Notes under the pieces: generated by a model
Told to the model about the DNA's origin: nothing
Databases searched by the model: none
What the model saw: only the letters and a program-made list of their open reading frames with translations
Assembly (NCBI GenBank): GCA_965203465.1
Contig: CBDBCR010000004.1
Location: forward strand, 14,277 to 78,276
DNA length: 64,000 bases
Direction: 5' to 3'
Source: Nitrosopumilaceae archaeon
GTDB lineage: Archaea > Thermoproteota > Nitrososphaeria > Nitrososphaerales > Nitrosopumilaceae
Shown here: in pieces, positions 1 to 64,000 of the stretch
Numbering within the stretch: position 1 is the stretch's first letter
Layout: every line of letters starts with the position of its first letter
Program-made: the position numbers and the translations under genes

Positions 1-2
1 CC

Positions 3-2309
3 AACGGGGACCTGGCTGCCGCGGAGTTCGAGCTCGCGCAGGTGCGCGGCGGCCAAGCCGTGAAGATACCGCACTACGAGCTGCCGCTGACGATAAGCCG
101 GTTCGAGGTCTCGTCTCGCCACGCGTCGGGCCTGGCTTCGGACGGGACCGCCGTGGACGTATCGTTCGAATCCATGGAAGAGTTCTCCTTCGAAAGCCTG
201 AGGATAAACGGCCGCGACGCGTTCGTCTCGGCGAGCAGCTCGACGGGGGTCACGGCGGGGTGGCTCGCGCGCGGCTCGGACGCCGACGGGCCGCTGGAGA
301 TAGCGCTGGGCATCACGGTGGACGGGATACGGGCGACGCTGGGCGCGCGGCACCTGACGGGCCCCAACGTGGCAGTCGACAACACGCCGCCGCAGCTCGA
401 GTACGCCGCGCTGGTCGGGCAGCGCACCCTGGCGCTCTTTTACTCCGAGCCGGTGGAGACCTCGGCTCCGGACTATGCGTCGTTTTCGTACGGCTCTTCG
501 TCGGCCCCGGCGGCCTCTTCGGTGCGCGGCTCGGGGACCGCCTCGGTCCTGGCGATGCTGGGCCCGTCCGACGATCCGATGGAGCCGGGCATGCGCATAA
601 TCTTTTCAGTCTCGGGCGTGGCAGACAGGGCCGGAAACGCGCTGTCCAACGCCGGCGCGCAGTCGCTGGTTCCGGCGGACACGCGCGACGGGACGGTGGT
701 GCTGCGTGACACCGCGCGCGACGGGCGCGCCCAGCTCGAGATTCCAGCCGATTCGCTGGTAAGGACGGTGGTGGCCCCGCAGCCCATAGCGCTGGACGCC
801 TCGCTGCTGCCCAGCCCCGCGCCGGCCGACGCGCGCGTGGCCTCGGCCGGCGGAAGCACGGCCGAATTCGCCTCCGGCCTGTCGGTGCGCATCGGCTCGG
901 TCACCGTGGTGCTGCCGGCAGGCCTCCAGGTGGGCGGGCTGCCCGCGGACCGCACGCTGCGCATGTCCGCGCCGAGTTCGGCCGTCCCGTCCGAGGACTA
1001 TGTGACCGATTCCGGGCTGGATTCGTCGCGGTACGCCACCCTGGTGGAGGTGGGCGATCGGGCCGGGCGCGTCGAGCTGTCGCTGCCGGCCCGCATAGAG
1101 TTCGGCTCGCTCGAGGATCTGGTCTTCGTGGTGAGCGGCGGGCGGACCCTCGCGGTACAAGAGTGCTCGGGCCTGACGGCCTCGTCCCCGCTGGCCGCGG
1201 TGGCCGCGCATCTGGCCTCGCTGGAGGGCTCGGACCGGACCGACGCGGGCTCTTGCTACGTGCGGGAGGGCTCGGCTGTCTGGACCAACCACTTTTCGGC
1301 GTGGGGCACCGGATCCGCGCTGCAGCGCGGCGGCTCGGAGTGCGACGACTGCACCCCGCCGACGCTCGGGCTGGATTCGTACGGGACAAAGCTGGTCGAC
1401 GGAGGCTTTTCGTACAACGGCCTGTCCTCGGACGTGGCGTACTTTTTCACCCCGTACCCGCTGATCGAATCCGAGGTGGGGAAACAAAACACCGTGGTAC
1501 TAAAGATGTACGAAAACGAGGGGCCGGGCAACGTAGAGCACGTCTCGCTCGCATTCGGCCTGCGCTCCGGCGAGGTCATATCGGAGAGCAGGGCGGTCAT
1601 AAACTACGACATTTCGTTCGACGGGAACGGCTCGGTCTCGGTCATAGATCCGGATGGCGCCATCGACATCGACACGCTGTCGGCCTCGCACGACGTGGCA
1701 GAATGCTCGCCGGGCTCTTCGCTCGAGTGCCTCTCCGTTACGATAACCCACATGTTCAGGGCCCCTCTCGAGTTCGACATCGTCGGGACCGACGTGTGGG
1801 ACAGGGAGAGGAATTCGTGGCAAAACTACTACAACCACGGCATACACGTCTCGGGCGAGCCGCTCGACCCGCAGCCCGGGGTGCCGGTCAACGGGGGCGA
1901 TCTCGTGCTGTACCCGGTATCCTCGGACACCGACGTGATGATGGACGCCGGCGGCCACCTGTTCAAGCTCTCGCCGGAAGGCGACTACGTGCCTCTGTCC
2001 AACCAGTCGAGGCTGTACCACGACATCGACGAATCGATGTACCTGTACGACGGCGTCCCGATGCAGGGCTACGACCGCTCCGATCCGCAGTTCCGCGACT
2101 ACCTGTACGCGCAGGTGCTCTCCGCCCAGCAAGTTTTGGATTCCATGATGCCTCCGTCAGAAGCAGGCGAGCCTGTCGCGGAACCGGCGGCGCCCGACCG
2201 CGGGGCCGCAGAGCAGCGCCTGCGCGAGGCCGTATTGGCCGAGCAGCGCAGGGCCGCGCTGCTCTTCGAGGAGCTGTTCGGGTACCAGCGCATCAACGGG
2301 CAGGACTGA
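3..2309 (+). CDS. Large thaumarchaeal surface/secreted protein, C-terminal part (5' end runs off window)
   Basis: Frame open from base 3; Ser/Ala/Gly-rich beta/Ig-like segments (VDNTPPQL), then a CDDCTPPTLGLD...FSYNG domain recalled from Nitrosopumilaceae surface proteins. Confidence 0.65.
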   Translation, partial: NGDLAAAEFELAQVRGGQAVKIPHYELPLTISRFEVSSRHASGLASDGTAVDVSFESMEEFSFESLRINGRDAFVSASSSTGVTAGWLARGSDADGPLEIALGITVDGIRATLGARHLTGPNVAVDNTPPQLEYAALVGQRTLALFYSEPVETSAPDYASFSYGSSSAPAASSVRGSGTASVLAMLGPSDDPMEPGMRIIFSVSGVADRAGNALSNAGAQSLVPADTRDGTVVLRDTARDGRAQLEIPADSLVRTVVAPQPIALDASLLPSPAPADARVASAGGSTAEFASGLSVRIGSVTVVLPAGLQVGGLPADRTLRMSAPSSAVPSEDYVTDSGLDSSRYATLVEVGDRAGRVELSLPARIEFGSLEDLVFVVSGGRTLAVQECSGLTASSPLAAVAAHLASLEGSDRTDAGSCYVREGSAVWTNHFSAWGTGSALQRGGSECDDCTPPTLGLDSYGTKLVDGGFSYNGLSSDVAYFFTPYPLIESEVGKQNTVVLKMYENEGPGNVEHVSLAFGLRSGEVISESRAVINYDISFDGNGSVSVIDPDGAIDIDTLSASHDVAECSPGSSLECLSVTITHMFRAPLEFDIVGTDVWDRERNSWQNYYNHGIHVSGEPLDPQPGVPVNGGDLVLYPVSSDTDVMMDAGGHLFKLSPEGDYVPLSNQSRLYHDIDESMYLYDGVPMQGYDRSDPQFRDYLYAQVLSAQQVLDSMMPPSEAGEPVAEPAAPDRGAAEQRLREAVLAEQRRAALLFEELFGYQRINGQD

Positions 2310-2691
2310 CAGGATCCTGGCCGTGCGCGCCCGGGCGAGGCGGCCGCCGGGCCGGAAAACGCCGCGCCGGAGCAATTCTATCCTGGTACTTTGGGCGCGG
2401 GCTGGGGGGACGCACCCGAGCGGCGTCGCACGCGCCGCGCCCGGGAATGTGCCCGCAGGCCGGGCCGCAAGGGAGCTCCGCCCGTCGCGATCCGGCGCCT
2501 GATCGAGTACCGCGCGGCCGAGCAGGGCCGAGGGCTCGGCAGGATCGTGACCCGCGCTCTGGCTTGGCGCTGGCGGGCCTGCACGCCCGCGGCGAGTTTT
2601 GCCGGTGCTCGTCGGAGTCTTGGCCGCTTGTTGGAAGCTGCATGTTGACAGTTACCGAAAGTTTATTTGCTGCCAGACGACAACCACCGAC

Positions 2692-2940
2692 ATGGCCGAG
2701 GCCCGGATGTCTGACGAATCTCTGGATGGCCCACAGGCCAAAAGCCAGCCCGCAGAGGCGGATATGGAACTGGTCAGCTTGCTTGACGGGGAGGAGGACG
2801 ACGAATCTATAGAGCGGGATATTTTGGACGCCAAGGAGGCGAGGAAAGAGTTCGAGGAAGGTCGGTGCGTGCCACACGAGGAAGTCAAGCGAAGATATAG
2901 ACATGACATGGCGAGCAGAGTGGACGGACAGGGCACGTAA
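2692..2940 (+). CDS. Putative antitoxin (acidic, RelB-like position)
   Basis: Short acidic ORF (EARKEFEEGRCVPHEEVKRRY) overlapping the toxin start by 38 bp. Confidence 0.6.
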   Translation: MAEARMSDESLDGPQAKSQPAEADMELVSLLDGEEDDESIERDILDAKEARKEFEEGRCVPHEEVKRRYRHDMASRVDGQGT

Positions 2941-3154
2941 AGATCTGGGCAGACTTGCCAGCGGCGACGGCGAGCGCATCCTTGACGCACTCGATTGTAT
3001 TTTGGAGGATCCTGCGACAAAATTGGACAGGTTGGTGAACTCTTGTCTTTACAAGTGCAGGGTCGGCAATTACCGTATCGTAGTAAACGTGATATTCGAG
3101 CGGCGTGTCGTGCTGGTAACAAGAGTCAAAAAGCGCTCTAGGGCGTATGGGTGA
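2903..3154 (+). CDS. RelE/ParE family type II toxin
   Basis: 83 aa basic; WRAEWTDRARKDL...YKCRVGNYRIV...VKKRSRAY matches the RelE pattern. Confidence 0.85.
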   Translation: MTWRAEWTDRARKDLGRLASGDGERILDALDCILEDPATKLDRLVNSCLYKCRVGNYRIVVNVIFERRVVLVTRVKKRSRAYG

Positions 3155-3538
3155 CCCGCGCCGCAAAAAACGCGTCCGCGCCCGGCCTGCGCTCCCGGCC
3201 AAACCAAAGTTCCGCCAGCGGGCAATTTCCGATCGCAAACGCGGCCAGGCGTGCAAAACGACGGCATGATCCAAACGGCCGGCGCGCCGGGTTAGCGCAG
3301 CCGGGCGCGCCCGCGCCGGCGCGGCTGCCCGGATCCGGGCCGCGCATGCGCCAGCCCGGCGCCGATGCGCGCGGCGGTGCCGCCAAGACCTTCATGCGGG
3401 CCCGAGGCCGCCGGGCGGGCCGGCGCGGGCCCGGAGCAGAAAGGCGGCCCGCCTCTGCGGGCGCACCGAAGGCCGCCCTGCGAGGGATCTTGCGGCGCGG
3501 CGCAGTAGTTAAATCGGCGCCGGGCGCGCGGCGCCGCG

Positions 3539-4354
3539 TTGAAGCCTCTCCGGTCGGGCAAGGTAAAGGACGTCTACGAGCACGGGGAGGGCCTGCTCTT
3601 CGAGTTCAGCGACCGCGTCTCGGCCTTTGACGTGCCGTTCGCAGAAAGGATACCCGGCAAGGGGGAGTCGCTGTGCTCGTTCGCCCAGTTCTGGTTCGAG
3701 AACCTGCCGGTCAGGAACCACTTCGTCAGGCGCGTCTCCAAGACCGGCATGCTGGTCGAAAAGCTGGACATGATACCGGTAGAGTGCGTCGTGAGGGGCT
3801 ACCTGTACGGCAGCCTGGCCGAGCGGTGCAAAAGGGGCCTTGCGGATCTGCCGCCCGGATCTTCGGGCGAGCTTGCCTCCAGGCTGCCCTCCCCGGTATT
3901 CGATCCCACGACAAAGGCCGAGCACGACGAGCCGATCACGAAAAAAGAGGCCGTCGAATCGGGCAGGATCTCCGAAGAGACGTTCGGCCTGCTCGAATCG
4001 GAGTCGCTGCGCATATACGGGCACGTCAGCCGCGTCTGCGCCGGCGCGGGGTTCATCGCGGCCGACCTGAAACTGGAGTTCGGCCTCGACGCGGGAGGAA
4101 AGCCGGTGCTAGCCGACTCCATCGGGCCCGACGAGTTCCGGCTCTGGCCCGCCGACCTGTACGAGCCGGGCAGGACGCAAGAGTCGTACGACAAGCAGGT
4201 GCTGCGCGACTGGCTCGTATCGGAGGGGCACGCGGCGCGCTTCGAGGCAGAGCGCGCGGCAGGAAAGGCGCCGGCGCCGCCGGCCATCCCGCCGTGGCTC
4301 GTATCCAAGATGGCCGGGCGCTACTCCGAGGCGTACTCTAGGATCTGCACCTGA
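3539..4354 (+). CDS. purC: SAICAR synthetase
   Basis: SGKVKDVY, SDRVSAFD, ECVVRGYLYGS, DLKLEFG, DSIGPDEFRLW, SYDKQ motifs. Confidence 0.95.
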   Translation: MKPLRSGKVKDVYEHGEGLLFEFSDRVSAFDVPFAERIPGKGESLCSFAQFWFENLPVRNHFVRRVSKTGMLVEKLDMIPVECVVRGYLYGSLAERCKRGLADLPPGSSGELASRLPSPVFDPTTKAEHDEPITKKEAVESGRISEETFGLLESESLRIYGHVSRVCAGAGFIAADLKLEFGLDAGGKPVLADSIGPDEFRLWPADLYEPGRTQESYDKQVLRDWLVSEGHAARFEAERAAGKAPAPPAIPPWLVSKMAGRYSEAYSRICT

Positions 4355-4520
4355 GGCGCCTGCCGCCCGGACAGGACCCGCGCGCTCGCGCCCGCCGACT
4401 CGAATATGCGGGCAGCTCCCCCTTGGCTGCCCGGCGCCCGCCCGCCCCGCCCGGGGGGGGGGGGAGGAGGGCGGCCGGGCCCCCGATCCGGGCGGTACGA
4501 CAGGATTTGCATCGATGCCA

Positions 4521-4660
4521 AACCTATGATATTGCTATCAAACTAATAACAGCAATACTAGAGTTATGATATTGCTATCAAATTTATAGTATTGACTACA
4601 AAATAATAGTGTTAATATCAAAAATATGATAGTGCTACGATCTGTATGGTACTGAGTGCG
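4521..4660. repeat. AT-rich array of ~7 degenerate 20-bp units (consensus AAxxTATGATATTGCTATCA)
   Basis: Units start at 4521, 4541, 4561, 4581, 4601, 4621, 4641; TATGATATTGCTATCAAA is exact at 4525 and 4565; core TGATA-N4-TATCA palindrome. Confidence 0.8.
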
Positions 4661-4812
4661 AGACTGACGGCAGCGGCGGCAAAAGCGCGGGGCCGCTCCG
4701 ATCCTGGCCGGGCCGCTCCGATGCGCGCAGGATTGGTCAAAACTATTGGAGCCCGGGCGAAACAAAGTTGACAACACGCCCTTTTAACCCCCGCCGGCGA
4801 GGGCAGGATCAA

Positions 4813-5334
4813 ATGTCGACGCTGCTTGAAAAGCCGGTCAAGGTGAGCAGGGTGGTGGCAACCAGCGCCAGCCACGCGCGGGCCATAGACGATCCCATCC
4901 GCGCCAAGATGCTGGCCATACTGTACCGCAAGGAGCTCAACGCCGAGCAGATAGCCAAGGAACTGGGAAGGGCAGGCTACAAAAAGGCGCTGACGACCAC
5001 GCGGCACCACCTGGAGATACTGCGCTCGGCCGGCCTCGTGGATGTGGTGCGCATCGAGGAGGCGCGCGGGGCCATCACAAAGTACTACGGCGCGGCGGTC
5101 AGGCTGCTCGACTGCCCGCTGCCCGACGACTTTGAGTCGAGGTACTCGGCGCAGATAGAGAGCGCCCAGGACAAGGTGCGCGGGATGCTGAGGCAGATCC
5201 CAAAGACAGAGCCCCCAAAGGGCAAGAGCGCCTCGGAATACCGCCAGTACCTGCTGCTCGAGATAGTCGGGAGGGCGGTGGCCAACGTGCTGGAAGCCGA
5301 ACGCGGGGACAAAAAGGCGGCCGACAAAAAGTAG
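4813..5334 (+). CDS. ArsR-like winged-HTH transcriptional regulator
   Basis: AIDDPIRAKMLAIL...TTRHHLEILRSAGLV...KYYG ArsR signature. Confidence 0.85.
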   Translation: MSTLLEKPVKVSRVVATSASHARAIDDPIRAKMLAILYRKELNAEQIAKELGRAGYKKALTTTRHHLEILRSAGLVDVVRIEEARGAITKYYGAAVRLLDCPLPDDFESRYSAQIESAQDKVRGMLRQIPKTEPPKGKSASEYRQYLLLEIVGRAVANVLEAERGDKKAADKK

Positions 5335-5378
5335 CGGGGGGCCGCTGCGCCCCGGCCTATCCGCGGGGGAGGGTGCGC

Positions 5379-5825
5379 TCAGCAGTTGGCGATGCACACC
5401 TTGGCCAGGTCAGAGGAGGCCTGCTCCTTGGTGGGCCTTATCATCAGCACGTACTCGAAACCCTCGTCAAAGCCGCCCTGCAGCGGAAAGTACGCGGTTA
5501 TCTGCCCGCCCTCGCCGAACTCGCCGTGGCTCGGCTGCGTGGGCGGGGGCGACTTGTCCACCAGGCCGAACTGCTGCCTGCCGACCGGGGCCGGATCGCC
5601 GCCGGGCCCGCGCGCGTCTATCGAGACCTTGGCAAAGACCGTCCCTGGGGGATCGCCCTCTTCTGTCCCCTGGTAGGCCACCGCGTACGTGTTGGGCCCG
5701 ACGCGAACGCGCTCGCCGGCCGATGCGGTGACTATCTCGGGCTTGTAGTCCATGAAAAACACCATGGCCACGGACATCGAGGCCACCACGGCCGCCGCTA
5801 CGGCTATCACGGCCAGGCTCGCCAT
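5379..5825 (-). CDS. Membrane-anchored hypothetical protein
   Basis: N-terminal hydrophobic helix (MASLAVIAVAAAVVASMSVAMVFF) followed by a beta-rich domain. Confidence 0.65.
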   Translation of the reverse strand: MASLAVIAVAAAVVASMSVAMVFFMDYKPEIVTASAGERVRVGPNTYAVAYQGTEEGDPPGTVFAKVSIDARGPGGDPAPVGRQQFGLVDKSPPPTQPSHGEFGEGGQITAYFPLQGGFDEGFEYVLMIRPTKEQASSDLAKVCIANC

Positions 5826-5863
5826 GCCAGGACGCAGAACATGCCGTATATGTTGGAAACGCC

Positions 5864-5891
5864 CCCTTTCTAAATTCGAATTCAGAAAGGG
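5864..5891. promoter_or_regulatory. 28-bp palindrome (1 mismatch), candidate operator
   Basis: CCCTTTCTAAATTCGAATTCAGAAAGGG; near-identical core recurs at 7523-7544. Confidence 0.5.
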
Positions 5892-5911
5892 CGCCGAACC
5901 GGCGGCCCGGC

Positions 5912-6820
5912 TCACCGGTCCCAGTCGAACCTGCGGCCCAGCATGGAGTAGAGGCGCTCGTTGTGGGGCCTGAAATAGCCGAGCAGCTTTTCGCGCGTGG
6001 CCTCCTTCATGGGCGCATAGTCGCCCTCGTTGAGGGACGCCGGCGCGCCCGCGCCGAACGGCTCGAGGCCCAGAAAAGAGTACACCCCGTCGAGCGCCGC
6101 CTGCCCGTCCCGCCTCATCTGATCGGCCTCGACTACCAGGATGTCCTTGGCGGCAAAATGCCCGAGCCACCGCTCCAGGTGCTCGGCGTACCTGCCCCCC
6201 TCGGCGTACCCGTAGTTGTAGCTGCGGTAGGCCTTGTGGCGCGGATCTGTCGCGCTGCGCTCCCTGTCCCAGGCCGTCCTCCGCCCTTCGTACTCTAGGG
6301 CGTCCTCGAACGTCATGCACTCGCGCCCGCGCCTGAGGCGCATGTGGTAGTGGGAGTAGGCCCTGTCCGCCGGGTTGCGCAGCGCCAGCACCAGCTTTGC
6401 GCGCGGGATCGCGCGCGCGGCCCTGGCCGGGGCGGCCGGGTGGGGAAAGTAGGAAGGGGTGGCCTCGCCGGTGATCTTTCTGGCGCCCGGCAGCGACTTT
6501 TCAAGGACGGTGGGGAAGTGCTGCCTGTACCAGAGGGCGCCGCGCTCGTGCATGCGGGGGTCGTCAAAGTAGTTGATCTCCTTGCGGACGGCGGGCAGCA
6601 CGCGCGGGTGCCTGCATATCATCTCGTAGAGGGACGTGGTGCCCGACTTTGTGGCCCCTATCACGACAAAGTCCGGCAGGGCCCTCATGAACGAGGTGGC
6701 GGCCCTGAAGCGCTTTTTGGATCCGGCCACGGCCAGACGCGGGTGTCTCTGGAAGGGCCAAAAGTCGGCCTGTCCGGCCCGCCCCCCCTTGCCGCATACC
6801 GGACACGCATAGCCGATCAC
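5912..6820 (-). CDS. Sulfotransferase (heparan-sulfate 3-O/N-sulfotransferase-like fold)
   Basis: PDFVVIGATKSGTTSLY (5'-PSB), KEINYFD, GEATPSY, LRNPADRAYSHY (3'-PB); GTG start at 6820 chosen. Confidence 0.9.
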   Translation of the reverse strand: MIGYACPVCGKGGRAGQADFWPFQRHPRLAVAGSKKRFRAATSFMRALPDFVVIGATKSGTTSLYEMICRHPRVLPAVRKEINYFDDPRMHERGALWYRQHFPTVLEKSLPGARKITGEATPSYFPHPAAPARAARAIPRAKLVLALRNPADRAYSHYHMRLRRGRECMTFEDALEYEGRRTAWDRERSATDPRHKAYRSYNYGYAEGGRYAEHLERWLGHFAAKDILVVEADQMRRDGQAALDGVYSFLGLEPFGAGAPASLNEGDYAPMKEATREKLLGYFRPHNERLYSMLGRRFDWDR

Positions 6821-7042
6821 GCGGCAAGGCCGGGGGGCGTTATTTTTAATTTCTGTGGCGGGTTTAGCTTTCAGGCGCGGCCCGGATCCCGGCGGGACTG
6901 TATGCCGTGACACGCCGCTGTTTGGACGGTTGCCGGCCGGGGGCAGGCACGAAAGCTAAACCCCCGCCGGATCCGGGTATTTCGGGGGTATCCGGTCCGT
7001 GCCTGAGCGGGGGCCCCGCCCCGAGGGGTTTAGCTTTTGCGC

Positions 7043-7486
7043 CTAGAGCGCCTTTCTCATGTACAGCGCGACCCGGTCGCCCATCTCGGCGGTGTTCTGC
7101 AGGGCCTCCAAAAAGTCGCGCTGATTGTGCCGCTCTTTGCTGTCCAGTACGGTATAGACGCCGGTCACGTGGCGGCCAAAGTCCTCCGAAAAGCGGCAGA
7201 CGGCCCGTATGTCGTCGCAAAAGTTCCGTATGCGGTCGCGCATCTTTTCTTTCTGGGCCTCGGTGAGCTGCATGTAGCGGTAGTTTTGGCCGGTCCCGAG
7301 GGGGCACCTTGCCCCGATCACCAATACGTCGGGCTGCTTTTTGGGGCCGAAGACTATCACGCGGCCGCCGGGCCCGCCCGCGTTGGTGACGGAGAATTCG
7401 AACGCCGTGTCCTTTTCGGTCTGGGATTTTTCCGTCTCGTAGCCCTCGTGGATCAGCCAGCGCTGGGCCGCGTCGCGCAAGTCCAC
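7043..7486 (-). CDS. DUF2299-like archaeal protein
   Basis: Size and N-terminus (RWLIHEGY...FEFSV...PKKQPDVLVIG) resemble DUF2299. Confidence 0.55.
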   Translation of the reverse strand: MDLRDAAQRWLIHEGYETEKSQTEKDTAFEFSVTNAGGPGGRVIVFGPKKQPDVLVIGARCPLGTGQNYRYMQLTEAQKEKMRDRIRNFCDDIRAVCRFSEDFGRHVTGVYTVLDSKERHNQRDFLEALQNTAEMGDRVALYMRKAL

Positions 7487-7522
7487 GCCCTCCTGCCCGG
7501 AAGGCTCAATATTTGCCCTTTG

Positions 7523-7544
7523 TTTCTGAATTCGAATTCAGAAA
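7523..7544. promoter_or_regulatory. Perfect 22-bp palindrome TTTCTGAATTCGAATTCAGAAA
   Basis: Self-complementary; second copy of the 5864-5891 motif. Confidence 0.5.
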
Positions 7545-8278
7545 GGTTTGTCCATGCAGCACCTCTTGTACTTTTTGCCGGAACCGCAGGGGCAGGGGCC
7601 GCCCTTGGAGGGGTTTTTCCACCTGCGGGTTTCTTTGAACAGCTCCTGCGGATCTTTGGCTTCTGCCGCCTGCGGGTCCATCTGGCCCGAGTACATCTGC
7701 TCCAGGACGTCGATGCCGCTCACGTCGCTCGTTATGGTCCCGGTCAGAAGCAGGTTCTCGTAGTATTCGTACAGGTCGGGATCTATCAAGTCCAAGAGGC
7801 ACTCGGCCAGCCACGTCCTGACCTCGAGGTCTTTCTCCTCTTTTACCGCCTCTTTGATCGCCGCGATCACAGCGGGCCTGCACTCGGGGTGGTCCAGGGC
7901 TATGCTGACCAGGGCGCGCCCGGCCGAGTGCCTAGGCCACATCTTGGCTTTGGTGTGGCGCACCAGGCCCGAGAGCGTCTCTACCGCCCCGGGCCCCGTG
8001 TGCGCCAGGACGCCGGGCAGATCTTGGTTGATCCAGTCGTCTTCGCTTTCGTCTTTGTGCACTTGCAGCAGGAACGAGTTTATGGCAAGCTGGGCCCGGT
8101 AGTGGCCCAGCAGGGCCAAGAGGTGGACGGCGCACCTGTTCCCTTCGCTGTCCGGGCCTTCGGTGGCCAGCCTGGCCAGCTCGGGGAACGCGGCGTCTCC
8201 CATACCTGTTATCTTTTGCACCGTTTCGGCATCGGTAGCAAAGCCGGATTTTGAGAGCTCGCGGATCGGGTCTTCCAC
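7538..8278 (-). CDS. HEAT-like helical (DUF1186-like) protein with C-terminal SEC-C motif, paralogue 1
   Basis: C-terminal PCPCGSGKKYKRCC. Confidence 0.8.
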   Translation of the reverse strand: MEDPIRELSKSGFATDAETVQKITGMGDAAFPELARLATEGPDSEGNRCAVHLLALLGHYRAQLAINSFLLQVHKDESEDDWINQDLPGVLAHTGPGAVETLSGLVRHTKAKMWPRHSAGRALVSIALDHPECRPAVIAAIKEAVKEEKDLEVRTWLAECLLDLIDPDLYEYYENLLLTGTITSDVSGIDVLEQMYSGQMDPQAAEAKDPQELFKETRRWKNPSKGGPCPCGSGKKYKRCCMDKPF

Positions 8279-8601
8279 CGGACGGGGGGCGGGCCGGAAG
8301 GGTGATTAGTGTTTGGGCGGTGCCGGGGCCGATCCGGAGCGCCGCGCGCATATCTGCGATCCGCCGTTTCCAGGCGGCCCTGTCCTGATCGGCGTCGCGG
8401 CGGCGGCGCTGGCCGGAGCGCGCGCCGATCCGCTGGCAGATATGCTGCGTCGCCAGAACCAGTCGACTGTCCTGCCTGCGCGGCGCAGGGAGGCGGCGGC
8501 CTCGCGCCGTCATCCGCAATGCCGCCCCCGGATCGTGCCGTCGAGCATCTCGTTTTGCCGGATCTTGAGTCGGGCCGAGCTCGCTCTTGGCGACCTCGCG
8601 G

Positions 8602-9336
8602 CTAATTCTTGCCCATGCAGCACCTTTTGTACTTTTTGCCGGAGCCGCAGGGGCAGGGGGCGCTCTTCGAGGGGTTTTTCCACCTGCGAGTCTCCTCGAA
8701 CAGTTCCAGAGGGTCTTCCTGTTTCAAGTCGTGCGGGGGCAGCTCTCCGGCGTATATCTGCTCCAGGTTGTCCGCGCTGACGACGTCGCTCGTTATGGTT
8801 CCGGTGAGCAGCAGGTTTTCGTAGTATTCGTACAGGTCGGGATCCACCAAGTCCAGGAGGCACTCGGCCAGCCACGTCCTGGCCTCGGGGTCTTTTTCGC
8901 CCGCCACGGCCTCCTTGATCGCCTCGATCACGCCGGCTTTGTGCTCCGGGTGGTCAAGGGCCGTGCTGACCAGGGCGCGCCCGGCCGCGTGCCTCGCCCA
9001 CGTGTCGGCTTTCGGGTGGCGCACCAAGCCCGACAGCGCCTCTACGGCCCCGGGCCCCATGTGCGCCAGGACGCGGGGCAGGTGCTCGGTGACCCAGTCG
9101 TCATCGCCGTCTTTGTACACTTCGAGCAAGAACGAGTTTATGGCGAGCTGGGCCCGGTAGTGGCCCAGTACCGCCAGCAGGTGGACGGCCGACTTTGACC
9201 CCTCGCCGTCGGGGCCCTCGGTGGCCAGCCGGGCCAGATCCGGGAACGCGGAGTCTCCCATCTCTGTTATCTTTTCCACGGTTCCGGCGTCGGTTTCAAA
9301 GCCGGACTCTGCGAGCTCTCGGATCGGGTCTTGCAC
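8602..9336 (-). CDS. HEAT-like/SEC-C protein, paralogue 2
   Basis: Highly similar to 7538-8278; GTG start 9336; upstream sequence GGGTGATTAGTGTTTGGGCGG duplicated with it. Confidence 0.8.
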   Translation of the reverse strand: MQDPIRELAESGFETDAGTVEKITEMGDSAFPDLARLATEGPDGEGSKSAVHLLAVLGHYRAQLAINSFLLEVYKDGDDDWVTEHLPRVLAHMGPGAVEALSGLVRHPKADTWARHAAGRALVSTALDHPEHKAGVIEAIKEAVAGEKDPEARTWLAECLLDLVDPDLYEYYENLLLTGTITSDVVSADNLEQIYAGELPPHDLKQEDPLELFEETRRWKNPSKSAPCPCGSGKKYKRCCMGKN

Positions 9337-9418
9337 AGGACTGGGGCGGGCCGGAGGGGTGATTAGTGTTTGGGCGGGATCTTGTAGGTTTAATGGGCAG
9401 GGCCCCGCGTGAGCCCCG

Positions 9419-10333
9419 TTGGACGTGGACGAGGCCGCCGCGATCGCGGCGGTGGGCGAGGAGAAACTGCGCAAGTGCGGCGGGGCGTGGGGCGGAGGCC
9501 CCGCGATGGCCCCGTGGCTGCAGGACGGCGGGCTGGCGGCCCTGGTTCCGGGAGGCAGAAAGTGGATGAACGTGTTCGTCTGCTTTGGCAAAGGCGCGCC
9601 GGAGGTCTGGTGCGACTGCAGGCAGGCGGGGCCGTACTGCTCCCACTCTGCAGTGCTGATCGCCTATGCGGCCGCCAACTCCGGCTGTCTGAAGGCGGTG
9701 CGCGCCGCAGAAGACGAGGGGATACGCGAGGCGGCAAAAGCCGCGGAACCGCGGGACCGGAAGGCCCTGGCCGCGGCGGCCTCGGGCGAGGATCCCGCCG
9801 ACCGGATGGGCCTGCACCTGCTGAAGCTGCCGCCGCGTGGCCTTCCCCCGCGCGGCATCGACTACGGGCGCGTGCTGGACATGGCGTACGTCAACATGTC
9901 GTCGGACTGCTTTCTGGAAGAGTTTGCCGACGTGGACTTTGGCGTGGCCGAGCGCGTGGCGGGCAGGTTCGCCGCCTCTGGGTACCTGCCGGAGGCGGCG
10001 CGGATATACTGCGTCGTGGCAGAGACCATAGCGAAGAACGTCGCCATCACGGACGACTCCAACGCGCACTATTCCTACTCGCTAAAGACGGCGCTCGAGA
10101 AACTGCAGGGGTGCATGGTGAGCAGGGCGGGGAGGCCGAGGAAAAAGATGCCCGACGGCGAGCGCAAGAGGTGCATTTCCTGGCTGGCGCGGCGCGCGGC
10201 ACTAGACGATCCGGACTTTTTCACCGATGACTTTGAGGCGGCGCTCGATTCGGTGTGCGCCGCGCCGGGGGACGGGGAGTGGCGCGAGGAGCAAGAGAGG
10301 CTGCACTCCGAGCAGTCCGCCGCCCGGAGATAG
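9419..10333 (+). CDS. SWIM zinc-finger protein, paralogue 1
   Basis: CDC-x6-CSH SWIM motif plus helical domain with ITDDSNAHY. Confidence 0.75.
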   Translation: MDVDEAAAIAAVGEEKLRKCGGAWGGGPAMAPWLQDGGLAALVPGGRKWMNVFVCFGKGAPEVWCDCRQAGPYCSHSAVLIAYAAANSGCLKAVRAAEDEGIREAAKAAEPRDRKALAAAASGEDPADRMGLHLLKLPPRGLPPRGIDYGRVLDMAYVNMSSDCFLEEFADVDFGVAERVAGRFAASGYLPEAARIYCVVAETIAKNVAITDDSNAHYSYSLKTALEKLQGCMVSRAGRPRKKMPDGERKRCISWLARRAALDDPDFFTDDFEAALDSVCAAPGDGEWREEQERLHSEQSAARR

Positions 10334-10666
10334 TTTCGGGCCAGGCGCAGCCTCCTTTCGTAAACCGGGCCGTGATCGCACAGGTGCGAAATCTGCGGCG
10401 TGGGGGTCTTTTGAGCCGTTTGATCGATTCTTCCGCGGTCTTTAACGTCGCGGCTTCCGTCGCCATTCCTATACGAGCGCACGGCTTCTCCCCGTCGGCC
10501 AGGGGGGCTCAACCGCGCTCTTTTCTTCGGTTGCCTCCGAACGGCTTTGCCCCGTGCAGCCGTGCCGTCCGGCAATTCGCGGACGCTTTGGGCGGCCCGG
10601 GCAGATTGCGTCGCCGGATCGCGCACGGCCTATACTTAAAACGACGAGGACGAACCCGCAGAATAC

Positions 10667-12245
10667 GATGAATCGACTCGCGGGCCCCATGATCGCAGAG
10701 CATCTGCGCGAACAAAACCCGTGGTGGCTGGACGGGGCATGGGACGAGAAAGACGCGGAGCTGGGGGCGTGGCGCTCCTCGCCGCTGAGGTGCGATCCCC
10801 GGCTGCGCCGCGAGATAGAATACCACTCGGAGCCGTCCAACACGACGGTCTATTCGGTGCGCGGCCCGCTCGGGGCGGGGAAGACCACCATGATAAAGAT
10901 GCAGATCCGCGACCTGATTGCCGGCGGCGCCTGCCCGTGGAACGTGGCGTATTGCTCGTTCGATCTAGGCGGCGAGCCGGCCGACGTGGCCGAGGCGGTC
11001 AAGGCGTACCTTGAGCTGAGCCGCCGGCGCCGTGACGGGCGGCGCTCCTTCCTGTTCCTGGACGAGCTGTCGAACGTGCTGCATTGGCAAAAGGGGGTGA
11101 AATGGCTGGTGGACGCCGGCCTCTTGCGCGACTTCATGCCTCGGCCATCTCCTTGAGCCTGACGCAAGGTGAAATGGCTGGTGGACGCCGGCCTCTTGCG
11201 CGACTTTACGGTGGTGACCGCCGGTTCGACGTCTGCGGACATCAGGAAAGCGACAGAGCTGATGCCCGGCCGGAGGGGGAGGGTGGCGGGCGGCCACGAC
11301 AGGATTCTGTTCCCGATGGGGTTCGGGGATTTTGCCTGCATGATGGACGGAGACGTGCGGGCGATACTGGAGGGCGGCCGGGGCGGGGACCGGCTCTTGG
11401 CCGGCCTGCTGGGGGGCGAGATAGGCGAGGCCGTCGACCGGCTGTCGGCGCACCGCCCCGAGCTGGACAGGCTGCTGGCAGAGTACGCGGTAACCGGGGG
11501 CTTGCCTGCCGTCGTGAACGCAAAGGCGGCGTCCGGCCGCATTCCGGACGGCGCGTACGCGGACTGTGTGGGCAGAATCGCCGAGCAGTGGAGGCAAGCG
11601 TCGGGGAGCGAGGCGCCGCTGGGGCGGCTCGCCGGCGCCGTGGCCGAAAGCGCGGGCCGCCCGTTCTCCTGGAGCCAACTCGCCAAGGACGCCTCTTTGG
11701 GGGGTGCGGGGGCCGCAGCAGAGTGCGTGCAGACGCTGCAAGACATGTTCGTCCTGCACGTGCTGCACGGGTACGACGCTGCGGGAATGCCCGATGCGGA
11801 CGGCAGGAAAAAGGCGTACTTTGGCGATCCGTTCGTGCGCCATGCATTCGGCGCGCCCCGGGAGGGCGGGGGCTTTGGCGCGTCGCTGCGGCGCGCCGGC
11901 GGCGAGCCGGGAATGGGCAGCATAGTGGAGGGCGCCGTCTGCGACTGCCTGGTCCGGCTCGCGCTCCGGTCCGGCTGCAACTTCCTGCAGGATTATTCGG
12001 ACAGCCTCTTTTACTGGCAGGACGGCGAGGGCCGGGAGCTGGATTTCGTGCTGCGCACCCCCGAATACATGGCGCCCGTCGATGTGCGGTTCCGGCAGAC
12101 ACTGGGCGGGCGGGATCTGGCCCCCGTCGCCCGGTTCTTGGACGAGGCCCATGCCGAAAAGGGCATCGTCGTCTCAAAGTCCGCGCTGGAGGAAAAGGCA
12201 GACTACGCGGTGGTGCCCGCGTGCATCTTTCTGCTAGGCGCCTGA
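10667..12245 (+). pseudogene. AAA+ ATPase/DUF4143 (COG1373-like) interrupted by a 72-bp insertion
   Basis: NPWW, Walker A GPLGAGKTT, Walker B FLFLDE, TGGLP, YFGDP, ELDFV; in-frame TGA at 11154-11156 lies within the inserted segment. Confidence 0.85.
11096..11206. repeat. 39-bp exact direct repeat flanking a 33-bp foreign segment
   Basis: GGTGAAATGGCTGGTGGACGCCGGCCTCTTGCGCGACTT at 11096-11134 and 11168-11206. Confidence 0.95.
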
Positions 12246-12377
12246 CGCGCGGCCCCCTGGTCGGTTCAATGGGCGCCGGGGCCGGAGCGCGCCGCTGGAT
12301 CTGGACTGGGATACGGCGGCCGCCGCGGTGGGCCGAAAAGCTGCGCGAGTGCGGCGGGGGCGTGGGGCGGCGGCCCG

Positions 12378-13199
12378 GTGATGGCGCCGTGGCTGCAGGA
12401 AGGCGGTCTGGAGGCGCTGGTTCCGGGCGGCGGGGACTGGATGACCGTGGCCGTCTCCGTCAAAAATGGCGTGCCGGAGGCGCGGTGCGACTGCGGGCAG
12501 GCGGGGCCGTACTGCTCCCACTCGATAGTGGTCATGGCTTACGCGGCCGCCAACGCGGACTATCTGAGGGCGGTGCGCGCCGCAGAAGACGAGGGGATAA
12601 GGGAGGCGGCCAAAATCGCCGAGCCAGAGTACAGAGAGGCGCTGGCCGATGCGGCCCTGGGCGAGGATCCGGCGGACCGGTCGGGGCTGCGCCACATGCA
12701 GCTGACGACGCGGTGCCTCCCCCCGCGCGGCATCGACTACGGGCGCTCGCTCGACATGGGCTACGTCGGCCTGTCGGCGGGCTGCTTTCTGGAAGAGTCT
12801 GTCGACATCGACTTTGACACGGTGGGGCAGATCGCCAGGCGGTTCGCGGCCTCGGGGGACCTGGCAGAGGCGGCGCGGATATACTGCGTCGTGGCAGAGA
12901 CCATAGCGAAGAACGTCGCCATTACGGACGACTCCAACGCGCACTATTCGACGTCGCTCAAGACGGCGCTCGAGGACTTGGGCAGGTGCATGGTGGGCCG
13001 GGCGGGGCGGCCCAGGAAAAAGATGCCCGCCGGCGAGCGCAAAAAGCGCATCTCTTGGCTGGTGCGGCGCGTGGCACTCGACGATCCGGACTTTTTCACC
13101 GAGGACTTTGAGGCGGCGCTCGATTCGGTGTGCGTCGCGCCGGGGGACAGGGAGTGGAGGAGGGAACAGGAGAGGCTGCGCTCTGGATCGACTTTATGA
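12378..13199 (+). CDS. SWIM zinc-finger protein, paralogue 2 (true start probably ~12295, with small indels upstream)
   Basis: CDCGQAGPYCSH; very similar to 9419-10333. Confidence 0.75.
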   Translation: MMAPWLQEGGLEALVPGGGDWMTVAVSVKNGVPEARCDCGQAGPYCSHSIVVMAYAAANADYLRAVRAAEDEGIREAAKIAEPEYREALADAALGEDPADRSGLRHMQLTTRCLPPRGIDYGRSLDMGYVGLSAGCFLEESVDIDFDTVGQIARRFAASGDLAEAARIYCVVAETIAKNVAITDDSNAHYSTSLKTALEDLGRCMVGRAGRPRKKMPAGERKKRISWLVRRVALDDPDFFTEDFEAALDSVCVAPGDREWRREQERLRSGSTL

Positions 13200-13276
13200 G
13201 GACGGCTTGGACTCCACGATCCAAACACAACAGGCATCTTTAGAGTCAATGAGTAAACTCACAAGCTGGTGTTTTC

Positions 13277-13355
13277 TAGAGTCCATGCGTAAACGCGCCG
13301 GTTGGGGTTTTCTAGGCACGGATCTGCGAGATTTGGGAGATTACGCATAACCTCT
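13277..13355. mobile_element. 79-bp MITE-like element, copy 1
   Basis: Imperfect terminal inverted repeats TAGAGTCCATGCGTAA / TTACGCATAACCTCT; 77/79 identical to 19941-20019; a third TIR-like end at 13241-13258. Confidence 0.7.
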
Positions 13356-13453
13356 TATGCACAATTCTGCGAATTCTGGGCGATTGCGCGTGACCTCGCG
13401 GTATTCTGCACTCACTGCACCAATGGGCTCGGTGGCGCACAAGTGATCGAAAC

Positions 13454-15553
13454 TCATGATTTTGTAGTGCCTGCTGGAACAAACAACCCCAATCCGAAGT
13501 GCTTTCCGTATCCTAGCGCCAACGGACCTGTGAACGGCTCTTTGAAATTTATCTCTAGAGAACGCCCGATGCTGGTTATGGGGCCTTTGCCGTTGCGCAT
13601 TGTTTTGAATCGCCGGGTTGGCGTTTTTATGTTCCTGTGTGATACAACTACCAATTCTGAGTCGACGCGTACGCTTTCGACATCTCTTGACATCTCTTTC
13701 TCTATTTGGTCTTTGATTCCAGTTTTCTTTTTCATGTGCCACGGGGTGTAATACGGCGTTACCGACTTCCATTTTTGCGATCTTGCAAACAGGCTGCACT
13801 TCTGACCAAGTTCGACCATCCCGTCGAATCTATTGAAATGCATACGCATTCTCATACTGTTGTCGAACATGTCTGTGATCCCGCTTAGGGCCTGCATTTC
13901 TACACGCCCAAACCCGTATCTGGCGTACACCGCAACGTGGTCGATAAACCCGTCTGCATCTGCATCGTACGGCAACCACAACGCGTGACTGTGGTTGAGT
14001 GGCTCGCTGCTGTGGCCAGATATGGTGGCCGGTATGTTGGATCTCCCGAACAGCCGCTGAAACTTCGACATTGCGGCACGCCTCATAAGATCTGCCACAT
14101 CCACAGTCTTCTCAATCGGGGGGCGATCTCCGAGCAGCGTAAAATATGCCGCTTTGGGCATTTCTCTCGGTGCAAACAAACCGAAACCGGCCTTCTTGTT
14201 ATTCCCTATGGCGAACGCCCCCTTTCTGGCCGCCTTGAATTCTATCTCCAAGTGGGCGGTTCTGCCTGTTGCCCTGGGCAGGCCGTTCCAATAAGGCTCT
14301 TTTCTAGAATCCACAAACGCCACATCGCCTGTTATGCCGTCCTTGCCCAGTGCAGCTATCGCGGCTTCGGCAACATCCGAGCGCAACTCCCGGTGAGCCC
14401 TGACGCGCAAGGCCTTGTCTGCCGCCGTCTTGTCTTTAGCAACGTTTTGTTCCTTGCCGACGTTCAGATCTACCGGCATTACCGAACACCACCGTCTGGA
14501 CCATCCTTTGTACATCTTTTGCACTGGATCGTTGGAATCTTCGAGGCGTATCTGGTACTCGACATCTCCTATCTTTACAAATTGGCCCGATACGTGGGAG
14601 AGAAACCTGTCCCTGACGCCTTCGTCAGTCTTGTGAGAGATCAGAAAAGCTATGCGCCGCACGATGCCGTCTGAATGTTGGCCCAATGTGGGCATGACGA
14701 CCGCGTCTGCATGCAGCATGCTGTTTCCGTCGTACTCGTTTTTCATCCTGTAAAGCTGCTCGACTGCCAGGGGAATCTGGCTGCTGGTCAAGGCCCCTCT
14801 GTTTCCAGCAGCATCGAAAATCCTAAACACGTAGATGTCGGGAGATGGCGTGTGGGTTCTGTACCTCTGAGTGTGATATTTTCTGATCGGGGACGGCTTG
14901 TAAAAACTGTCTCCTGACACCCTGCTTTCAAACTCGCCATGGTGCCTTCTGGCGTCTTCTAGAAGGCCCTCGGCAGGGACTTCGATTCTTTCGCTCCCCT
15001 GCTCGTCTATCACGTAGCACTGCCCGTCGGCTGCGTGTGGGGATTCACGCACGCTGCCGTGCACTGCAACGGGGTCTATTCCCCATCCGAGGACCGGGAT
15101 CTCTTTCGCGAGCTCGCACAGAGTTTCAATGCTATCTGGCTCCTCGTGTGGAATCTCCCAAACATACGTTGCCGTCTCTGTTATGTAGGGCTTCATTGTC
15201 TTGCCGGTGGTCATAGTTTTTTCATCCTTGGGCTCCTTGCCTTCTGCGTACGCCTTGCTGATCACGTCGCCGTCGTTGTTGGGCACGAATATGGTGTATT
15301 CGCACCCCTTGCAACGGTGTGCGTAGATCTTGGGGGGCCCAAATTTCTCGAAAAATTTCAGAGCTTTGTCGCCCCTGTGGAACTCGACCCTTCCAGAGTT
15401 CTGGTGCAGCGCCGCGACGAACGCCAAGAAAAGCCTCCTGGGCGACGGCGGCCATTCCTTCCCGTGGTACCGTCCGAGCAGAAATCTGACTTGGAATGCG
15501 AGATATCTTGGTTTCTTAGCCATTTGCAGCTCTTGCGACATCGATTCCACCAC
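13454..15553 (-). CDS. csb2: Type I-G Cas5/Cas6 fusion Csb2, long form (cassette A)
   Basis: GRYHGKEWPPSPRRLF N-terminus; WKSVTP; C-terminal GPLALGYGKHFGLGLF G-loop. Confidence 0.9.
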   Translation of the reverse strand: MVESMSQELQMAKKPRYLAFQVRFLLGRYHGKEWPPSPRRLFLAFVAALHQNSGRVEFHRGDKALKFFEKFGPPKIYAHRCKGCEYTIFVPNNDGDVISKAYAEGKEPKDEKTMTTGKTMKPYITETATYVWEIPHEEPDSIETLCELAKEIPVLGWGIDPVAVHGSVRESPHAADGQCYVIDEQGSERIEVPAEGLLEDARRHHGEFESRVSGDSFYKPSPIRKYHTQRYRTHTPSPDIYVFRIFDAAGNRGALTSSQIPLAVEQLYRMKNEYDGNSMLHADAVVMPTLGQHSDGIVRRIAFLISHKTDEGVRDRFLSHVSGQFVKIGDVEYQIRLEDSNDPVQKMYKGWSRRWCSVMPVDLNVGKEQNVAKDKTAADKALRVRAHRELRSDVAEAAIAALGKDGITGDVAFVDSRKEPYWNGLPRATGRTAHLEIEFKAARKGAFAIGNNKKAGFGLFAPREMPKAAYFTLLGDRPPIEKTVDVADLMRRAAMSKFQRLFGRSNIPATISGHSSEPLNHSHALWLPYDADADGFIDHVAVYARYGFGRVEMQALSGITDMFDNSMRMRMHFNRFDGMVELGQKCSLFARSQKWKSVTPYYTPWHMKKKTGIKDQIEKEMSRDVESVRVDSELVVVSHRNIKTPTRRFKTMRNGKGPITSIGRSLEINFKEPFTGPLALGYGKHFGLGLFVPAGTTKS

Positions 15554-15563
15554 ACTCAGACAA

Positions 15564-16613
15564 TCATTCGTCTCCGTCTGCCTTTTTCTTATTTTTCTTT
15601 GACATCTTTTCTTTTATCGCCTTTTCTGCCTTTTTCTTCTCAAACCCTGCGCTTCTGTCTTTGCCCACGCCAAAGCCTTCCGCTGCCTTTTGCGCCCATT
15701 TTAGAACCTCGTCATGATCGAAGCTCACATCCTCGCGCTTCCCGTCAGGATACACAAGATTCCACTCTGGATCCCCTTTCTCTGGATCGCGTACGAGAAG
15801 GCACCCTTGTCTTAGATCCCATTCGCGTATAGAGGATGCCGCCACCATGGCTAGGCCCAAAACGTACCTCTGTAGGGCCTCTTGCTCGTTGTCGGATCTG
15901 ATCTTCCTCAGAGCCGCAAAGTTCACCACGACATCTCTTCGTATGGGGCCGCGGGCTATGATGCCTCCGTGCGTGCCGACTGCCGGAGCTTCGTTAAAGC
16001 CGATCTCCGACCTGGCGTCTTTTTCCTTTTTGTCTTTTGCCTCGTTTAGCAGATCCTCGTCGGTGTATTTTATCGGCGGAAAGTATTGTGCGGATCTGCT
16101 CAGCTCGTCCACATCGTACGCCCGTATTGTGGACGAGACTATGCGGGGAACCTTTACTTGCGTGTTCCTGGAATCCCACAGTCCAAACACCAGCGATGTG
16201 GGGGCTATCTTGGCAACGGCCGACGCGTTTCCTGCTTTTAGAGATTTCAGGGCTTCCGTAAGATCCTCGCTGATCGTAGAATGCCTGAGCAGGGCGTCCG
16301 CTGCCCTGTGGCCCACCTCGCACAAGTTCACCGCGTAGTCTGCCGCACTTATCACTACTTGGGGGACAAGCTTGCTGTACGGTTCTTTCATAAAAACGGG
16401 CTCCATCCTGTTCGCCTGCGAGCCTACGCTGTCTACCAAACAAGTCTGCGTCCCGTCTTTCATGGCGTCTATGCAATATGGGCTGTTGGAATCTTTCCCG
16501 CCAGCGAATGTGGGGGGAAAGAACGGCGAATCCTTGCCTTCTACTGGAATCAAGTACTCCCTCAAGACTAGCGCAGAAGCGTCTCCGCTTATCCACTTGT
16601 CCGGCTCTAGCAT
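15564..16613 (-). CDS. cas7: Type I-G Cas7 (Csb1) (cassette A)
   Basis: FFPPTF, DSVGSQANRME, HRAADA, PTSLVFGLWDS, LRQGCLL. Confidence 0.92.
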   Translation of the reverse strand: MLEPDKWISGDASALVLREYLIPVEGKDSPFFPPTFAGGKDSNSPYCIDAMKDGTQTCLVDSVGSQANRMEPVFMKEPYSKLVPQVVISAADYAVNLCEVGHRAADALLRHSTISEDLTEALKSLKAGNASAVAKIAPTSLVFGLWDSRNTQVKVPRIVSSTIRAYDVDELSRSAQYFPPIKYTDEDLLNEAKDKKEKDARSEIGFNEAPAVGTHGGIIARGPIRRDVVVNFAALRKIRSDNEQEALQRYVLGLAMVAASSIREWDLRQGCLLVRDPEKGDPEWNLVYPDGKREDVSFDHDEVLKWAQKAAEGFGVGKDRSAGFEKKKAEKAIKEKMSKKNKKKADGDE

Positions 16614-17350
16614 GGCGTGTCTGCCTCGGACGCTTCTATAAATGTCTTTTTTTGACCGCTCTTTCTAGTACGGGCCCTGAAGTGGCGCGTGCCTGGAAAC
16701 TCCAGAGCGCCTGCCGCTGCGGCCTTGGCTACGATGTTTGGCAGCGGCACCGCCCACGCATTGTAGCAATACTCTTCCCGTGATCTTCTGCTGTTGTGCC
16801 AGCCGTATGCCTGTACCCCCAAGTACGCGAAAAACTCCACCACCGGAAACGATCTCCGCTTCATCTTCTGCTCGTTTAGAGAAAACCCCACATCCAGAGT
16901 GTTCCACGAGGTGTGTGTATCAAACCCCGACGGCACATCGATCACGCTGCTGCCCCACAACTCTTTTGCGTCGCTCGTTTCGTGCACCTTCATGTGTTCT
17001 ATCCACCTGCCTACCACGTCGTGGGATTTTTCCTGTCCTGCAAACAGCTTTATTTCCGGCCTGTTGTCAAAATGTTCCCAGAAATCTAGACGCGTGTTTA
17101 TTTTTCCTCCAAGGTGAATGGGAGATGCGCTTTCATCGCCGGCCGGTATGTCGATGCGGGACGCCTCGTTGACTATTGCCTGTATGGGATCTTTTTGTTC
17201 TGTTTCCAACACGAATTCGCCTCCGTCAAAACTCCCGCGAACTGCGCCAAGAACGCGATCTACAGCGTGCAGTATGCCACAGCACGCAAAGAAATGACCG
17301 GGATTGAGCAAGTCTACCGGCAATCTGGTCTCGATCGCATTCCCGTTCAT
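16607..17350 (-). CDS. cas8: Type I-G small Cas8-like large subunit (cassette A)
   Basis: VDLLNPGHFFACCG N-terminus, DVGFS, VEFFAYLGVQ; ATGA-coupled to cas3. Confidence 0.8.
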   Translation of the reverse strand: MNGNAIETRLPVDLLNPGHFFACCGILHAVDRVLGAVRGSFDGGEFVLETEQKDPIQAIVNEASRIDIPAGDESASPIHLGGKINTRLDFWEHFDNRPEIKLFAGQEKSHDVVGRWIEHMKVHETSDAKELWGSSVIDVPSGFDTHTSWNTLDVGFSLNEQKMKRRSFPVVEFFAYLGVQAYGWHNSRRSREEYCYNAWAVPLPNIVAKAAAAGALEFPGTRHFRARTRKSGQKKTFIEASEADTPC

Positions 17351-19854
17351 CGTGACTTCCCCACATTGTTTGACGCACTCCAGTCGGCGCCTCTCAAAAG
17401 TCCCTCCAACCACGCCAGCCCGAACGCGCCGAATCTTTTTTGCAAGTTTGCGTATCGCTCGGCCACGCGGGTTAGTATCTGATCGTCACCGTCCAAGTTC
17501 ATGGCTTTGTTGTCCCTTGCCTCTGGTCTGAAGCACGGCCTTGCCCATCCGTGGTGGGAGGCCACCAGGTGGAGGACCAGATCAGCTTCATCGCCAAGTT
17601 CGTCGCGGGGCATTTTCTCAAGCATGTGCGTGGAGCACAGTTCATGCCGAAACCTGCCCATGTTGAGTGGACTCTTCCGGCTAGCGGTTTTTGCAAGGGG
17701 CATTTTGTCGGGTTCTACATGCATCCACGCTTGCCACTTCTCGTTTTCTTTTCCTTTGTCGTGGTACCCCGCCGCTGTTATTATGGCATTTTTCACGGCC
17801 TCTGGCATATTTGAGTACGGCTTTACCATGTCTGCAGCTTTTTCTTTCACGTCTTTTAGATGATCGTCCAGATTCTGTTCTACCAACGTGCGCGACTGCT
17901 GTCCAATCCTCCTTGCATAGTATCGGATCTTTGTATCTGGAGAGTCCTCGTCTGGCTTTGTGATGTCGATCTCGTACACTAGCTTCATTTTAGAGCTGTC
18001 GAGCCATTTGCCGATCTCACGCACTTTCGGCAAACCCCCGATCTGTTTTATCGCATCCTGCGCATCGTCCATCTTCTCTACCAAAACTCTGCACCGGGAA
18101 TACCCGCTCAGACCTTCGGTGTCTTGTCCGTTGCTCGAAATGTCTGCGACATCTCTCACTGGCGAGGTTTCTCCAGGACTCAGGAACCCGCGCTTGTCGA
18201 GGCCGCCAAAATCCGTGGGCAACACAACAGTCGAGAAATACAGATCTTCTTTTTTGACATCTGACGTTGTCTGCTTTTTACACTGCCCGTCGTCTTTTAT
18301 TACCATTATCTGCCCGCTTCTACTTTTTAGAAACTTGTACACTTCGTCAGTGTACTCGCGTAGCGTCTCTTTGGGCAGGATCCTGTAGTTGTCGAACACA
18401 TCACCAGCATCATCATCATTTTTCAAGTACTTTGCGTCTTCTCTCCAACACACGTACGTGTCTGGTCTGGCCTTGTCTTCGTCCCCACGTAGCCAAAACC
18501 TCACATGAGGCCTTGACCGGTATTCTCTATATATGGAAGTCATGGACCATGAATCCAGCAAGTCTTTTGTCAATGGCTGGGTTTTAGGCTTGGACGCAAA
18601 CATCCTGTCCATGTCGCCTTCGCCCAGACCTTCCAACACCTTGCTTAGGGCCTGCGGACTTCCATCGTGCATATTACGTTCAACCAGAAACTTGACCGTC
18701 TCTGCCGCAGATCCTTTTTCGTTGCCGTTATAGATTAGAGTGGCGGTGGCTTTTCGGTCTTTCCCTCCAGTGCGATTGAGGCGCCCAAGCCTCTGTATGA
18801 GAGAATCCAGCGTTGTGGCATCGCATACCATGTGATCCGCATCAAAGTCTGCGCCCACCTCGCCGGCGGATGTGGCCACCATGTACGATGGCTCTCCGCC
18901 GTGTTTGCCTAGGAAAGCCTTGTATGCTTTTTTCTCGGACAACCTGTCTCGTTCAAACCCGCGTATAGTGCCGGTCAAAACCACCACCTCGTGTTCTTTC
19001 TCTAGGTTTTTTGATATTTTTAGGGCGTCTTTGGGACTCCTTACGTAGATCATGACTCTTCCAGGTTTTGACTCTGCGTGTCTTGCTATCTCGTCTGCCA
19101 CGTTGACTTGCGGGGGAATTTTCTTCAACTCCAGCTTCTTCACCGCCCTATACCTGTCTTCCACTACAGCGTTGTGCATGTCGTCGCTCCCCAACCTTAT
19201 GATGTTGTTGCCCTTTCTGTGTTGTGTAGCTGACATGAAGAGTGTTCTTGGTGGGTACAGACGATCGGCGTTTTTCACGTTGGATATGTCCTCCACATCT
19301 CTAAGAAGATTTTCCATGGCTGGCGATAGATGTGTCTCGTCCAGAACTAGGAGCGAATCCTGTCCCAAGAGTCCGGCGTAAAAAGATCTGACCTTTCTTC
19401 CTACTCCGTACCCAGAGAACAAGAGGCGGCTTCCTATCATGTCTATGGTGCCTATTATTATGGCCGGCATGTGTGGCTCTTCCAGCCACTTTCTGTTGTC
19501 TTCCAGGCCTCCGCCTCCTCGGAGTTTGCTTATGTTCAGGCTCCCGATCTTGGATCTGTAGTTGTTGTCTGCTTCTATTTTTTTGCGCAGTTTGTCTGCT
19601 TCATCGGAAGCCTGATCAACTATCACGCGCCTATCCACAATATAGACAAGTCTTGTAGGCACGTGATCATGTCCGCGAATTCTTGTATGTGTTAAGGCAA
19701 GCATCCATATGTGCATGATCGATGTTTTGCCCAGACCTGTGGGAATGTCCATCGTATCGGGAATGTCGCCTTTTACGAGCATGTCGAACATCCTTTGTTG
19801 CCATGGGTATGGCGCATGCCCGGTTATGGCCTCGAAATCCTCGGCAAAGCCCAT
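17347..19854 (-). CDS. cas3: Type I-G Cas3 helicase with C-terminal HD nuclease (cassette A)
   Basis: PYPWQ, PTGLGKT, VDRRVIVDQ, DETHL, QRLGRLNR; C-terminal HDKGK...RHE...HHG...ADW. Confidence 0.95.
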   Translation of the reverse strand: MGFAEDFEAITGHAPYPWQQRMFDMLVKGDIPDTMDIPTGLGKTSIMHIWMLALTHTRIRGHDHVPTRLVYIVDRRVIVDQASDEADKLRKKIEADNNYRSKIGSLNISKLRGGGGLEDNRKWLEEPHMPAIIIGTIDMIGSRLLFSGYGVGRKVRSFYAGLLGQDSLLVLDETHLSPAMENLLRDVEDISNVKNADRLYPPRTLFMSATQHRKGNNIIRLGSDDMHNAVVEDRYRAVKKLELKKIPPQVNVADEIARHAESKPGRVMIYVRSPKDALKISKNLEKEHEVVVLTGTIRGFERDRLSEKKAYKAFLGKHGGEPSYMVATSAGEVGADFDADHMVCDATTLDSLIQRLGRLNRTGGKDRKATATLIYNGNEKGSAAETVKFLVERNMHDGSPQALSKVLEGLGEGDMDRMFASKPKTQPLTKDLLDSWSMTSIYREYRSRPHVRFWLRGDEDKARPDTYVCWREDAKYLKNDDDAGDVFDNYRILPKETLREYTDEVYKFLKSRSGQIMVIKDDGQCKKQTTSDVKKEDLYFSTVVLPTDFGGLDKRGFLSPGETSPVRDVADISSNGQDTEGLSGYSRCRVLVEKMDDAQDAIKQIGGLPKVREIGKWLDSSKMKLVYEIDITKPDEDSPDTKIRYYARRIGQQSRTLVEQNLDDHLKDVKEKAADMVKPYSNMPEAVKNAIITAAGYHDKGKENEKWQAWMHVEPDKMPLAKTASRKSPLNMGRFRHELCSTHMLEKMPRDELGDEADLVLHLVASHHGWARPCFRPEARDNKAMNLDGDDQILTRVAERYANLQKRFGAFGLAWLEGLLRGADWSASNNVGKSR

Positions 19855-19940
19855 CACCAATCTGATTCTGGCCCATTTATTATATTTTTACTGGGATTGG
19901 GCGCTTTGCTGATGCGAACTATGGGGTCGTGCTTTCCTAT

Positions 19941-20019
19941 TAGAGTCTATGCGTAAACGCGCCGGTTGGGGTTTTCTAGGCACGGATCTGCGAGATTCGG
20001 GAGATTACGCATAACCTCT
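19941..20019. mobile_element. 79-bp MITE-like element, copy 2
   Basis: TAGAGTCTATGCGTAA...TTACGCATAACCTCT(A), 14/16 inverted match; same orientation as copy 1. Confidence 0.7.
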
Positions 20020-20047
20020 ATTAAACGACACAGATCGTTTGGCACGC

Positions 20048-20298
20048 CATACACCGGAGTCGCAACTTAATAGTTGCGGAAGGAGGCACGACCTCCGGAA
20101 AAAAGCCCTGGGCTAGGGCGCTTCAATGGGGCCGCAACCTGATAGTTGCGGAATGGTGCACTCGGCCAATCACGTGGCCAAGGAACTTCAGCAGCTTCAA
20201 TGGGGCCGCAACTTGATAGTTGCGGACGCCGCCCGGCACTGTGCCAATTCCGGCACCGAGCGGCTTCAATGGGGCCGTAGCATAACAGCTGCGGAAGA
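20048..20298 (-). CRISPR. Mini CRISPR array: 4 degenerate repeats, 3 spacers
   Basis: Repeats at ~20048-20083 (partial), 20120-20155, 20194-20229, 20263-20298 related to the main repeat; spacers 36, 38, 33 bp. Confidence 0.9.
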
Positions 20299-20614
20299 AG
20301 CGTGCCAACGATGTCAATTCAGTGTCCGTTATCGGCTTGTAAGTGTTCACGTCATCCAGACCCGTTTGCCAGTACTTTGGCATCTCTGCTATATATTCTG
20401 ACTCAGGTTCCACCTGGTATGCACTCACCCCCTCCAGCTCGATCGTGCCTAGCGATTAGATCTCGTGTGTGAGCCCGTGCCTAGCAGAACGAGATTCGTG
20501 GGGGGAGCTGAGTGCATACTTCCACCTGTCGTGACGCGCGTGAAAAAAACACACTCTTGGTCAAGAGAGTGTGTGAAAACCTGACGCAGGCCGACGTGTA
20601 AGTTTTCTGCGTCG

Positions 20615-21610
20615 TTATCGGACGCCGAGCCCGTGCCCCGCAGGCGTTCCTGCGCCCACCGTGCGAAATTTTCCGTCGCTAAATATTCGCGCCACGATCA
20701 CATCTAGCGCACCGCAGTCGCGCATAGATGCGGCAAGTCGTGCTATGTTTTTTGCACGATCATCTGTGTCTGCTACGGGATCATTGCTCGCGCGCTTGTG
20801 CCTTTGTGGGGGGTATTGCGCATCAGCAATCTGCCTGAGCTCTTTCATCCGCAAAAGAACGCGCACTGCGTCCAGCGGCAACGGCTTCTCCCAGATCGGC
20901 CAAGCTACCGCCTCTCCGGTCGATCCGCATCCCGTGGTGCTGAGCCCCCCGCGTTCCGGCGCCGACGTGAACTCTGATATTCCGAGTGCGATAAGCGGCT
21001 CCGCCCCGGTCACGGGCGCTCTGAACCCCACGGGGTCGGATGCGCGCAGGGCATGCTTCCGTCGCTCGCGCCAGTCAAGTCTAAATGGCCGCAGGCTCGA
21101 GCTGCCTTGCTGCTTTTCTTCCGGACGATCCCATGTCTTGAACAGTCCTCTTCGTATGAAGTCTGCCATGCCTTCCTCGCGCATGCCCAAGGCGGCGTCG
21201 AAATCCCTGCCAAAGTACTGTTGCCCTGCCCCGAGTGTAAGGCACAAGGCACCCGGCCTCATCGTGCCGTCTTTGGTAAGGGCGCCGTCCGACAACAGGG
21301 ACGCCACAACATCGCGGTCTGTTCTAGACAGAATGCTTGGAAGCTCTGAAGGCTCGATGCCGTTGACGTTCTTTTTTCCGATCTGCATTTTCTTGCCCAG
21401 CGAGGAAATGCCGCTGGCCGCGGCATCGCACACCGCATCGACGCTCTGATCCCCGCACGTTAGCAGGGACGCCTTGCCTTGCGACCATTTCGACTCGGGC
21501 TTCCAACAGGGCACGGACTTTTCAAGAGCCCTGAGCAACCCGATCAGCGCCAGCACTGCTGCCAGACTGTCCTGCTGTAGGCCGCGGAGCGCGATCTCTT
21601 GGCGACTCAC
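20615..21610 (-). CDS. Type I-G Cas8g/Csb3-like subunit (cassette B)
   Basis: IALRGLQQDSLAAVLALIGLLRAL N-terminus, GAGQQYF, WPIWEKPL; overlaps the cas3 stop. Confidence 0.75.
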   Translation of the reverse strand: MSRQEIALRGLQQDSLAAVLALIGLLRALEKSVPCWKPESKWSQGKASLLTCGDQSVDAVCDAAASGISSLGKKMQIGKKNVNGIEPSELPSILSRTDRDVVASLLSDGALTKDGTMRPGALCLTLGAGQQYFGRDFDAALGMREEGMADFIRRGLFKTWDRPEEKQQGSSSLRPFRLDWRERRKHALRASDPVGFRAPVTGAEPLIALGISEFTSAPERGGLSTTGCGSTGEAVAWPIWEKPLPLDAVRVLLRMKELRQIADAQYPPQRHKRASNDPVADTDDRAKNIARLAASMRDCGALDVIVARIFSDGKFRTVGAGTPAGHGLGVR

Positions 21611-24486
21611 AGTTCCTCCCTCCCCGCCGCTCGCGATAGTCCGCGTGCTGCCTTCGACTCGGCACCGAGCCCGCCATTGATCCGTTCCTCTGCCGACCTG
21701 CGACCGTCAGCAAGCCGGAGCACGGCCTCCATATGTGCAAGCTTCCACGGCCCGTGCCTGGCATATACGCGCACGGCAAGACTGCACCACCACGGATCTA
21801 CGCCTTCTGTCCACATGGCTGGCGGAAAAACGGGCCTGCCGTACCCGTGGTGCGTGCCAATCAACCACAGGACCAGGTCTTCATCGGCTGCATCCTTTAC
21901 CTCCTTTTCTTCCCTTGCAGACAGCACCGAGTGCCATTCGTGCCTGTATCCGTTGGGCATGCGAGCCAGGCGCCTGCACTCGCGCATCTCCTGCCGGTCC
22001 GTAGGGCCGGCGCTCTTTGCAATGATGTCCATCCCTTCGACTCTTTCCTGAGTCGTGCCGTGCAGCACCGCCTGCATGATCTTCTCCCGCTTACCTATGT
22101 CGTGGAACTTCGCCGCGATCCGTACTGCCGCAGCGTCGTCCTCGGACAGCCCGGACTTTCTGGCAAATTCCTCGGCCGTCTTCATGACCCCCGCCAGATG
22201 CTCGTCGAGCGTGACCGTTCCAGTCCGGTCAATCCTTCCGTCCCAGCCGCGGCTGTAGTCCGCCACCAGGCCTGCCGCGTCCTTCGATATGTATTCCGTG
22301 GCGTTGCGGCAAAGATCTGGTTCGAGCGCCGTTTTGAACGCTACCCCGTACACTGTCCCGTCGCGCATCCTGACGACGTCGGTCTTGCCCCCGCGCCCTG
22401 CAACCTGGCGCCACGCATCGGGCAGGCCCCCTATCCCGGCAACCACCCTTCCGACCTTTGCATTCCTGCTCTCGTCCGCGACAGCGCCTCTCAGATCGTT
22501 CCACGCAGCGTCGCTTGCGACGTCCTTGACAGGCCCTCCGTCGATCCAGATGGCCATCTTGCCGCGCTGGACCAGGTGAGCCTGCAGGCTAATGTCCTCT
22601 GCGGGGCACGACCCTTCAGCCCCAGTCCAGCCGTACTCGTCGCAGCCGCCGCGTGACGACGGAACCACGATCGTGTCGCCGGGCCGAATGTCGCCGGCGC
22701 CAACCTCTTGGATCCTGCCCCGGTTGCCCACCCTTACTGCCATTGCGGGCGTGTTCTGGCCTCCGCCTCGTGCGACTCGCTGGCCCTCGATGTCTGCCAG
22801 ATCGTCGACGGAGGGATCGGACTTCCGTGCGCCGCTTGCGGCGCCGTCTGTGACATCTCTGCCGTGCAGTCCTTCGAGCCACTTTCGTACGTGCCAGACC
22901 GGCATCTCGATCGCTTCCAGCGCGGATGGAGGGATCAGATTCGCGGACATGCCCACTTCGTCTAGATCTTCGCCCTGCCGCCACACCACGCGGACGTCGG
23001 CGGGGCTAGTGCTCTTGTCCGGCAGTCCGTGAAGGAACAAGGCCGCTTCAGGATCCGGCGATCCCGGCGGCCTCGTTTTGTGCCACGCCCAGAGGTACGC
23101 GGGAAGCAGGGTGACGGATGCCCTTTTGGGCGACGACATCTCTTCGATCATGCCGTCAGGCGGCATTTGGAACGATTTTACGCCAAAATCCACCATTTTG
23201 CTGTCGCCGGCGGCTTTTACAAGCCATGACCACGTCGCCTTGGTGGCCGTGCCGTACACGGGATCGTCGGCTTTTTCGCCCACGTCCCGATCGTCGGCCA
23301 CTATGACGGCGGCAGAATCGTCTTCGTTGCCGATCCTGTTTAGCCTCCCGAATCTCTGCAGCAGTGAGTCGAGCGGAGCCGCCTGCGTGAGTAGCGCGTC
23401 AAACGTAATGTCGGCGCCGGCTTCTATGCACTGCGTCGACACAGTGACGGATTTCATCCGCGTGTCCGAATCTGGGCGGAGACTCTCAGATATGCGCGCA
23501 GTCAGAATGTCCTTGCACAGGGGCCGGGATCTGCCTGTGAGCAGGCGAGCTTCGTAGCCGAGTCTTTCTGCGTCGGCGCGCACGTTGTTGAACACCTCTC
23601 TTGCCGCGCCGACCGTGTTGACTACGACGCCTATGCGACGCATGTTCCCCTCGGACATGATCGTCTTGGCGTGTCTTGCAAGCGCGGCAGGCGATCTGCG
23701 CCGGCCCGCAACCTCCAGTGTGGCAGTCTTGGACTTGGACATGCGCTCGCCCATCTCGTCTATCATGGCGGGCTTTTGGTCTGGATTTGGAAACGCCCCG
23801 TTTGCCCCGGCGCGCAGCGTCGCGCTCATCTGCACCACGCGTCCTTGAGTCCCCCACCCCCTCTCGTCCCGCAGGTCTTTAGTCGACTGCAAAAGCCGCA
23901 TGAATGGCGCGGACAGGTGGGCCTCGTCGAGTATGTAGAGCGTGTCGGTTCCAAGTAGCCCTGCATGCACCGGCCTCATCTTCCAAGACACGCCGTACCC
24001 TCGGAACAGCAGCCTTGAGCCCACTTGGTCTATAGTGGACAGCACGATGGTCGGATCGGACGGCGACCCGTTCCACCCAGAGTCCCGAGGCATGCCTCCC
24101 CGGAGCCTCTTTACGGTGAGCGGATCCCCCGACGACAGGCTTCTCAATGCGTCTCCGGCAGCTCTGGCGGCCCCGCTCCCGCGCCCCCCGTTCAGCGCCT
24201 CGGCGATGACCTTGGCGTGACCGTACGAATCGTCCACCGACACTCGGCGATCTACCACCATGGCGACCCTGACCGGGGCGGTCCTGTTGGCCGATCTTGC
24301 TTGGCATGCCAAGTGCCACACGGCCACGTCAAGCACGGATGTCTTGCCAGACGCGGTGGGCATCGATATGGCTTCCGGCCACCCGCCGTCCATCACCCTC
24401 CTTGCAAGGGCCGACTGCCACTCGAACGGATCCCTGCCGTGTATGTCGTGGTAGAGTGCCTTGAACGAGATCGTCCCGTGGTCCAC
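21607..24486 (-). CDS. cas3: Type I-G Cas3 with C-terminal HD domain (cassette B)
   Basis: PFEWQ, PTASGKT, VDRR, DEAHL, QRFGRLNR, HDIGK, RHE, HHG, LRLAD; GTG start 24486. Confidence 0.95.
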   Translation of the reverse strand: MDHGTISFKALYHDIHGRDPFEWQSALARRVMDGGWPEAISMPTASGKTSVLDVAVWHLACQARSANRTAPVRVAMVVDRRVSVDDSYGHAKVIAEALNGGRGSGAARAAGDALRSLSSGDPLTVKRLRGGMPRDSGWNGSPSDPTIVLSTIDQVGSRLLFRGYGVSWKMRPVHAGLLGTDTLYILDEAHLSAPFMRLLQSTKDLRDERGWGTQGRVVQMSATLRAGANGAFPNPDQKPAMIDEMGERMSKSKTATLEVAGRRRSPAALARHAKTIMSEGNMRRIGVVVNTVGAAREVFNNVRADAERLGYEARLLTGRSRPLCKDILTARISESLRPDSDTRMKSVTVSTQCIEAGADITFDALLTQAAPLDSLLQRFGRLNRIGNEDDSAAVIVADDRDVGEKADDPVYGTATKATWSWLVKAAGDSKMVDFGVKSFQMPPDGMIEEMSSPKRASVTLLPAYLWAWHKTRPPGSPDPEAALFLHGLPDKSTSPADVRVVWRQGEDLDEVGMSANLIPPSALEAIEMPVWHVRKWLEGLHGRDVTDGAASGARKSDPSVDDLADIEGQRVARGGGQNTPAMAVRVGNRGRIQEVGAGDIRPGDTIVVPSSRGGCDEYGWTGAEGSCPAEDISLQAHLVQRGKMAIWIDGGPVKDVASDAAWNDLRGAVADESRNAKVGRVVAGIGGLPDAWRQVAGRGGKTDVVRMRDGTVYGVAFKTALEPDLCRNATEYISKDAAGLVADYSRGWDGRIDRTGTVTLDEHLAGVMKTAEEFARKSGLSEDDAAAVRIAAKFHDIGKREKIMQAVLHGTTQERVEGMDIIAKSAGPTDRQEMRECRRLARMPNGYRHEWHSVLSAREEKEVKDAADEDLVLWLIGTHHGYGRPVFPPAMWTEGVDPWWCSLAVRVYARHGPWKLAHMEAVLRLADGRRSAEERINGGLGAESKAARGLSRAAGREEL

Positions 24487-24490
24487 GGCC

Positions 24491-25897
24491 CTACGACTCC
24501 TCGGCCATACACAGACCGAGTCCGCGATACCTGCCTGCCCCGACCATGACGGGCCCCGGCACGGGCACGCCGAACTCGATTCTGGCGTGCCAGAGCCCGC
24601 CGCGACCCGCATGCTTGACCCACTTTGCGGCGTGCAGCACGCCGTAAGACATGCCTGCGCGTGAGACCTCGACCGACACTGGCCTGGGCAGGCCCACCCT
24701 TTCAACGCTGTCTGCTATGCCTATCTCCTGGCCGACGCCGGCCTTGGCGTACCTGTCGACTGCGATCGGGGTGACCGTAACCCACGCCTTTGACGATCTC
24801 GTGTACCTGTCGGTCTGGAGGCTGAGCCTGTCATCTGCATGTCCGAGCTGTAGGCGCAGACCGCCGGGCAATTCGATCTCAAACCCGGGCTCTGCGACCT
24901 TTCCTACAGCCCTGTCTATGACTCTCTGTTCGGGAGATTCGGCCGACACGTCAGACGGCATTACCACGGAAAGACCCAAGAGCCCGCCGTCGGAGTGACG
25001 CCAGCCTACGTCGAGCATTGGGACTATGGCCATGTGCGATCGCTGCGACGGGCCGCCGCCGGGGGCGATGCCGGATACGACTTCCGGCACGGGCGACGCG
25101 GCCCCGCCAATTATGACCGAGCGCACTGCTTTGGCAACCAGCGGAAACGACTCTGGCGCCGGCGCGTCTTCCATTACCGCCAGAACCGACCACGAATTCC
25201 ATATGGGTGACGGATGCCCCGCGCCTGCGTCGCCGGCCAGCATTGTGTAGCGAGGCCAGGCATCGGGCGGCCTGGGATGCCACACGACGCCCTCTTTTTC
25301 GGCGCGCTCGTACCCCTCAAGCAGGTCGTCGAGCCTCCCACTGGACGGGCACCGTATTCGTACGTTGCCGCTGTCGTCCGGCACGAACCGCGTGCGGCCA
25401 TGCGTCTTCCTGCTCGTCCTAACCGACATCCGCACCAGCGACGACGAATGGCCGAGGCGCGGGACACATGCGGCAAGATCTTCCAGCTCGCGCACAACTT
25501 CGGGAGGCGGTTCGGAATCCCACGACATGGTGACGGTTTGATCGTCGTCTGGCAGAACGACTGCTGGAAACCACCTTGGTTTTCGCGTGACGATTGGCAA
25601 ACCCGGCCCCATGTCGCCCATGTATCGCCCTTCGTTGCTTTTGTCTTGGACGGGCACATAGAATTCGCGCACGTCCCTCCGGCTGTGCGGCGGGCATGCG
25701 ACTTCGGGCGGCTTTTGAGACTCCATCCATCGTAGCGCGTCTTTGCCACGGCCGCCGGGCCTTGACGACATGGCGTCGACTAGTGCAGAGAAGAGCCTAT
25801 CTGGGCTCGGGGGCCACTCGGCCGTTTTGTCGTCGTTTATCTCTGCCGCGTAGCACACTCCCGAAAGGTACTCTACTTCGATCGAGAGCATTGGCAT
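24491..25897 (-). CDS. csb2: Type I-G Csb2 (Cas5/6) (cassette B)
   Basis: EWPPSPDRLFSALV, LGHSSSLV, WVTVTP, GPVMVGAGRYRGLGLC. Confidence 0.92.
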   Translation of the reverse strand: MPMLSIEVEYLSGVCYAAEINDDKTAEWPPSPDRLFSALVDAMSSRPGGRGKDALRWMESQKPPEVACPPHSRRDVREFYVPVQDKSNEGRYMGDMGPGLPIVTRKPRWFPAVVLPDDDQTVTMSWDSEPPPEVVRELEDLAACVPRLGHSSSLVRMSVRTSRKTHGRTRFVPDDSGNVRIRCPSSGRLDDLLEGYERAEKEGVVWHPRPPDAWPRYTMLAGDAGAGHPSPIWNSWSVLAVMEDAPAPESFPLVAKAVRSVIIGGAASPVPEVVSGIAPGGGPSQRSHMAIVPMLDVGWRHSDGGLLGLSVVMPSDVSAESPEQRVIDRAVGKVAEPGFEIELPGGLRLQLGHADDRLSLQTDRYTRSSKAWVTVTPIAVDRYAKAGVGQEIGIADSVERVGLPRPVSVEVSRAGMSYGVLHAAKWVKHAGRGGLWHARIEFGVPVPGPVMVGAGRYRGLGLCMAEES

Positions 25898-27087
25898 CAG
25901 TCCGCACTAGCAGTTACGCCTACTTTGTCTAGCATGCGTTGACGCGACTTTTTGATGAGGTCTACCAGGCTCTTGCTGGGCCTTATGACCGTCGGCTCTT
26001 TTTTCCAAGCGTGCGGTTCTAGCTCCTTGGACGATTCTTCCAGCCATCCAACCACCTCCATCACGTCAAACTTGAACGGCTTCGTCGTGCCGTCTGCCTC
26101 TACCAACTCCCACTCGGCCCCTCCGTCTTGAGTTAGATCGCACCTAGATCTGAGCGAAGAGTACGTTGGCTCGCCTTCGGCACCCAAGATCGCAAGAGAC
26201 GCCAAGGCGGCTCTGGCCGCACTTTCGTCAGCTTTTTGAAAGCGGAGCCTGCGCAATCCTGCAAGCGTGATCACCGTTGTTTGTTTCGCATGATCTACGG
26301 TGACCCCCAGGCTCGGGATTTCTTTACTTACTATGCTCCCGTACCCGTACTCTGACGGCCTTTTGCCGTTTTCGTCTAGGCGCATCTCTCCGCCTTTGAT
26401 GGATATCTTTACATCCTTGCCAACGTTGAACACGTCCGTCTTTGATGCGGGGCTTTTGCATTCCTGCACATTGATGCCTACGATCTCTGACGTTATGCAA
26501 CGCTGGAACCTTGCGGTAAGCGTGCCTCCCCAGTATGACTTCCACGCCCCGTACACCAAACTCGTGGTGCTGTACTTTAGTATGGGGGTTGCGTTACGCG
26601 TTGTAGCTGATGCGATCTCGCCGCCTATGGACGTTTTCGGAAACTGGCTTCCGTCCAACACTGAGTCCCGTATTGCGGCGTCAAACACTCTGTGTGGCAG
26701 CTCCATGGAGGTCACTACGCCAATGTCGGCGATGTCCGCTTCGCCCGTAAAATCCACTGCGACTTTTGGGATCGCCGGTATGCGGTCTTTTGCTATCGAA
26801 GTCATGCCTTTGCCGTCAGTCGATTTTGTTCGGTACTCGCCATTCGTGAGATTCACCAGAGATTCCTCCATTCTGGCCGCCTGCGACTGCACTGAGTCAA
26901 GCAGCACGCACTTTACGTTTTCGTCGTTGATGCGCCGAGTCTCGTAAGAGTGGGCGCCCCATTTTTTCTTTTCTGGATGCGGGTACGTTGGAGGGGCCAG
27001 ATAGTCGCCCTTTCCGCCGGCTGGCTGTAGCCTGCGGACGCGCCTCAGGGCGCTGGCTGTCTCTACCGCCTCTGCAAGCAGTTTCAT
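25897..27087 (-). CDS. cas7: Type I-G Cas7 (Csb1) (cassette B)
   Basis: LQPAGGKGD..PPTY, LLDSVQSQA.RME, PHRVFDA, LRSRCDL. Confidence 0.92.
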   Translation of the reverse strand: MKLLAEAVETASALRRVRRLQPAGGKGDYLAPPTYPHPEKKKWGAHSYETRRINDENVKCVLLDSVQSQAARMEESLVNLTNGEYRTKSTDGKGMTSIAKDRIPAIPKVAVDFTGEADIADIGVVTSMELPHRVFDAAIRDSVLDGSQFPKTSIGGEIASATTRNATPILKYSTTSLVYGAWKSYWGGTLTARFQRCITSEIVGINVQECKSPASKTDVFNVGKDVKISIKGGEMRLDENGKRPSEYGYGSIVSKEIPSLGVTVDHAKQTTVITLAGLRRLRFQKADESAARAALASLAILGAEGEPTYSSLRSRCDLTQDGGAEWELVEADGTTKPFKFDVMEVVGWLEESSKELEPHAWKKEPTVIRPSKSLVDLIKKSRQRMLDKVGVTASAD

Positions 27088-27722
27088 GCCGGATCGTCTA
27101 TGGGTGGTCTAAAATGTGTTTTGGTTTGGGGTTCGCATTCGCCCGTCCCTGCTGCTCCACCTGGGACGGCTAACGCTACCCGCAGCGCGTCCGGCGAACG
27201 GTTTGATGGGCCAGGCAGACGTAGCCGCCGGCGAAATCGGCCATTTCCGCCTACGCTTCGGGCGGCCTTGGCCCGGGAACCGGGGCGTTGAACACGGCCG
27301 ATCCGGCGGCCCCCGCTAGGACGCGTCCCGCTCTCTGCCACGCAGCGTCTCGGCTACGCCTGCACACGAATTTGCGCCTCAGAAAGCCCGTCCCGCTAGG
27401 ACCATCTGCCTCAAGCCTCCCGCAACGCACCGAGCGACGGCGTACCGTGCCTTGGATTGTATGTGGTAGGCGAATAGATGCCCGCTACGCTACTGATAAC
27501 AATAAATGTAGACAGATTCCGGCCCCTCTATGGAAAGCCCGACAAAGGCGATCGGAGAATGCAGGTCTTACCTGTTCAACGCCGGTCTGCAAAAGCGCGA
27601 GAAATGCCGTACTGCGTCCAACGAACCTAAAACTGGGAGCCGGCTCAAGCCTGATCTTAACCAGGTCCGCAATGCCCCGGTTGCGCAGATCGCCAGAATC
27701 GGGGCAGAGATGTGGTAAGGGA

Positions 27723-30700
27723 ATGAAAAAATCATCTGTAAAGCGATTGGAAAAAATCCCAGACGAGGATGGGAACGAGCTGTCCATCAAGATAAAAACC
27801 AGCGAGATCTCAATCAACCTAAAATCACTGAATGCGATGACCGAGGCGGAGATCAGTGACAAGATAACTACGCTTCTTCTAAAATACGGGATAACGCCTT
27901 GGCAGCAGCAGGCCATACCGTCGAGATCTAGGACCAGAAAAATCGGCAGTTGCGATCTGTACATACACGACAAACGCGTGATCATAGAGGTCAAGAAGGT
28001 AAAGCGGCTGGAAAAAGGCCCCCACAGCCCCGAAAGCGGAGACGGGGGGCGTTCGGCGTTTGACCAGCTTGCAAACTACATCAAGGCCGAACGGTCGCAG
28101 AAAAACACACAGATCGTGGATTACATCGACACCGGCGAAGTCTCCGAGCAGACACACTACTGGGTCGGCATAGTCACAAACTACAAAAAGTGGTGGGCTT
28201 GGACATGGCCCCCATCCGAATCCGAGGATGACGGAAAACTACAGGAAAGCTTCAACGGGGTGGAGCTTACCGCGCCAAAAGAACGCCAACTCATAGCACT
28301 GCTTCAAAGAAAAGACACCAAACCCGTTCCCGAAGAACTTGGACCCATGTTTGAGCCCCACTTGAAGCGCTTCCTGAAATTGTACGATAGGGTAAAGGGC
28401 TATAGAGACACGCAGACGCAGAAGGGGTTGTGGTTCAAGCAACTGCAGGCCAGCGGCAATGCGCCCGACACCGAGATCGACGAGATATTTGTCAGGCACA
28501 CGCTCCTCATTCTCGTCACGAGGCTGATTTCCAAAGTAGTAGGCAGCCACGAGGACGACGTGATCACGCACGGCTTCGTATGCTGGGTAAGCGAGGGGTG
28601 CGATGAGATAAAGTCCCTAACGGCAGACATTGGAAGCTATGACTGGAACCACGAAACGCGCGACATAATGCGTTCGCTATACATGGGTTTTATTCCAAAA
28701 AAACACCGCAAGAGTTATGGAGAATATTACACTCCAGATTGGCTTGCAGAAAAATTGGCGAGGACTGTCATAGACGAAAAATACATCAAGGAGCAACTTG
28801 AATCCTTCCAGTCCGAAGGCACGGTCAAGCCAGTACTGGATCCGGCGTGCGGATCCGGCGCGTTGCTGTACCATGCAGGTAGGTTTATTCTGAACTCAAA
28901 GGCGGTGGGCGAGGCGCGGCAGTACATGAACCCCGCAAAAATCAACGAATTCCTTTGTGCCATGCTTTACGGCATAGACATACATCCAGTAGCAGTCGAG
29001 ATGGCCAAAACCAACATACATCGCCTCATACGGTACGCTCCAGACCACCACATACGGGTGTACCAGGGCGATTCACTCCTCTTGAACCGGCCAACCGACA
29101 ACATTCACAGCTCCGCCATAGCAGACCCGGACGATCTAGTCTTGTATTCGCCCAAAGGAACCGCTCTGGTGCTTCCAAAGCTGTTTCTAAAGTCACCGGA
29201 GGGAATCGAGATGATGGTGAGGACTGCCAAGGAAAAGATCAGACCGCCTGCCGCGTTGACCAAATCACTCGACAAAAAAGACGCAAAAAAAGTCATGACT
29301 GCCCAAAAGACGCTGGCTCGGATGGTAGACGAGGAAGGCAACGGCGTGTGGGAGTGGTACATAAAGAACCAAGCCGCCCCTTTGCTTTTGCAGGAGCAGA
29401 AAGCGGGCAGGATAATATCCAACCCGCCGTGGGTTCGAATAAACCAGATAAACGTGAAAGAACGCAAAGCGCTAATCACAAGCGAGGCCAAAAATCTTGG
29501 CTTGTGGGTGGGCGGCAACACGGCTACAAGCTTTGACATAGCCGCTCTGTTCGTCGACCGGTGTTCCTCGTTGTATCTGACCGATCCGAAAAAAAGCGGC
29601 TGGATACTGATTGGAGGCGCGCTAAAGACATCGGGATGGAGCGGCCTGCGCAAAAGCGACGTGTGGAAGAACTACAAGGCCATGTGGGATCTAGGAAGCA
29701 TTGCGTTCGAGATGGGGTTTTCAACATGCACCGTGTTTTTCGGAATCCGCACGCCCAGCCTCAAGCTTGTCAAAGAACCGAACACCGCTGTAAAACCCAA
29801 CGAATTCCTGTCAGATATACGGGACAAGACTAAATGGGTAAAACCAGACCGGGATTATCCTTTCTACCCGTCGGGATACTTTGCTAACAAAAACGCCGTC
29901 GCCAAAAACGGAGCCACGCTGTTTCCATACAATTTTGTCAGGATTAGAGAAACAGTCTCGGCAGGCGGGAAAGATGTAGGATTCAAAACGCTCTCCAAAA
30001 AAAGCAAATGGGACAAATACGGAAGTCTCGAGGGCAAGGTTCCAGAGGCATGGGTGAGGGACTGCATTTACTCCCAAGATCTGTACCCGTACGCGCCCGA
30101 AACCCACACGAAATGCATAATACCAATGAAGGGCAGCAAGTGGGATCAAACGAAAGATTCACATCCGTACTGGAGAAAGGTGTCAGACGCGTACAAAGAA
30201 AACAAAGGAAAGGGGAAAGACACCCCTTCCACATTGGAAAAAAACCTGAACCACCACAACAAATTAGTCAACCAATTCGGGATCAAAAAGTGGTTGGTGG
30301 TTTACAATGCGGGAGGCGAGAATTTGTACGCCATGAAAACGCCTCCAGGCAGATACATAATCGAACACGGATGCTTCTACGTTCCATGTGAATCCGAGAA
30401 TGAGGCGGACTATCTTAACGGCGTGCTGAATTCGCCAGCCATGCTGAAACCCTTCGATAAGGCGAAGACAAGCGACTTGTACTTTGGACTGAGCATCTGG
30501 AAATGTGTGCCGATACCCAAGTTCAACCCAAAGAACAAACTTCACGCAAAACTTGCAAAACTGTCCAAAAAGGCAGGAGTGGCATCTGCGAAGACGTACA
30601 AGTCCGAACGTGCGAGCGGGAACAGGCTGGACAACTGGTCTATGTCAAGAATAATACAAAAGACGCTTGTGGAAAGCGGAGTTTCGGGGGAGATTGACGA

Positions 30701-30770
30701 TCTGTGCAAGGCCATGATTGACGAATACTATCAATCCGTGGCAGAAACCAAAAAATCATATTGGAAGTGA
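27723..30770 (+). CDS. Type IIG-like fused restriction endonuclease/N6-adenine methyltransferase
   Basis: N-terminal CD-x9-EVK nuclease motif; GEYYTPDWLA, VLDPACGSG (motif I), SNPPW (motif IV); C-terminal TRD-like region; AT-richer than host. Confidence 0.8.
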   Translation: MKKSSVKRLEKIPDEDGNELSIKIKTSEISINLKSLNAMTEAEISDKITTLLLKYGITPWQQQAIPSRSRTRKIGSCDLYIHDKRVIIEVKKVKRLEKGPHSPESGDGGRSAFDQLANYIKAERSQKNTQIVDYIDTGEVSEQTHYWVGIVTNYKKWWAWTWPPSESEDDGKLQESFNGVELTAPKERQLIALLQRKDTKPVPEELGPMFEPHLKRFLKLYDRVKGYRDTQTQKGLWFKQLQASGNAPDTEIDEIFVRHTLLILVTRLISKVVGSHEDDVITHGFVCWVSEGCDEIKSLTADIGSYDWNHETRDIMRSLYMGFIPKKHRKSYGEYYTPDWLAEKLARTVIDEKYIKEQLESFQSEGTVKPVLDPACGSGALLYHAGRFILNSKAVGEARQYMNPAKINEFLCAMLYGIDIHPVAVEMAKTNIHRLIRYAPDHHIRVYQGDSLLLNRPTDNIHSSAIADPDDLVLYSPKGTALVLPKLFLKSPEGIEMMVRTAKEKIRPPAALTKSLDKKDAKKVMTAQKTLARMVDEEGNGVWEWYIKNQAAPLLLQEQKAGRIISNPPWVRINQINVKERKALITSEAKNLGLWVGGNTATSFDIAALFVDRCSSLYLTDPKKSGWILIGGALKTSGWSGLRKSDVWKNYKAMWDLGSIAFEMGFSTCTVFFGIRTPSLKLVKEPNTAVKPNEFLSDIRDKTKWVKPDRDYPFYPSGYFANKNAVAKNGATLFPYNFVRIRETVSAGGKDVGFKTLSKKSKWDKYGSLEGKVPEAWVRDCIYSQDLYPYAPETHTKCIIPMKGSKWDQTKDSHPYWRKVSDAYKENKGKGKDTPSTLEKNLNHHNKLVNQFGIKKWLVVYNAGGENLYAMKTPPGRYIIEHGCFYVPCESENEADYLNGVLNSPAMLKPFDKAKTSDLYFGLSIWKCVPIPKFNPKNKLHAKLAKLSKKAGVASAKTYKSERASGNRLDNWSMSRIIQKTLVESGVSGEIDDLCKAMIDEYYQSVAETKKSYWK

Positions 30771-30835
30771 GCGTGTTAGTCAAGTCACAGTTCCTGTCTG
30801 AAACTCGAGCAGTATGTCCACACAACCTGTAGGAT

Positions 30836-33800
30836 GCTTCAATGGGGCCGCAACTTGATAGTTGCGGAAGGTACGACAAGCTCTACGCGACGAGCGAGCA
30901 GGTCTTGCTTCAATGGGGCCGCAACTTGATAGTTGCGGAAGGTGTAAACAAAACAGCCGCTAGCCGACCTGCCCGGGGCTTCAATGGGGCCGCAACTTGA
31001 TAGTTGCGGAAGGCTTGGTGAACAATGCTGGCTTCTTGAACCTGTCCCCGGCTTCAATGGGGCCGCAACTTGATAGTTGCGGAAGGCCGGCCCCGGATCG
31101 AAGTCCCGGGCAAAGCCCGTGTGCTTCAATGGGGCCGCAACTTGATAGTTGCGGAAGGGGCATGGCGATAAGAATCAGGCGGCGGTACTGGAAGCTTCAA
31201 TGGGGCCGCAACTTGATAGTTGCGGAAGGTCAACACGACTTCCGTGGCCGAGGTCTCGGAAGTCAGCTTCAATGGGGCCGCAACTTGATAGTTGCGGAAG
31301 GAGCTCGAGAACCCCGGCGAGGGGACGACCCCGTGGGCTTCAATGGGGCCGCAACTTGATAGTTGCGGAAGGTCGCCGGCCTGTTCTGGTGGCTCAGCAG
31401 CGCGACCGACGCTTCAATGGGGCCGCAACTTGATAGTTGCGGAAGGTTTATAACGCTGTTATGAAATAGCCGAAGGGTATATAGCTTCAATGGGGCCGCA
31501 ACTTGATAGTTGCGGAAGGTGTAAACAAAACAGCCGCTAGCCGACCTGCCCGGGGCTTCAATGGGGCCGCAACTTGATAGTTGCGGAAGGCTTGGTGAAC
31601 AATGCTGGCTTCTTGAACCTGTCCCCGGCTTCAATGGGGCCGCAACTTGATAGTTGCGGAAGGTGCCAGATAACAGACAACAGCGGGCGCGTTTTTGCAG
31701 CTTCAATGGGGCCGCAACTTGATAGTTGCGGAAGGACGATCCAAGGCGCGACCGACGGCAGCAGGTCGGCAGCTTCAATGGGGCCGCAACTTGATAGTTG
31801 CGGAAGGGCTCCACCTCTCCCTCGGCGTCGCGCGCAATGCGGACGCTTCAATGGGGCCGCAACTTGATAGTTGCGGAAGGTGCTCGCATAAATGCCACGA
31901 AAAAGCCCGAGCCCGAGAGCTTCAATGGGGCCGCAACTTGATAGTTGCGGAAGGACGATCACGAGTATAACAACAATCAGCCCGTAAGGCTTCAATGGGG
32001 CCGCAACTTGATAGTTGCGGAAGGGTTGGCCCAAGATGAGGTCTTTGCGGACCTAAAGCCGCTTCAATGGGGCCGCAACTTGATAGTTGCGGAAGGTGAA
32101 ATTTTTGCTACGGACACTCCTGCATTGCAGGCGCTTCAATGGGGCCGCAACTTGATAGTTGCGGAAGGACGTACCACGACGTGACCTATTCGTACGAGGA
32201 CGGGTAGCTTCAATGGGGCCGCAACTTGATAGTTGCGGAAGGCATGGTGCGGGGTATGCTCTCAATGCTCGGGGGCGGGCTTCAATGGGGCCGCAACTTG
32301 ATAGTTGCGGAAGGCATAGTGCTGCCCGTAAGCGTCTTGAAAATCAAGGCTTCAATGGGGCCGCAACTTGATAGTTGCGGAAGGTCCGCAAGACCGGCTT
32401 GCTTCCGTCCTTCGATTGCCGCTTCAATGGGGCCGCAACTTGATAGTTGCGGAAGGAACTCGCCGGAGGGCCGCGACCTGTACGAGCGGTACGCTTCAAT
32501 GGGGCCGCAACTTGATAGTTGCGGAAGGAAAAAGTCGGGCGAAACGACAAAGTACAGGCTGCTAGCTTCAATGGGGCCGCAACTTGATAGTTGCGGAAGG
32601 GCGGCGTTCTGGGAAGAATACGTGGGCGGATACAACGCTTCAATGGGGCCGCAACTTGATAGTTGCGGAAGGCCTAGCCGATGTCAATGACATCAGCGAA
32701 GCGATGGAAGCTTCAATGGGGCCGCAACTTGATAGTTGCGGAAGGGTTGCCACCACACCCACAAAGCAAAACCGATCAAGGGGCTTCAATGGGGCCGCAA
32801 CTTGATAGTTGCGGAAGGGCGATCTATCAGCTCGTCACCGGCGCGGTGCCCGAGGCTTCAATGGGGCCGCAACTTGATAGTTGCGGAAGGTTTACCGGCC
32901 GCGACAAGTTCGGCAAGGCGTTCGCGCTTCAATGGGGCCGCAACTTGATAGTTGCGGAAGGACCACCTTGATCGAACCGCCGTGCTCGGCGGCCCACGCT
33001 TCAATGGGGCCGCAACTTGATAGTTGCGGAAGGGTTTCCCATGGCCCGATAAGGCCAATGAGGGTTATATGCTTCAATGGGGCCGCAACTTGATAGTTGC
33101 GGAAGGCCTTATACCGTCCATTTTTTCGGCGACGCCGAGATGGTGGCTTCAATGGGGCCGCAACTTGATAGTTGCGGAAGGGTTAATCGAGAGATCCAAA
33201 CGACTCAAGCGCACCTGCTTCAATGGGGCCGCAACTTGATAGTTGCGGAAGGGCGCGCCCCCAGATTCGCGGCCACGGCCCGCTTGTAGCTTCAATGGGG
33301 CCGCAACTTGATAGTTGCGGAAGGACCCAGAGCCCGTGCAGGTCTTCCCGCGTGTTTGACGCTTCAATGGGGCCGCAACTTGATAGTTGCGGAAGGCTAA
33401 CCATAGGCCTAAGGCATAAATACCCCTAGGTGCTTCAATGGGGCCGCAACTTGATAGTTGCGGAAGGGTTGGCGGGCAATTTGACGGACGCAGAGTTGTT
33501 AGAGCTTCAATGGGGCCGCAACTTGATAGTTGCGGAAGGAGATCCTCAAAGTCCGCAAAGTAGGCGATATTCTGGGCTTCAATGGGGCCGCAACTTGATA
33601 GTTGCGGAAGGGTTGGCCCCGGCCGCCGTGCCCAGGCCGTACCGTATCGCTTCAATGGGGCCGCAACTTGATAGTTGCGGAAGGCAATGGCATGCCCAAA
33701 ACCGCGACGCACGAAAGGGCGCTTCAATGGGGCCGCAACTTGATAGTTGCGGAAGGGGTGATCCAGAATGAGTTTGAGCATAATAAGACCAAGCTTCAAT

Positions 33801-34677
33801 GGGGCCGCAACTTGATAGTTGCGGAAGGAAGGGACGATAGACCGCGCCGCGCCCGCGGTTCCGGCTTCAATGGGGCCGCAACTTGATAGTTGCGGAAGGA
33901 GGTGCGCGGTCGGCGCGCCCTTGCGGGTGCCCTGGAGCTTCAATGGGGCCGCAACTTGATAGTTGCGGAAGGATCTTGGCCCAAAGACCCCCCCCCCCAA
34001 AGCCACGCTTCAATGGGGCCGCAACTTGATAGTTGCGGAAGGCCCGCGTCGTAGCCGTAGCCGTGCTCGCCCATGGTCGCTTCAATGGGGCCGCAACTTG
34101 ATAGTTGCGGAAGGCTATAGTGCCAAGTTAACCGTCCGATTCACAGTCCGCTTCAATGGGGCCGCAACTTGATAGTTGCGGAAGGATAGACCAGGCCAAC
34201 AAAGAGATCATCGAACGCGCGCTTCAATGGGGCCGCAACTTGATAGTTGCGGAAGGCACATAACCGGGGAGCAGAAGAACCGCCCCGCGAAGCTTCAATG
34301 GGGCCGCAACTTGATAGTTGCGGAAGGATAGCGGCCCTCAACGAGGCCAGGGAGAAGCTGACGCTTCAATGGGGCCGCAACTTGATAGTTGCGGAAGGTT
34401 TGAGGCTGTCGGTGATCTTTCTGGCGGGCGTCAGGCTTCAATGGGGCCGCAACTTGATAGTTGCGGAAGGCCGCAAGTTCAGCACCGCGGCAAAACTGCA
34501 CCTCAGCTTCAATGGGGCCGCAACTTGATAGTTGCGGAAGGTAGCTTCAATGGGGCCGCAACTTGATAGTTGCCGCCCGGTGCGCCGGTTGGATGCTTCA
34601 AGCAACTTGTATATCGGCCCGCGTCCGTAGGCCCCCGTTACGCTTCAATGGGGCCGCAACTTGATAGTTGCGGAAGG
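30836..34677 (-). CRISPR. Main type I-G CRISPR array, 53 full + 2 damaged repeats
   Basis: 36-bp repeat, + strand GCTTCAATGGGGCCGCAACTTGATAGTTGCGGAAGG, with CCGCAACT/AGTTGCGG hairpin; spacers ~34-39 bp; minus strand ends in ATTGAAGC (I-G 5' handle). Confidence 0.98.
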
Positions 34678-34846
34678 CCTGCCCGGGCGCCTGAATCCGC
34701 TCTGGTCGGTGCGGAATTTCCCGGCAGGCGGCATACTGTGCGCGGTTTCTGCACGCGCGCCTGCATCGGCATGCGGGCGGACACTTCCGTATATTAACAA
34801 ACTGCGAGCGCCTCAGCCTGCGCGCCGCAACCCACAGCCGCTCGCG
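34678..34846 (-). promoter_or_regulatory. CRISPR leader
   Basis: Between cas2 stop and the first repeat in transcription sense; TATA-like TTAATATA on the minus strand at ~34790-34797. Confidence 0.65.
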
Positions 34847-35131
34847 TCATATTATGCGCGCCGGCTCGCGCGCGTGCCTCTCCATCCGGGAGCCAACGAA
34901 CTCTATCCTACCGTCGCCGTCCGAGCCCATGTCGGCCACCATCACCCGGTCGGCCGACATGTCTATCTGCTCCGCCAAGTCGGCCCGCAGCAGGGCCAGC
35001 TCCTTGCGGCTCAGATCGCACAGAAACACCGAATACTGGGCGGGCTCGCCGTACCCGAGCATCTTTTTGTGGACGCGCTGCAGGCGGCCAGGCTCCGTCA
35101 CGTCGTAGCAGACGAGGTACGTGCGCCTCAC
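34847..35131 (-). CDS. cas2: CRISPR-associated endonuclease Cas2
   Basis: YLVCYDV...QYSVFLCDL. Confidence 0.95.
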   Translation of the reverse strand: MRRTYLVCYDVTEPGRLQRVHKKMLGYGEPAQYSVFLCDLSRKELALLRADLAEQIDMSADRVMVADMGSDGDGRIEFVGSRMERHAREPARII

Positions 35132-35135
35132 GGGA

Positions 35136-36779
35136 TCACCGGGTCCGGAAGGACGGATAATGCGGTATTTCTTTCAGGAGGTGCCTAGAGAGCAGCCGGG
35201 CCTGGGTCTCGAGCACGCGGCGGTAGCTCGCCGGATACCCGAGCACCGGGTGGTTCACGCTCGCGTCCATCCTCCTCTCGAACGCCCGCGTGGCCGCTAT
35301 CCTGCCGCCGCTAGACATGAACACCCCGAACGGTGTCTTTGTAAAGTCCGACGGCCCTATCTCGCCGTTGTTCAGGGCCGTAATGCACGCCGAATCTGCC
35401 GCCAGGGGGCGGAACTCTTCTATCATGTCCAGCGCGAGCGCCGGCTTGCCGTACTTTGGCATGTGCAGAAACCCAACGTACGGATCGAGTCCCACCCTGC
35501 TGACAGTCGAGGCGGCCTGCGACAACAGCAACATGTACATGTATGACAGCACCGCGTTGACCGGATCCTTGGGCGGCCGCCGGTTCCTCCCGTCAAAGTC
35601 GAACTCCGTCTCGGCCCTGAGCATGGTGCCGAATTTTTCAAAGTACGTGCGGGCCGCCAGCCCCTCTATCCCGAGCAGCTCCTCGTACCCGCGGGCGGCA
35701 AGCGCCCGCTCGGCCAGGGCCGACATCTTTTCGACGGCGCCCCGGCAGTCTCTGCCGTTGCGCCTCAGCAGGGTAGCGCAGTTCCTTATCTTGCCGTTGA
35801 CTATTCTCCTCGCGATGGCCATGCGGGCCGAGCGGTCGGCGTGGGCCGCGTGCTGCGCTATGCGGAGCTGGGCGTTGCGGTGCCACCCGCCGGTGGCCAT
35901 CCCCACGAACTTTCCCGAATACGACGTGTAGCAGACGGCCACGCCGCGCGCGTACAGTTCCCGCAGCGCCTGCGTGGTCACCTGCACGTTGCCTCGCACG
36001 GTCAGCGACGAGACATCGAGCAGGCGCACGGTCTCGGTCTTGCCACCCTTTACAGATATCTTGAGGCAGTCGCCCGACTTTGAGACGCGTGCGCCTTGAT
36101 CCTGCACGTGCACCGGCGTCGCGTCGCTCCTGATGGGGTACATGCGCCTCACCGACTCCTCTTCCACGGCGCCGGTGAGCAGGTTGACTTCGTCCGGCAG
36201 GCATATTTCCACCAGCGAGCACCTGGGGCACTTTGGGCTGTCGACCAGCGGTGGTGGCACCGCGTCCTGCTCCATGGTCTCTCTCATCTCGCGTATCGTT
36301 TCCAGGGTCTGCGAGACCAGCTTTTCGTCAAACTCGACTTCCACGCGCTTTTTGGAGCCGACGTAATACACGATGCCGCGCTCCGATTCGTATCCGTTGG
36401 CCTGTAACAACAACCCCTGCGCGCACACGTGTATGCGGTGGTCCGGCCATGTGCCCTCTCTGGTCTCGGGCGCCCTGCCGCGCTTGTACTCTACGGGAGT
36501 GGCCGTCTTGCCGTCCAGCTCCAGCAGGTCCAGCCTGGCCGAAAAACCTAGGCCCGGATCGGACAGCTCTACGGATCTTGCGTGCACGCGCTCCCCGTCG
36601 GACATCTTTTCGGCACCCGCCTGCCTGTCCACCCGGCGGTGCGCGTACTTTCCCTCGATCACCTCGGCGTTGTACTCGAATTCTTTCTGGGCGTGCTCCA
36701 GGTACCCGAGGCGCTTGCAGTACGCGTACTGGACGAGCATGCGCAGGCCCGTCAGATCATCCCCGGATTGCGCGCTCAC
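35136..36779 (-). CDS. cas1: Cas4-Cas1 fusion
   Basis: Cas4: YCKR, PVEYKRG, CPRCSLVEICLP; Cas1: GIEGLAARTYF, NRRPPKDPVNAVLS, ALDMIEEFRP. Confidence 0.95.
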   Translation of the reverse strand: MSAQSGDDLTGLRMLVQYAYCKRLGYLEHAQKEFEYNAEVIEGKYAHRRVDRQAGAEKMSDGERVHARSVELSDPGLGFSARLDLLELDGKTATPVEYKRGRAPETREGTWPDHRIHVCAQGLLLQANGYESERGIVYYVGSKKRVEVEFDEKLVSQTLETIREMRETMEQDAVPPPLVDSPKCPRCSLVEICLPDEVNLLTGAVEEESVRRMYPIRSDATPVHVQDQGARVSKSGDCLKISVKGGKTETVRLLDVSSLTVRGNVQVTTQALRELYARGVAVCYTSYSGKFVGMATGGWHRNAQLRIAQHAAHADRSARMAIARRIVNGKIRNCATLLRRNGRDCRGAVEKMSALAERALAARGYEELLGIEGLAARTYFEKFGTMLRAETEFDFDGRNRRPPKDPVNAVLSYMYMLLLSQAASTVSRVGLDPYVGFLHMPKYGKPALALDMIEEFRPLAADSACITALNNGEIGPSDFTKTPFGVFMSSGGRIAATRAFERRMDASVNHPVLGYPASYRRVLETQARLLSRHLLKEIPHYPSFRTR

Positions 36780-36964
36780 GTGTATTTAGCGCCGCCGGGC
36801 GATATAAGCGCGGCACGAACCTGACGCGGCGGCGCAGGATCTGTAGGCGTAAATGCGGCCCCCGCGGCGGGGGCTTGTAAACCTTTGAACCGTGCCGGAC
36901 GGCGGGAAGGCGCGGCCTTTCCGCCTGCGCCCCACTTATTACGCGCCCCGCCCCCGACGGGGCG

Positions 36965-38158
36965 TTGCGGGATCTCATTGGGGAGGCCAACGCCGTCGTG
37001 GCGGACGACTGGGCGGAGGCGCGCCCCCCGTACAAGGACGACTTGCGCAGGCGGAAAAAAGCGCGCAGGTCAAACATGCAAAAGGCGCTCCCCCTGTACG
37101 AAGAGGCCGTCCGGCAGAACCCGGGCGACGAGCGCGGGTACTGCGGCGCGGTCCTCATGCTCGTGGCGACGGGGCGGTTCGCCGACGCGGCCCCGTACCT
37201 GGAAAGGCTGATCCGCCTGCGCCCGGACGCGGCGTACCCGCACGGCATGATGGGCTGCGTCATGGAGATGACCGGCAGGACCGGCGAGGCGGTCGCCTGC
37301 TACGACAGGATGATCGAGGCCGATCCAGACGAGATGTTCGGGCGCCTGAGAAAATCCGTCGTGCTGGTCATGCTCGACGAGAACGAGCGGGCCCGGGAAT
37401 GCCTGGACGATCTGTTCGGGGCCGAGCCGCGCGGCGCGTCGGCGGCAAAGGATCAGGAAAAAATACGCGACATCCTAGAATACGACGGCCCCGAAAGCGA
37501 GGACGACTTTAACGAAAACCTGATGCCCGGGCTGGCAAAGATGTGGGAGACGCTGGTCTCGAAAGACGCCGATCTGCCGGAGGGCATCTTCCCCGAAGAC
37601 ATTGGCGCGCTGGCCCGCGCGGCGGCGGATCTGGACGACGAGGCGGCCGCGGATCCGGACAGCGAAGACGAGAACAGAATCAGGGCCATGATGATGCTCA
37701 AAGACGGCAGGTACGAGGAGTCCATCGAGTGCCTGGACAGGGTCCTCCGGCTGCGGCCCGACGGCGTGGTGGATCTGGGCCTAAAGGGGATGATGCTGGA
37801 GGAGCTGGGCCGCCCCGACGAGGCACTCGGATGCTACGAGCGCATAATCGAGGTAGAGCCGGGCGACATGACTGCGCGCCACCGAAAGTGCGGCGTGCTG
37901 GCGCGGCGGGGCGAGGTCGAAAGGGTGCTCGAGTGCTACCGCGCGGCCCTAGAGGCCGAGCCGTCGAACAAGGCAGGCGCGCGCACGAAGAAGGGCATGC
38001 GGGAGGAGTACCGCGAGCTGGCGCGCTGCGCAAAAGAGGCCGGTTCCGTAGAGTCGGGCTTTGCAAAGTTCATGGAAACCACAGGCGTGGAGCCCGGGCG
38101 CGCCCCGGGCCGCAGAGGCGCGGGGGGCAGGCTCCGCGCGGGACGGCGGCGCCGCTAG
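36965..38158 (+). CDS. TPR-repeat protein 1
   Basis: TPR consensus (KG.ML..LGR..EAL.CY...I...P); C-terminus GRLRAGRRRR. Confidence 0.85.
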   Translation: MRDLIGEANAVVADDWAEARPPYKDDLRRRKKARRSNMQKALPLYEEAVRQNPGDERGYCGAVLMLVATGRFADAAPYLERLIRLRPDAAYPHGMMGCVMEMTGRTGEAVACYDRMIEADPDEMFGRLRKSVVLVMLDENERARECLDDLFGAEPRGASAAKDQEKIRDILEYDGPESEDDFNENLMPGLAKMWETLVSKDADLPEGIFPEDIGALARAAADLDDEAAADPDSEDENRIRAMMMLKDGRYEESIECLDRVLRLRPDGVVDLGLKGMMLEELGRPDEALGCYERIIEVEPGDMTARHRKCGVLARRGEVERVLECYRAALEAEPSNKAGARTKKGMREEYRELARCAKEAGSVESGFAKFMETTGVEPGRAPGRRGAGGRLRAGRRRR

Positions 38159-38204
38159 CCGGAGGCCGCGCCTCACTTATTACGCGCCCCCTGCAGGGCG
38201 GGGC

Positions 38205-39326
38205 GTGCGGGATCTGATAAAGGAGGCCAACGCCCTGGCCGCGGAAAGAAAGACCGGGGAGGCCGTCGGCCTGTACAGCGAGGCGGCCCGGAAAGACCCC
38301 GGCGACGTGCGCGCGTACTGCGGCCTGGCGGCGCTGCACCTAAACGCCAAGAGGTACGGCGAGGCGGCCGGGTACGCCGAGCAGCTGGTCCGCCTCCGGC
38401 CCTCGGAGGCCTGGCCGCGCGGCATACTGGGCATAGCGCTCAGCCTGTCGGGCAGAAAGCGCGAGGCGCTCGACTGCTACGAAAAGATGGCCGAACTGGA
38501 CCCCGACGACATGCTGGCGCGCTTCAACGCCATAATGGAGATGGTCTCGCTGGGCAAGACGGGCAGGGCCAGGCGGGCCATGAAAAAGTTCCGCGCGGCC
38601 CGGCCGTCCAGGCCGTCGGCCGAGGCCGAGCGGCGCATGGCCGTCCGCGTCCTGCGGGAGGGCCGCATCCGCAGCGAGTCCTCGACGGCGCTGATGCCCG
38701 GCGTCGCGCAGCTCCACAGGGTGCTGTTCTCCAAGGACCGCAAAGACGCCGACAGCGAGCCGAGGCGCCTGCTGGAGCTGGCCGGCGCGGCCGGGGATCT
38801 GGGCATGCAGGAAGAGGCCGCCGAGATGATCGACGCGGCGCTGGCCCTCGATCCCGACTTTGCCGACGCGCACAGCGCGAAGGCAAACGCGCTGGCAAAG
38901 GCCGACATGGACTCGGAGGCGCTGCGCTCGGCCGACGCGGCCCTGCGCGAAAAGCCCGACTCGGTGCCGGACATGGTCGTAAAGGGGATGATCCTCGCCA
39001 GGGCCGGCCGCTTCGAAGAGGCCTCGGCGTGCTACGACCGCGCCATAGCGCTGGAGCCGGGCGAGATGATAGCCTACCACCTAAAGTGCCGCCTGTTCGC
39101 GGTATCCAAAGACGCCAAAGGCCTCGCCGGGTGGTACCGCGCGGCCCTCGCGGCCGAGCCGTCCGACGGGTACCGCAGGCAGATCCAGGAGCAGATGCGC
39201 GCAGAGCACGCCGAGCTGGAGCGCTGGACAAAGGCCGCCGGCTCTGAAGAGCTGGGCCTCGAGGCGTTCATGGAAAAGGGCGGCGTCGGCGCGCAGCTGC
39301 CGCCGGACCCGCGCGCGGATGCGTGA
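38205..39326 (+). CDS. TPR-repeat protein 2
   Basis: GTG start after CACTTATTACGCGCCCC promoter; TPR motifs. Confidence 0.85.
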   Translation: MRDLIKEANALAAERKTGEAVGLYSEAARKDPGDVRAYCGLAALHLNAKRYGEAAGYAEQLVRLRPSEAWPRGILGIALSLSGRKREALDCYEKMAELDPDDMLARFNAIMEMVSLGKTGRARRAMKKFRAARPSRPSAEAERRMAVRVLREGRIRSESSTALMPGVAQLHRVLFSKDRKDADSEPRRLLELAGAAGDLGMQEEAAEMIDAALALDPDFADAHSAKANALAKADMDSEALRSADAALREKPDSVPDMVVKGMILARAGRFEEASACYDRAIALEPGEMIAYHLKCRLFAVSKDAKGLAGWYRAALAAEPSDGYRRQIQEQMRAEHAELERWTKAAGSEELGLEAFMEKGGVGAQLPPDPRADA

Positions 39327-39363
39327 GGGCCCCACTTATTACGCGCCCCCTCCATGGCCGGGC

Positions 39364-40461
39364 GTGCGGGATCTGATAAAGGAGGCCAACGCCCTGGCCG
39401 CGGAGGGCCGGAACGAAGAGGCGCTGTCTTTGTACCGCGAGGCGGTCCGGAAAGACCCGGACGGCGAGCGGGGGCACTGCGGCATGGCCGCGATGCTCCT
39501 GAGGGCCAGGCGGTACGACGAGGCGGCCGGGTGCGCAGAAGAGCTGATGCGGCTCCGGCCCGGCGAGGCCTGGCCGCACGGCGTGCTTGGCGTGGCGCGC
39601 AACCTCGCGGGCAGGAAGGACGATGCGCTGGCCTGCTTCCAGAAAATGATAAAACTGGATCCGGACGACATGATGGCGCGCCTCAGCGCGGTGGTGCTGC
39701 TGGCCTCGTCCGGCAGGAAAAAAGAGGCCGAGGCGGCATTCCGCCGGCTGGCAGAGGCCCGCCCGTCCGGGCCGCTGGCCGCAGCCGAGCAGCGCCTGGC
39801 GGTCTCGGCCCTGCGCGGGGGCGTCAAGCGCGGCTCGGACGCCTCGGCCCTGATGCCGGGCATGGCGGAGCTCAACGCGGTGCTCTCCTCGCGCGACGGC
39901 CGGGGCGGGCCTGAAGCGCTGCTGACGCGCGCCGCCGAGGTGGAAAGACTCGGCATGCGCAGGGAGGCGGCCGCGATGATCGACGCGGCGCTGGCCGCGT
40001 ACCCCGGCTCTGCCCAAGCGCACAGGGCAAAGGCCGCCGCGCTGGACGGCGACGGCAGGAGCGCGGAGGCGCTGGCCTCCCTGGACGAGGCGCTCCGGCT
40101 GGGGCCCGGCTCGGCCGGCGACCTGCTCACCAAGGGGAGGCTCCTGTCGGACCTGGGGCGTGCGGGCGAGGCGCTCGCCTGCTACGAGCGCGCCATATCG
40201 CTGGACCGGGGCGAGCTGATAGCCTACCACCTAAAGTGCCGCCTGCTGGCCCTCGCCGGCGACGCGCCGGGCCTGGCAGAGTGCTACCGCGCGGCCCTCG
40301 CGGCCGAGCCGTCCGACGGGTACCGCCGCGGCGTGCAGGAGCGGATGCGCGCAGAGTACGCCGAGCTGGAGCGCTGGACAAAGGCCGCCGGCTCTGAAAA
40401 GCTGGGCCTCGAGGCGTTCGTGGAAAAGAGCGGCGTCGGCGGGCGGCCGCCGCCCGACTGA
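39364..40461 (+). CDS. TPR-repeat protein 3
   Basis: Paralogue of protein 2 with nearly identical 5' and 3' ends. Confidence 0.85.
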   Translation: MRDLIKEANALAAEGRNEEALSLYREAVRKDPDGERGHCGMAAMLLRARRYDEAAGCAEELMRLRPGEAWPHGVLGVARNLAGRKDDALACFQKMIKLDPDDMMARLSAVVLLASSGRKKEAEAAFRRLAEARPSGPLAAAEQRLAVSALRGGVKRGSDASALMPGMAELNAVLSSRDGRGGPEALLTRAAEVERLGMRREAAAMIDAALAAYPGSAQAHRAKAAALDGDGRSAEALASLDEALRLGPGSAGDLLTKGRLLSDLGRAGEALACYERAISLDRGELIAYHLKCRLLALAGDAPGLAECYRAALAAEPSDGYRRGVQERMRAEYAELERWTKAAGSEKLGLEAFVEKSGVGGRPPPD

Positions 40462-40533
40462 GTGTAGTCCCGAAATCATTTCGCGCGCCGGCCGGGCGCT
40501 TGCGTTATATCGCCCGGCCGCCGCCGCCCGCGC

Positions 40534-41694
40534 GTGGACCCGGTGGAAAGAGCCAACGCGCTCGCCTCCCAAGACAGGCACGCAGAGGCGCTCCCCCTGT
40601 ACCTCGAGGCCGTCCGGGAAAACCCGGGCGACGAGCGCGGGTACTGCGGGGCGGTCGTCTCCCTCATGGAGACGAAAAGGAGCAGAGAGGCCGTCCCGTA
40701 CCTGGAAAGGATGATGGAACTGCGGCCCGAGGAAGCCTGGCCGCACGGCGTCATGGGCCAGGTCATGGAGCGGGACGGCAGGCCCGACGAGGCGCTTGCG
40801 TGCTACGAAAAGATGGCCCAACTGGATCCCGACGAGGTGCTGGCGCACTTTCGCAAGGCGCAGATAATGCTCTCGAGGGACCTGGAAAAAGAGTACGAAA
40901 AATGCATAGTGCACCTGCTGAGCCTAAAGCCCGCCCGCGCCTCGCACGTCGAGGATCAGGGGCGGGTAGTCGTGTTCATAAAGGAAACGCGCGTGTGCGG
41001 CTCGGACGGCCTGATGCCTGGGACGCGAAAGATGCTCAGTACGCTGCGGCGCGGCCCCCGGGGCGAAGACCCGGACGCGCTGGTGGAGCGGGCCGGCTCC
41101 CTCGCGGCCGGGGGCATGTTCGAGGGCGCGGCCGCGGCCGCCGGCGAGGCCGCGCGCGTGGACCCCGATTTTGCCTCGGCGCACAGCGCGAGGGCCGAGG
41201 CGATGGCCGGGCTGGGCAGGTACCGCGAGGCGCTCGGGTGCATAGGCGAGGCCGTCCGGCTGAGGCCCTACGACGACTACGACTTGGCTACAAAGGGCAT
41301 GCTGCTCGAAAGGCTGGGCCGCTTCGGGGAGGCGGCCGAATGCTACGACCGGATCGTGCGGGCAGACGGGGCGGACATGGCGGCGCGCTACCTCAAATGC
41401 GGCGCGCTGGCGCACGCCGGCGACGCCGAGGGGCTGGCGGCGTGCTACCGCGAGGCCCTCGGGGCCGAGGCGGGCAAGAGGGGCGCGCGGCTGCAAAGGC
41501 TGATGCGGGCCGAGCTTTCGGATCTGCAAAGCTGCGCGGACGCGGCCGGCTCGGCCGCCGCCGGCCTCGCCGAGTTCATGAGGACGGGCGGAGTCGGCGC
41601 GAGGCCCCGGTGGGGCAGGCCCGGCGGGGCCCGGCCGGTCTCCCGGCGCCGGGATGCGAGGCCCGGCAGGCTGCGCGCCGGCAGGCGCGCCTAG
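40534..41694 (+). CDS. TPR-repeat protein 4
   Basis: TPR motifs; ends GRLRAGRRA. Confidence 0.85.
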   Translation: MDPVERANALASQDRHAEALPLYLEAVRENPGDERGYCGAVVSLMETKRSREAVPYLERMMELRPEEAWPHGVMGQVMERDGRPDEALACYEKMAQLDPDEVLAHFRKAQIMLSRDLEKEYEKCIVHLLSLKPARASHVEDQGRVVVFIKETRVCGSDGLMPGTRKMLSTLRRGPRGEDPDALVERAGSLAAGGMFEGAAAAAGEAARVDPDFASAHSARAEAMAGLGRYREALGCIGEAVRLRPYDDYDLATKGMLLERLGRFGEAAECYDRIVRADGADMAARYLKCGALAHAGDAEGLAACYREALGAEAGKRGARLQRLMRAELSDLQSCADAAGSAAAGLAEFMRTGGVGARPRWGRPGGARPVSRRRDARPGRLRAGRRA

Positions 41695-41911
41695 CCGGGG
41701 AGGCGGGCGGCGCCGTCCCGGCCTTGCGCCGAGCCCGATCGGGAAACCGCGGCGATCGCAAGAGGGCGGATCCGGGGCGGTGGACGGCGGCACGCCGCCC
41801 GCGGACCGGCGGTTGGAAAGCCGTGATCGCCCGGCCGCGTGCGGCCTGCCGCAACCGACGGGGAAATGGCGGCCGGCCCTGGCGGTGCGGAGCCCTGGCG
41901 CCCGCCTGGCC

Positions 41912-44050
41912 TCATGCCCGTGTTGCGTGCAAGCCGGGGTCAGATTCGCGTGCGCGTGATTCGAGTTCCAAGAAACATTCTTCCGACATGCCCGATCCGT
42001 CGTGTCCGCGCCCGTTTGTTACCATGAATTGGCTGTAGAGCACCGTCCTGACATCAGCTCGGGACAGATTGAGCCCGGCGCTGCCGAGCAGGCGGGCCTT
42101 GTGCTGCGCCATGCCGACCGCCGCCGCGGCGGCGTCCCCGCATGCTTCCGAGTCAGCGCACGCCCGCTTTTTGCACACGAAGATCACGTCCAACTGAATC
42201 GGGGATCTGGACTGAGTCATGGGGACGGAAACCGACATTTCAGCTTTGACGGGGTGTGCGCCGACCGGCACAAAGCCGGATCTTGCCAGCGATTCGTGCA
42301 CGGACGTCCATCCGTCTGGCCGGGAGTGGTGGTAGGTGAATACCAGCAGGCCCTCGTCGGCCAGGACCCTGTGGCACTCGGAGAACACGGCGGCCAGCTT
42401 TGCCGCAAACCGGCCAGGATTCGAGTCTTGCACCTCTTTCTTGTCGCGGGTTGTGTCTCCGCCGCCAATGAAACCGCGCGGATACAGCCTCCCCCACGAA
42501 TAGAAGAAATCGGCCAGTTCCGAATAGTTGACGTTGTCGAAGAACGGAGGATCCGTGACTACGTAGTCGATGGCGCCGTCGTCCAGATCCATCTTGTCGG
42601 AGCTTCCGCAGGCCAGCTTTATCCCGCCCGGCTCGGGCCGCCGTCTGTCAAGAGCGCCCACGCCCCATTTGAGCGCGCCCTCGGAAGAGGGCGTCTTGCG
42701 ATCCTCGGCCCCCAGCTCGAAAGGCTCGCGCTTGTAATCCAGCGCCCTCAGCAGCCTGGATCTGAACAGCCCGGAGAACGACCCGGAGCTCTTCTCCGTC
42801 CCCCACACGTTCGCTTCCAGAGGCATGCGCTCCGGTTTCAGTATGTGGTGGGCGAACATGTGTCTGACCGCCCCAGTCCCCTCCCCCTTGTAGCTGGCGA
42901 ACATGTTGTTGAACTCGAGCGTGCCGGAGAACAGCAAAAGCAGGGCGTCCCGGCACGCGGCGTCGCCGATTCGCCAGATTGCGCTCTGGAGCCATCCGAG
43001 AGACAGCAGCTGGCGATCGTTGAAAAACTCCCTCCATGTCCGGTAATTGTAATTGATTGCCTGCCTTGTGTTGTGGCCGTCGGCCAATTCCGTGCGGGGC
43101 AACTTTATCTCGCCGTTCCCGACGGCAGATCGGAGGGCAATCGAGCACTTGGCGTATGCTGCGGCATCTTCCCGGGTGGCCTTGGCGTACCTTTTTTCGC
43201 CGTCGGCCGTCAGGACGAGCTTTCCGTAGAGCCTGTGCTCCGGAGGACTCTTGCTTGATCTGACGGAGTCCACAACGGCGAATTTCCTGCGGCACGCTCT
43301 GCACGTGGCGCTGGCCCCGCGCGCAGATCCGGCATCCGGCTCGAATGTGTGTGAGCAAGACGGGCACGCGGCCGCGTTCGCGGTCTTGCGCCAAGGGAAT
43401 ATGTCCCAGCATTCCGGGCACACCACGTGCACGTTTCTGGCCTTCAGCGGGTTTGCGGTTCTTGCGAACGCGTACGTCGGAAACAGACTGACGCCAGATC
43501 CGCATCCGGGGCATTGCACCTGCTTGACCCAAAAAAAGTAGAGCACGTCGCACTGCCGCCCGTCTGAATCGCGCGTCTTGTACAGAGATCTTATCCTGTC
43601 GCGCGTCTCAAAGGCAACCTCGTTAAACGCCGCCATGATCTTCTCCCTCGGCGGGGAGGACATGGATACCCTGACCGCCTCGCACGCTACGGGGTTTATG
43701 TCCATGCCAAAAGAAGTGCAGCCGATCTTGTGGGATTCGCCGATCGTGGTGCCGCTACCCATGAAAGGATCTAGGATTGATACGCCCGGATGGCTCCCGG
43801 GACGGTAGAACGCCTGGCGGAAGTCCGCATCAGGAGGCACGACGCAGCCGACGACTATTGCCCGGAACACCGAGCCCAGCCTGCGGGCCCACCATTTGTG
43901 CGTGTAGTACATGGGCCGGTAGATCTCCTTCCTCCAGCTCTCTCTGAGCGCCAGCTTGGAAACGAAGTCTATCGGAAAATGATCGGACTCTATGGCGCGG
44001 ATCCCCGTGCCGGCGGCGCGCGGGATCGACACCTGATCCGACACGGTCAT
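41912..44050 (-). CDS. Amino-DNA methyltransferase with Zn-ribbon insert (DUF1156-like)
   Basis: HKWWARR, DPFMGSGTT, several CxxC pairs, TDPPFFDNVNY. Confidence 0.85.
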   Translation of the reverse strand: MTVSDQVSIPRAAGTGIRAIESDHFPIDFVSKLALRESWRKEIYRPMYYTHKWWARRLGSVFRAIVVGCVVPPDADFRQAFYRPGSHPGVSILDPFMGSGTTIGESHKIGCTSFGMDINPVACEAVRVSMSSPPREKIMAAFNEVAFETRDRIRSLYKTRDSDGRQCDVLYFFWVKQVQCPGCGSGVSLFPTYAFARTANPLKARNVHVVCPECWDIFPWRKTANAAACPSCSHTFEPDAGSARGASATCRACRRKFAVVDSVRSSKSPPEHRLYGKLVLTADGEKRYAKATREDAAAYAKCSIALRSAVGNGEIKLPRTELADGHNTRQAINYNYRTWREFFNDRQLLSLGWLQSAIWRIGDAACRDALLLLFSGTLEFNNMFASYKGEGTGAVRHMFAHHILKPERMPLEANVWGTEKSSGSFSGLFRSRLLRALDYKREPFELGAEDRKTPSSEGALKWGVGALDRRRPEPGGIKLACGSSDKMDLDDGAIDYVVTDPPFFDNVNYSELADFFYSWGRLYPRGFIGGGDTTRDKKEVQDSNPGRFAAKLAAVFSECHRVLADEGLLVFTYHHSRPDGWTSVHESLARSGFVPVGAHPVKAEMSVSVPMTQSRSPIQLDVIFVCKKRACADSEACGDAAAAAVGMAQHKARLLGSAGLNLSRADVRTVLYSQFMVTNGRGHDGSGMSEECFLELESRARESDPGLHATRA

Positions 44051-44808
44051 TCTTCGCCCTCCCCGCGCATACGCACCGGATCGTCGGGATCGCCGGCGAG
44101 CCTCCACGCGCAGAACTCGTGCCTTTTCCCGGCTGCGGGGTTGGGTTCTGTGCGAGCCGTGATCTCGCTACTGCGCAGGTCAAAGTTGTACCCCACGATC
44201 ACGCGGTCTGCCTCGATCCTGGACAGAACCCCGATTCTGGCCAATTCCCCCGGCACCTCCGCATCGGATGGCAATATGAGGGTCCTGTGGTGGGTAGTGC
44301 CCGCCGCTATTGCAAACGGGGTCGGCAGCACATACATTTTCCGATCCCTGATCATAACGTCCCCGTAGCTGCCGAAGCCCTTCACGCTCTTGTTGGCATG
44401 GGTGTATCCATGATCGGCGTTTAGGAAATCCCCGTGGCATATTGCCAGATCCATCACCGGATAATGCCGTCCGTCGGGTCTGGCAGGATACCGACCGAAT
44501 ATGTAATATATCGTTCTGCCGTTATGCACGCCGCTTGGAATCTGGCTGTTGGAGTCGTATGTCAGGTCCCTTCCCGGATACGCCAGTCCCTTCACCTCAA
44601 ACCCGTCACTGGCCGACACCATCCTGAAGTCCGGGTATGAGTTTCTTCCAGCCGTTTCAAAATCCAGCCGCAATTCCCCGATTCTGTCCTTTACCCAGTT
44701 CTGGAAGTGGAATTCTTTGTCGGTGTCGCTTTCGCTAGATATGAGCTTGTTGTCGTTCATGGCCAAGACGCATTTTTTGAATAGCGCGGCCGCGACGTTC
44801 AATGACAT
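44047..44808 (-). CDS. Putative type II restriction endonuclease (PD-(D/E)xK)
   Basis: YPDF...FEVK motif; ATGA-coupled to the methyltransferase; AT-richer than flanks. Confidence 0.65.
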   Translation of the reverse strand: MSLNVAAALFKKCVLAMNDNKLISSESDTDKEFHFQNWVKDRIGELRLDFETAGRNSYPDFRMVSASDGFEVKGLAYPGRDLTYDSNSQIPSGVHNGRTIYYIFGRYPARPDGRHYPVMDLAICHGDFLNADHGYTHANKSVKGFGSYGDVMIRDRKMYVLPTPFAIAAGTTHHRTLILPSDAEVPGELARIGVLSRIEADRVIVGYNFDLRSSEITARTEPNPAAGKRHEFCAWRLAGDPDDPVRMRGEGEE

Positions 44809-45556
44809 GCCGCTTGCAAGTTGCAATTTAAATCTAGGCTGGATCGCTGGGCCGTCCTTATTTAACGGGCCGGAGGCGGCAATTTCGCGCCCGTCCGCCG
44901 AATTTACAACAGTGCCAGAACTTGGCCGAGTCCGACACGCTGGGCGACGGCGATTCCCGCTTTTGGAACTGGTTCAAGATCCAAAAAGTGCGCGTTTCCC
45001 GCAAAGCGCTTCGGGCCGGATCTTCCGTACGAGCGCGACATTTGCCTGCGGGGGCCGTATTCGCAGATCATGGGGGACGAGTGCCGGGACTTGGCGGAAA
45101 ACGGGGATCGGTGCGACGAGGCCCGGCCCGAGCTGCCGCAAGAGTTCCGCGGCGGCGGGTTCCTAGACTTCGTCCGGGGCGGGAGCAACGGCTGGCTGGA
45201 GATGGCGACCACGCTGCTACCCAAGAGGAAACGCATGACGAAAATGGACCGCATCATGGAGGGCGCCGAAGGCTGGGGTCGGCTTCACGCGCGAATTCAT
45301 AGAATTCGCCCTGCGCGACCTGGAGGGCGCCGGCCCGATCGAGTGCGACGGGCGACCGCAGTCGGTCTGCGTTCTCTTCGCGTACTCGGCTCTTGGACGG
45401 GGCCGCAACGCGGCCTCGGAACGCGGCGCCCCGCCTCGGACGCCCCGCGCTCCTTTTCCCCCGCGCTCGCGGCGCCCGACGCATGCAGGAACCGAAGCCC
45501 AGGGCGATCGGGCCGGCCGCGCCTATCTTATATGCCGCCTGCCCCTCCCCCCGCGC

Positions 45557-46735
45557 GTGGACTGGGAGCGGGCCGCCGATCTGATCCGCGCGCACAGGTA
45601 CCGGCAGGCCCTGCCGCTCTACGAGGAGGCCGTCCGGAAAAACCCGGGCGACGAGCGCGGGTACTGCGGGGCGGTCATCGCGCTGATGGAGACAAGAAAG
45701 CGCAAGGAGGCTGCCGCGTACCTGGAAAGGCTGATGAAACTGCGACCCGAGGAAGCCTACCCGCTCGGCGTCATGGGCTGCGTCATGGAGGACGACGGCA
45801 GGAAAGACGAGGCGATGGCGTGGTACCAAAAGATGATCGAACTCGACCCCCAAGAGACGCTGGCGCGCTTACGGCAGGCGCAGATGACCATGAGGGACAA
45901 GGAAAAGCAGTACGAAAAGCACCTGGTGGACGCAATCAAGCTAAAGACGACCCGCGCCTCGGCCGTCGAGGATCAGGCGCGGCTGGTCGCGTTCATCGAC
46001 GAAAAGTACAGGGGCGGCAAGGAGGGCATGATGCCGGGGGTGCTCAAGATGCGCCGGATGCTGCGGTGCGGCCCGCCCGAAGACCGCAAGGACCCCGACC
46101 TGCTGCTGGAGCGGGCCGGCTCCCTGGCGGCCGGGGGCATGATCGAAGAGGCCGCCGAGGCGGCCGCCGAGGCCGCGTCCGTAGATCCGGACTTTGCCAC
46201 CGCGCACGGCGTAAGGGGCGAGATGCTCGCGGAGCTGGGCAGGTACGGCGAGGCCGCCGCGTGCATCGGCGAGGCCGTCCGGATAATGCCGTACGACACC
46301 GAGAACCTGATGCTAAAGGGAATGCTGCTCGAAAAGCTGGGCCGCTTCGGAGAGGCGGCAGAATGCTACGGCCGGACGATAAAGGCGGACCGGATGCACA
46401 TGACGGCGCGCTACCTCAAGTGCGGCGCGCTGGCGCACGCCGGCGACGCCAAGGGGCTGGCAAAGTGCTACCGCGAGGCCGTCGAGGCCGAGACGGACAG
46501 GGACGGCGCCAGCATGCAAAAACAGATGCTCGCCGAGTACTCGGAGCTGCAAAGGTGCACGGGCGAGGCCGGCTCTGCGGCCGCCGGCCTGGCCGAATTT
46601 CTCAGGACGACGGGCGTCGGCATACGGACCCGGTGGGGCCGCCCCGGCGAGGACGCGCGCCCGCTCCCCCCTTTCCGGCGCAGGCCGCGCGGGCCGGCGA
46701 GGCAGGGCAGGCTGCGCGCCGGCAGGCGCGCCTAG
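45557..46735 (+). CDS. TPR-repeat protein 5
   Basis: Paralogue of protein 4; ends GRLRAGRRA. Confidence 0.85.
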   Translation: MDWERAADLIRAHRYRQALPLYEEAVRKNPGDERGYCGAVIALMETRKRKEAAAYLERLMKLRPEEAYPLGVMGCVMEDDGRKDEAMAWYQKMIELDPQETLARLRQAQMTMRDKEKQYEKHLVDAIKLKTTRASAVEDQARLVAFIDEKYRGGKEGMMPGVLKMRRMLRCGPPEDRKDPDLLLERAGSLAAGGMIEEAAEAAAEAASVDPDFATAHGVRGEMLAELGRYGEAAACIGEAVRIMPYDTENLMLKGMLLEKLGRFGEAAECYGRTIKADRMHMTARYLKCGALAHAGDAKGLAKCYREAVEAETDRDGASMQKQMLAEYSELQRCTGEAGSAAAGLAEFLRTTGVGIRTRWGRPGEDARPLPPFRRRPRGPARQGRLRAGRRA

Positions 46736-47640
46736 TCGGGCCGCAGGCGGCGCGCCGGCGCGGTCAGGGCCTGCACGGACCTGCGCCACTCCGCGTCCCC
46801 CTGCGAGACGCAGACCGAATCGAGCGCCGAGACGAAGTCTTGGGCGAAATAGTCCAGCTCGCCGAGCGCCACGCGCCGCGCCAGCCGCGATATGATTCTT
46901 CTGCGGCCCCCGACCGAAAGGCCGGCCGCGTACGACGCCAGATTGCCGAGCGCCGACCGCAGCGACTCGTGGTAGTGCGCGTACGAATCGTCTGTCATGG
47001 CCGTGTTCTTTACGACCGTTTCGGCCGCGATCAGGCATATCCGGGCCGCCTCGTCGGCGTCGCCCGCCGATGCGAACCTTCCGGCCGCCTCTTCGGCCAC
47101 GTCAAAGTGCACGAAGTCGAGTCCCTCTAGGTATCCGTCGACCGCCTTTTCGATGTACATCACGTCCAGCACGCGCCCGTAGTCGACGCCGCGCGGGGGG
47201 AGCCCGCGCGGCGGCAGCTCGAGCAGGTGAAGCAAGTCGCGGTCCGCGCGCTTTTTCCACGCGGCGGCGACGGCCAGCTCTTTTTTCTGCCACGGCTCGG
47301 CCGTCTCCGCCGCCTCGCGTATGCCTTCGTCCTCCTCGGCGCGCGCCTCCCTGAGGGCGTCCATGTTCTCGGCGGCGTACACCGCCAGCTCGGTCGCGTG
47401 GGAGCAGTACCTGGCCCTCTGCCTGCACCCGCACGAGACCTCCAGCTCGCCGCCCTCCACGCGCGCGTACACCGGCCTCCAGTTCTTGCCGCCCGGCAGC
47501 ACCGCCCACACGCCGCCGTCCTCCAGCCGCGGGGCCAGCACGGGGCCCGAGCCCCACCACGGACTGCCGTTCCTGCGCGCCTCCTCCTCGCCGACCGCCG
47601 CGATCACGGCCGCCATGTCTATCCCCGGCCCGTCCCGCAC
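46732..47640 (-). CDS. SWIM zinc-finger protein, paralogue 3
   Basis: CGCRQRARYCSH; PPRGVDYGRVLD and TDDSYAHY shared with paralogues 1 and 2. Confidence 0.75.
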   Translation of the reverse strand: MRDGPGIDMAAVIAAVGEEEARRNGSPWWGSGPVLAPRLEDGGVWAVLPGGKNWRPVYARVEGGELEVSCGCRQRARYCSHATELAVYAAENMDALREARAEEDEGIREAAETAEPWQKKELAVAAAWKKRADRDLLHLLELPPRGLPPRGVDYGRVLDVMYIEKAVDGYLEGLDFVHFDVAEEAAGRFASAGDADEAARICLIAAETVVKNTAMTDDSYAHYHESLRSALGNLASYAAGLSVGGRRRIISRLARRVALGELDYFAQDFVSALDSVCVSQGDAEWRRSVQALTAPARRLRPD

Positions 47641-47692
47641 CGGGCCCCGCCCGGCCGCCTATCTTATTAAGATCGGCCCGCCGGCGCCGCGC

Positions 47693-49570
47693 GTGGATCT
47701 GCTCGAAAAGGCCATCGATCTCTCCCGCAAGGAAAAGTTCGGGGAGGCGATCGCCGCGTACCAAAAGGCCATCTCGGAGGATCCCGACGACGAGCGCCCG
47801 TACTGCGGCGCGATCCTCCTGCTCATGACCACCAAGAGGCTCGACGAGGCCGGCGCGTGCATCGAAAGACTGATGCGGCGCCACCCCGAGGCCGCCTACC
47901 CCCACGGCGCCATGGGCTCCCTGATGGAGATGCGCGGCAGGCCCGCCGAGGCGCTGCCCTTCTACGAAAAGATGATCGAGATGGACCCGGGCGAGGCGTT
48001 CGCGCGCCTCCACAAGGCCCAGATAATGCTGAAAATGGGCGACAAGAAAAAGTACAAAGAGTGCGTCGCGGAACTGAAAAAAGCCGAGCCGCCGAGCGAC
48101 TCGGCCGCCGAGGACAAGAAAAAGGCGCTCGACGCGCTGGAAAAAAAGTACGACGGCGATCCGACCGACCTGATGCCGTCGATGAAGGCCATGGCCGACG
48201 TTCTGCTCTACGGGCCGGGCGGGCGCGAGGAGCTCCAGCCGCTCTTCGAGCTGGCCCGATCCATGGAAAAAGGCGACGGGATCAAGGCCGTCAAATCGGC
48301 CCTGGACGACATGTTCCTGGGCCTGGATCCCGGGGAGGGCGGCCCCGCCGACGAAAAGATAGGCGAGGCCAACGCCCTGATCATGCGGGGCGAGGGCAAA
48401 AAGGCGGTCCCCCTCTACGAGGAGGCCGTCAAGCTGGACCAGGACGACGCGCGGGGGTACTGCGGCATGATAATCACGCTCATGATGATAGACAGGCAGA
48501 AAGAGGCCGAGGGGTGGGCGGAAAAGCTGGTCCGCATCAGGCCCGACGATGCCTACCCGCACGGCATCATGGGCTCGCTCATGGAGATATCCGGCCGGCC
48601 CGACGAGGCGCTTGCCTGCTACGACAAGATGATCGAGATCGATCCGGGCGAGATGGCAGCGCGCCTCAAAAAGGCGCTCATACTGTTCGCCGGCGACAGG
48701 GACGACGAGGCCCAGAAATGCCTCGAAGAGGCGCTGGTCGCCGAGCCGTCCAGCGATTCGGGCGAGGACGTGCAGGATCTGATAGCCGACCTGCTGGACG
48801 ACGACGACGAGATGGAAGAGGACGAAATCGCGGCCAATCCGGAGGTGGCGATACCGGGCATGGAAGAGATGGTGACGGTCCTGACCATGGGTGAAGACTT
48901 TGACGAAGACGACGAGGACGAAGACTTTGACGATGAAGACGATGAAGACGACGAGGACGAAGACTTTGACGATGAAGACGAAGAGGACGACCTCGCGTTC
49001 GAAGTCGAGCAGCTGGTTTACCACGCCAACAAGCTGGCAGACGGCGGGCGGTTCGCCGAGGCGGTCGCGCTGCTAGACGACGCGCTGCAGCTCGATCCCG
49101 ACTTTGCCGACGCGCACAGCATCAGGGCCATGATGATGGTGCAGCTGAAAAGGTACCGAGAGGCCGTCGAGTGCGTCGACGAGGTGCTCCGGCTGCGGCC
49201 CGACGACGTGGAGGACCTGGGCGTGAAGGGAATGCTGTTCGAGAAGATGGGCCGGCCCGAAGAGGCGATGGCCTGCTACGACCGGATAATCGAGGTCGAG
49301 CCCGGAGAGATCATGGCCTACTACCTCAAATGCGGCATGCTGGCCGAAGGAGGCGAGGCGGGCGAGCTGGAAGAGTGCTACCGCGCGGCCATGGCGGCCG
49401 AGCCGTCGGACAGGGACGGGGCGCGCATGAAAAAGTCGATGCGCGGCGAATACCGCGAGCTGAAGCGTTGCGTAGCGAGGGACGGCCCGGAGCGCGGCCT
49501 CGAAAAATTCATGGCAAAGACGGGCGTCGCGGCAAAGCCAAAGTGGGGCAGGGCCGGCGACGGCCCCTAG
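47693..49570 (+). CDS. TPR-repeat protein 6 (duplicated N-module, acidic linker)
   Basis: Two copies of the N-terminal TPR module; D/E-rich EDFDDED repeats at ~48893-48990. Confidence 0.85.
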   Translation: MDLLEKAIDLSRKEKFGEAIAAYQKAISEDPDDERPYCGAILLLMTTKRLDEAGACIERLMRRHPEAAYPHGAMGSLMEMRGRPAEALPFYEKMIEMDPGEAFARLHKAQIMLKMGDKKKYKECVAELKKAEPPSDSAAEDKKKALDALEKKYDGDPTDLMPSMKAMADVLLYGPGGREELQPLFELARSMEKGDGIKAVKSALDDMFLGLDPGEGGPADEKIGEANALIMRGEGKKAVPLYEEAVKLDQDDARGYCGMIITLMMIDRQKEAEGWAEKLVRIRPDDAYPHGIMGSLMEISGRPDEALACYDKMIEIDPGEMAARLKKALILFAGDRDDEAQKCLEEALVAEPSSDSGEDVQDLIADLLDDDDEMEEDEIAANPEVAIPGMEEMVTVLTMGEDFDEDDEDEDFDDEDDEDDEDEDFDDEDEEDDLAFEVEQLVYHANKLADGGRFAEAVALLDDALQLDPDFADAHSIRAMMMVQLKRYREAVECVDEVLRLRPDDVEDLGVKGMLFEKMGRPEEAMACYDRIIEVEPGEIMAYYLKCGMLAEGGEAGELEECYRAAMAAEPSDRDGARMKKSMRGEYRELKRCVARDGPERGLEKFMAKTGVAAKPKWGRAGDGP

Positions 49571-49602
49571 GATCCGGCAAAGCGCGGCGGGCGATCTTTT
49601 TT

Positions 49603-50856
49603 TCAGCGCCGGCGCCCGGCGCGCAGGCGGCCCGCCCGCCCGGCCCCGCGCGCGCGCCGGGAAGCGGGGGGCGCGCGGGCGCCTTCGCCGGCGCGGCCCC
49701 ACTGCGGCCTCGCCGCCACGCCGCCCCCGTCCACGAACGCCCCGAGGCCCGCCTCTACGGAGCCTGCCTCCTGCGCGCAGCGCTCCAGCTCGGCGTACTC
49801 CCTGCCCATGCTCCTTTGCATGGTCTCCCTCCCGTCGTCGCGCGGCGCCGACGAGAGCGCCTCGCGGTAGCACTCGGCCAGGCCGCGCGCGTCGCCGGCG
49901 TGGGCCAGCGCGCCGCATTTGAGGTAGTAGGCCATCGTCTCGCCCGGCTCGACCTCTATCACGCGATCGTAGCAGGCCAGCGCCTCGTCGCGCCGGCCAA
50001 GCTTCTCGAGCAGCATCCCCTTGGCGCACAGGTCTTCGGGGCCGTCGGGCCGCAGCCGGAGTACGGTATCCATGAGCTCGGCGGCCTCGCGGTACCTGCC
50101 CATCTGGATCAGTATGGACGCCTTGACGCTGTGCGCGTCGGCAAGGTCGGGGTGCTCGGCTATGGCCCCGTCGATCGCGGCCATGGCCTCGTCCAGCTTG
50201 CCTTCGTCGGACAGCGCGCTGGCGCGCGCCATCGCCTCTTGGGGGCTCCCCTCCTCCAGGTACTCCGCGAACAGGGCCTTGAGCATGCCCGGCATGCCGG
50301 GCATCGCCGGCGACAGTCCGGGCGGCCTGCCGCCCCCGTCCGCGTCCTGGCGCATCTCGGCCAGCGCGGCTTCGGCCCCCGCGTCGTCTGCCATCTCTTG
50401 CACCTTTGCTATGTTTGCCATTATCTCCCTCTGCGCCCTGGCCTCGTGCTCGTCGGACGGCTCGGCCCCCATGGCCTTGTTGAAACACTCCATGCCCTCT
50501 TTTGTCCGGCCGCGTCTGATCAAAAGGGGCGAGGCCCTAAAGAGCACCATGATGTCGTCCGGGTCTATCCCGAGCGCCTTTTCGTAGCACGCCAGCGCCT
50601 CGTCTGTCTTGCCGCACCCTTCCAGGACAGAGCCCATCAGGCCGTGTAGGTGCGCGTCGTCGGGGCGGAGCCGGATCAGCTTTTCCATCCACTCGGCGGC
50701 CTTTTCGTTCTGCTTCATGTGCAGCAGCGCGAGGACAGCCCCGTAGTACCCGCGCTCGTCGTCCGGGTTCTGCCGGACGGCCTCTTCGTACAGCGGGAGC
50801 GCCCTCGCAGTCTGGTCATCCACGGCCAAGGCGTTGGCCTCGGCTATCGCGTCCAT
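49603..50856 (-). CDS. TPR-repeat protein 7
   Basis: TPR motifs; ends GRLRAGRRR. Confidence 0.85.
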   Translation of the reverse strand: MDAIAEANALAVDDQTARALPLYEEAVRQNPDDERGYYGAVLALLHMKQNEKAAEWMEKLIRLRPDDAHLHGLMGSVLEGCGKTDEALACYEKALGIDPDDIMVLFRASPLLIRRGRTKEGMECFNKAMGAEPSDEHEARAQREIMANIAKVQEMADDAGAEAALAEMRQDADGGGRPPGLSPAMPGMPGMLKALFAEYLEEGSPQEAMARASALSDEGKLDEAMAAIDGAIAEHPDLADAHSVKASILIQMGRYREAAELMDTVLRLRPDGPEDLCAKGMLLEKLGRRDEALACYDRVIEVEPGETMAYYLKCGALAHAGDARGLAECYREALSSAPRDDGRETMQRSMGREYAELERCAQEAGSVEAGLGAFVDGGGVAARPQWGRAGEGARAPPASRRARGAGRAGRLRAGRRR

Positions 50857-50911
50857 CCGCCCGGCGGCCGGCTGCGAGGTATAAGTGGATAGCGAAGCCG
50901 CGGGCGAAAGG

Positions 50912-51325
50912 TCAGATGTACCGGAATATGGTCCTTTTCTGGGCCGGCCCGCCGTCCGAGACCAGCGCGAAATTGTGCAGCGGGTACTCGGACTTGTACT
51001 TTTTCATGTAGCTCCAGGCCACGTCGTGCGTCCGGAACGAGGTCCGCAGCCCCTCTATCCGGGATTCGGCGCCGTACACGTCAAACACCACGACGCTGTA
51101 GCTGCGCGGCCTGCCCGCGCGCGGGCGCGCCCGCAGTATCCAGGCCAGCGCGAAGACGAACACGGCCGCGAGCACGACGGATTCCCCGGCGTACTTGAAG
51201 AACGATACCACCACGGCCGGTATGGTCTGGCCGAACAGGTGCCCCACGGAATACGAAAAGGCCACAACCGCGAGGGCCGTGAGCACGTAGGTCTTTAGAT
51301 CGAAGACGCGCTCAAGCACCTGCAT
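50912..51325 (-). CDS. Conserved membrane protein
   Basis: Two hydrophobic helices plus soluble C-terminus (FRTHDVAWSYMKKYK). Confidence 0.7.
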   Translation of the reverse strand: MQVLERVFDLKTYVLTALAVVAFSYSVGHLFGQTIPAVVVSFFKYAGESVVLAAVFVFALAWILRARPRAGRPRSYSVVVFDVYGAESRIEGLRTSFRTHDVAWSYMKKYKSEYPLHNFALVSDGGPAQKRTIFRYI

Positions 51326-51349
51326 GGCGGGGGTTCGCCGCCTGATCTT

Positions 51350-52351
51350 TTAACTCTTGCGTGCCGGCGCGCGCACCGGCACCACGTGTATAGCGCAATG
51401 GCGGGACTTGTCCTCCGACGTGCCAGTCTCGAGTTCTATCCGGTATTTGCACCCCGGGCCGTATTCTTTCTTGTGGCTCCGTAGCGTCTCAAGCCAACCG
51501 TCTATCGTGGCCGGCGGCTGGCCCTGCCTGGCTTCCACCGGTCCGACCAGCGTCTCGAGCAGGCTGTGCATCATGGCGCGCTCGGGCGGGCGCAGATCGA
51601 AATAACTCGGTGTGTGCCTCTTTGGCATCACGACCGCGTGCGGGCGCACGTACGGGCGCCGGATCCAAGCGGCGCCGGCCAGAAAATTCTCCACGCCCAT
51701 CTTGACGTGCCTGCACATGAAGCATTTTTTGTGGCCGAACGCCTTGCGGTTGATCTCTGCCAGAAAGTCGAGGTCGTCGCGATCCCTCTTTTGTCTGTTG
51801 CACTCGTAGCAGAGCGCTTGCAGGTTGGATATGTCGTCCGTGCCGCCCCTGCTCTTGGGCATTATGTGATCCACGTCGAGCGGCACTTTTCGGCTCGACA
51901 CGCCGCAGGCCACGCAACGGCCGGCCGACTTTGATATCACGGTGTACCTCTTGGAGCCGCTGATCGGCTTACGGGGGCTGTACCGGTCGTAATGAGGCAG
52001 CAGGCCTTTTCTCTCCTTGTACTCTGACAGCCTGAGCCTGCACGCAACTACCAAGTTCTCGCGCTGCTCTGACGTCAGCCCAGATACGTTGAGCGTAAAC
52101 ATGCGGTTGCGGTTGCCGCGGCCCGACTCTGTGATCGCGCCGCGGTTTTTGAGCGTTTTGCGGGGCCACCTGTTGACGATCTCGACATAGTAGTCGAGCT
52201 GTGCAGGATCGCTACTCAAAAACTTAGAGGCCACTTGCCGGGCACTCGCCGTGCCCCCGTTATTCAGCAGGGTTTCGAGCATGATGGGCTGGTACACGTG
52301 CGTCATGCTCATACCATTCTCTATAAAGTCGAGCAGTTCTGCATAGTCCAA
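51350..52351 (-). CDS. HNH endonuclease fused to a HIT-like domain
   Basis: CVACG...VDHIMP..RGG.DDISNLQALCYECN; CFMC, PHAVVMPKRH, HCAIHVVP. Confidence 0.8.
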   Translation of the reverse strand: MDYAELLDFIENGMSMTHVYQPIMLETLLNNGGTASARQVASKFLSSDPAQLDYYVEIVNRWPRKTLKNRGAITESGRGNRNRMFTLNVSGLTSEQRENLVVACRLRLSEYKERKGLLPHYDRYSPRKPISGSKRYTVISKSAGRCVACGVSSRKVPLDVDHIMPKSRGGTDDISNLQALCYECNRQKRDRDDLDFLAEINRKAFGHKKCFMCRHVKMGVENFLAGAAWIRRPYVRPHAVVMPKRHTPSYFDLRPPERAMMHSLLETLVGPVEARQGQPPATIDGWLETLRSHKKEYGPGCKYRIELETGTSEDKSRHCAIHVVPVRAPARKS

Positions 52352-52579
52352 CTCTGCGCGGCCGGCGCGGAGGTGATTTAAGCGCAGCGCGCCCTGCTAC
52401 ACGGCCGACTGCGCTGGCTGTCCTTGACCAAGTTGCAGAGGTCGCGGAGCTGGCATGCATGCCTGCGTCCGTACATGCGGTATGCGACACCGCCAAGAAC
52501 CGGCGTTTACATCGATCGTGCCGACGTGCCTATGGCACACCTATCCCACGAATTGAAAGGCCGACTATCTGCGCCTCAA

Positions 52580-53846
52580 GGGGTTGCCGCACAATTCCCC
52601 CGTGAATCGCCCAAAGCGGCGGATTCCGTCGTTTTGAGGGTTCGGCGGCAGGCGAGGCGGCCTGATTCCCCCGGAGGGCCGTTTCCTGCCCGTCAGAGCC
52701 CTTGCAGATTACCTCGCAGCGGCAGTTTCCGCGGCGCACCGGATCCGGTTCAGCGCGCGCACGTTCCACGTTATCGCGAGCAGCATGCCGAACCTCTCCT
52801 GCGTCTCCTTTTTCCTGTACCGGCAGAGCAGCCGCCGGGCGCGCGTCTCCTCTGCCCCGAACATGCCCTCTACCATCCTCGCTTCCCGTGGCGCACCCGA
52901 TCGAACAGGGCAGCGGCCCTGCGCCGGAAACGCTTGCCGACGTTGCGCCTGTTGCCGCTGTTCTCCATGCTCTTTCTCTGATCGATGTTGGGGCGCATGC
53001 CCATGTCGAAGACGGTCTTGCAGTTCCGGTCCGAGTCGTACCCCCTGTCGGCGTGGAACCACCAGCCGACGAAACTGCGCCCAAGTTTCTTGGCCTTTTC
53101 AAGGAGCGAGGGCAGCATGTCGGTGTCGGCCACGTTGCTGGGCGTCATCTCGCACGAGAGTATTATCTGCAGCTGCAGCACCGCGAAAATGTGCTATTTC
53201 AGGTACGATTTTGCGCGCGACGGTCTCTTTGCCGGTCTTTTTGCCCATCTTTGCCTTGTCTTCGTACCTGTCGGTCTCCACGCCGGTGCTGTCCGCCGCC
53301 GCGTCGGCCTCGGCCGCCTCGCCGATCCCGGCCTTTTTCAGACACGCGTTGGCAATCTCGGCCACCATGTCTTCGAGCCACTGCATGTCGAGCTCCGCGT
53401 GCGCCCTCCAAACGGTCGTGTTGTCCGGAACGAGCCAGTCCAGATCCAGATCCCAAGACGCCGCCGCGGTCTCGGCGTCATAGGACGAGAGGTTGAAGTG
53501 GCTCATCAGGACGCACACGATGGCCATTTCGGCCCGCGGATACACCCTAGGCCTGCCGCGGCGGCTCTTGCGAACAGGCTCGGGCGGCGGGTTTTACCTC
53601 ACCGTCTCCTTGACGTGTCTGATGAAGAAAGCTTTTTCTGAGGCACGCGCTTTGTGGTATCCTGTCCAGTAGCCGTCTTGCTTTTGTTGTGGCAACGGCA
53701 AGACGGCTCTGGCGGTGATCAATAGGCATAGCGGTTGGAAAAAATTGACCGTTGGTCGGAAAAAACTGATCTGCGCGGCCCCCCTACAGGCGCCACGCCT
53801 CAGATGCGCCGGAATCCGCCATTCTGGGGAATTATGCGGCAGCCCC
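52580..53846 (-). mobile_element. IS5-like insertion sequence (~1.27 kb)
   Basis: 21-bp TIRs GGGGTTGCCGCACAATTCCCC (52580-52600) / GGGGAATTATGCGGCAGCCCC (53826-53846), 2 mismatches. Confidence 0.75.
52709..53729 (-). pseudogene. Frameshifted DDE (IS5-type) transposase
   Basis: Fragments carry ADSTG, HADRGYDS and VEGMFG in different frames. Confidence 0.75.
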
Positions 53847-53903
53847 GGATCAACCACGCCCGGCGCGGATCTGAATTAAATACGGCGCCCCGGCCGCCGC
53901 GGC

Positions 53904-55199
53904 GTGGAACTCGGCGGCATGCGCAGGACGCACAGGGCCTCGGAGCTGGACCCCTCGCTGGGCGGCCAAAAGGCCACCCTGATGGGCTGGGTTTCCAGCG
54001 TGCGCGGCCACGGGGCCATATCGTTTTTGACGCTCAGGGACGGGCCCGGCTCGGCGCAGGTGGTCGCAAAAAAGGGCGACTGCCCCGACGGGGTCCTGGA
54101 CGCGGTGCGGTCGCTAAAGCCGCACTCGTCGGTGGGCGTGTCCGGCACGCTGAGGCCCTCGCCGCGCGCGCCCGGCGGGGTGGAGCTGGCAGCCGAGGCC
54201 GTCTCGGTCTTTACGGAGGCCTCCAAGGTGCCGCCGTTCGAGCCGCAGTCGAGGACGGTGAAGAACATAGAGACGCGCCTCGCCGTGCGTTTCATCGACC
54301 TGCGCCGCGAATCGCTACAGCATGTCTTTTACGCGCGCGACCGCGTCCTGCAGGCGGCGCGCGCGTACCTGTCCGGCGACGGCTTTGTCGAGACGCACAC
54401 GCCAAAGCTCATAGCCAGCGCCACCGAGGGCGGGGCCGCGCTGTTTTCGATATTCTTCTACAACCGCGCGGCGTTTCTGGCCCAGAGCCCGCAGCTGTAC
54501 AAGGAGCAGCTGACCATGAGCCTCGACAGGGTCTACGAGATAGCACCCATATTCAGGGCCGAGGCCTCGCGCACGCAGAGGCACCTCTCCGAGGCCATAT
54601 CGATAGACATGGAGGAGGCCTTTGCCGACTACGGCGACGTGATGGACCGGATAGAGCGGCTGGTCGGCGCGGCCTCGGCCGCCGCCTCGCAGTACGCCGC
54701 AGAGCGCCCCGGCTCCATCGAGGCGCCGCGGGTCGGCAAGATACCCCGCTACGCGTACTCTGACCTAGTCGAGCGGCTCCGGGAGTCGGGGGCAAAGACC
54801 GAGTTCGGCGACGACCTGTACCCGTCGGCGCTGCGGCGCCTGGGCCTGGAGGGTTTCTACTTTGTCACCGACTGGCCGCTGGGCCCAAAGCCGTTCTACG
54901 TAAAGCGGCACCGCGACAATCCGGAGCTGTCCGAGTCGTTCGACCTGATGTTCGGCGACCTGGAGATATCGTCTGGCAGCACCAGGGTGGCCGGCAGGGC
55001 CGAGCTGGAGGAGCGGCTCTCGGCCAAGGGCATGGATCCGTCGGCGTTCGGCTACCACCTCGACGCGTTCGACTACGGCGTGCCCCCGCACGCCGGCTGC
55101 GGCATAGGCCTGGAGCGCCTGATGATGGCGCTGACCGGCACGGCCAACATACGCGACACGACGCTGTACCCGCGCGACGTGGACAGGCTCGTCCCGTGA
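53904..55199 (+). CDS. aspS: Aspartyl-tRNA synthetase (archaeal type, probably non-discriminating)
   Basis: OB domain, ATEGGAALF, LAQSPQLYKEQ, FRAE, PPHAGCGIGLERL, YPRD. Confidence 0.92.
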   Translation: MELGGMRRTHRASELDPSLGGQKATLMGWVSSVRGHGAISFLTLRDGPGSAQVVAKKGDCPDGVLDAVRSLKPHSSVGVSGTLRPSPRAPGGVELAAEAVSVFTEASKVPPFEPQSRTVKNIETRLAVRFIDLRRESLQHVFYARDRVLQAARAYLSGDGFVETHTPKLIASATEGGAALFSIFFYNRAAFLAQSPQLYKEQLTMSLDRVYEIAPIFRAEASRTQRHLSEAISIDMEEAFADYGDVMDRIERLVGAASAAASQYAAERPGSIEAPRVGKIPRYAYSDLVERLRESGAKTEFGDDLYPSALRRLGLEGFYFVTDWPLGPKPFYVKRHRDNPELSESFDLMFGDLEISSGSTRVAGRAELEERLSAKGMDPSAFGYHLDAFDYGVPPHAGCGIGLERLMMALTGTANIRDTTLYPRDVDRLVP

Positions 55200-55251
55200 G
55201 CGGGCCAAGCGCCGGCGGCGCACATATTGGGAAGCGATCGGGCGGCTTGGC

Positions 55252-56295
55252 ATGGACGCGCGCGTCTTTGCGGTGGCAGCGGCCCTCGCGTGCGCGTTTG
55301 CCGTAGCGGCCGAGGACGCCTACGCGCTAAAGTCGTCCGGATCCCCGGCGCTGCGCTCCGGCTCCGAGACCGCCGGCATCGTCTGCGGCGACCGCCTCTG
55401 CTCCGAGGTTCGGGCCGAAGCCCCTGCAGAGCGGGCCGCCGGGCACGCGGACGGCCTGGAGGCGATGGAAAAGGCCGCGGAGCAGATGCGCATGGCCGGG
55501 CCCGCCCTGGTGGAACTTGCCCCCGACGTGTACAGCTACTTTCTCCACGGCTTCAACAGCCTCATCGTCGTCTCTGAGGACGGCGTGCTCGTGACCGACC
55601 CGTCCAACGACGAGCGCGCCGCCGCGATAAAGGAGGCCGTGGCGGGGCTGACCGACGCGCCGGTCACCTGGATAGTGATGTCTCACGAGCACTACGACCA
55701 CGCCGGCGGCTTTGAGCCGTTCGAGGAGGCGCAGATAGCGTGCCACCAAAACTGCCAGGCCGCCTTCGACCTCGATCCGTTCGGCACCACTCCCGAATCG
55801 GTGGATCTGGAGTTTTCCGACTTTGCCGCCATACAGATGGGCGACATCGCCGTGGAACTGCACTATCTTGCGCCGGGCGACGGGGACGCGACCGCGGTCG
55901 TCTACCTGCCCGCCGAGCAGATCCTATTCACCGCCGACATTTACGAGCCGCGCGCGCTGACCCACGGCGCGTTCATGGACGACAGCAACTCGACGGGGCG
56001 CCAAAAGATCCTCAACGCGGTCTCGGAGTGGCCCCTAAAGTACGCCATAACGTCCCACTCGCCGGACATGGATCCATACTCGGTATACGAGAACGCGCGG
56101 TTCCTCAACGACCTCAACGCGGCGGTACTCGACGCGGTGGCGAACTCGGAGAGGGCCGGCTTCGCGGCCGTCTTCGAGACCTACCTGAACCCCGGCTCGG
56201 TGCGGCTGCCACAGTACTCGGACTGGGAGGGCTACGAGGAGCACATCGACAGGCACGTGCAGCGCATGGTGATGTCCATCTACCACGGCGACTAG
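55252..56295 (+). CDS. Secreted metallo-beta-lactamase-fold hydrolase
   Basis: Signal-like N-terminus; SHEHYDHAGG motif, ILFTAD. Confidence 0.85.
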   Translation: MDARVFAVAAALACAFAVAAEDAYALKSSGSPALRSGSETAGIVCGDRLCSEVRAEAPAERAAGHADGLEAMEKAAEQMRMAGPALVELAPDVYSYFLHGFNSLIVVSEDGVLVTDPSNDERAAAIKEAVAGLTDAPVTWIVMSHEHYDHAGGFEPFEEAQIACHQNCQAAFDLDPFGTTPESVDLEFSDFAAIQMGDIAVELHYLAPGDGDATAVVYLPAEQILFTADIYEPRALTHGAFMDDSNSTGRQKILNAVSEWPLKYAITSHSPDMDPYSVYENARFLNDLNAAVLDAVANSERAGFAAVFETYLNPGSVRLPQYSDWEGYEEHIDRHVQRMVMSIYHGD

Positions 56296-56327
56296 CTTAA
56301 AATAAGACCCGGCCGGCCGCGGCGCGC

Positions 56328-56600
56328 ATGGGCTCCGAGCACGTCGCGGTCGTAAAGTTCGAGCCGGTCATGCAGGTCGCAGCCGACCTGCTCTGCCGCC
56401 TCGAGCCGGGCAGGAGGCTGGTGCTGCGCGCGAGCGGCGAGGCCATACCCAACGCGGTGGCCGTGGCCAACATAATCACCAACACGATGCTAAAGGACGA
56501 GGCCAGCCTGGGCAGGATAAGCGTCGACAGCGAGGCGCCGCCGGGGATGGGAAGGATGGTCTCGACCATAGAGATAGTCGTGGACAGGAAGCCTCAGTAG
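56328..56600 (+). CDS. Alba-like nucleic-acid-binding protein
   Basis: LRASGEAIPNAVAVA...RMVSTIEIV. Confidence 0.75.
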   Translation: MGSEHVAVVKFEPVMQVAADLLCRLEPGRRLVLRASGEAIPNAVAVANIITNTMLKDEASLGRISVDSEAPPGMGRMVSTIEIVVDRKPQ

Positions 56601-57010
56601 AGGGCGCCGGGCCCCTTTACCAGCATGTTTTCGCACTCTTTGCAGACCTGCTCGTCGATGTCCGATTCGAGCTTGTGGTGTATCTCGCATATGAGCAGGC
56701 TCGACTTTACGTAGTTGCACAGGCCGATGAACTTGGCGAGGCTCGCCGGCGTGTAGGCCATGTCCGAGGCCAGCCCGCCCGCGAGATCGTCCACCAGCTC
56801 GTAGACGCGCTCGTCGGAGAGCAGCTTTGCCATCAGGGTCTGATCGCCGCGCTGGCCACGTATGTAGTTGCTCACGGCCGGCTGCGTGACGCCGAGCATC
56901 TTGGCGATGTCCTCCTCGTGGACGCCGTGCTCGCCGGCCAGCTTTTTGGCCAGTATGGCGCGCAGGGCAGGGATCAGCGTCTTTGATTCGATCTCGGCGG
57001 GGAGCAGCAC
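56594..57010 (-). CDS. Archaeal HTH transcriptional regulator (COG2522-like)
   Basis: LPAEIESKTLIPALRA, IAKMLGVTQPAVSNYIRGQRG, ICEIH. Confidence 0.85.
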   Translation of the reverse strand: MLLPAEIESKTLIPALRAILAKKLAGEHGVHEEDIAKMLGVTQPAVSNYIRGQRGDQTLMAKLLSDERVYELVDDLAGGLASDMAYTPASLAKFIGLCNYVKSSLLICEIHHKLESDIDEQVCKECENMLVKGPGALY

Positions 57011-57054
57011 GGAGCAGGCCCCGGCCCGTGCTGATTTAAGTCTGCCCAATGCCG

Positions 57055-57779
57055 TTAGTCCCGCCTAACAACGGGGCCCCGCAGTCCGGATCCTGCGTGG
57101 GCCGTCGCGAGGCGCCGGTGCTCTCGTGTATATCTTTTCATGAACCACTTCAAGAATGGCAGATCGTCGTCCCTTGTCTGCAATTTTTCCAGCGCGTTGT
57201 AATACGAGCCGCGGTGGCCGTATCCTATGTCCAACATGGGATAGCCGTGCCTGTTTAGCACAAAGTCCATCATCAGCTTTGTCCTCCCGTTCCCGTCGCC
57301 GAACGGGTGTATGGTAACGAACTTGAGATGGACGAGGGCCGCAAGCTGGACGGGGTTCATCTTTCTTTTGCTAGAGTTGTACCACCTGAAAAAACCCCTG
57401 ACCAGGGCGCCGACCGGCTTGTTTGCCGGGGTGATTCCGTAGTCCAGAAAAAGCGCCGTGTCCTTGAGCGTCAGTGCAGATCCCTCGATTCTCTGCGTAT
57501 TGTACGTGAACCTGACGGAAAAATTCCCGAGGTTTTTTTAGCGGATGGACTTTGGAATGGATTTCATCTCTTTTTGGGTCCTCTTTTCACGGATTCCAGC
57601 AGCGGCAGCCACCTGTCCGCCTCTATCCTTGCGGCGAAGGTTTTTTTCCTCTCCTCGACGTCGCTAGGAATGGCCCTTCCCAGATACTCTTCGTGCTGTC
57701 TGCGGGCGCCGTTTTTCGAATCGTGGTGGAGGTAATAGTAGGTGCGCCCCGATCTGATCCTCCTTACGACGCTCGCCAC
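57055..57779 (-). pseudogene. Fic-domain protein, fragmented with apparent internal deletion
   Basis: HPFGDGNGR motif; FTYNTQRIEGSALT; frameshift, stop and missing middle segment. Confidence 0.75.
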
Positions 57780-57943
57780 GCGCGGGCGTGCCCAGGAACT
57801 TATTTATTTTTTCCAGAATCCTCGGATTTTTCCTGGGTACGTCTGATCGGCCCGGAATCCACAAATCTGCGATCTTCGGCCCCGATCCGGCAATGCCCAC
57901 GACCTGCGGCGGGACGCTAGGCAACCTCTTACCCGCTGCCGGC

Positions 57944-59449
57944 CTAGACCAGCGCCAGGAACACGGCGGCAGGCACTACAGAATAGTCGCGCCTCTGATC
58001 GAACTCGTCCTTCGACAGCACCAGCCCCCTGCACGATCCTGCAAAGCCGGCGATCCCGCCCAGCTCGCGGTGGTCGACGCGGTTCCTGTACTTTACCTCT
58101 ATTGGAACCTCGAGCTCGTCCCTCTTGTAAAAGACAAAGTCCACCTCGCGCCCCCTCCGGTCGCTCCAGAAAAAGACGCGGCGGCTGTACGCGAAACTCT
58201 GCGGATTGTAGGCAGTGTCGCTCGCGAGCCTGATTAGGTGGTCTGCCACTATTCCTTCCGCGATCCTGCCGGCCCACGCCGGATCGCCCGCCGTCAGCTC
58301 GGACTGGCCGAAAGGATCTGCGTGATCGGACCATGGGCCGAACAGGTGCATGTAGAACGGATCGTGAAAGTAGATCTTTTTGGATCCCGAAAGCCGGGGG
58401 ATCTTTTTTCGCTCGCCGTACTTGTAAATCACGGCGACGACCGAGAGATCCTTGAGCGAGAGCACGCCGCTGCGCGTCGACTCCCACCCCCCTAGATCGG
58501 CCTGGCGCCGCAGCCCGTCCCACGACACGGCGGAGCAGGCGCTGTCCACGATGGCTCTTCCGAGCTGTTCTAGCGCATAGTTGCCGTGCCTGCCCCAGTC
58601 GCTCGTTATGCCGTCGCGGTACGCCGCGTACGTCGCGCGCCCGATCCCGCCCGTCCGGACCATCTCGTCGACGATCCTCGGTATCCCGCCCGACAGCATG
58701 TACGATTCCAAATGGCGCTGCAAGTCTGATCCGAACCTGGAGTGAACTTCTTCCATGATGTCGGGCGCGTCGCCGGACATGGCATCGCGCAGTGCGTCGT
58801 GCTTCTTGTCGGCCGACGCCAGACCCCGTTCGCTGAAAAACCCCGCGATCGCGGGATCCGTTGCGCAGACAAACTCGGAGAACCTCATCGGGGCGAGCAG
58901 CCTGTCGTACGCATCTTTGGTCAGCCCGCGCCGGCCAGGAAGCCTCTCGGTGGCGCGCAAAATGGACTGGGCGCGCGAACCGGTGGCAAGGACGGTGCAG
59001 TCGGGCAGCTGCTCCGTGTCCACGAGCCACTTGATCCCCTTTTGCCACCCTGGAACGGACGTTATCTCGTCTAGGAACATGTACGCCCTCCCCCGCCGCT
59101 TGCCCCTGCTGGCGAGGACGTATTCCAGTATGATCTCGGCCATCTCTGATCGAGAATCGACCATGTCGAAGGAATAGTAGAATATGTTCCACGGATGCGT
59201 GCCGCTCTCGAGGAACTCCCGTATCTGGAGTTTTATCAGGGTGGTCTTGCCCACCTGCCTCGTGCCCCTCAGCGTGTAGATCACGCTGTTGCCGGATTCG
59301 TATTCGTACCGGATCTGTCCCCGCAGCGACGGATCGTAGCGTATGTGGGATTCTCTGACTTTGACTATCTGCGCGTCCTCGTCGATGCGCGCTTTGTCCG
59401 TCCACCACGGGTTGAAACTCCACAGCGTGCTGCGGGCCGCCATGCCCAT
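57944..59449 (-). CDS. AAA+ ATPase/DUF4143 (COG1373-like), paralogue 2
   Basis: NPWW, GTRQVGKTT, MFLDE, SGGIP, KIYFHDP, EVDFV..PIEVK. Confidence 0.9.
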   Translation of the reverse strand: MGMAARSTLWSFNPWWTDKARIDEDAQIVKVRESHIRYDPSLRGQIRYEYESGNSVIYTLRGTRQVGKTTLIKLQIREFLESGTHPWNIFYYSFDMVDSRSEMAEIILEYVLASRGKRRGRAYMFLDEITSVPGWQKGIKWLVDTEQLPDCTVLATGSRAQSILRATERLPGRRGLTKDAYDRLLAPMRFSEFVCATDPAIAGFFSERGLASADKKHDALRDAMSGDAPDIMEEVHSRFGSDLQRHLESYMLSGGIPRIVDEMVRTGGIGRATYAAYRDGITSDWGRHGNYALEQLGRAIVDSACSAVSWDGLRRQADLGGWESTRSGVLSLKDLSVVAVIYKYGERKKIPRLSGSKKIYFHDPFYMHLFGPWSDHADPFGQSELTAGDPAWAGRIAEGIVADHLIRLASDTAYNPQSFAYSRRVFFWSDRRGREVDFVFYKRDELEVPIEVKYRNRVDHRELGGIAGFAGSCRGLVLSKDEFDQRRDYSVVPAAVFLALV

Positions 59450-59465
59450 TCCTGCACAAAGTGTC

Positions 59466-59640
59466 TTATATAGTCTCTATCTTGAACAGAGGTTTTCATT
59501 ATATAGTCTGGAATAAATGGTGTAGTTCTTATATACTCTTTTGAGCAAGGCTGGAATGATATTAAATAGTCTTCACCGCAACCCGCGAGGTTCATTATAT
59601 AGTGTCTTTTGAGACGCGCGGGGTTCATTATATAGTACAT
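59466..59640. repeat. Six TTATATAGT-like boxes at ~33-bp period
   Basis: Starts at 59466, 59499, 59529, 59562, 59595, 59628. Confidence 0.8.
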
Positions 59641-59652
59641 TTCAAGCAGGCG

Positions 59653-59941
59653 GTAAGCGGCCAAGTCTGCGACGGGCGCCTGCAAAACTCGGCATTGCCG
59701 ATCTGCGACGGGCGCCCGTACGTCTTTACGTCCGCTACGCATCCGGAACGCGCCCCGCGAACAACTGGGCCGAAAGGACGCTCCGCCCCGTCGCGATCCA
59801 GCGCCCGATCAGGAAGCGCCGCGTAGCCTGGGGGACGAGAGCGCTCAGCAGGATAACGGCCTGCGCGCCGACCTGGCGCAAGCGGGGCCCGAACGCCTAC
59901 GACGAGTTCTGCCGGTGCCTATCGGCGACCTGGCCGCTTAC
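59653..59941 (+). mobile_element. Non-autonomous IS66 derivative (289 bp)
   Basis: TIRs GTAAGCGGCCA(A/G)GTC; 8-bp TSD AGCAGGCG/AGCAGGTG; TnpC C-terminal remnants NNWAERTLRPVAIQR and TWRKRGPNAYDEF. Confidence 0.85.
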
Positions 59942-59970
59942 AGCAGGTGGGTGTCTCTGGGTTCAGTTTT

Positions 59971-60060
59971 TGGTTATAAAGAACCTGGCAGCGGATCCGG
60001 TCTCTGGTTATAAAGAACCTGGCACCGGATCCGGTTTTTATTTATAATATGGCTGGCAGT
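59971..60060. repeat. 34-bp tandem repeat containing TTATAA (2 copies + 1 degenerate)
   Basis: TGGTTATAAAGAACCTGGCA(G/C)CGGATCCGGT twice; TTATAA at 59974, 60008, 60042. Confidence 0.8.
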
Positions 60061-60069
60061 ATTAACGAC

Positions 60070-61561
60070 ATGACGATGTTGCACCTGTTTAAGCACAATC
60101 CTTGGTGGACAGACGCAGCTCATACAAGACGCGCCGGAGATTCTGGCGTGGGCAGAGTCGGGATTCCGGCGCGGCCCCTTGGAAGAGATCAGTTTTGAGC
60201 CGGACGACGCAGTCTATTCACTGCGCGGCCCGCGGCAGGTAGGAAAGACCACCCTGCTCAAGCTGGAGATCAAGAGGCTTCTTGAGGCAGGCGTGCCTGC
60301 AAAGAACGTGTTTTACTATTCGTTCGATCTAGAGAGCAGCCCGCGGGACGTGGCCGACATAATGGGCGAATACCTCGAGTGGTCCGAACCTGCCGGCGAG
60401 GAGCGCAGGTTTCTGTTCCTCGACGAAATCTCCAACGTGTTCCACTGGCAGCGCGCGATCAAGAGCCTCAAAGACACGGGCAGACTCCGCCGCTGCACTG
60501 TGGTTACCACGGGATCTCACTCTGTAGATCTGCGCCGTTCTGCGGAACTGCTTCCAGGACGGAGAGGGAGACCAAGCGACAGCCTGGACAAGATCATGCT
60601 TCCGATGAGCTTTGCGCAGTACATCTCTGCCGTGGACGAGGATCTTGGATCGGCTGTACTGAAAGGCTTGCTTGCCACGCACCGGGGCAGTCTGTCCGCC
60701 GTCCGAGATCTGGCGCGCGGCAGGATCGCAGCGGAGGTAAAGCGCGCTTACACGATGCAGGCAAAACTCGACCGGTGCCTTGATGGATACATGGTGTCCG
60801 GAGGGCTGCCCCTCGCGGTGCTGGATTTTGCGGCACGGATGACCGTCTCGCCAAAGACGTACAAAACGTACACGGACGCGGCCGAGAGCGTCGCCCAAGT
60901 TGCGGGCAAAAGCAAGTCCAAAACGTACCAGATTGCCGCAAGCATCGGAGCGTCGTCGGGATCGCCCGTGTCGTGGTCGTCGCTTATCGCCGGCACAGAC
61001 ATGGGCAGCCACCACACGGCAGAAGAATACGTCGGCATGCTGGACGACATGTTCGTCGTGTCGTTTTTGTACAGGTACGATTCTGCCGCAAACCGGCCCA
61101 AATTCGGCGCGAACAAAAAATTTACTTCCGCGATCCCCCTGTTCGCCCACGCGCTGCGCTCAAAGACCGAGCCCGCCGACGCCTTCGAGCAGAGCCTCCG
61201 AACCCTAGACGACCCCGGGGCCAGGGGCAGGCTCGCAGAGCAGATCGTGGCAGACCACGTGATTCGGATGGCGCCGGGCCTGTCGTCGCAGCGGGCCGGC
61301 TTCGATCCGCGCTATTCGGTGATGTACTGGACGTCGGCCAAGAGCGGCAGGGAGGTAGACTTTGTGGTGCGCGACGGCGGCTCGCTCATCCCGGTGGAAG
61401 TAAAGTGCCAAACGAAGGTGCGCAGGGACGACATGTGGGGGCTGACCGACTTTGCAAAGGCGACCGGAAAGGGCGGGGGCATCGTGGTGACCCGCGACGA
61501 GCTGCGCGCGGCCGGCCCCGTCTCGCTCGTCCCGGCCTCGGTGTTCCTGCTGCTGGCCTGA
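60070..61561 (+). CDS. AAA+ ATPase/DUF4143 paralogue 3 (apparent frameshifts, possibly read errors)
   Basis: MTMLHLFKHNPWW from 60070; main ORF 60179-61561 with GPRQVGKTT, FLFLDE, EVDFV..PVEVK. Confidence 0.85.
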
Positions 61562-61600
61562 GCGCGCAAGATGCGCGCGCCGGCAAGTCTCCGAAAAAGG

Positions 61601-61822
61601 CTAGAAGGGGGAAAACCCGACAAACGACAGCATGATCGGCTCTATGACCAGCCCGATGCATATCTGCACGACCGTCAGGGCTATCCCCAAGTACAGGCAG
61701 TTGCGCGCTTTTGGCGGGTCGTCGTGGCGTATGACAAAGTACGCGATCAGGCCGCCGATGACCTGCATGACTATGGGCAGCAGGAACCACCAGTTGCTCC
61801 GTCGCGCGTTGACCGTGCTCAC
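61601..61822 (-). CDS. Small membrane protein
   Basis: WWFLLPI...GGLIAYFVIRHDDP; two hydrophobic helices. Confidence 0.65.
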   Translation of the reverse strand: MSTVNARRSNWWFLLPIVMQVIGGLIAYFVIRHDDPPKARNCLYLGIALTVVQICIGLVIEPIMLSFVGFSPF

Positions 61823-61907
61823 GGGTACCGGTGGCCGCCGGCGTATTTAACTGCCGCCTAACAATGTTCGGGTTGCACATTTAACCCGACCCGCCCGCCC
61901 CGCGCGC

Positions 61908-62927
61908 GTGTACCGCGTGTCGATGATAAGGGGCGACGGGATAGGCCCCGAACTCGCAGACGCCGGCCGGCGCGTGCTCGAGGCGGCCTCGGACAGGTTC
62001 GGCCTGTCGGTGGACGTCGAGCAGCTGGAGGCCGGCGACGGGGCGCTTGCCTCGCGCGGCAGGGCGCTGCCCGACGACGTCTTCGAGGCGGTCAAAAACT
62101 CGGACGCCTGCCTAAAGGCGCCGGTCGGCGAGAGCGCCGCCGACGTGATAGTGGCGCTGCGCAGGCGCCTGGACCTGTACGCCAACATCCGGCCGGCGGT
62201 CTCGTACCCGGGCACGCCGGCGCTGCGCCCCGACATCGACATGGTCATAGTGCGCGAAAACACCGAGGACCTGTACACCGGCGCCGAGATAGATTTGGGC
62301 GACTCGGCCGTCGCCCTGCGGCAGGTCTCGCGCCGGGCCTCGGAGCGCATAGCCCACCGCGCGTTCCGCACGGCCCTGCGGAGGGACAGGATGCGCGTGA
62401 CGTGCGTGCACAAGTCCAACGTCATGCGGGTCTCGGACGGCCTCTTTGCGGGAGCATGCGAGGGCGTGGCGTCGCAGTACCCCGGCGTGGAATTCGAGCA
62501 CATGTACGTCGACGCGTGCGCCATGGACATCATACGCAGGCCCGAGCGGTTCGACGTCATAGTCACCACCAACATGTTCGGCGACATATTGTCCGACGAA
62601 TCCTCGCAGGCGGCCGGCGGCCTGGGCATGGCGCCGGCGGCCAACCTGGGCGACTCGTTCGGCCTGTTCGAGCCGGTCCACGGGGCCGCCTTCGACATCG
62701 CCGGCACCGACTCGGCCAACCCGTGCTCGTTCATCCTGTCGGCAAAGATGATGCTCGAGTGGCTCGCCGAGCGGAGGGGCGACAAGATCTGCTCCGAGGC
62801 CGCCTCGGCGGTCGGCTCTGCCGTGCTGGCCATGGCAAGAGCGGGCAGGACCACGCGCGACGTGGGCGGCCGGCTCTCGACCTCGGGGTTTGCAGGCGAG
62901 GTCTGCGAAAAGATCTCAGGGGGATAG
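61908..62927 (+). CDS. leuB: Isocitrate/isopropylmalate dehydrogenase family (LeuB-like)
   Basis: GDGIGPE, VRENTEDLY, VHKSNV, NMFGDILSD, EPVHGAAFDIAG. Confidence 0.85.
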   Translation: MYRVSMIRGDGIGPELADAGRRVLEAASDRFGLSVDVEQLEAGDGALASRGRALPDDVFEAVKNSDACLKAPVGESAADVIVALRRRLDLYANIRPAVSYPGTPALRPDIDMVIVRENTEDLYTGAEIDLGDSAVALRQVSRRASERIAHRAFRTALRRDRMRVTCVHKSNVMRVSDGLFAGACEGVASQYPGVEFEHMYVDACAMDIIRRPERFDVIVTTNMFGDILSDESSQAAGGLGMAPAANLGDSFGLFEPVHGAAFDIAGTDSANPCSFILSAKMMLEWLAERRGDKICSEAASAVGSAVLAMARAGRTTRDVGGRLSTSGFAGEVCEKISGG

Positions 62928-64000
62928 GCGGTCGGGATCGCGCGGGTACAGCACCGCCTCGCGCACGTTGTCGAGGCCCGCCAGGACCGCCATCAGCCTG
63001 TCGAGGCCCATGCCCCACCCCGAGTGCGGCGGCATGCCCCACTCGAACGAGCTGAGGTGTCCCTCAAAGTCGGCCGGATCCAGGCCCTGTTCGCGCAGCC
63101 GATCCCGCATGGCGCCGACCTCGTGCAGGCGCGTGCCGCCCGAGGACAGCTCCAGGTACCCGTGCTGCAGGTCGAACGAGCGCGACAGACCGGGCTCGCC
63201 GTCCTTTTCGCGTATGTAGAACGGCTTTAGCGCGGTGGGCCAGTCGGTCAAAAAGTAGAACCCGGGGTGCTTTTGCCCCAGCAGCCTCAGGTGGGCGTCC
63301 GCCAGATCCTCGCCGTCCGATATTTTCTCCCCCATGCCGCGCAGCTCCGAGACGGCCTGCCCGTACGTTATCCTGGGGAACGGGGCCGACGGCGGCTCCA
63401 GGGTGCGGCCCAGCGCCCCGAGCTGCTCGCCGCACTCGCCGGCCGCAAAGGCGCACGCGTCCGAGACCAGCCTTTCGAGCACGTCCATGACGTCCGTATA
63501 GTCCATGAACGCGGCCTCTACGTCCACGCTGGTGAATTCGGCAAGGTGCCTGCCCGTGTGGGAGCTTTCGGCCCTGTAGAACGAGGCTATCTCGAAGACG
63601 CGCTCGAGGCCGAGGGTCATCTGCTCCTTGTACAGCTGGGGGCTCTGGGCCAGGTACGCCTGCCTGCCAAAGTATTCCAGGCCGAAGAGGTTGGCGCCGC
63701 CCTCGCTGGCGCTGCCGATTATCTTGGGCGTGCATATCTCGGTGAACTTTTCGGACAGGACGGCCCGCATGCGCTGGAGCACGCGGTGCCGGAGCACGAA
63801 TACGGCCGCCGTGCGCGGGTCGCGCATGTCCAGCGCCCTTGCGTTGAGGCGCGCGTCCATGAGGCTCTGCACCCTGCCGGTCGGGTCTATGGGCAGGCGG
63901 GCGGAGGCGCGGCCGAGCACCTCGACGGACGAGGCGAGCACCTCGCAGTCCAGACCCCGGGCCTTGGTAGGCTGGGCTGTCCCCGAGACGCTCACGGCGC
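62916..64000 (-). CDS. aspS: Second aspartyl-tRNA synthetase (5' end off window)
   Basis: SEGGANLF, LAQSPQLYKEQ, YRAE, PPHSGWGMGLDRL, YPRD. Confidence 0.9.
   Translation of the reverse strand, partial: AVSVSGTAQPTKARGLDCEVLASSVEVLGRASARLPIDPTGRVQSLMDARLNARALDMRDPRTAAVFVLRHRVLQRMRAVLSEKFTEICTPKIIGSASEGGANLFGLEYFGRQAYLAQSPQLYKEQMTLGLERVFEIASFYRAESSHTGRHLAEFTSVDVEAAFMDYTDVMDVLERLVSDACAFAAGECGEQLGALGRTLEPPSAPFPRITYGQAVSELRGMGEKISDGEDLADAHLRLLGQKHPGFYFLTDWPTALKPFYIREKDGEPGLSRSFDLQHGYLELSSGGTRLHEVGAMRDRLREQGLDPADFEGHLSSFEWGMPPHSGWGMGLDRLMAVLAGLDNVREAVLYPRDPDRLSP

Follow-up and report, generated by a model that had tools for sequence, protein, structure and literature searches.

A polymorphic 72-bp insertion in an archaeal ATPase gene, probably made by off-target CRISPR spacer integration

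We have found that an ATPase gene of an uncultured archaeon is split by a 72-bp insertion, and that the same genome carries four further scars of closely similar build. The insertion in the ATPase gene is real, derived and polymorphic. We consider it probable that all five scars were made by off-target spacer integration, carried out by the only Cas1 of this genome, which belongs to a type I-G CRISPR-Cas system.

A 72-bp insertion interrupts an ATPase gene

The window, i.e., the whole stretch of DNA that was analyzed (64,000 nucleotides), contains an exact 39-nt direct repeat at positions 11096-11134 and 11168-11206, which lie 72 nt apart from start to start. Between the two copies is a unique insert of 33 nt (11135-11167) with a GC content of 0.61, which becomes an insert of 36 nt if the duplicated site is taken as 36 bp. 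This repeat search agrees with the first-pass annotation, which had described an exact 39-bp duplication around 33 bp of DNA. The annotation had also described a net gain of 72 bp carrying an in-frame stop, and translation bears this out: in the frame of the gene, the insert has two TGA codons (11154-11156 and 11160-11162), and the peptide VKWLVDAGLLRDF is encoded both to the left and to the right of the stops. The features of the disrupted gene are as follows.

10668..11156, plus strand: 5' part of the AAA_14/DUF4143 ATPase gene, 162 codons, with the Met at 10668 and the TGA at 11154-11156 within the insert
11096..11134, no strand: left copy of the target site, 39 nt exact; the X1 and X4 contigs (see below) have the site once
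11135..11167, no strand: inserted DNA, 33 nt, unique in the genome and missing from the contigs of relatives
11168..11206, no strand: right copy of the target site, a 39-nt graph node of doubled depth in run X9
11169..12245, plus strand: 3' part of the ATPase gene with DUF4143; its 358 codons share the reading frame of the 5' part (translation and Pfam)

Both parts of the split gene match Pfam families above the curated cut-offs. The 5' half matches AAA_14 (PF13173, E 1.1e-9), covering only positions 3-88 of the 129 in the profile, and the 3' half matches DUF4143 (PF13635, E 5.7e-9). The gene is one of four paralogues in the genome. The three intact ones (495-510 aa) are 33-37% identical to the 3' part and the intact paralogues carry the duplicated segment once; when two of them are aligned with the split gene, the two copies of the duplicated peptide align to a single block of columns. 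The GC3 periodicity runs unbroken over the insertion site. Since the two in-frame stops come after codon 162, downstream of a P-loop-like GAGKT motif and of an LFLDE motif, the gene is most likely null.

Filled and empty alleles occur in different populations

The first-pass annotation had proposed that the insertion be sought in reads and compared with uninterrupted versions of the gene, and both comparisons speak in its favor. An independent de Bruijn assembly of run X9 gave a 93-nt unitig that passes through the whole insert at a depth of 9.7, with flanks at 9.1 and 10, and the duplicated 39-nt node has a depth of 19 versus 9-10. As the depth of the insert equals that of the flanks and the node is doubled, the filled allele makes up about 100% of this run. 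X9 is the run in which the stretch is best represented, and it may be the assembly's own source data; hence, it is not an independent support. The empty allele was found in contigs from two other metagenome studies, which are 95 to 99+% alike and lack exactly the 72 bp. One contig of 3976 nt from run X1 (study P1, depth 36) and one of 607 nt from run X4 (study P2, depth 8.6) both join position 11095 to position 11168. They skip the 72 bp, and the 39 letters of ambiguous placement correspond to one copy of the site, in agreement with the single copy of the segment in the paralogues. Run X11 had no contig over the site and was left out. At the DNA level, a search for the ATPase gene in 40 relatives gave only two matches of 30-33 nt (E about 5e-4).

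The resident system is of type I-G and has an intact adaptation module

The window also carries the following CRISPR-Cas features.

13454..27087, minus strand: two type I-G effector gene sets (Cas_GSU0054, Cas_GSU0053 and Cas3 with HD domain; Pfam)
about 20120-20300: variant mini-array of three repeats between the effector sets, whose repeat matches with 2 mismatches
30836..34677, minus strand: CRISPR array with a 36-nt repeat and 51 regular spacers; the minus-strand repeat ends in ATTGAAGC
34678..34846, minus strand: leader, lying between cas2 and the array's first repeat; read along the crRNA strand, it ends in GGCAGG immediately before the repeat
34847..35131, minus strand: cas2, 94 aa (Pfam CRISPR_Cas2, E 7.2e-16)
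35136..36779, minus strand: cas4-cas1 fusion, 547 aa (Pfam Cas_Cas1, E 2.5e-86; Cas_Cas4, E 8.2e-23)

The combination of GSU0053/GSU0054, Cas3-HD, Cas2 and Cas4-Cas1 families is what we take to define subtype I-G (formerly I-U). The system is not of type V. The open reading frames of Cas4-Cas1 and Cas2 are both intact, and a search of the whole genome found a single Cas1 match, which is the Cas4-Cas1 fusion itself. The crRNA strand of the repeat is the minus strand. Spacers of 34, 35, 36, 37, 38 and 39 nt occur 3, 14, 21, 9, 3 and 1 times, respectively, and with the 36-nt repeat they make array units of 70-75 bp with a mode of 72. The statement of the first-pass annotation that 72 bp is the size of one array unit is therefore correct. 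One array spacer matches the chromosome perfectly, with flanks (GCG and ATG) that give no PAM information. Neither the JGI metagenomes nor the species-representative genomes contain an exact match to the 36-nt repeat, so these collections offer no related arrays in which the inserts could be looked for as spacers.

Four sister scars share the size of an array unit

The first-pass annotation had also suggested that other events of this kind be looked for in the genome, and four more unit-sized scars with a duplication and an insert came to light. We scanned the 2.26-Mb genome for isolated exact direct repeats in two copies, with a length of at least 24 nt and a period of 30-400. This gave 34 isolated repeats, 14 of which have a duplication of at least 30 nt and a non-overlapping insert. 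Five of these 14 comparable pairs have a period of 71-74 and a duplication of 37-41, placing them inside the range of 70-75 of the array units (binomial P=2.4e-6). They are the ATPase event (event E) and four further isolated events (A-D), and all five share a duplication of 37-41 bp, an insert of 31-35 bp and a period of 71-74. Events A-D lie at C1:421176, C1:818675, C3:596454 and C4:5305, with periods of 74, 72, 71 and 72, respectively. Counted strictly, the inserts measure 33, 34, 31, 35 and 33 nt, three of them being shorter than the shortest of the 51 array spacers. A scan allowing imperfect matches has the same peak, with seven of 15 cases at 71-74: the five events, one weak case of 27 nt and the real mini-array. 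Tests of this kind, which search for isolated direct repeats with the period of the array unit, could be used on any genome; they could bring further events to light and show how new arrays might arise.

Several other repeats were examined as members of the class and rejected: C3:214394 (27-nt duplication, 46-nt insert), C1:677017 (30-nt duplication, 47-nt insert) and C3:745578 (imperfect 27-nt match). Tandem repeats of period 72-73 at C1:802381, C2:5505, C3:706809 and C3:818380 were considered as amplified units. We did not retain them, since the units within each are identical and resemble repeats in coding sequence or the 3' regions of paralogous genes.

The distribution of the five scars is informative. 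Only the ATPase event sits within a gene, the other four lying in intergenic DNA or at its edge, which is the pattern expected of random insertion filtered by selection. Two of the five are on the 78-kb contig that holds the CRISPR locus (P=0.011). Empty-site alleles were seen for the ATPase event only, and events A-D are known from one assembly. Genomes of the same genus have an rpoA identity of only 72-78%; their alignments end at the gene end, which makes them uninformative on the empty sites of events A and C. Rfam gave no match at any of the five sites, nor at the locus from which insert A was copied (see below); its sole match is a tRNA that lies about 790 bp away from event A. A gene encoding a transposase-like HTH protein adjoins event D.

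The target sites are not measurably repeat-like, and the duplications exceed the repeat

Do the sites resemble the CRISPR repeat? The first-pass annotation had compared the start of the ATPase site with that of the repeat (GGTGAAATGG versus GCTTCAATGG, 7/10), and had pointed to a TTGCG near the end and to 12 identities over 36 positions. These letters are right, but the likeness is at chance level. The null mean for best-of-shift placements is 14.3 identities, compared with 12/36 for the ATPase site (P=0.99), and the likeness summed over the five sites is 71 versus 71.2 in the null (P=0.58). Likeness to the repeat taken together with the leader is likewise at chance. The five sites are no more prone to form hairpins than random sites are (P=0.51). 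The name "neo-array" given to the locus was generous: each site has a single insert, the duplicated coding sequence shares 12 of 36 positions with the repeat, and nothing points to its working as a CRISPR repeat. The flanks are weakly leader-like, with P=0.008 for the first 3 nt of the leader and P=0.027 for the first 6 nt; this signal is modest and post hoc, with P values of 0.008-0.047 in all. At event A the site is adjoined by GGCAGG and at event C by TGCAGG, like the end of the true leader.

None of the five exact duplications is 36 nt long; each surpasses that length by 1-5 nt, an excess beyond chance (P=3e-4). This suggests that the excess length reflects short identities between the ends of the insert and the flank of the target.

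The inserts and the alternatives to spacer integration

The insert in the ATPase gene occurs once in the window at up to 3 mismatches (none of 100 shuffles matched) and has no second copy in the 2.26-Mb genome, where the next best match is an exact word of 16 nt. The first-pass annotation had regarded a source in nearby DNA as evidence against its reading; no template came to light, either nearby or elsewhere in the genome. Outside the genome, the insert has no exact match in IMG/VR or in JGI metagenome contigs and, with 3 mismatches allowed, none in 150 genomes from the family; the 51 nt around it gave no blastn match in phage and plasmid collections at E up to 1. Likewise, IMG/VR contains no exact match to a 22-nt core taken from insert B, C or D, and the core of insert D has no match at up to 2 mismatches in the 150 family genomes. 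Four of the five inserts (B-E, that of the ATPase gene included) thus lack a second copy in a genome that is 96.9% complete. Their mean GC content is 0.528 versus 0.650 for the genome (P=0.013), and thereby near that of the array spacers, 0.59. Similarities between the five inserts amount to chance words of 8-13 nt, and this lack of a common sequence argues against a transposon family.

Insert A is different. It matches positions C1:116472-116504, 305 kb away, at 32 of 33 positions, and the match extends by 2 nt at either end, reaching into the 41-nt duplication. Hence, in this event the inserted piece is 37 nt long and the real duplication is 37. The source has no TTN beside it. The first-pass annotation had read the TTG at the start of the ATPase insert as an untrimmed PAM. 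This is not supported: none of the searches above found a protospacer or a PAM, and a TTN stands at one end of three of the five inserts in an orientation that is uncertain.

Event A brings up the best of the alternatives, a Cas-independent template switching or microhomology repair in which the 3' end of a stalled replicating strand takes about 33 nt from another template and re-enters about 39 nt upstream of where it left. Its insert was copied from the same chromosome, with identities of 2 nt at both junctions, just as template switching would predict, and the 1-5 nt by which the duplications exceed 36 can be read as junctional microhomology. Such repair fixes no sizes, yet five of the 14 pairs fall at a period of 71-74 with the probability given above (P=2.4e-6). 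A template in self DNA is found for event A only; the ATPase insert has none, and four of the five inserts come without one and are poor in GC relative to the genome. We regard this explanation as improbable. Slightly less credible still is that the scars were left by a different integrase or mobile element making staggered cuts of about 37-41 bp, the rest of which was lost or which is a tiny non-autonomous element. A target-site duplication around foreign DNA is a general signature of transposition, and the gene adjoining event D could be cited in this context. Against this, the five inserts of 31-35 nt have neither common termini nor other similarity, the genome has no second Cas1 or casposase, and the total size equals that of the CRISPR unit. 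To our knowledge, the target duplications of known prokaryotic elements are far shorter than 37-41 bp; those of casposons are about 14-15 bp. Finally, an assembly or sequencing artefact (a chimeric or mis-polished contig) is very improbable: the five events were all found in a single assembly, of which X9, the run with the filled allele, may be the source, but the unitig of X9 spans the insert at flank depth with the duplicated 39-mer doubled, and common artefacts do not give unique, mutually different inserts with exact target duplications.

Off-target spacer integration as the probable mechanism

Off-target spacer integration, by contrast, could account for the size of the scars as well as for their build. 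The type I-G Cas4-Cas1/Cas2 complex would insert a spacer-sized fragment, about 36 nt long, at a place in the chromosome where there is no CRISPR repeat. It would carry out one transesterification on each strand, the two being separated by about 36-37 bp, and the gaps would then be filled, giving a target copy, the insert and a second target copy, with a gain of 72 bp, i.e., one array unit. At the ATPase site, the true staggered cut would probably be of 36-37 bp, with end identities lengthening the exact duplication, and the same process probably left the other four scars. The first-pass annotation had proposed that the local Cas4-Cas1/Cas2 acted as a mutagen. The empty alleles, the lack of a template, the four sister scars and the sole and intact Cas1 all support this proposal, and from them we infer that Cas1-Cas2 was the catalyst. 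The lengths observed would fit a cut distance of 36-37 bp if the insert ends were identical to the target flanks over 1-5 nt, so that the duplication looks longer than it is.

One may go further and ask what sets the sites. It is conceivable, although we hold this only tentatively and think it rather unlikely, that natural mutagenesis by type I-G Cas4-Cas1/Cas2 recurs in this lineage, which would have left five young scars in 2.26 Mb, at sites set by end identity and by a leader-like ...AGG. Ectopic integration might succeed where the last 1-5 nt of the 3' ends of the prespacer equal the target ends that they displace, and it might tend to fall where a leader-like ...AGG adjoins the site. In that case, recognition of the repeat would give way to short base pairing, which would also shield the product from disintegration. 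Under this rule of end identity, every duplication would exceed the repeat while the total size would stay that of the array unit. If off-target integration did make these scars, they would provide natural data on a Cas4-Cas1 integrase acting away from repeats, namely its cut distance and end identities, and would allow a concrete estimate of what an active adaptation module costs its host in autoimmunity or mutation.

Relation to known integration systems

Off-target integration by Cas1-Cas2 into the genome of engineered E. coli, giving "neo-CRISPR" loci, was described by Nivala et al. 2018, as relayed in passages of 10.1101/148544, PMC6698737 and PMC7054753. For natural off-target cases, the passages citing that work mention only "circumstantial evidence", in two other species. 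As far as these passages go, the likeness to our scars is close: spacer-sized DNA outside the array, a duplication of the length of the repeat and the need for a resident adaptation module. Unlike the E. coli events in these accounts, ours are natural, stem from an uncultured archaeon whose type I-G Cas4-Cas1 would be responsible, and number five in one genome. They include an inactivated gene with an empty allele in related populations. Furthermore, the sites are not measurably repeat-like and the duplications exceed the repeat by 1-5 nt. What this locus adds is the combination of filled and empty alleles in close wild populations, a gene knockout, four sister events and a size signature linked to the array.

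In vitro studies of off-target integration and of the repeat-length "ruler" deal with the Cas1-Cas2 of P. furiosus (PMC6698737) and the type II-A system of S. thermophilus (PMC6895254). They describe a two-step attack on opposite strands at both borders of the repeat, which is also what we propose. In these accounts the off-target sites have some features in common with the junction and specific sequence features in common with the repeat, whereas ours have only the weak leader-like ...AGG flank, and the distance in our scars is slightly longer than the repeat, or blurred around its length. Ectopic acquisition in CRISPR3 of S. thermophilus (PMC7999890) resembles our events in that integration takes place away from the leader-proximal repeat. 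It differs in that those events occurred at genuine array repeats, whereas one of ours lies in an ordinary gene.

The type I-G module of M. barkeri (PMC10504553) has the same gene architecture, with a Cas4-Cas1 fusion, and a repeat whose 3' end is ATTGAAGC. The passages of that work bearing on integration cover on-target events only, in contrast to the ectopic inserts presented here. They give the prespacer as a duplex of 22 bp with 3' overhangs of 7 nt, i.e., 36 nt, which is the modal length of the spacers in our array.

An insertion the size of one array unit in an ATPase gene

An exact 39-nt direct repeat (window 11096-11134 and 11168-11206), read in the sequence and recovered by a repeat finder, surrounds an insert of 33 nt (11135-11167). 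The two copies start 72 nt apart, confirming the 39-bp duplication around 33 bp and the net gain of 72 bp reported by the first-pass annotation. The insert is single-copy in the window, with matches in 0 of 100 shuffles, and in the 2,260,718-bp genome, where the runner-up match is a 16-nt word. Translation of 10554-12245 in one frame gives ...LHWQKGVKWLVDAGLLRDF-MPRPSP*A*RK-VKWLVDAGLLRDFTVV..., and the in-frame stop previously noticed in the insert is accompanied by a second one (TGA at 11154 and 11160). This insertion, event E, is within a real gene running from Met 10668 to the stop at 12245, since Pfam places AAA_14 (profile positions 3-88 of 129) upstream and DUF4143 downstream of it, both copies of the duplicated peptide share columns with two intact paralogues in the alignment, and the GC3 periodicity is in one phase on either side. 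Without the 72 bp the gene would have about 501 codons; the insertion leaves a truncated ATPase, 162 residues long. The loss may have been tolerated because the gene belongs to a set of four paralogues, the other three intact (495-510 aa).

Intact AAA_14/DUF4143 ATPase paralogues
Window 57944-59449, (-) strand: on the contig with the CRISPR locus, adjacent and divergent to the next copy
Window 60179-61561, (+) strand: on the same contig, adjacent and divergent to the previous copy
G000 (the organism's assembly) C1:167270-168346

The empty site occurs in two metagenomes. A 3976-nt contig of run X1 (marine metagenome, study P1; depth 36) and a 607-nt contig of run X4 (sponge metagenome, study P2; depth 8.6) join 11095 to 11168; each skips 72 nt, leaving 39 letters that could belong to either side, and hence has the site once and lacks the insert. 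By the bands of the run table, their aligned pieces resemble the window at 95-99+%; around the site, the two pieces of X1 show 3 and 9 differences and those of X4 show 5 and 8. A third run, X9, which shares 0.97 of the words and is possibly the source of the assembly itself, carries the filled site.

Graph pieces of run X9
10400-11125: depth 9.1
11105-11197: 93-nt unitig spanning the entire insert, depth 9.7
39-nt repeated node: depth 19
11177-12400: depth 10

Since the insert is at the depth of its flanks and the repeated node at double, the filled allele makes up essentially 100% of this sample. By these depths the insertion is no chimera, and with the empty-site contigs event E is a derived, strain-level polymorphism.

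The resident type I-G system

CRISPR-Cas features of the window
13454-27087, (-) strand: two type I-G effector gene sets (Cas_GSU0054, Cas_GSU0053, Cas3/HD; Pfam)
30836-34677: CRISPR array, 36-nt repeat, 51 regular spacers
34847-35131, (-) strand: cas2 (ORF and Pfam)
35136-36779, (-) strand: cas4-cas1 fusion (Pfam)

The genes are those of type I-G, and we rejected the type V system that an earlier remark on "TTN" might suggest. The 51 spacers measure 34 (3), 35 (14), 36 (21), 37 (9), 38 (3), and 39 (1) nt, so that array units span 70-75 bp and most commonly 72; the proposed size match between the 72-bp gain and one unit of this array therefore holds. On the minus strand the repeat terminates in ATTGAAGC, as PMC10504553 gives it for the M. 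barkeri I-G repeat, which places the leader beside cas2. The Cas4-Cas1 fusion is the only Cas1 found in a whole-genome search. There is a single adaptation module despite the two effector sets.

Five scars of similar build across the genome

In a scan of the four contigs for exact repeats in direct orientation (at least 24 nt, distances of 30-400), we kept the 34 loci with a single pair. Shorter repeats and head-to-tail tandems make up 20 of these. The remaining 14, with a duplication of at least 30 nt and a non-overlapping insert of at least 15 nt, are comparable; five of them are alike in build, and the genome scan suggested by the first-pass annotation thus yielded four further scars, all outside the window.

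Duplication-plus-insert scars (L007-L010, stretches of G000 with their own numbering)
Event A, C1:421176-421290 (L007:3001-3115): duplication 41 nt, insert 33, period 74; upstream of an HtrA-like protease gene
Event B, C1:818675-818784 (L008:3001-3110): duplication 38 nt, insert 34, period 72; among small ORFs
Event C, C3:596454-596564 (L009:3001-3111): duplication 40 nt, insert 31, period 71; at the rpoA stop codon
Event D, C4:5305-5413 (L010:3001-3109): duplication 37 nt, insert 35, period 72; upstream of a 981+ aa ORF
Event E, C4:25372: duplication 39 nt, insert 33, period 72; inside the ATPase gene

Finding 5 of 14 periods inside 70-75, a range set by the array units independently of the events, has a binomial P of 2.4e-6. 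An imperfect scan (31/36 matches allowed, periods 40-130) returned 15 isolated loci, seven of them at periods of 71-74: the five events, a real variant mini-array, and a weak 27-nt case, which we rejected as an event. The inserts show no likeness to one another or to the array spacers beyond chance words of 8-13 nt.

Event E alone is inside a gene; event C is between the rpoA stop and a convergent HNH gene, B at a frame change, and A and D in stretches without codon periodicity. The 78-kb contig with the CRISPR locus (3.5% of the genome) has two of the five (P = 0.011). The resemblance first seen between the E site and the repeat did not survive comparison with chance (12/36, P = 0.99), and the summed best-placement identity of the five sites is 71 versus a null of 71.2 (P = 0.58). 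Their hairpin-proneness is not unusual either (P = 0.51). In post hoc tests, the leader-side flanks resembled the leader over the first 3 (P = 0.008), 6 (P = 0.027), and 10 bases (P = 0.047). GGCAGG directly precedes the site of event A and TGCAGG that of event C; the real leader ends in GGCAGG. We take this weak leader-likeness as a lead.

Inserts and duplication lengths

No second copy of inserts B-E was found in the genome (96.9% complete). Searches of IMG/VR, of JGI metagenomes, of collections of phages and plasmids, and of 150 family genomes gave no match for the E insert; the cores of B-D likewise had none in IMG/VR, nor had the D core in the family genomes. The mean GC of inserts B-E is 0.528 versus 0.650 for genome 33-mers (P = 0.013); array spacers have 0.59. 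Three of the five inserts (B, C, and E) have TTN at one end, their orientation being insecure. Insert A (GC 0.82) matches 32/33 positions of C1:116472-116504, intergenic DNA 305 kb off with no TTN beside it. The match extends by two bases at either end, taking in the end of the left duplicate and the start of the right one; for event A the transferred piece is thus 37 nt and the real duplication 37 rather than 41.

In the real array, exact identity extends past the 36-nt repeat by 0 (30 pairs), 1 (15), 2 (3), or 3 (3) nt, a mean of 0.59 over 51 pairs of neighbouring units, which is the chance level. The excess over 36 nt in events A-E is 5, 2, 4, 1, and 3 nt (Mann-Whitney P = 3.3e-4 versus the array). 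Among the five, longer duplications go with shorter inserts, and the totals (74, 72, 71, 72, and 72) are all within the range of array units. This pattern and event A fit cuts 36-37 bp apart, with the ends of inserts 35-38 nt long repeating the adjoining target bases; a variable stagger of 37-41 bp with undersized inserts of 31-35 nt fits less well. Given the junctions of insert A and the excess duplication, ectopic integration could be helped by short stretches of identity that prespacer ends share with the target ends they displace.

Origin of the scars

The five scars are probably ectopic integrations, in which Cas4-Cas1/Cas2 would have inserted a prespacer at non-array chromosomal sites. 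The predicted size, the recurrence, the intact and unique adaptation module, and the mostly non-genomic inserts all point this way. In normal acquisition, according to PMC6895254, each 3'-OH end of the prespacer attacks one border of the repeat, the two attacks falling on opposite strands, and the repeat is duplicated on repair. PMC10504553 describes the type I-G prespacer as a 22-bp duplex with 7-nt 3' overhangs (36 nt), its non-PAM end received on the leader side. Off-target chromosomal integration in E. coli overproducing Cas1-Cas2 is attributed to Nivala et al. 2018 (cited in 10.1101/148544, PMC6698737, and PMC7054753), and the citing passages mention circumstantial natural cases in two other species.

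Template switching could account for event A and for the junction identities, but we consider it improbable, as it leaves the fixed size and the four template-less inserts unexplained. Slightly less probable still is an unknown element with a 37-41-bp target duplication: the inserts are unrelated to one another and a second Cas1-like integrase is absent. The chance of an artefact is negligible, contradicted as it is by the X9 unitig and depths.

As a probable off-target spacer integration, event E adds a new, well-documented natural case to a known process rather than founding another kind. Its novelty lies in the host, an uncultured archaeon seen in sponge and marine metagenomes, in the I-G subtype, in a knocked-out gene whose filled and empty alleles both occur in nature, in the recurrence within one genome, and in duplications exceeding the repeat length.

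Other repeats and features of the locus

Related loci downstream of similar coding ends, C3:706809-706966 and C3:818380-818640, carry tandem repeats with a GC-rich hairpin in each unit, the first of 72 bp in 2.2 copies and the second of 73 bp in about 4. Since the units are identical, we took the match in period with the CRISPR unit as coincidence and set these loci aside. Tandem repeats of 36 bp (window 13241-13315, 2.1 copies) and 34 bp (59966-60047, 2.4 copies) are intergenic-looking and unrelated to the CRISPR repeat sequence. At C1:325400-325560, two to three degenerate repeats with the end CCCCATTGAAGC, like the main repeat, form a remnant array; no cas genes are near it within the stretch examined (L011).

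Between the two I-G effector sets, window 20120-20300 holds a three-repeat mini-array with a variant repeat (at least 2 mismatches); with a separate set on each side, the effector module is duplicated. In the main array, a pair of adjacent spacers (35 and 37 nt) occurs twice with its repeat (30943-31050 and 31520-31627), an internal block duplication. At 34506-34677, two repeats are 2 nt apart, the second with its last 6 nt replaced, followed by a 62-nt stretch with a leader-end-like terminus and then the first repeat; this may reflect a past aberrant integration or rearrangement. The spacer at 34186-34220 matches the organism's own chromosome 35/35 in the gene for a NucS_C-domain protein (C1:333631-333665; L033:1032-1066), flanked there by GCG and ATG instead of TTN, and hence is self-derived with no obvious PAM. 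Between the cas genes and the array (27288-30770), a 1160-aa ORF with N6_Mtase, Eco57I, and weak MmeI_N matches looks like a type IIG-like restriction-modification enzyme.

Follow-up and report, generated by a model that had tools for sequence, protein, structure and literature searches.

The stretch of archaeal DNA analyzed here (64,000 nucleotides, referred to as the window) carries two type I-G Cascade-Cas3 cassettes in tandem, and the question that it raises is whether one adaptation module and one family of CRISPR repeats serve them both. Type I-G is the least studied of the type I systems; its Cas8g protein occurs in three size variants, and how these three large subunits read the PAM and recruit Cas3 has been named as an open question (Shangguan et al., 2022; PMC9638904). 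In the I-G system of Thioalkalivibrio sulfidiphilus, the pre-crRNA is processed by Csb2, a Cas5-Cas6 fusion, Cas7 provides the backbone, and Cas3 operates with a large subunit of the system's own; the 36-nt repeat contains a 7-bp stem and is cut 4 nt after this stem, yielding an 8-nt handle (PMC9638904). The host of the locus studied here is a sponge-associated archaeon, and since an archaeal amoA (383 bits) is present in the same genome, it is an ammonia oxidizer. The searchable literature on ammonia-oxidizing archaea mentions CRISPR without giving a subtype, and in the supplementary tables of PMC6697440, Cas3 and Cas4 appear as arCOG counts only.

The locus and its two effector cassettes

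On the minus strand, the locus is arranged in the order cas4g/cas1g, cas2, leader, main array of 54 repeats, cassette B, a trailer array of three repeats (the mini-array), and cassette A (Table 1). Between the main array and cassette B, the plus strand carries a type IIG restriction-methylase gene, which is convergent with the array and has a G+C content of 51%. We assigned the genes to families by comparing their bit scores against NCBIfam models with the curated cut-offs, and used Pfam and PADLOC in addition; an Rfam search over the 64-kb window gave zero matches at gathering thresholds. Features of type I-G are found in the locus as a whole (a Cas4-Cas1 fusion with Cas2; NF049935 and Cas2g), in cassette A (csb2, the Cas7g/Csb1 backbone, and a Cas3g helicase with a C-terminal HD domain), and in cassette B (csb2, cas7g, and cas3g). 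The entire genome yielded one Cas1 match and two cas3g genes above the cut-off. Given this single Cas1 match and the 54-repeat array, the original prediction was right in counting one cas4-cas1/cas2 pair and one repeat family, but it had missed the mini-array, decayed relic arrays of the same repeat family on contig C1, and the type IIG gene.

Table 1. Features of the type I-G locus, listed by position in the window.
Feature	Position	Strand	Basis or remark
79-nt copy of the dispersed element also at 19937..20017, just downstream of cassette A	13277..13355		skipped by X4 and X5 contigs
csb2-A (long, 699 aa)	13454..15553	-	TIGR02165 200.6 vs cut-off 45; model length 492 positions
cas7g-A (csb1)	15564..16613	-	TIGR02570 143.1 vs 38
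cas8g2-like gene of A (small large subunit)	16607..17413	-	TIGR04106 95.1 bits, under cut-off 125; PADLOC Cas8g E 1.5e-27
cas3g-A	17347..19860	-	TIGR02621 599.8 vs 400, full length
81-nt dispersed-element copy, between mini-array and cassette A	19937..20017		14 genome matches; skipped by X4 and X5 contigs
Trailer mini-array, 3 repeats and a decayed fourth (terminal)	20048..20298	-	between cassettes B and A
112-nt dispersed element (MITE-like)	20408..20519		4 matches in genome; X4 contig skips exactly 20408..20519
Fourth gene of B (Cas3-extension family, Cas8g-like putative large subunit)	20615..21610	-	NF049934 91 vs 65; PADLOC Cas8g PDLC01514 E 1.4e-34
cas3g-B	21607..24486	-	TIGR02621 664.4 vs 400; helicase motifs, C-terminal HD domain
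csb2-B (Cas5-Cas6 fusion, 468 aa)	24491..25897	-	TIGR02165 248.7 vs 45
cas7g-B (csb1)	25897..27087	-	TIGR02570 67.7 vs 38; PF09617 139.9 bits
Type IIG restriction-methylase gene (MmeI-like)	27288..30770	+	PADLOC REase_MTase_IIG E 3.6e-47; Pfam N6_Mtase, Eco57I, MmeI_N
Main CRISPR array, 54 repeats of 36 nt	30836..34677	-	oriented by the 3' ATTGAAGC handle and by PMC9638904
Leader with A/T-rich TATA-like stretch, cas2 to first repeat	34678..34846	-	sequence reading
cas2 (Cas2g)	34847..35131	-	PADLOC Cas2g E 5.3e-26; TIGR01573 29.8 vs 24.5
cas4g/cas1g fusion	35136..36779	-	NF049935 686.8 bits vs cut-off 560

Cassette A has the gene order cas3g, cas8g2-like, cas7g, and the 699-aa csb2, while cassette B consists of cas7g, csb2, cas3g, and a Cas3-extension/Cas8g-like gene. 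Each of the eight effector genes forms an intact ORF on the minus strand, at the position originally predicted; the frame of cas3g-B is open to 24705, and its true start is likely the GTG at 24486. The expectation of two intact and complete effector modules that match two recognized variants was supported by the reading frames and the family models. In one module, cas3 is followed by the gene of a small, GSU0052-like Cas8g2; in the other, cas7, csb2, and cas3 precede the Cas3-extension/Cas8g-like gene. The large subunits are putative (for A, a TIGR04106 score under its cut-off; for B, the Cas3-extension family model; for both, PADLOC Cas8g). Orthologues of the Cas8g2-like protein (41-47% identical) are encoded at the same position, between cas3g and cas7g, in four related genomes (G061, G071, G043, and G099).

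Besides their gene order, the cassettes differ in sequence and base composition, in agreement with what had been predicted. Identities between A and B range from 23 to 26% (Cas3g 26%, Cas7g 25%, Csb2 23%), and the alignment of the two large subunits is not significant (E 0.98); the GKT, DExH, and HD motifs are kept by both Cas3g proteins in their alignment, and the HD domain of Cas3g-A (residues 664-792) lies C-terminal to the helicase. The G+C content is 51-54% for the genes of A and 55-64% for those of B, compared with 65.0% for the genome. GC3 amounts to 83-87% in cas4/1 and cas2, 63-74% in B, and 58-63% in A, and the values of both cassettes also fall below those of the housekeeping genes. 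A drop in G+C of the effector cassettes relative to the adaptation genes is likewise present in G061, G071, and G041.

The predicted fold of the long Csb2-A is Cas5-Cas6-Cas6. In its AF2 model (pLDDT 85, pTM 0.71), structural alignment with VIA-align delimits a Cas5-like domain (residues 14-237; Z about 9), a Cas6-like domain (235-464), and a second Cas6-like domain (464-697), the last two with Z scores of 9.5 and 12.5 and the overall range being 8.9-12.5. Neither Csb2 protein, used as a query against the sequences of solved structures, gave a match at E 0.01. His437 of Csb2-B is present in all seven B-type relatives, and an aligned His is found in 14 of 15 standard-length Csb2 proteins. Among 25 long Csb2 proteins, however, only 6 have this His, which makes the processing site of the A-type proteins uncertain.

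Because the junction contains CRISPR repeats and two dispersed elements, and short-read contigs of run X1 break there, one might suspect an assembly artefact in which loci of different strains or organisms were fused at shared repeats. We ran the misassembly check with contigs of other runs, among them those of X4, a run from an independent sponge-metagenome study that represents a strain 2-5% diverged. In X4, contig 18 joins cas3g-A to the mini-array, and contig 19 joins the mini-array to the last gene of B; contig 27 of X5 connects the downstream flank and the whole of cassette A with the mini-array. Since independent metagenome contigs bridge both junctions, the locus is not a misassembly; with a genome of only four contigs and 0.19% contamination, we regard an artefact as highly improbable. 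The three indels listed for cassette A are all multiples of three and hence in frame. Run X5 covers A at a depth of 53 and the interval 20838-30842 hardly at all, but we set aside the reading of X5 as a strain lacking cassette B, since the interval is crossed by no reliable contig join, the only joint having a 21-nt side. The direct repeats of about 79 nt that flank cassette A were examined as candidate attachment sites of an inserted cassette. This was rejected: because 14 matches to the element are spread over the genome, and because the two copies are precisely absent from X4 and X5 contigs that carry cassette A, the flanking repeats represent separate insertions of a small dispersed element.

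The repeat family and its use in related genomes

The repeat is 36 nt long and comprises a 7-bp stem, 4 nt, and then the 8-nt handle ATTGAAGC. Over 14 repeats, 94.5% of the stem positions are paired, compensatory changes occur at three of the seven pairs, and the covariation score was reached by none of 500 shuffles. The main array is irregular at its leader-proximal end and has an intact last repeat on its trailer side. In the mini-array, the first repeat is a distinct stem-loop variant, while two of the three repeats have the main-array stem and one of these also the same loop. The TATA-like stretch of the leader may have a promoter role, to judge from its sequence, and an A/T-rich TATA-like stretch is also present upstream of cas3g-A.

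To find targets, we compared the spacers by BLAST with their own genome and the whole array with 201 genomes of the family (the genome of the window, G000, included). Outside arrays, the only protospacer in these genomes was one self-match, the remainder being array-to-array matches and one 88% match over 40 nt, so that no PAM was derivable. The self-match is perfect and has GCG as its 5' flank. Such a self-targeting spacer could be tolerated through a non-permissive PAM, or through weak or absent interference.

A cas3g gene above the family cut-off is present in 16 of the 201 sampled genomes of the same archaeal family (again counting G000) and in most of the sampled genomes of four genera. 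The notion that type I-G is uncommon in ammonia oxidizers hence applies insofar as it is a minority trait, but it is not a rarity. These data document type I-G as a recurrent defense of ammonia-oxidizing archaea, whose arrays can reach several hundred repeats; several hundred spacers are present in G052, G071, and G089.

Most of the I-G genomes examined in the family have a single cassette beside the array. Loci with only A (G061, G099), loci with only B (G014, G089), and loci of a C type, which has Csx17, all lie behind arrays of the same repeat type; their repeats share the same 14 nt at the 3' end, and identical stems occur with different cassette kinds. The same repeat architecture was found in 31 of 32 unmasked array consensus rows, which stem from loci fetched with the A-type Cas3g profile and are mostly bacterial. 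We had entertained the idea that the second Cas6 domain of the long Csb2 adapts a bacterial-type effector to the resident archaeal repeat; since these A-type Cas3g loci, mostly bacterial and with a standard Csb2, have the same repeat architecture, this assumption is unnecessary and was dropped.

Two other genomes likewise have a tandem pair behind one array, in the order A then B in G071 and C then B in G041, and every gene of these pairs is intact. The A and B proteins of G071 share 39-66% identity with their counterparts in the window. Cassette B of G071 has no array of its own within 10 kb. The effector operons begin 64-260 nt past the array trailer in G014, G041, G071, and G099. In a Cas3g tree (quick search, midpoint root), A groups with G061 of the same genus and B with G071 of another genus; in the quick tree, the clade of Cas3g-A has bacterial Cas3g of the Geobacter kind as its sister group, with a support of 100 for the joint clade. 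New here are the sharing of one repeat type by A-only, B-only, and C-type loci of the family and by bacterial I-G loci, the recurrence of tandem pairs, the lower G+C of the effector cassettes relative to the adaptation genes, and the predicted Cas5-Cas6-Cas6 fold of the long Csb2.

A proposed single supply of crRNAs for two effectors

We consider it moderately probable that the one adaptation module and array supply crRNAs to both I-G Cascade-Cas3 machines. The only adaptation module, Cas4g/Cas1g-Cas2, would insert spacers into the single array, and the Cas6-type domain of Csb2 would cut the array transcript 4 nt past the 7-bp stem, thereby leaving the 8-nt handle ATTGAAGC. The crRNAs would then be open to two separate machines: B, made up of Cas7g, Csb2, Cas3g, and the Cas3-extension/Cas8g-like subunit, and A, made up of Cas3g, the Cas8g2-like subunit, Cas7g, and the long Cas5-Cas6-Cas6 Csb2. 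Both would attack DNA that matches the same spacers. In this scheme, both cassettes are presumably expressed, both would process and load these crRNAs, and the complexes would stay unmixed. The predicted common crRNA pool is indirectly but well supported by comparison, through the A-only, B-only, and C-type loci on the same repeat type and from the 31 of 32 mostly bacterial rows.

The locus might instead be a snapshot of effector replacement, with one cassette in real use, the other newly arrived or outgoing even though intact, and no lasting function for two effectors. This would fit the differing phylogenetic affinities of A and B, the single cassette in most of the family's I-G genomes examined, and the GC3 of both cassettes, which lies below that of the adaptation and housekeeping genes; the same holds in three relatives, which points to frequent exchange of modules. 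The lower G+C of the two cassettes would fit just as well if one of them had arrived recently and were not yet integrated. However, the eight genes are intact here, all genes are again intact in G071 (A and B) and G041 (C and B), and the diverged strain retains both junctions, with the listed indels of cassette A in frame. Since three independent combinations in different order exist, the pairs appear to be retained rather than in transit, and we judge mere replacement to be rather unlikely. Still less probable, in our view, is a division of labor, in which the main array serves B and the mini-array serves A, or in which the roles of the cassettes differ (interference versus priming). Each cassette of the window does have a piece of array upstream, the first mini-array repeat is a distinct variant, and the short distance between array trailer and operon in four relatives would agree with such an arrangement. 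The mini-array, however, with its three spacers and decayed end, is typical of an old trailer, and cassette B of G071 lacks an array of its own nearby. Moreover, because two of the three mini-array repeats share the main stem, one with the same loop, crRNAs from both arrays should be interchangeable.

On the preferred reading of one crRNA pool for both effectors, cassette A, beside the decayed trailer repeat, is likely the older resident of the genus, and the restriction gene and cassette B likely sit within what was formerly one continuous array. Transfer between relatives likely replaces effector modules more quickly than the adaptation module. We read this history from the intact last repeat of the main array, the decayed repeat adjoining A, the different tree affinities of A and B, and the lower GC3 of the cassettes. 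As a broader and tentative proposal, type I-G in sponge-associated and related ammonia-oxidizing archaea might be seen as a chassis, composed of resident Cas4/Cas1-Cas2 and a very long array, with plug-in effectors of three kinds that have unrelated large subunits. The modules would be exchanged between relatives and often kept in pairs, both members being loaded simultaneously from a common crRNA pool; selection would favor the pairs as insurance against anti-CRISPRs or PAM escape. In this proposal, the CRISPR repeats themselves may act as recombination sites at which a new module enters an array.

The locus and its relatives amount to a natural experiment, in which different large subunits are combined with the same repeat, spacers, and Cas4/Cas1. 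Since these components are common to the effectors, PAM range, cross-loading, and sensitivity to inhibitors can be compared directly.

Comparison with known systems

The geometry of the repeat in the window (36 nt, 7-bp stem, 4 nt, 8-nt handle) is exactly that of T. sulfidiphilus. The T. sulfidiphilus system, however, has one module with a large Csx17-type Cas8g, whereas the window has two modules with the other two kinds of large subunit, the Csx17 kind being found in relatives; in addition, Csb2-A of the window has a second Cas6-like domain. Cassette A resembles the Geobacter-type I-G system (GSU0051-GSU0054; TIGR02621, TIGR04106, TIGR02570, TIGR02165) in its order of cas3g, small cas8g2, cas7g, and csb2, but differs from it in the score of Cas8g2-A (95.1 against a cut-off of 125) and in the length of Csb2-A (699 aa against a model of 492 positions). 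In the canonical Geobacter-type order, the adaptation genes and the array are located downstream of the effectors, whereas in the window they are located upstream of cassette A.

The I-G system of Bifidobacterium has a three-subunit Cascade of Csb1/Cas7, Csb2, and Csb3 together with Cas3; its cas4 and cas1 are fused, and Csb2 serves as its processing RNase (PMC12915315; bioRxiv 10.1101/2022.08.19.504415). The window shares with it Csb1/Cas7, Csb2, and the cas4-cas1 fusion, but the Bifidobacterium system has a single effector module. Different effector complexes that coexist in a cell are known to use compatible spacers, as in Marinomonas, where a type III-B system uses the crRNAs of type I-F (PMC5576922). 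Among the three categories described by Vink et al. (2021; PMC8482600), the documented cases of the one with shared repeats and shared acquisition combine a type I system, which targets DNA, with a type III system, which targets RNA, while the category of two DNA-targeting systems has separate repeats and separate adaptation genes. The window resembles the third of these categories in that two effector modules share one repeat family and a single adaptation module, but it lacks the pairing of DNA targeting with RNA targeting (type III), both modules being I-G with Cas3g. If both are active, this redundancy of effectors would lie outside the shared-array categories listed there, as two machines of the same subtype, both targeting DNA, would operate from a single array.

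Anatomy of the locus and its host genome

All CRISPR components in the window are encoded on the minus strand and are listed in reading order in the table. Every effector gene exceeds the cut-off of its NCBI curated I-G family, except for the small large-subunit gene of cassette A (95.1 bits vs. a cut-off of 125), which was called Cas8g by PADLOC (E 1.5e-27). The amino acid identities between cassettes A and B amount to 26% for Cas3g, 25% for Cas7g and 23% for Csb2; no alignment was obtained between their large subunits. Pairwise alignment revealed that the GKT, DExH, and HD motifs are retained in the Cas3g proteins of both cassettes. Family scores, divergence and retained Cas3g motifs thus bear out the two I-G effector cassettes of the original prediction, to whose picture we add a mini-array and a restriction gene.

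Coordinates of CRISPR-Cas features in the window, of array relics in the host genome (G000), and of long arrays in relatives
Feature	Position	Strand	Remarks
cas4g/cas1g	36779 to 35136	minus	NF049935, 686.8 bits vs. cut-off 560
cas2	35131 to 34847	minus	
Leader	between cas2 and main array	minus	169 nt
Main array	34677 to 30836	minus	54 repeats
Type IIG restriction-methylase gene	27288-30770	plus	
Cassette B	27087 to 20615	minus	cas7g, csb2, cas3g, Cas3-extension/Cas8g-like gene
Hairpin, then T run	between cassette B and mini-array	minus	
Mini-array	20298 to 20048	minus	3 repeats and a decayed fourth
Cassette A	19860 to 13454	minus	cas3g, Cas8g2-like gene, cas7g, 699-aa csb2
Relic array	C1:325407-325716		five repeats with shortened loops
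Relic array	near C1:357769		two repeats
Relic array	near C1:715167		two repeats
Long array	G052:C1:2941284-2981983		~40 kb
Long array	G089:C2:2348926-2377622		~29 kb
Long array	G071:C1:1072684-1096404		~24 kb

The gene of the restriction-methylase (1160 aa, MmeI-like, 51% G+C) separates the array trailer from cassette B and is convergent with the array transcript. Near the leader, the main array is irregular (34506-34677): a 62-nt spacer is followed by a repeat whose 5' end is altered and which lies 2 nt before the next repeat. A two-spacer block of 180 nt is exactly duplicated inside the array (30907-31086 and 31484-31663).

To check the junctions, we compared Logan contigs of four sequencing runs with positions 11500-31499 of the window. 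In X4, a sponge metagenome from another study whose strain is 1-5% diverged, contig 18 connects cas3g-A to the mini-array, and contig 19 connects the mini-array to the last gene of B; contig 27 of a further run (X5) extends from the downstream flank through the entire cassette A into the mini-array. Since these contigs span the junctions, a misassembly, which the original prediction had named as a refutation, is very unlikely. Three indels of 3 nt each were listed inside cassette A. The locus is real and complete in its anatomy.

The same contigs lack several small segments: 13277-13355 and 19937-20017 are absent from X4 and X5, and a 112-nt element at 20408-20519 (four genome matches) is absent from X4. 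We considered the ~79-nt direct repeats around cassette A as attachment sites and rejected this, since they belong to a dispersed family (14 genome matches) and are skipped in the contigs of the diverged strains, as expected of small mobile insertions. These empty sites show that MITE-like elements have recently inserted around the cas operons.

The host genome comprises 2.26 Mb in four contigs (96.9% complete, 65.0% G+C). It contains an archaeal amoA (383 bits), and the organism is therefore an ammonia oxidizer; the runs holding the window DNA are labelled 'sponge metagenome'. A single Cas1 match across the whole genome and the confinement of repeat-core matches to the window (56/56) agree with the one adaptation module and one repeat family originally proposed. 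Exactly two cas3g genes scored over the cut-off, both inside the window, and a k-mer scan of the genome found no array of another repeat family. On contig C1, a looser scan revealed relics of arrays of the same family, all decayed; they may represent either old arrays or the mini-arrays of an integrated element.

Counted from the leader, the seventh spacer (34186-34220) perfectly matches the organism's own chromosome (35/35, C1:333631-333665), 8 kb from the five-repeat relic. The target, with the 5' flank GCG, lies inside a gene for a 470-aa protein with a NucS_C nuclease domain, on an island that also has an HNH endonuclease, a DDE transposase, and a DNA methylase. Adjoining the CRISPR locus are about seven paralogous TPR-repeat genes (about 36900-50000, period near 1160 nt), a run broken by a DUF1156/methylase-like gene (41912-44107). 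Further along, there are a gene for a 333-aa HNH protein (51350-52351; sub-threshold against the IscB RNA-guided endonuclease model, 53.6 bits vs. 175) and, within 9 kb of each other, two genes for a non-discriminating aspartyl-tRNA synthetase (aspartate--tRNA(Asn) ligase; 53904-55199 and 62916-63995).

The long Csb2 of cassette A

Relatives of the long Csb2 form 24 clusters (621-709 aa, query cover 90-100%), all of them metagenome entries; the next matches, standard Csb2 proteins of 474-544 aa, extend over no more than the first 64%. In an AlphaFold2 model (40-row alignment, pLDDT 85, pTM 0.71), residues 14-237 are predicted to resemble Cas5 subunits (Z 8.9-9.6), residues 235-464 Cas6 (3i4h, Z 9.5), and the added residues 464-697 Cas6b 4z7k (Z 12.5, rmsd 3.3 over 182 residues). 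For T. sulfidiphilus Csb2, 4z7k is likewise reported as the top match of its C-terminal domain (PMC9638904). Along its full length, the added domain can be aligned with the Cas6 half of a C-type Csb2 from a relative (G041; 28% identity, E 5e-21); with a bacterial Csb2 and with Csb2-B, only its last 110-125 residues align.

Toward the end of the standard Cas6 domain, a histidine is present in 14/15 standard and 7/7 B-type proteins and in only 6/25 long Csb2 proteins, among them that of the window; by position only, it is a candidate equivalent of the published catalytic His503. Five histidines of the added domain are conserved in 21-25 of the 25 long proteins. In the long-Csb2 clade, this domain would thus appear to be the working RNA-binding or cutting domain.

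Effector modules in relatives and their history

Among 200 other genomes of the family, 18 contain cas3g at E 1e-30 or better; 16 of 201 family genomes, G000 included, exceed the cut-off, as do 19/301 at the class level, two of these 19 from outside the family. We compared the loci of 15 other genomes with the window proteins by tblastn and a k-mer array finder, with PADLOC on three; G063, G140, and G196 were left out, their cas3g hits being fragmentary or below the cut-off. Kind A (cas3g, cas8g2, cas7g, long csb2) is found in G061, G071, G043, and G099, and kind B (cas7g, csb2, cas3g, extension gene) in G014, G041, G071, and G089; G065 and G154 have more distant forms of it. A third kind, C (cas7g, csb2, cas3g, 701-aa Csx17), is annotated in G041 and, to judge from sequence, probably occurs in G016, G052, G109, G134, and G144. 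Arrays of this repeat type are very long in G052, G089, and G071, with several hundred spacers each.

Two relatives from the genus of G000 possess one cassette each behind cas4/1, cas2, and an array: A alone after 148 repeats (G061) and B alone after 36 (G014). Including G000, 3/16 genomes over the cut-off have a tandem pair behind one array. In G071, cas4/1, cas2, and an array of ~24 kb precede A, ~10 kb of unrecognized genes, and B; in G041, cas4/1, cas2, and 135 repeats precede C, three unrecognized genes, and B. All effector ORFs of these two loci are intact. No second cassette was detected in 80 mostly bacterial loci fetched with a Cas3g-A profile (42 of at least 15 kb, flanks of at most 10 kb), a set in which distant B or C kinds may escape archaeal queries. 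The only duplicate there is a pair of adjacent cas3g genes with a single cas7g and csb2 in Limisphaera (L136:2104-9041). G052 and G144 each have two C-like cas3g genes at separate places, and G028 has two adjacent ones, 4 kb apart and without recognized partners (L049:12016-19054, L050:522-3233). This pair, whose neighbors of 898 and 548 aa matched no PADLOC model and which has no array within 40 kb, may be a case in which Cas3g has taken on a derived use that needs no array.

Two housekeeping genes have a GC3 of 87-90%, and cas4/1 and cas2 one of 83-87%; values are lower for B (63-74%), A (58-63%), and the restriction gene (61%). In G061, G071, and G041, the effector cassettes likewise lie below the adaptation genes and flanks in G+C. 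This points to effector modules turning over faster than the adaptation module. A quick maximum-likelihood tree of Cas3g (33 rows; ORFs covering <45% of the query dropped) supports clades C (100), B (99), and archaeal A (98), the last as sister to bacterial Geobacter-type Cas3g (joint support 100). In this tree, G000-A clusters first with metagenome proteins and next with G061, and the sister of G000-B is B of G071, from another genus, and not that of G014.

The terminal repeat of the main array is intact, and a decayed terminal repeat is found at the end of the mini-array, ~106 nt before cas3g-A when the inserted element is discounted; trailer and effector operon are 64-260 nt apart in G014, G041, G071, and G099. 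We give about an even chance to cas4/1, cas2, array, and A being the older state, in which case the restriction gene and B would now interrupt a formerly single array. A recombination joint may be marked by the first repeat of the mini-array, a variant similar to the repeats of G065 and G144.

One repeat, probably for two effectors

In the 36-nt repeat, four bases precede a 7-bp stem that encloses a 6-nt loop, after which come CCCC and ATTGAAGC. This geometry is the one measured for the T. sulfidiphilus I-G system, where cleavage by Csb2 occurs 4 nt after a 7-bp stem and yields an 8-nt handle (PMC9638904). All compared arrays of relatives have the last 14 nt and the stem base in common, and loci with A only, B only, A plus B, and C contain the identical full stem. 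Stem pairing amounts to 94.5% over 14 repeats, 3/7 pairs show compensatory changes, and none of 500 shuffles reached the covariation score. As 31 of the 32 unmasked array rows from the 80 control loci have the same architecture, this repeat type characterizes the entire subtype I-G. A shared repeat is therefore in itself unsurprising, and one crRNA pool for two I-G effectors is mechanistically plausible.

Judged from these sequence comparisons, the best supported reading, and one we hold to be somewhat probable, is that one crRNA pool serves both effectors. Its main rival, that the window captures a transient state of module replacement, has to be weighed with the turnover to which base composition points and with the intact tandem loci of two relatives; we regard it as rather unlikely. 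The locus is a natural test bed for I-G large-subunit variants, and evidence of effector-module turnover on a resident chassis of adaptation genes and array in ammonia-oxidizing archaea.

Full-text searches, with most subscription journals outside their coverage, found no relevant paper on type I-G/I-U in Thaumarchaeota or Nitrosopumilus or on paired type I-G systems ('two type I-G'). Studies of sponge Thaumarchaeota, in their available portions, mention CRISPR arrays together with Cas1, Cas2, Cas3 or Cas4, the subtype not being given (PMC6697440, PMC9289680). Sharing of crRNAs between effectors is documented for type I with type III systems, and the accessible text of Vink et al. distinguishes three categories of compatible arrays (PMC8482600); the pairing in the window differs from each of these as described there, none of them joining DNA-targeting type I effectors that share both repeat and adaptation genes.
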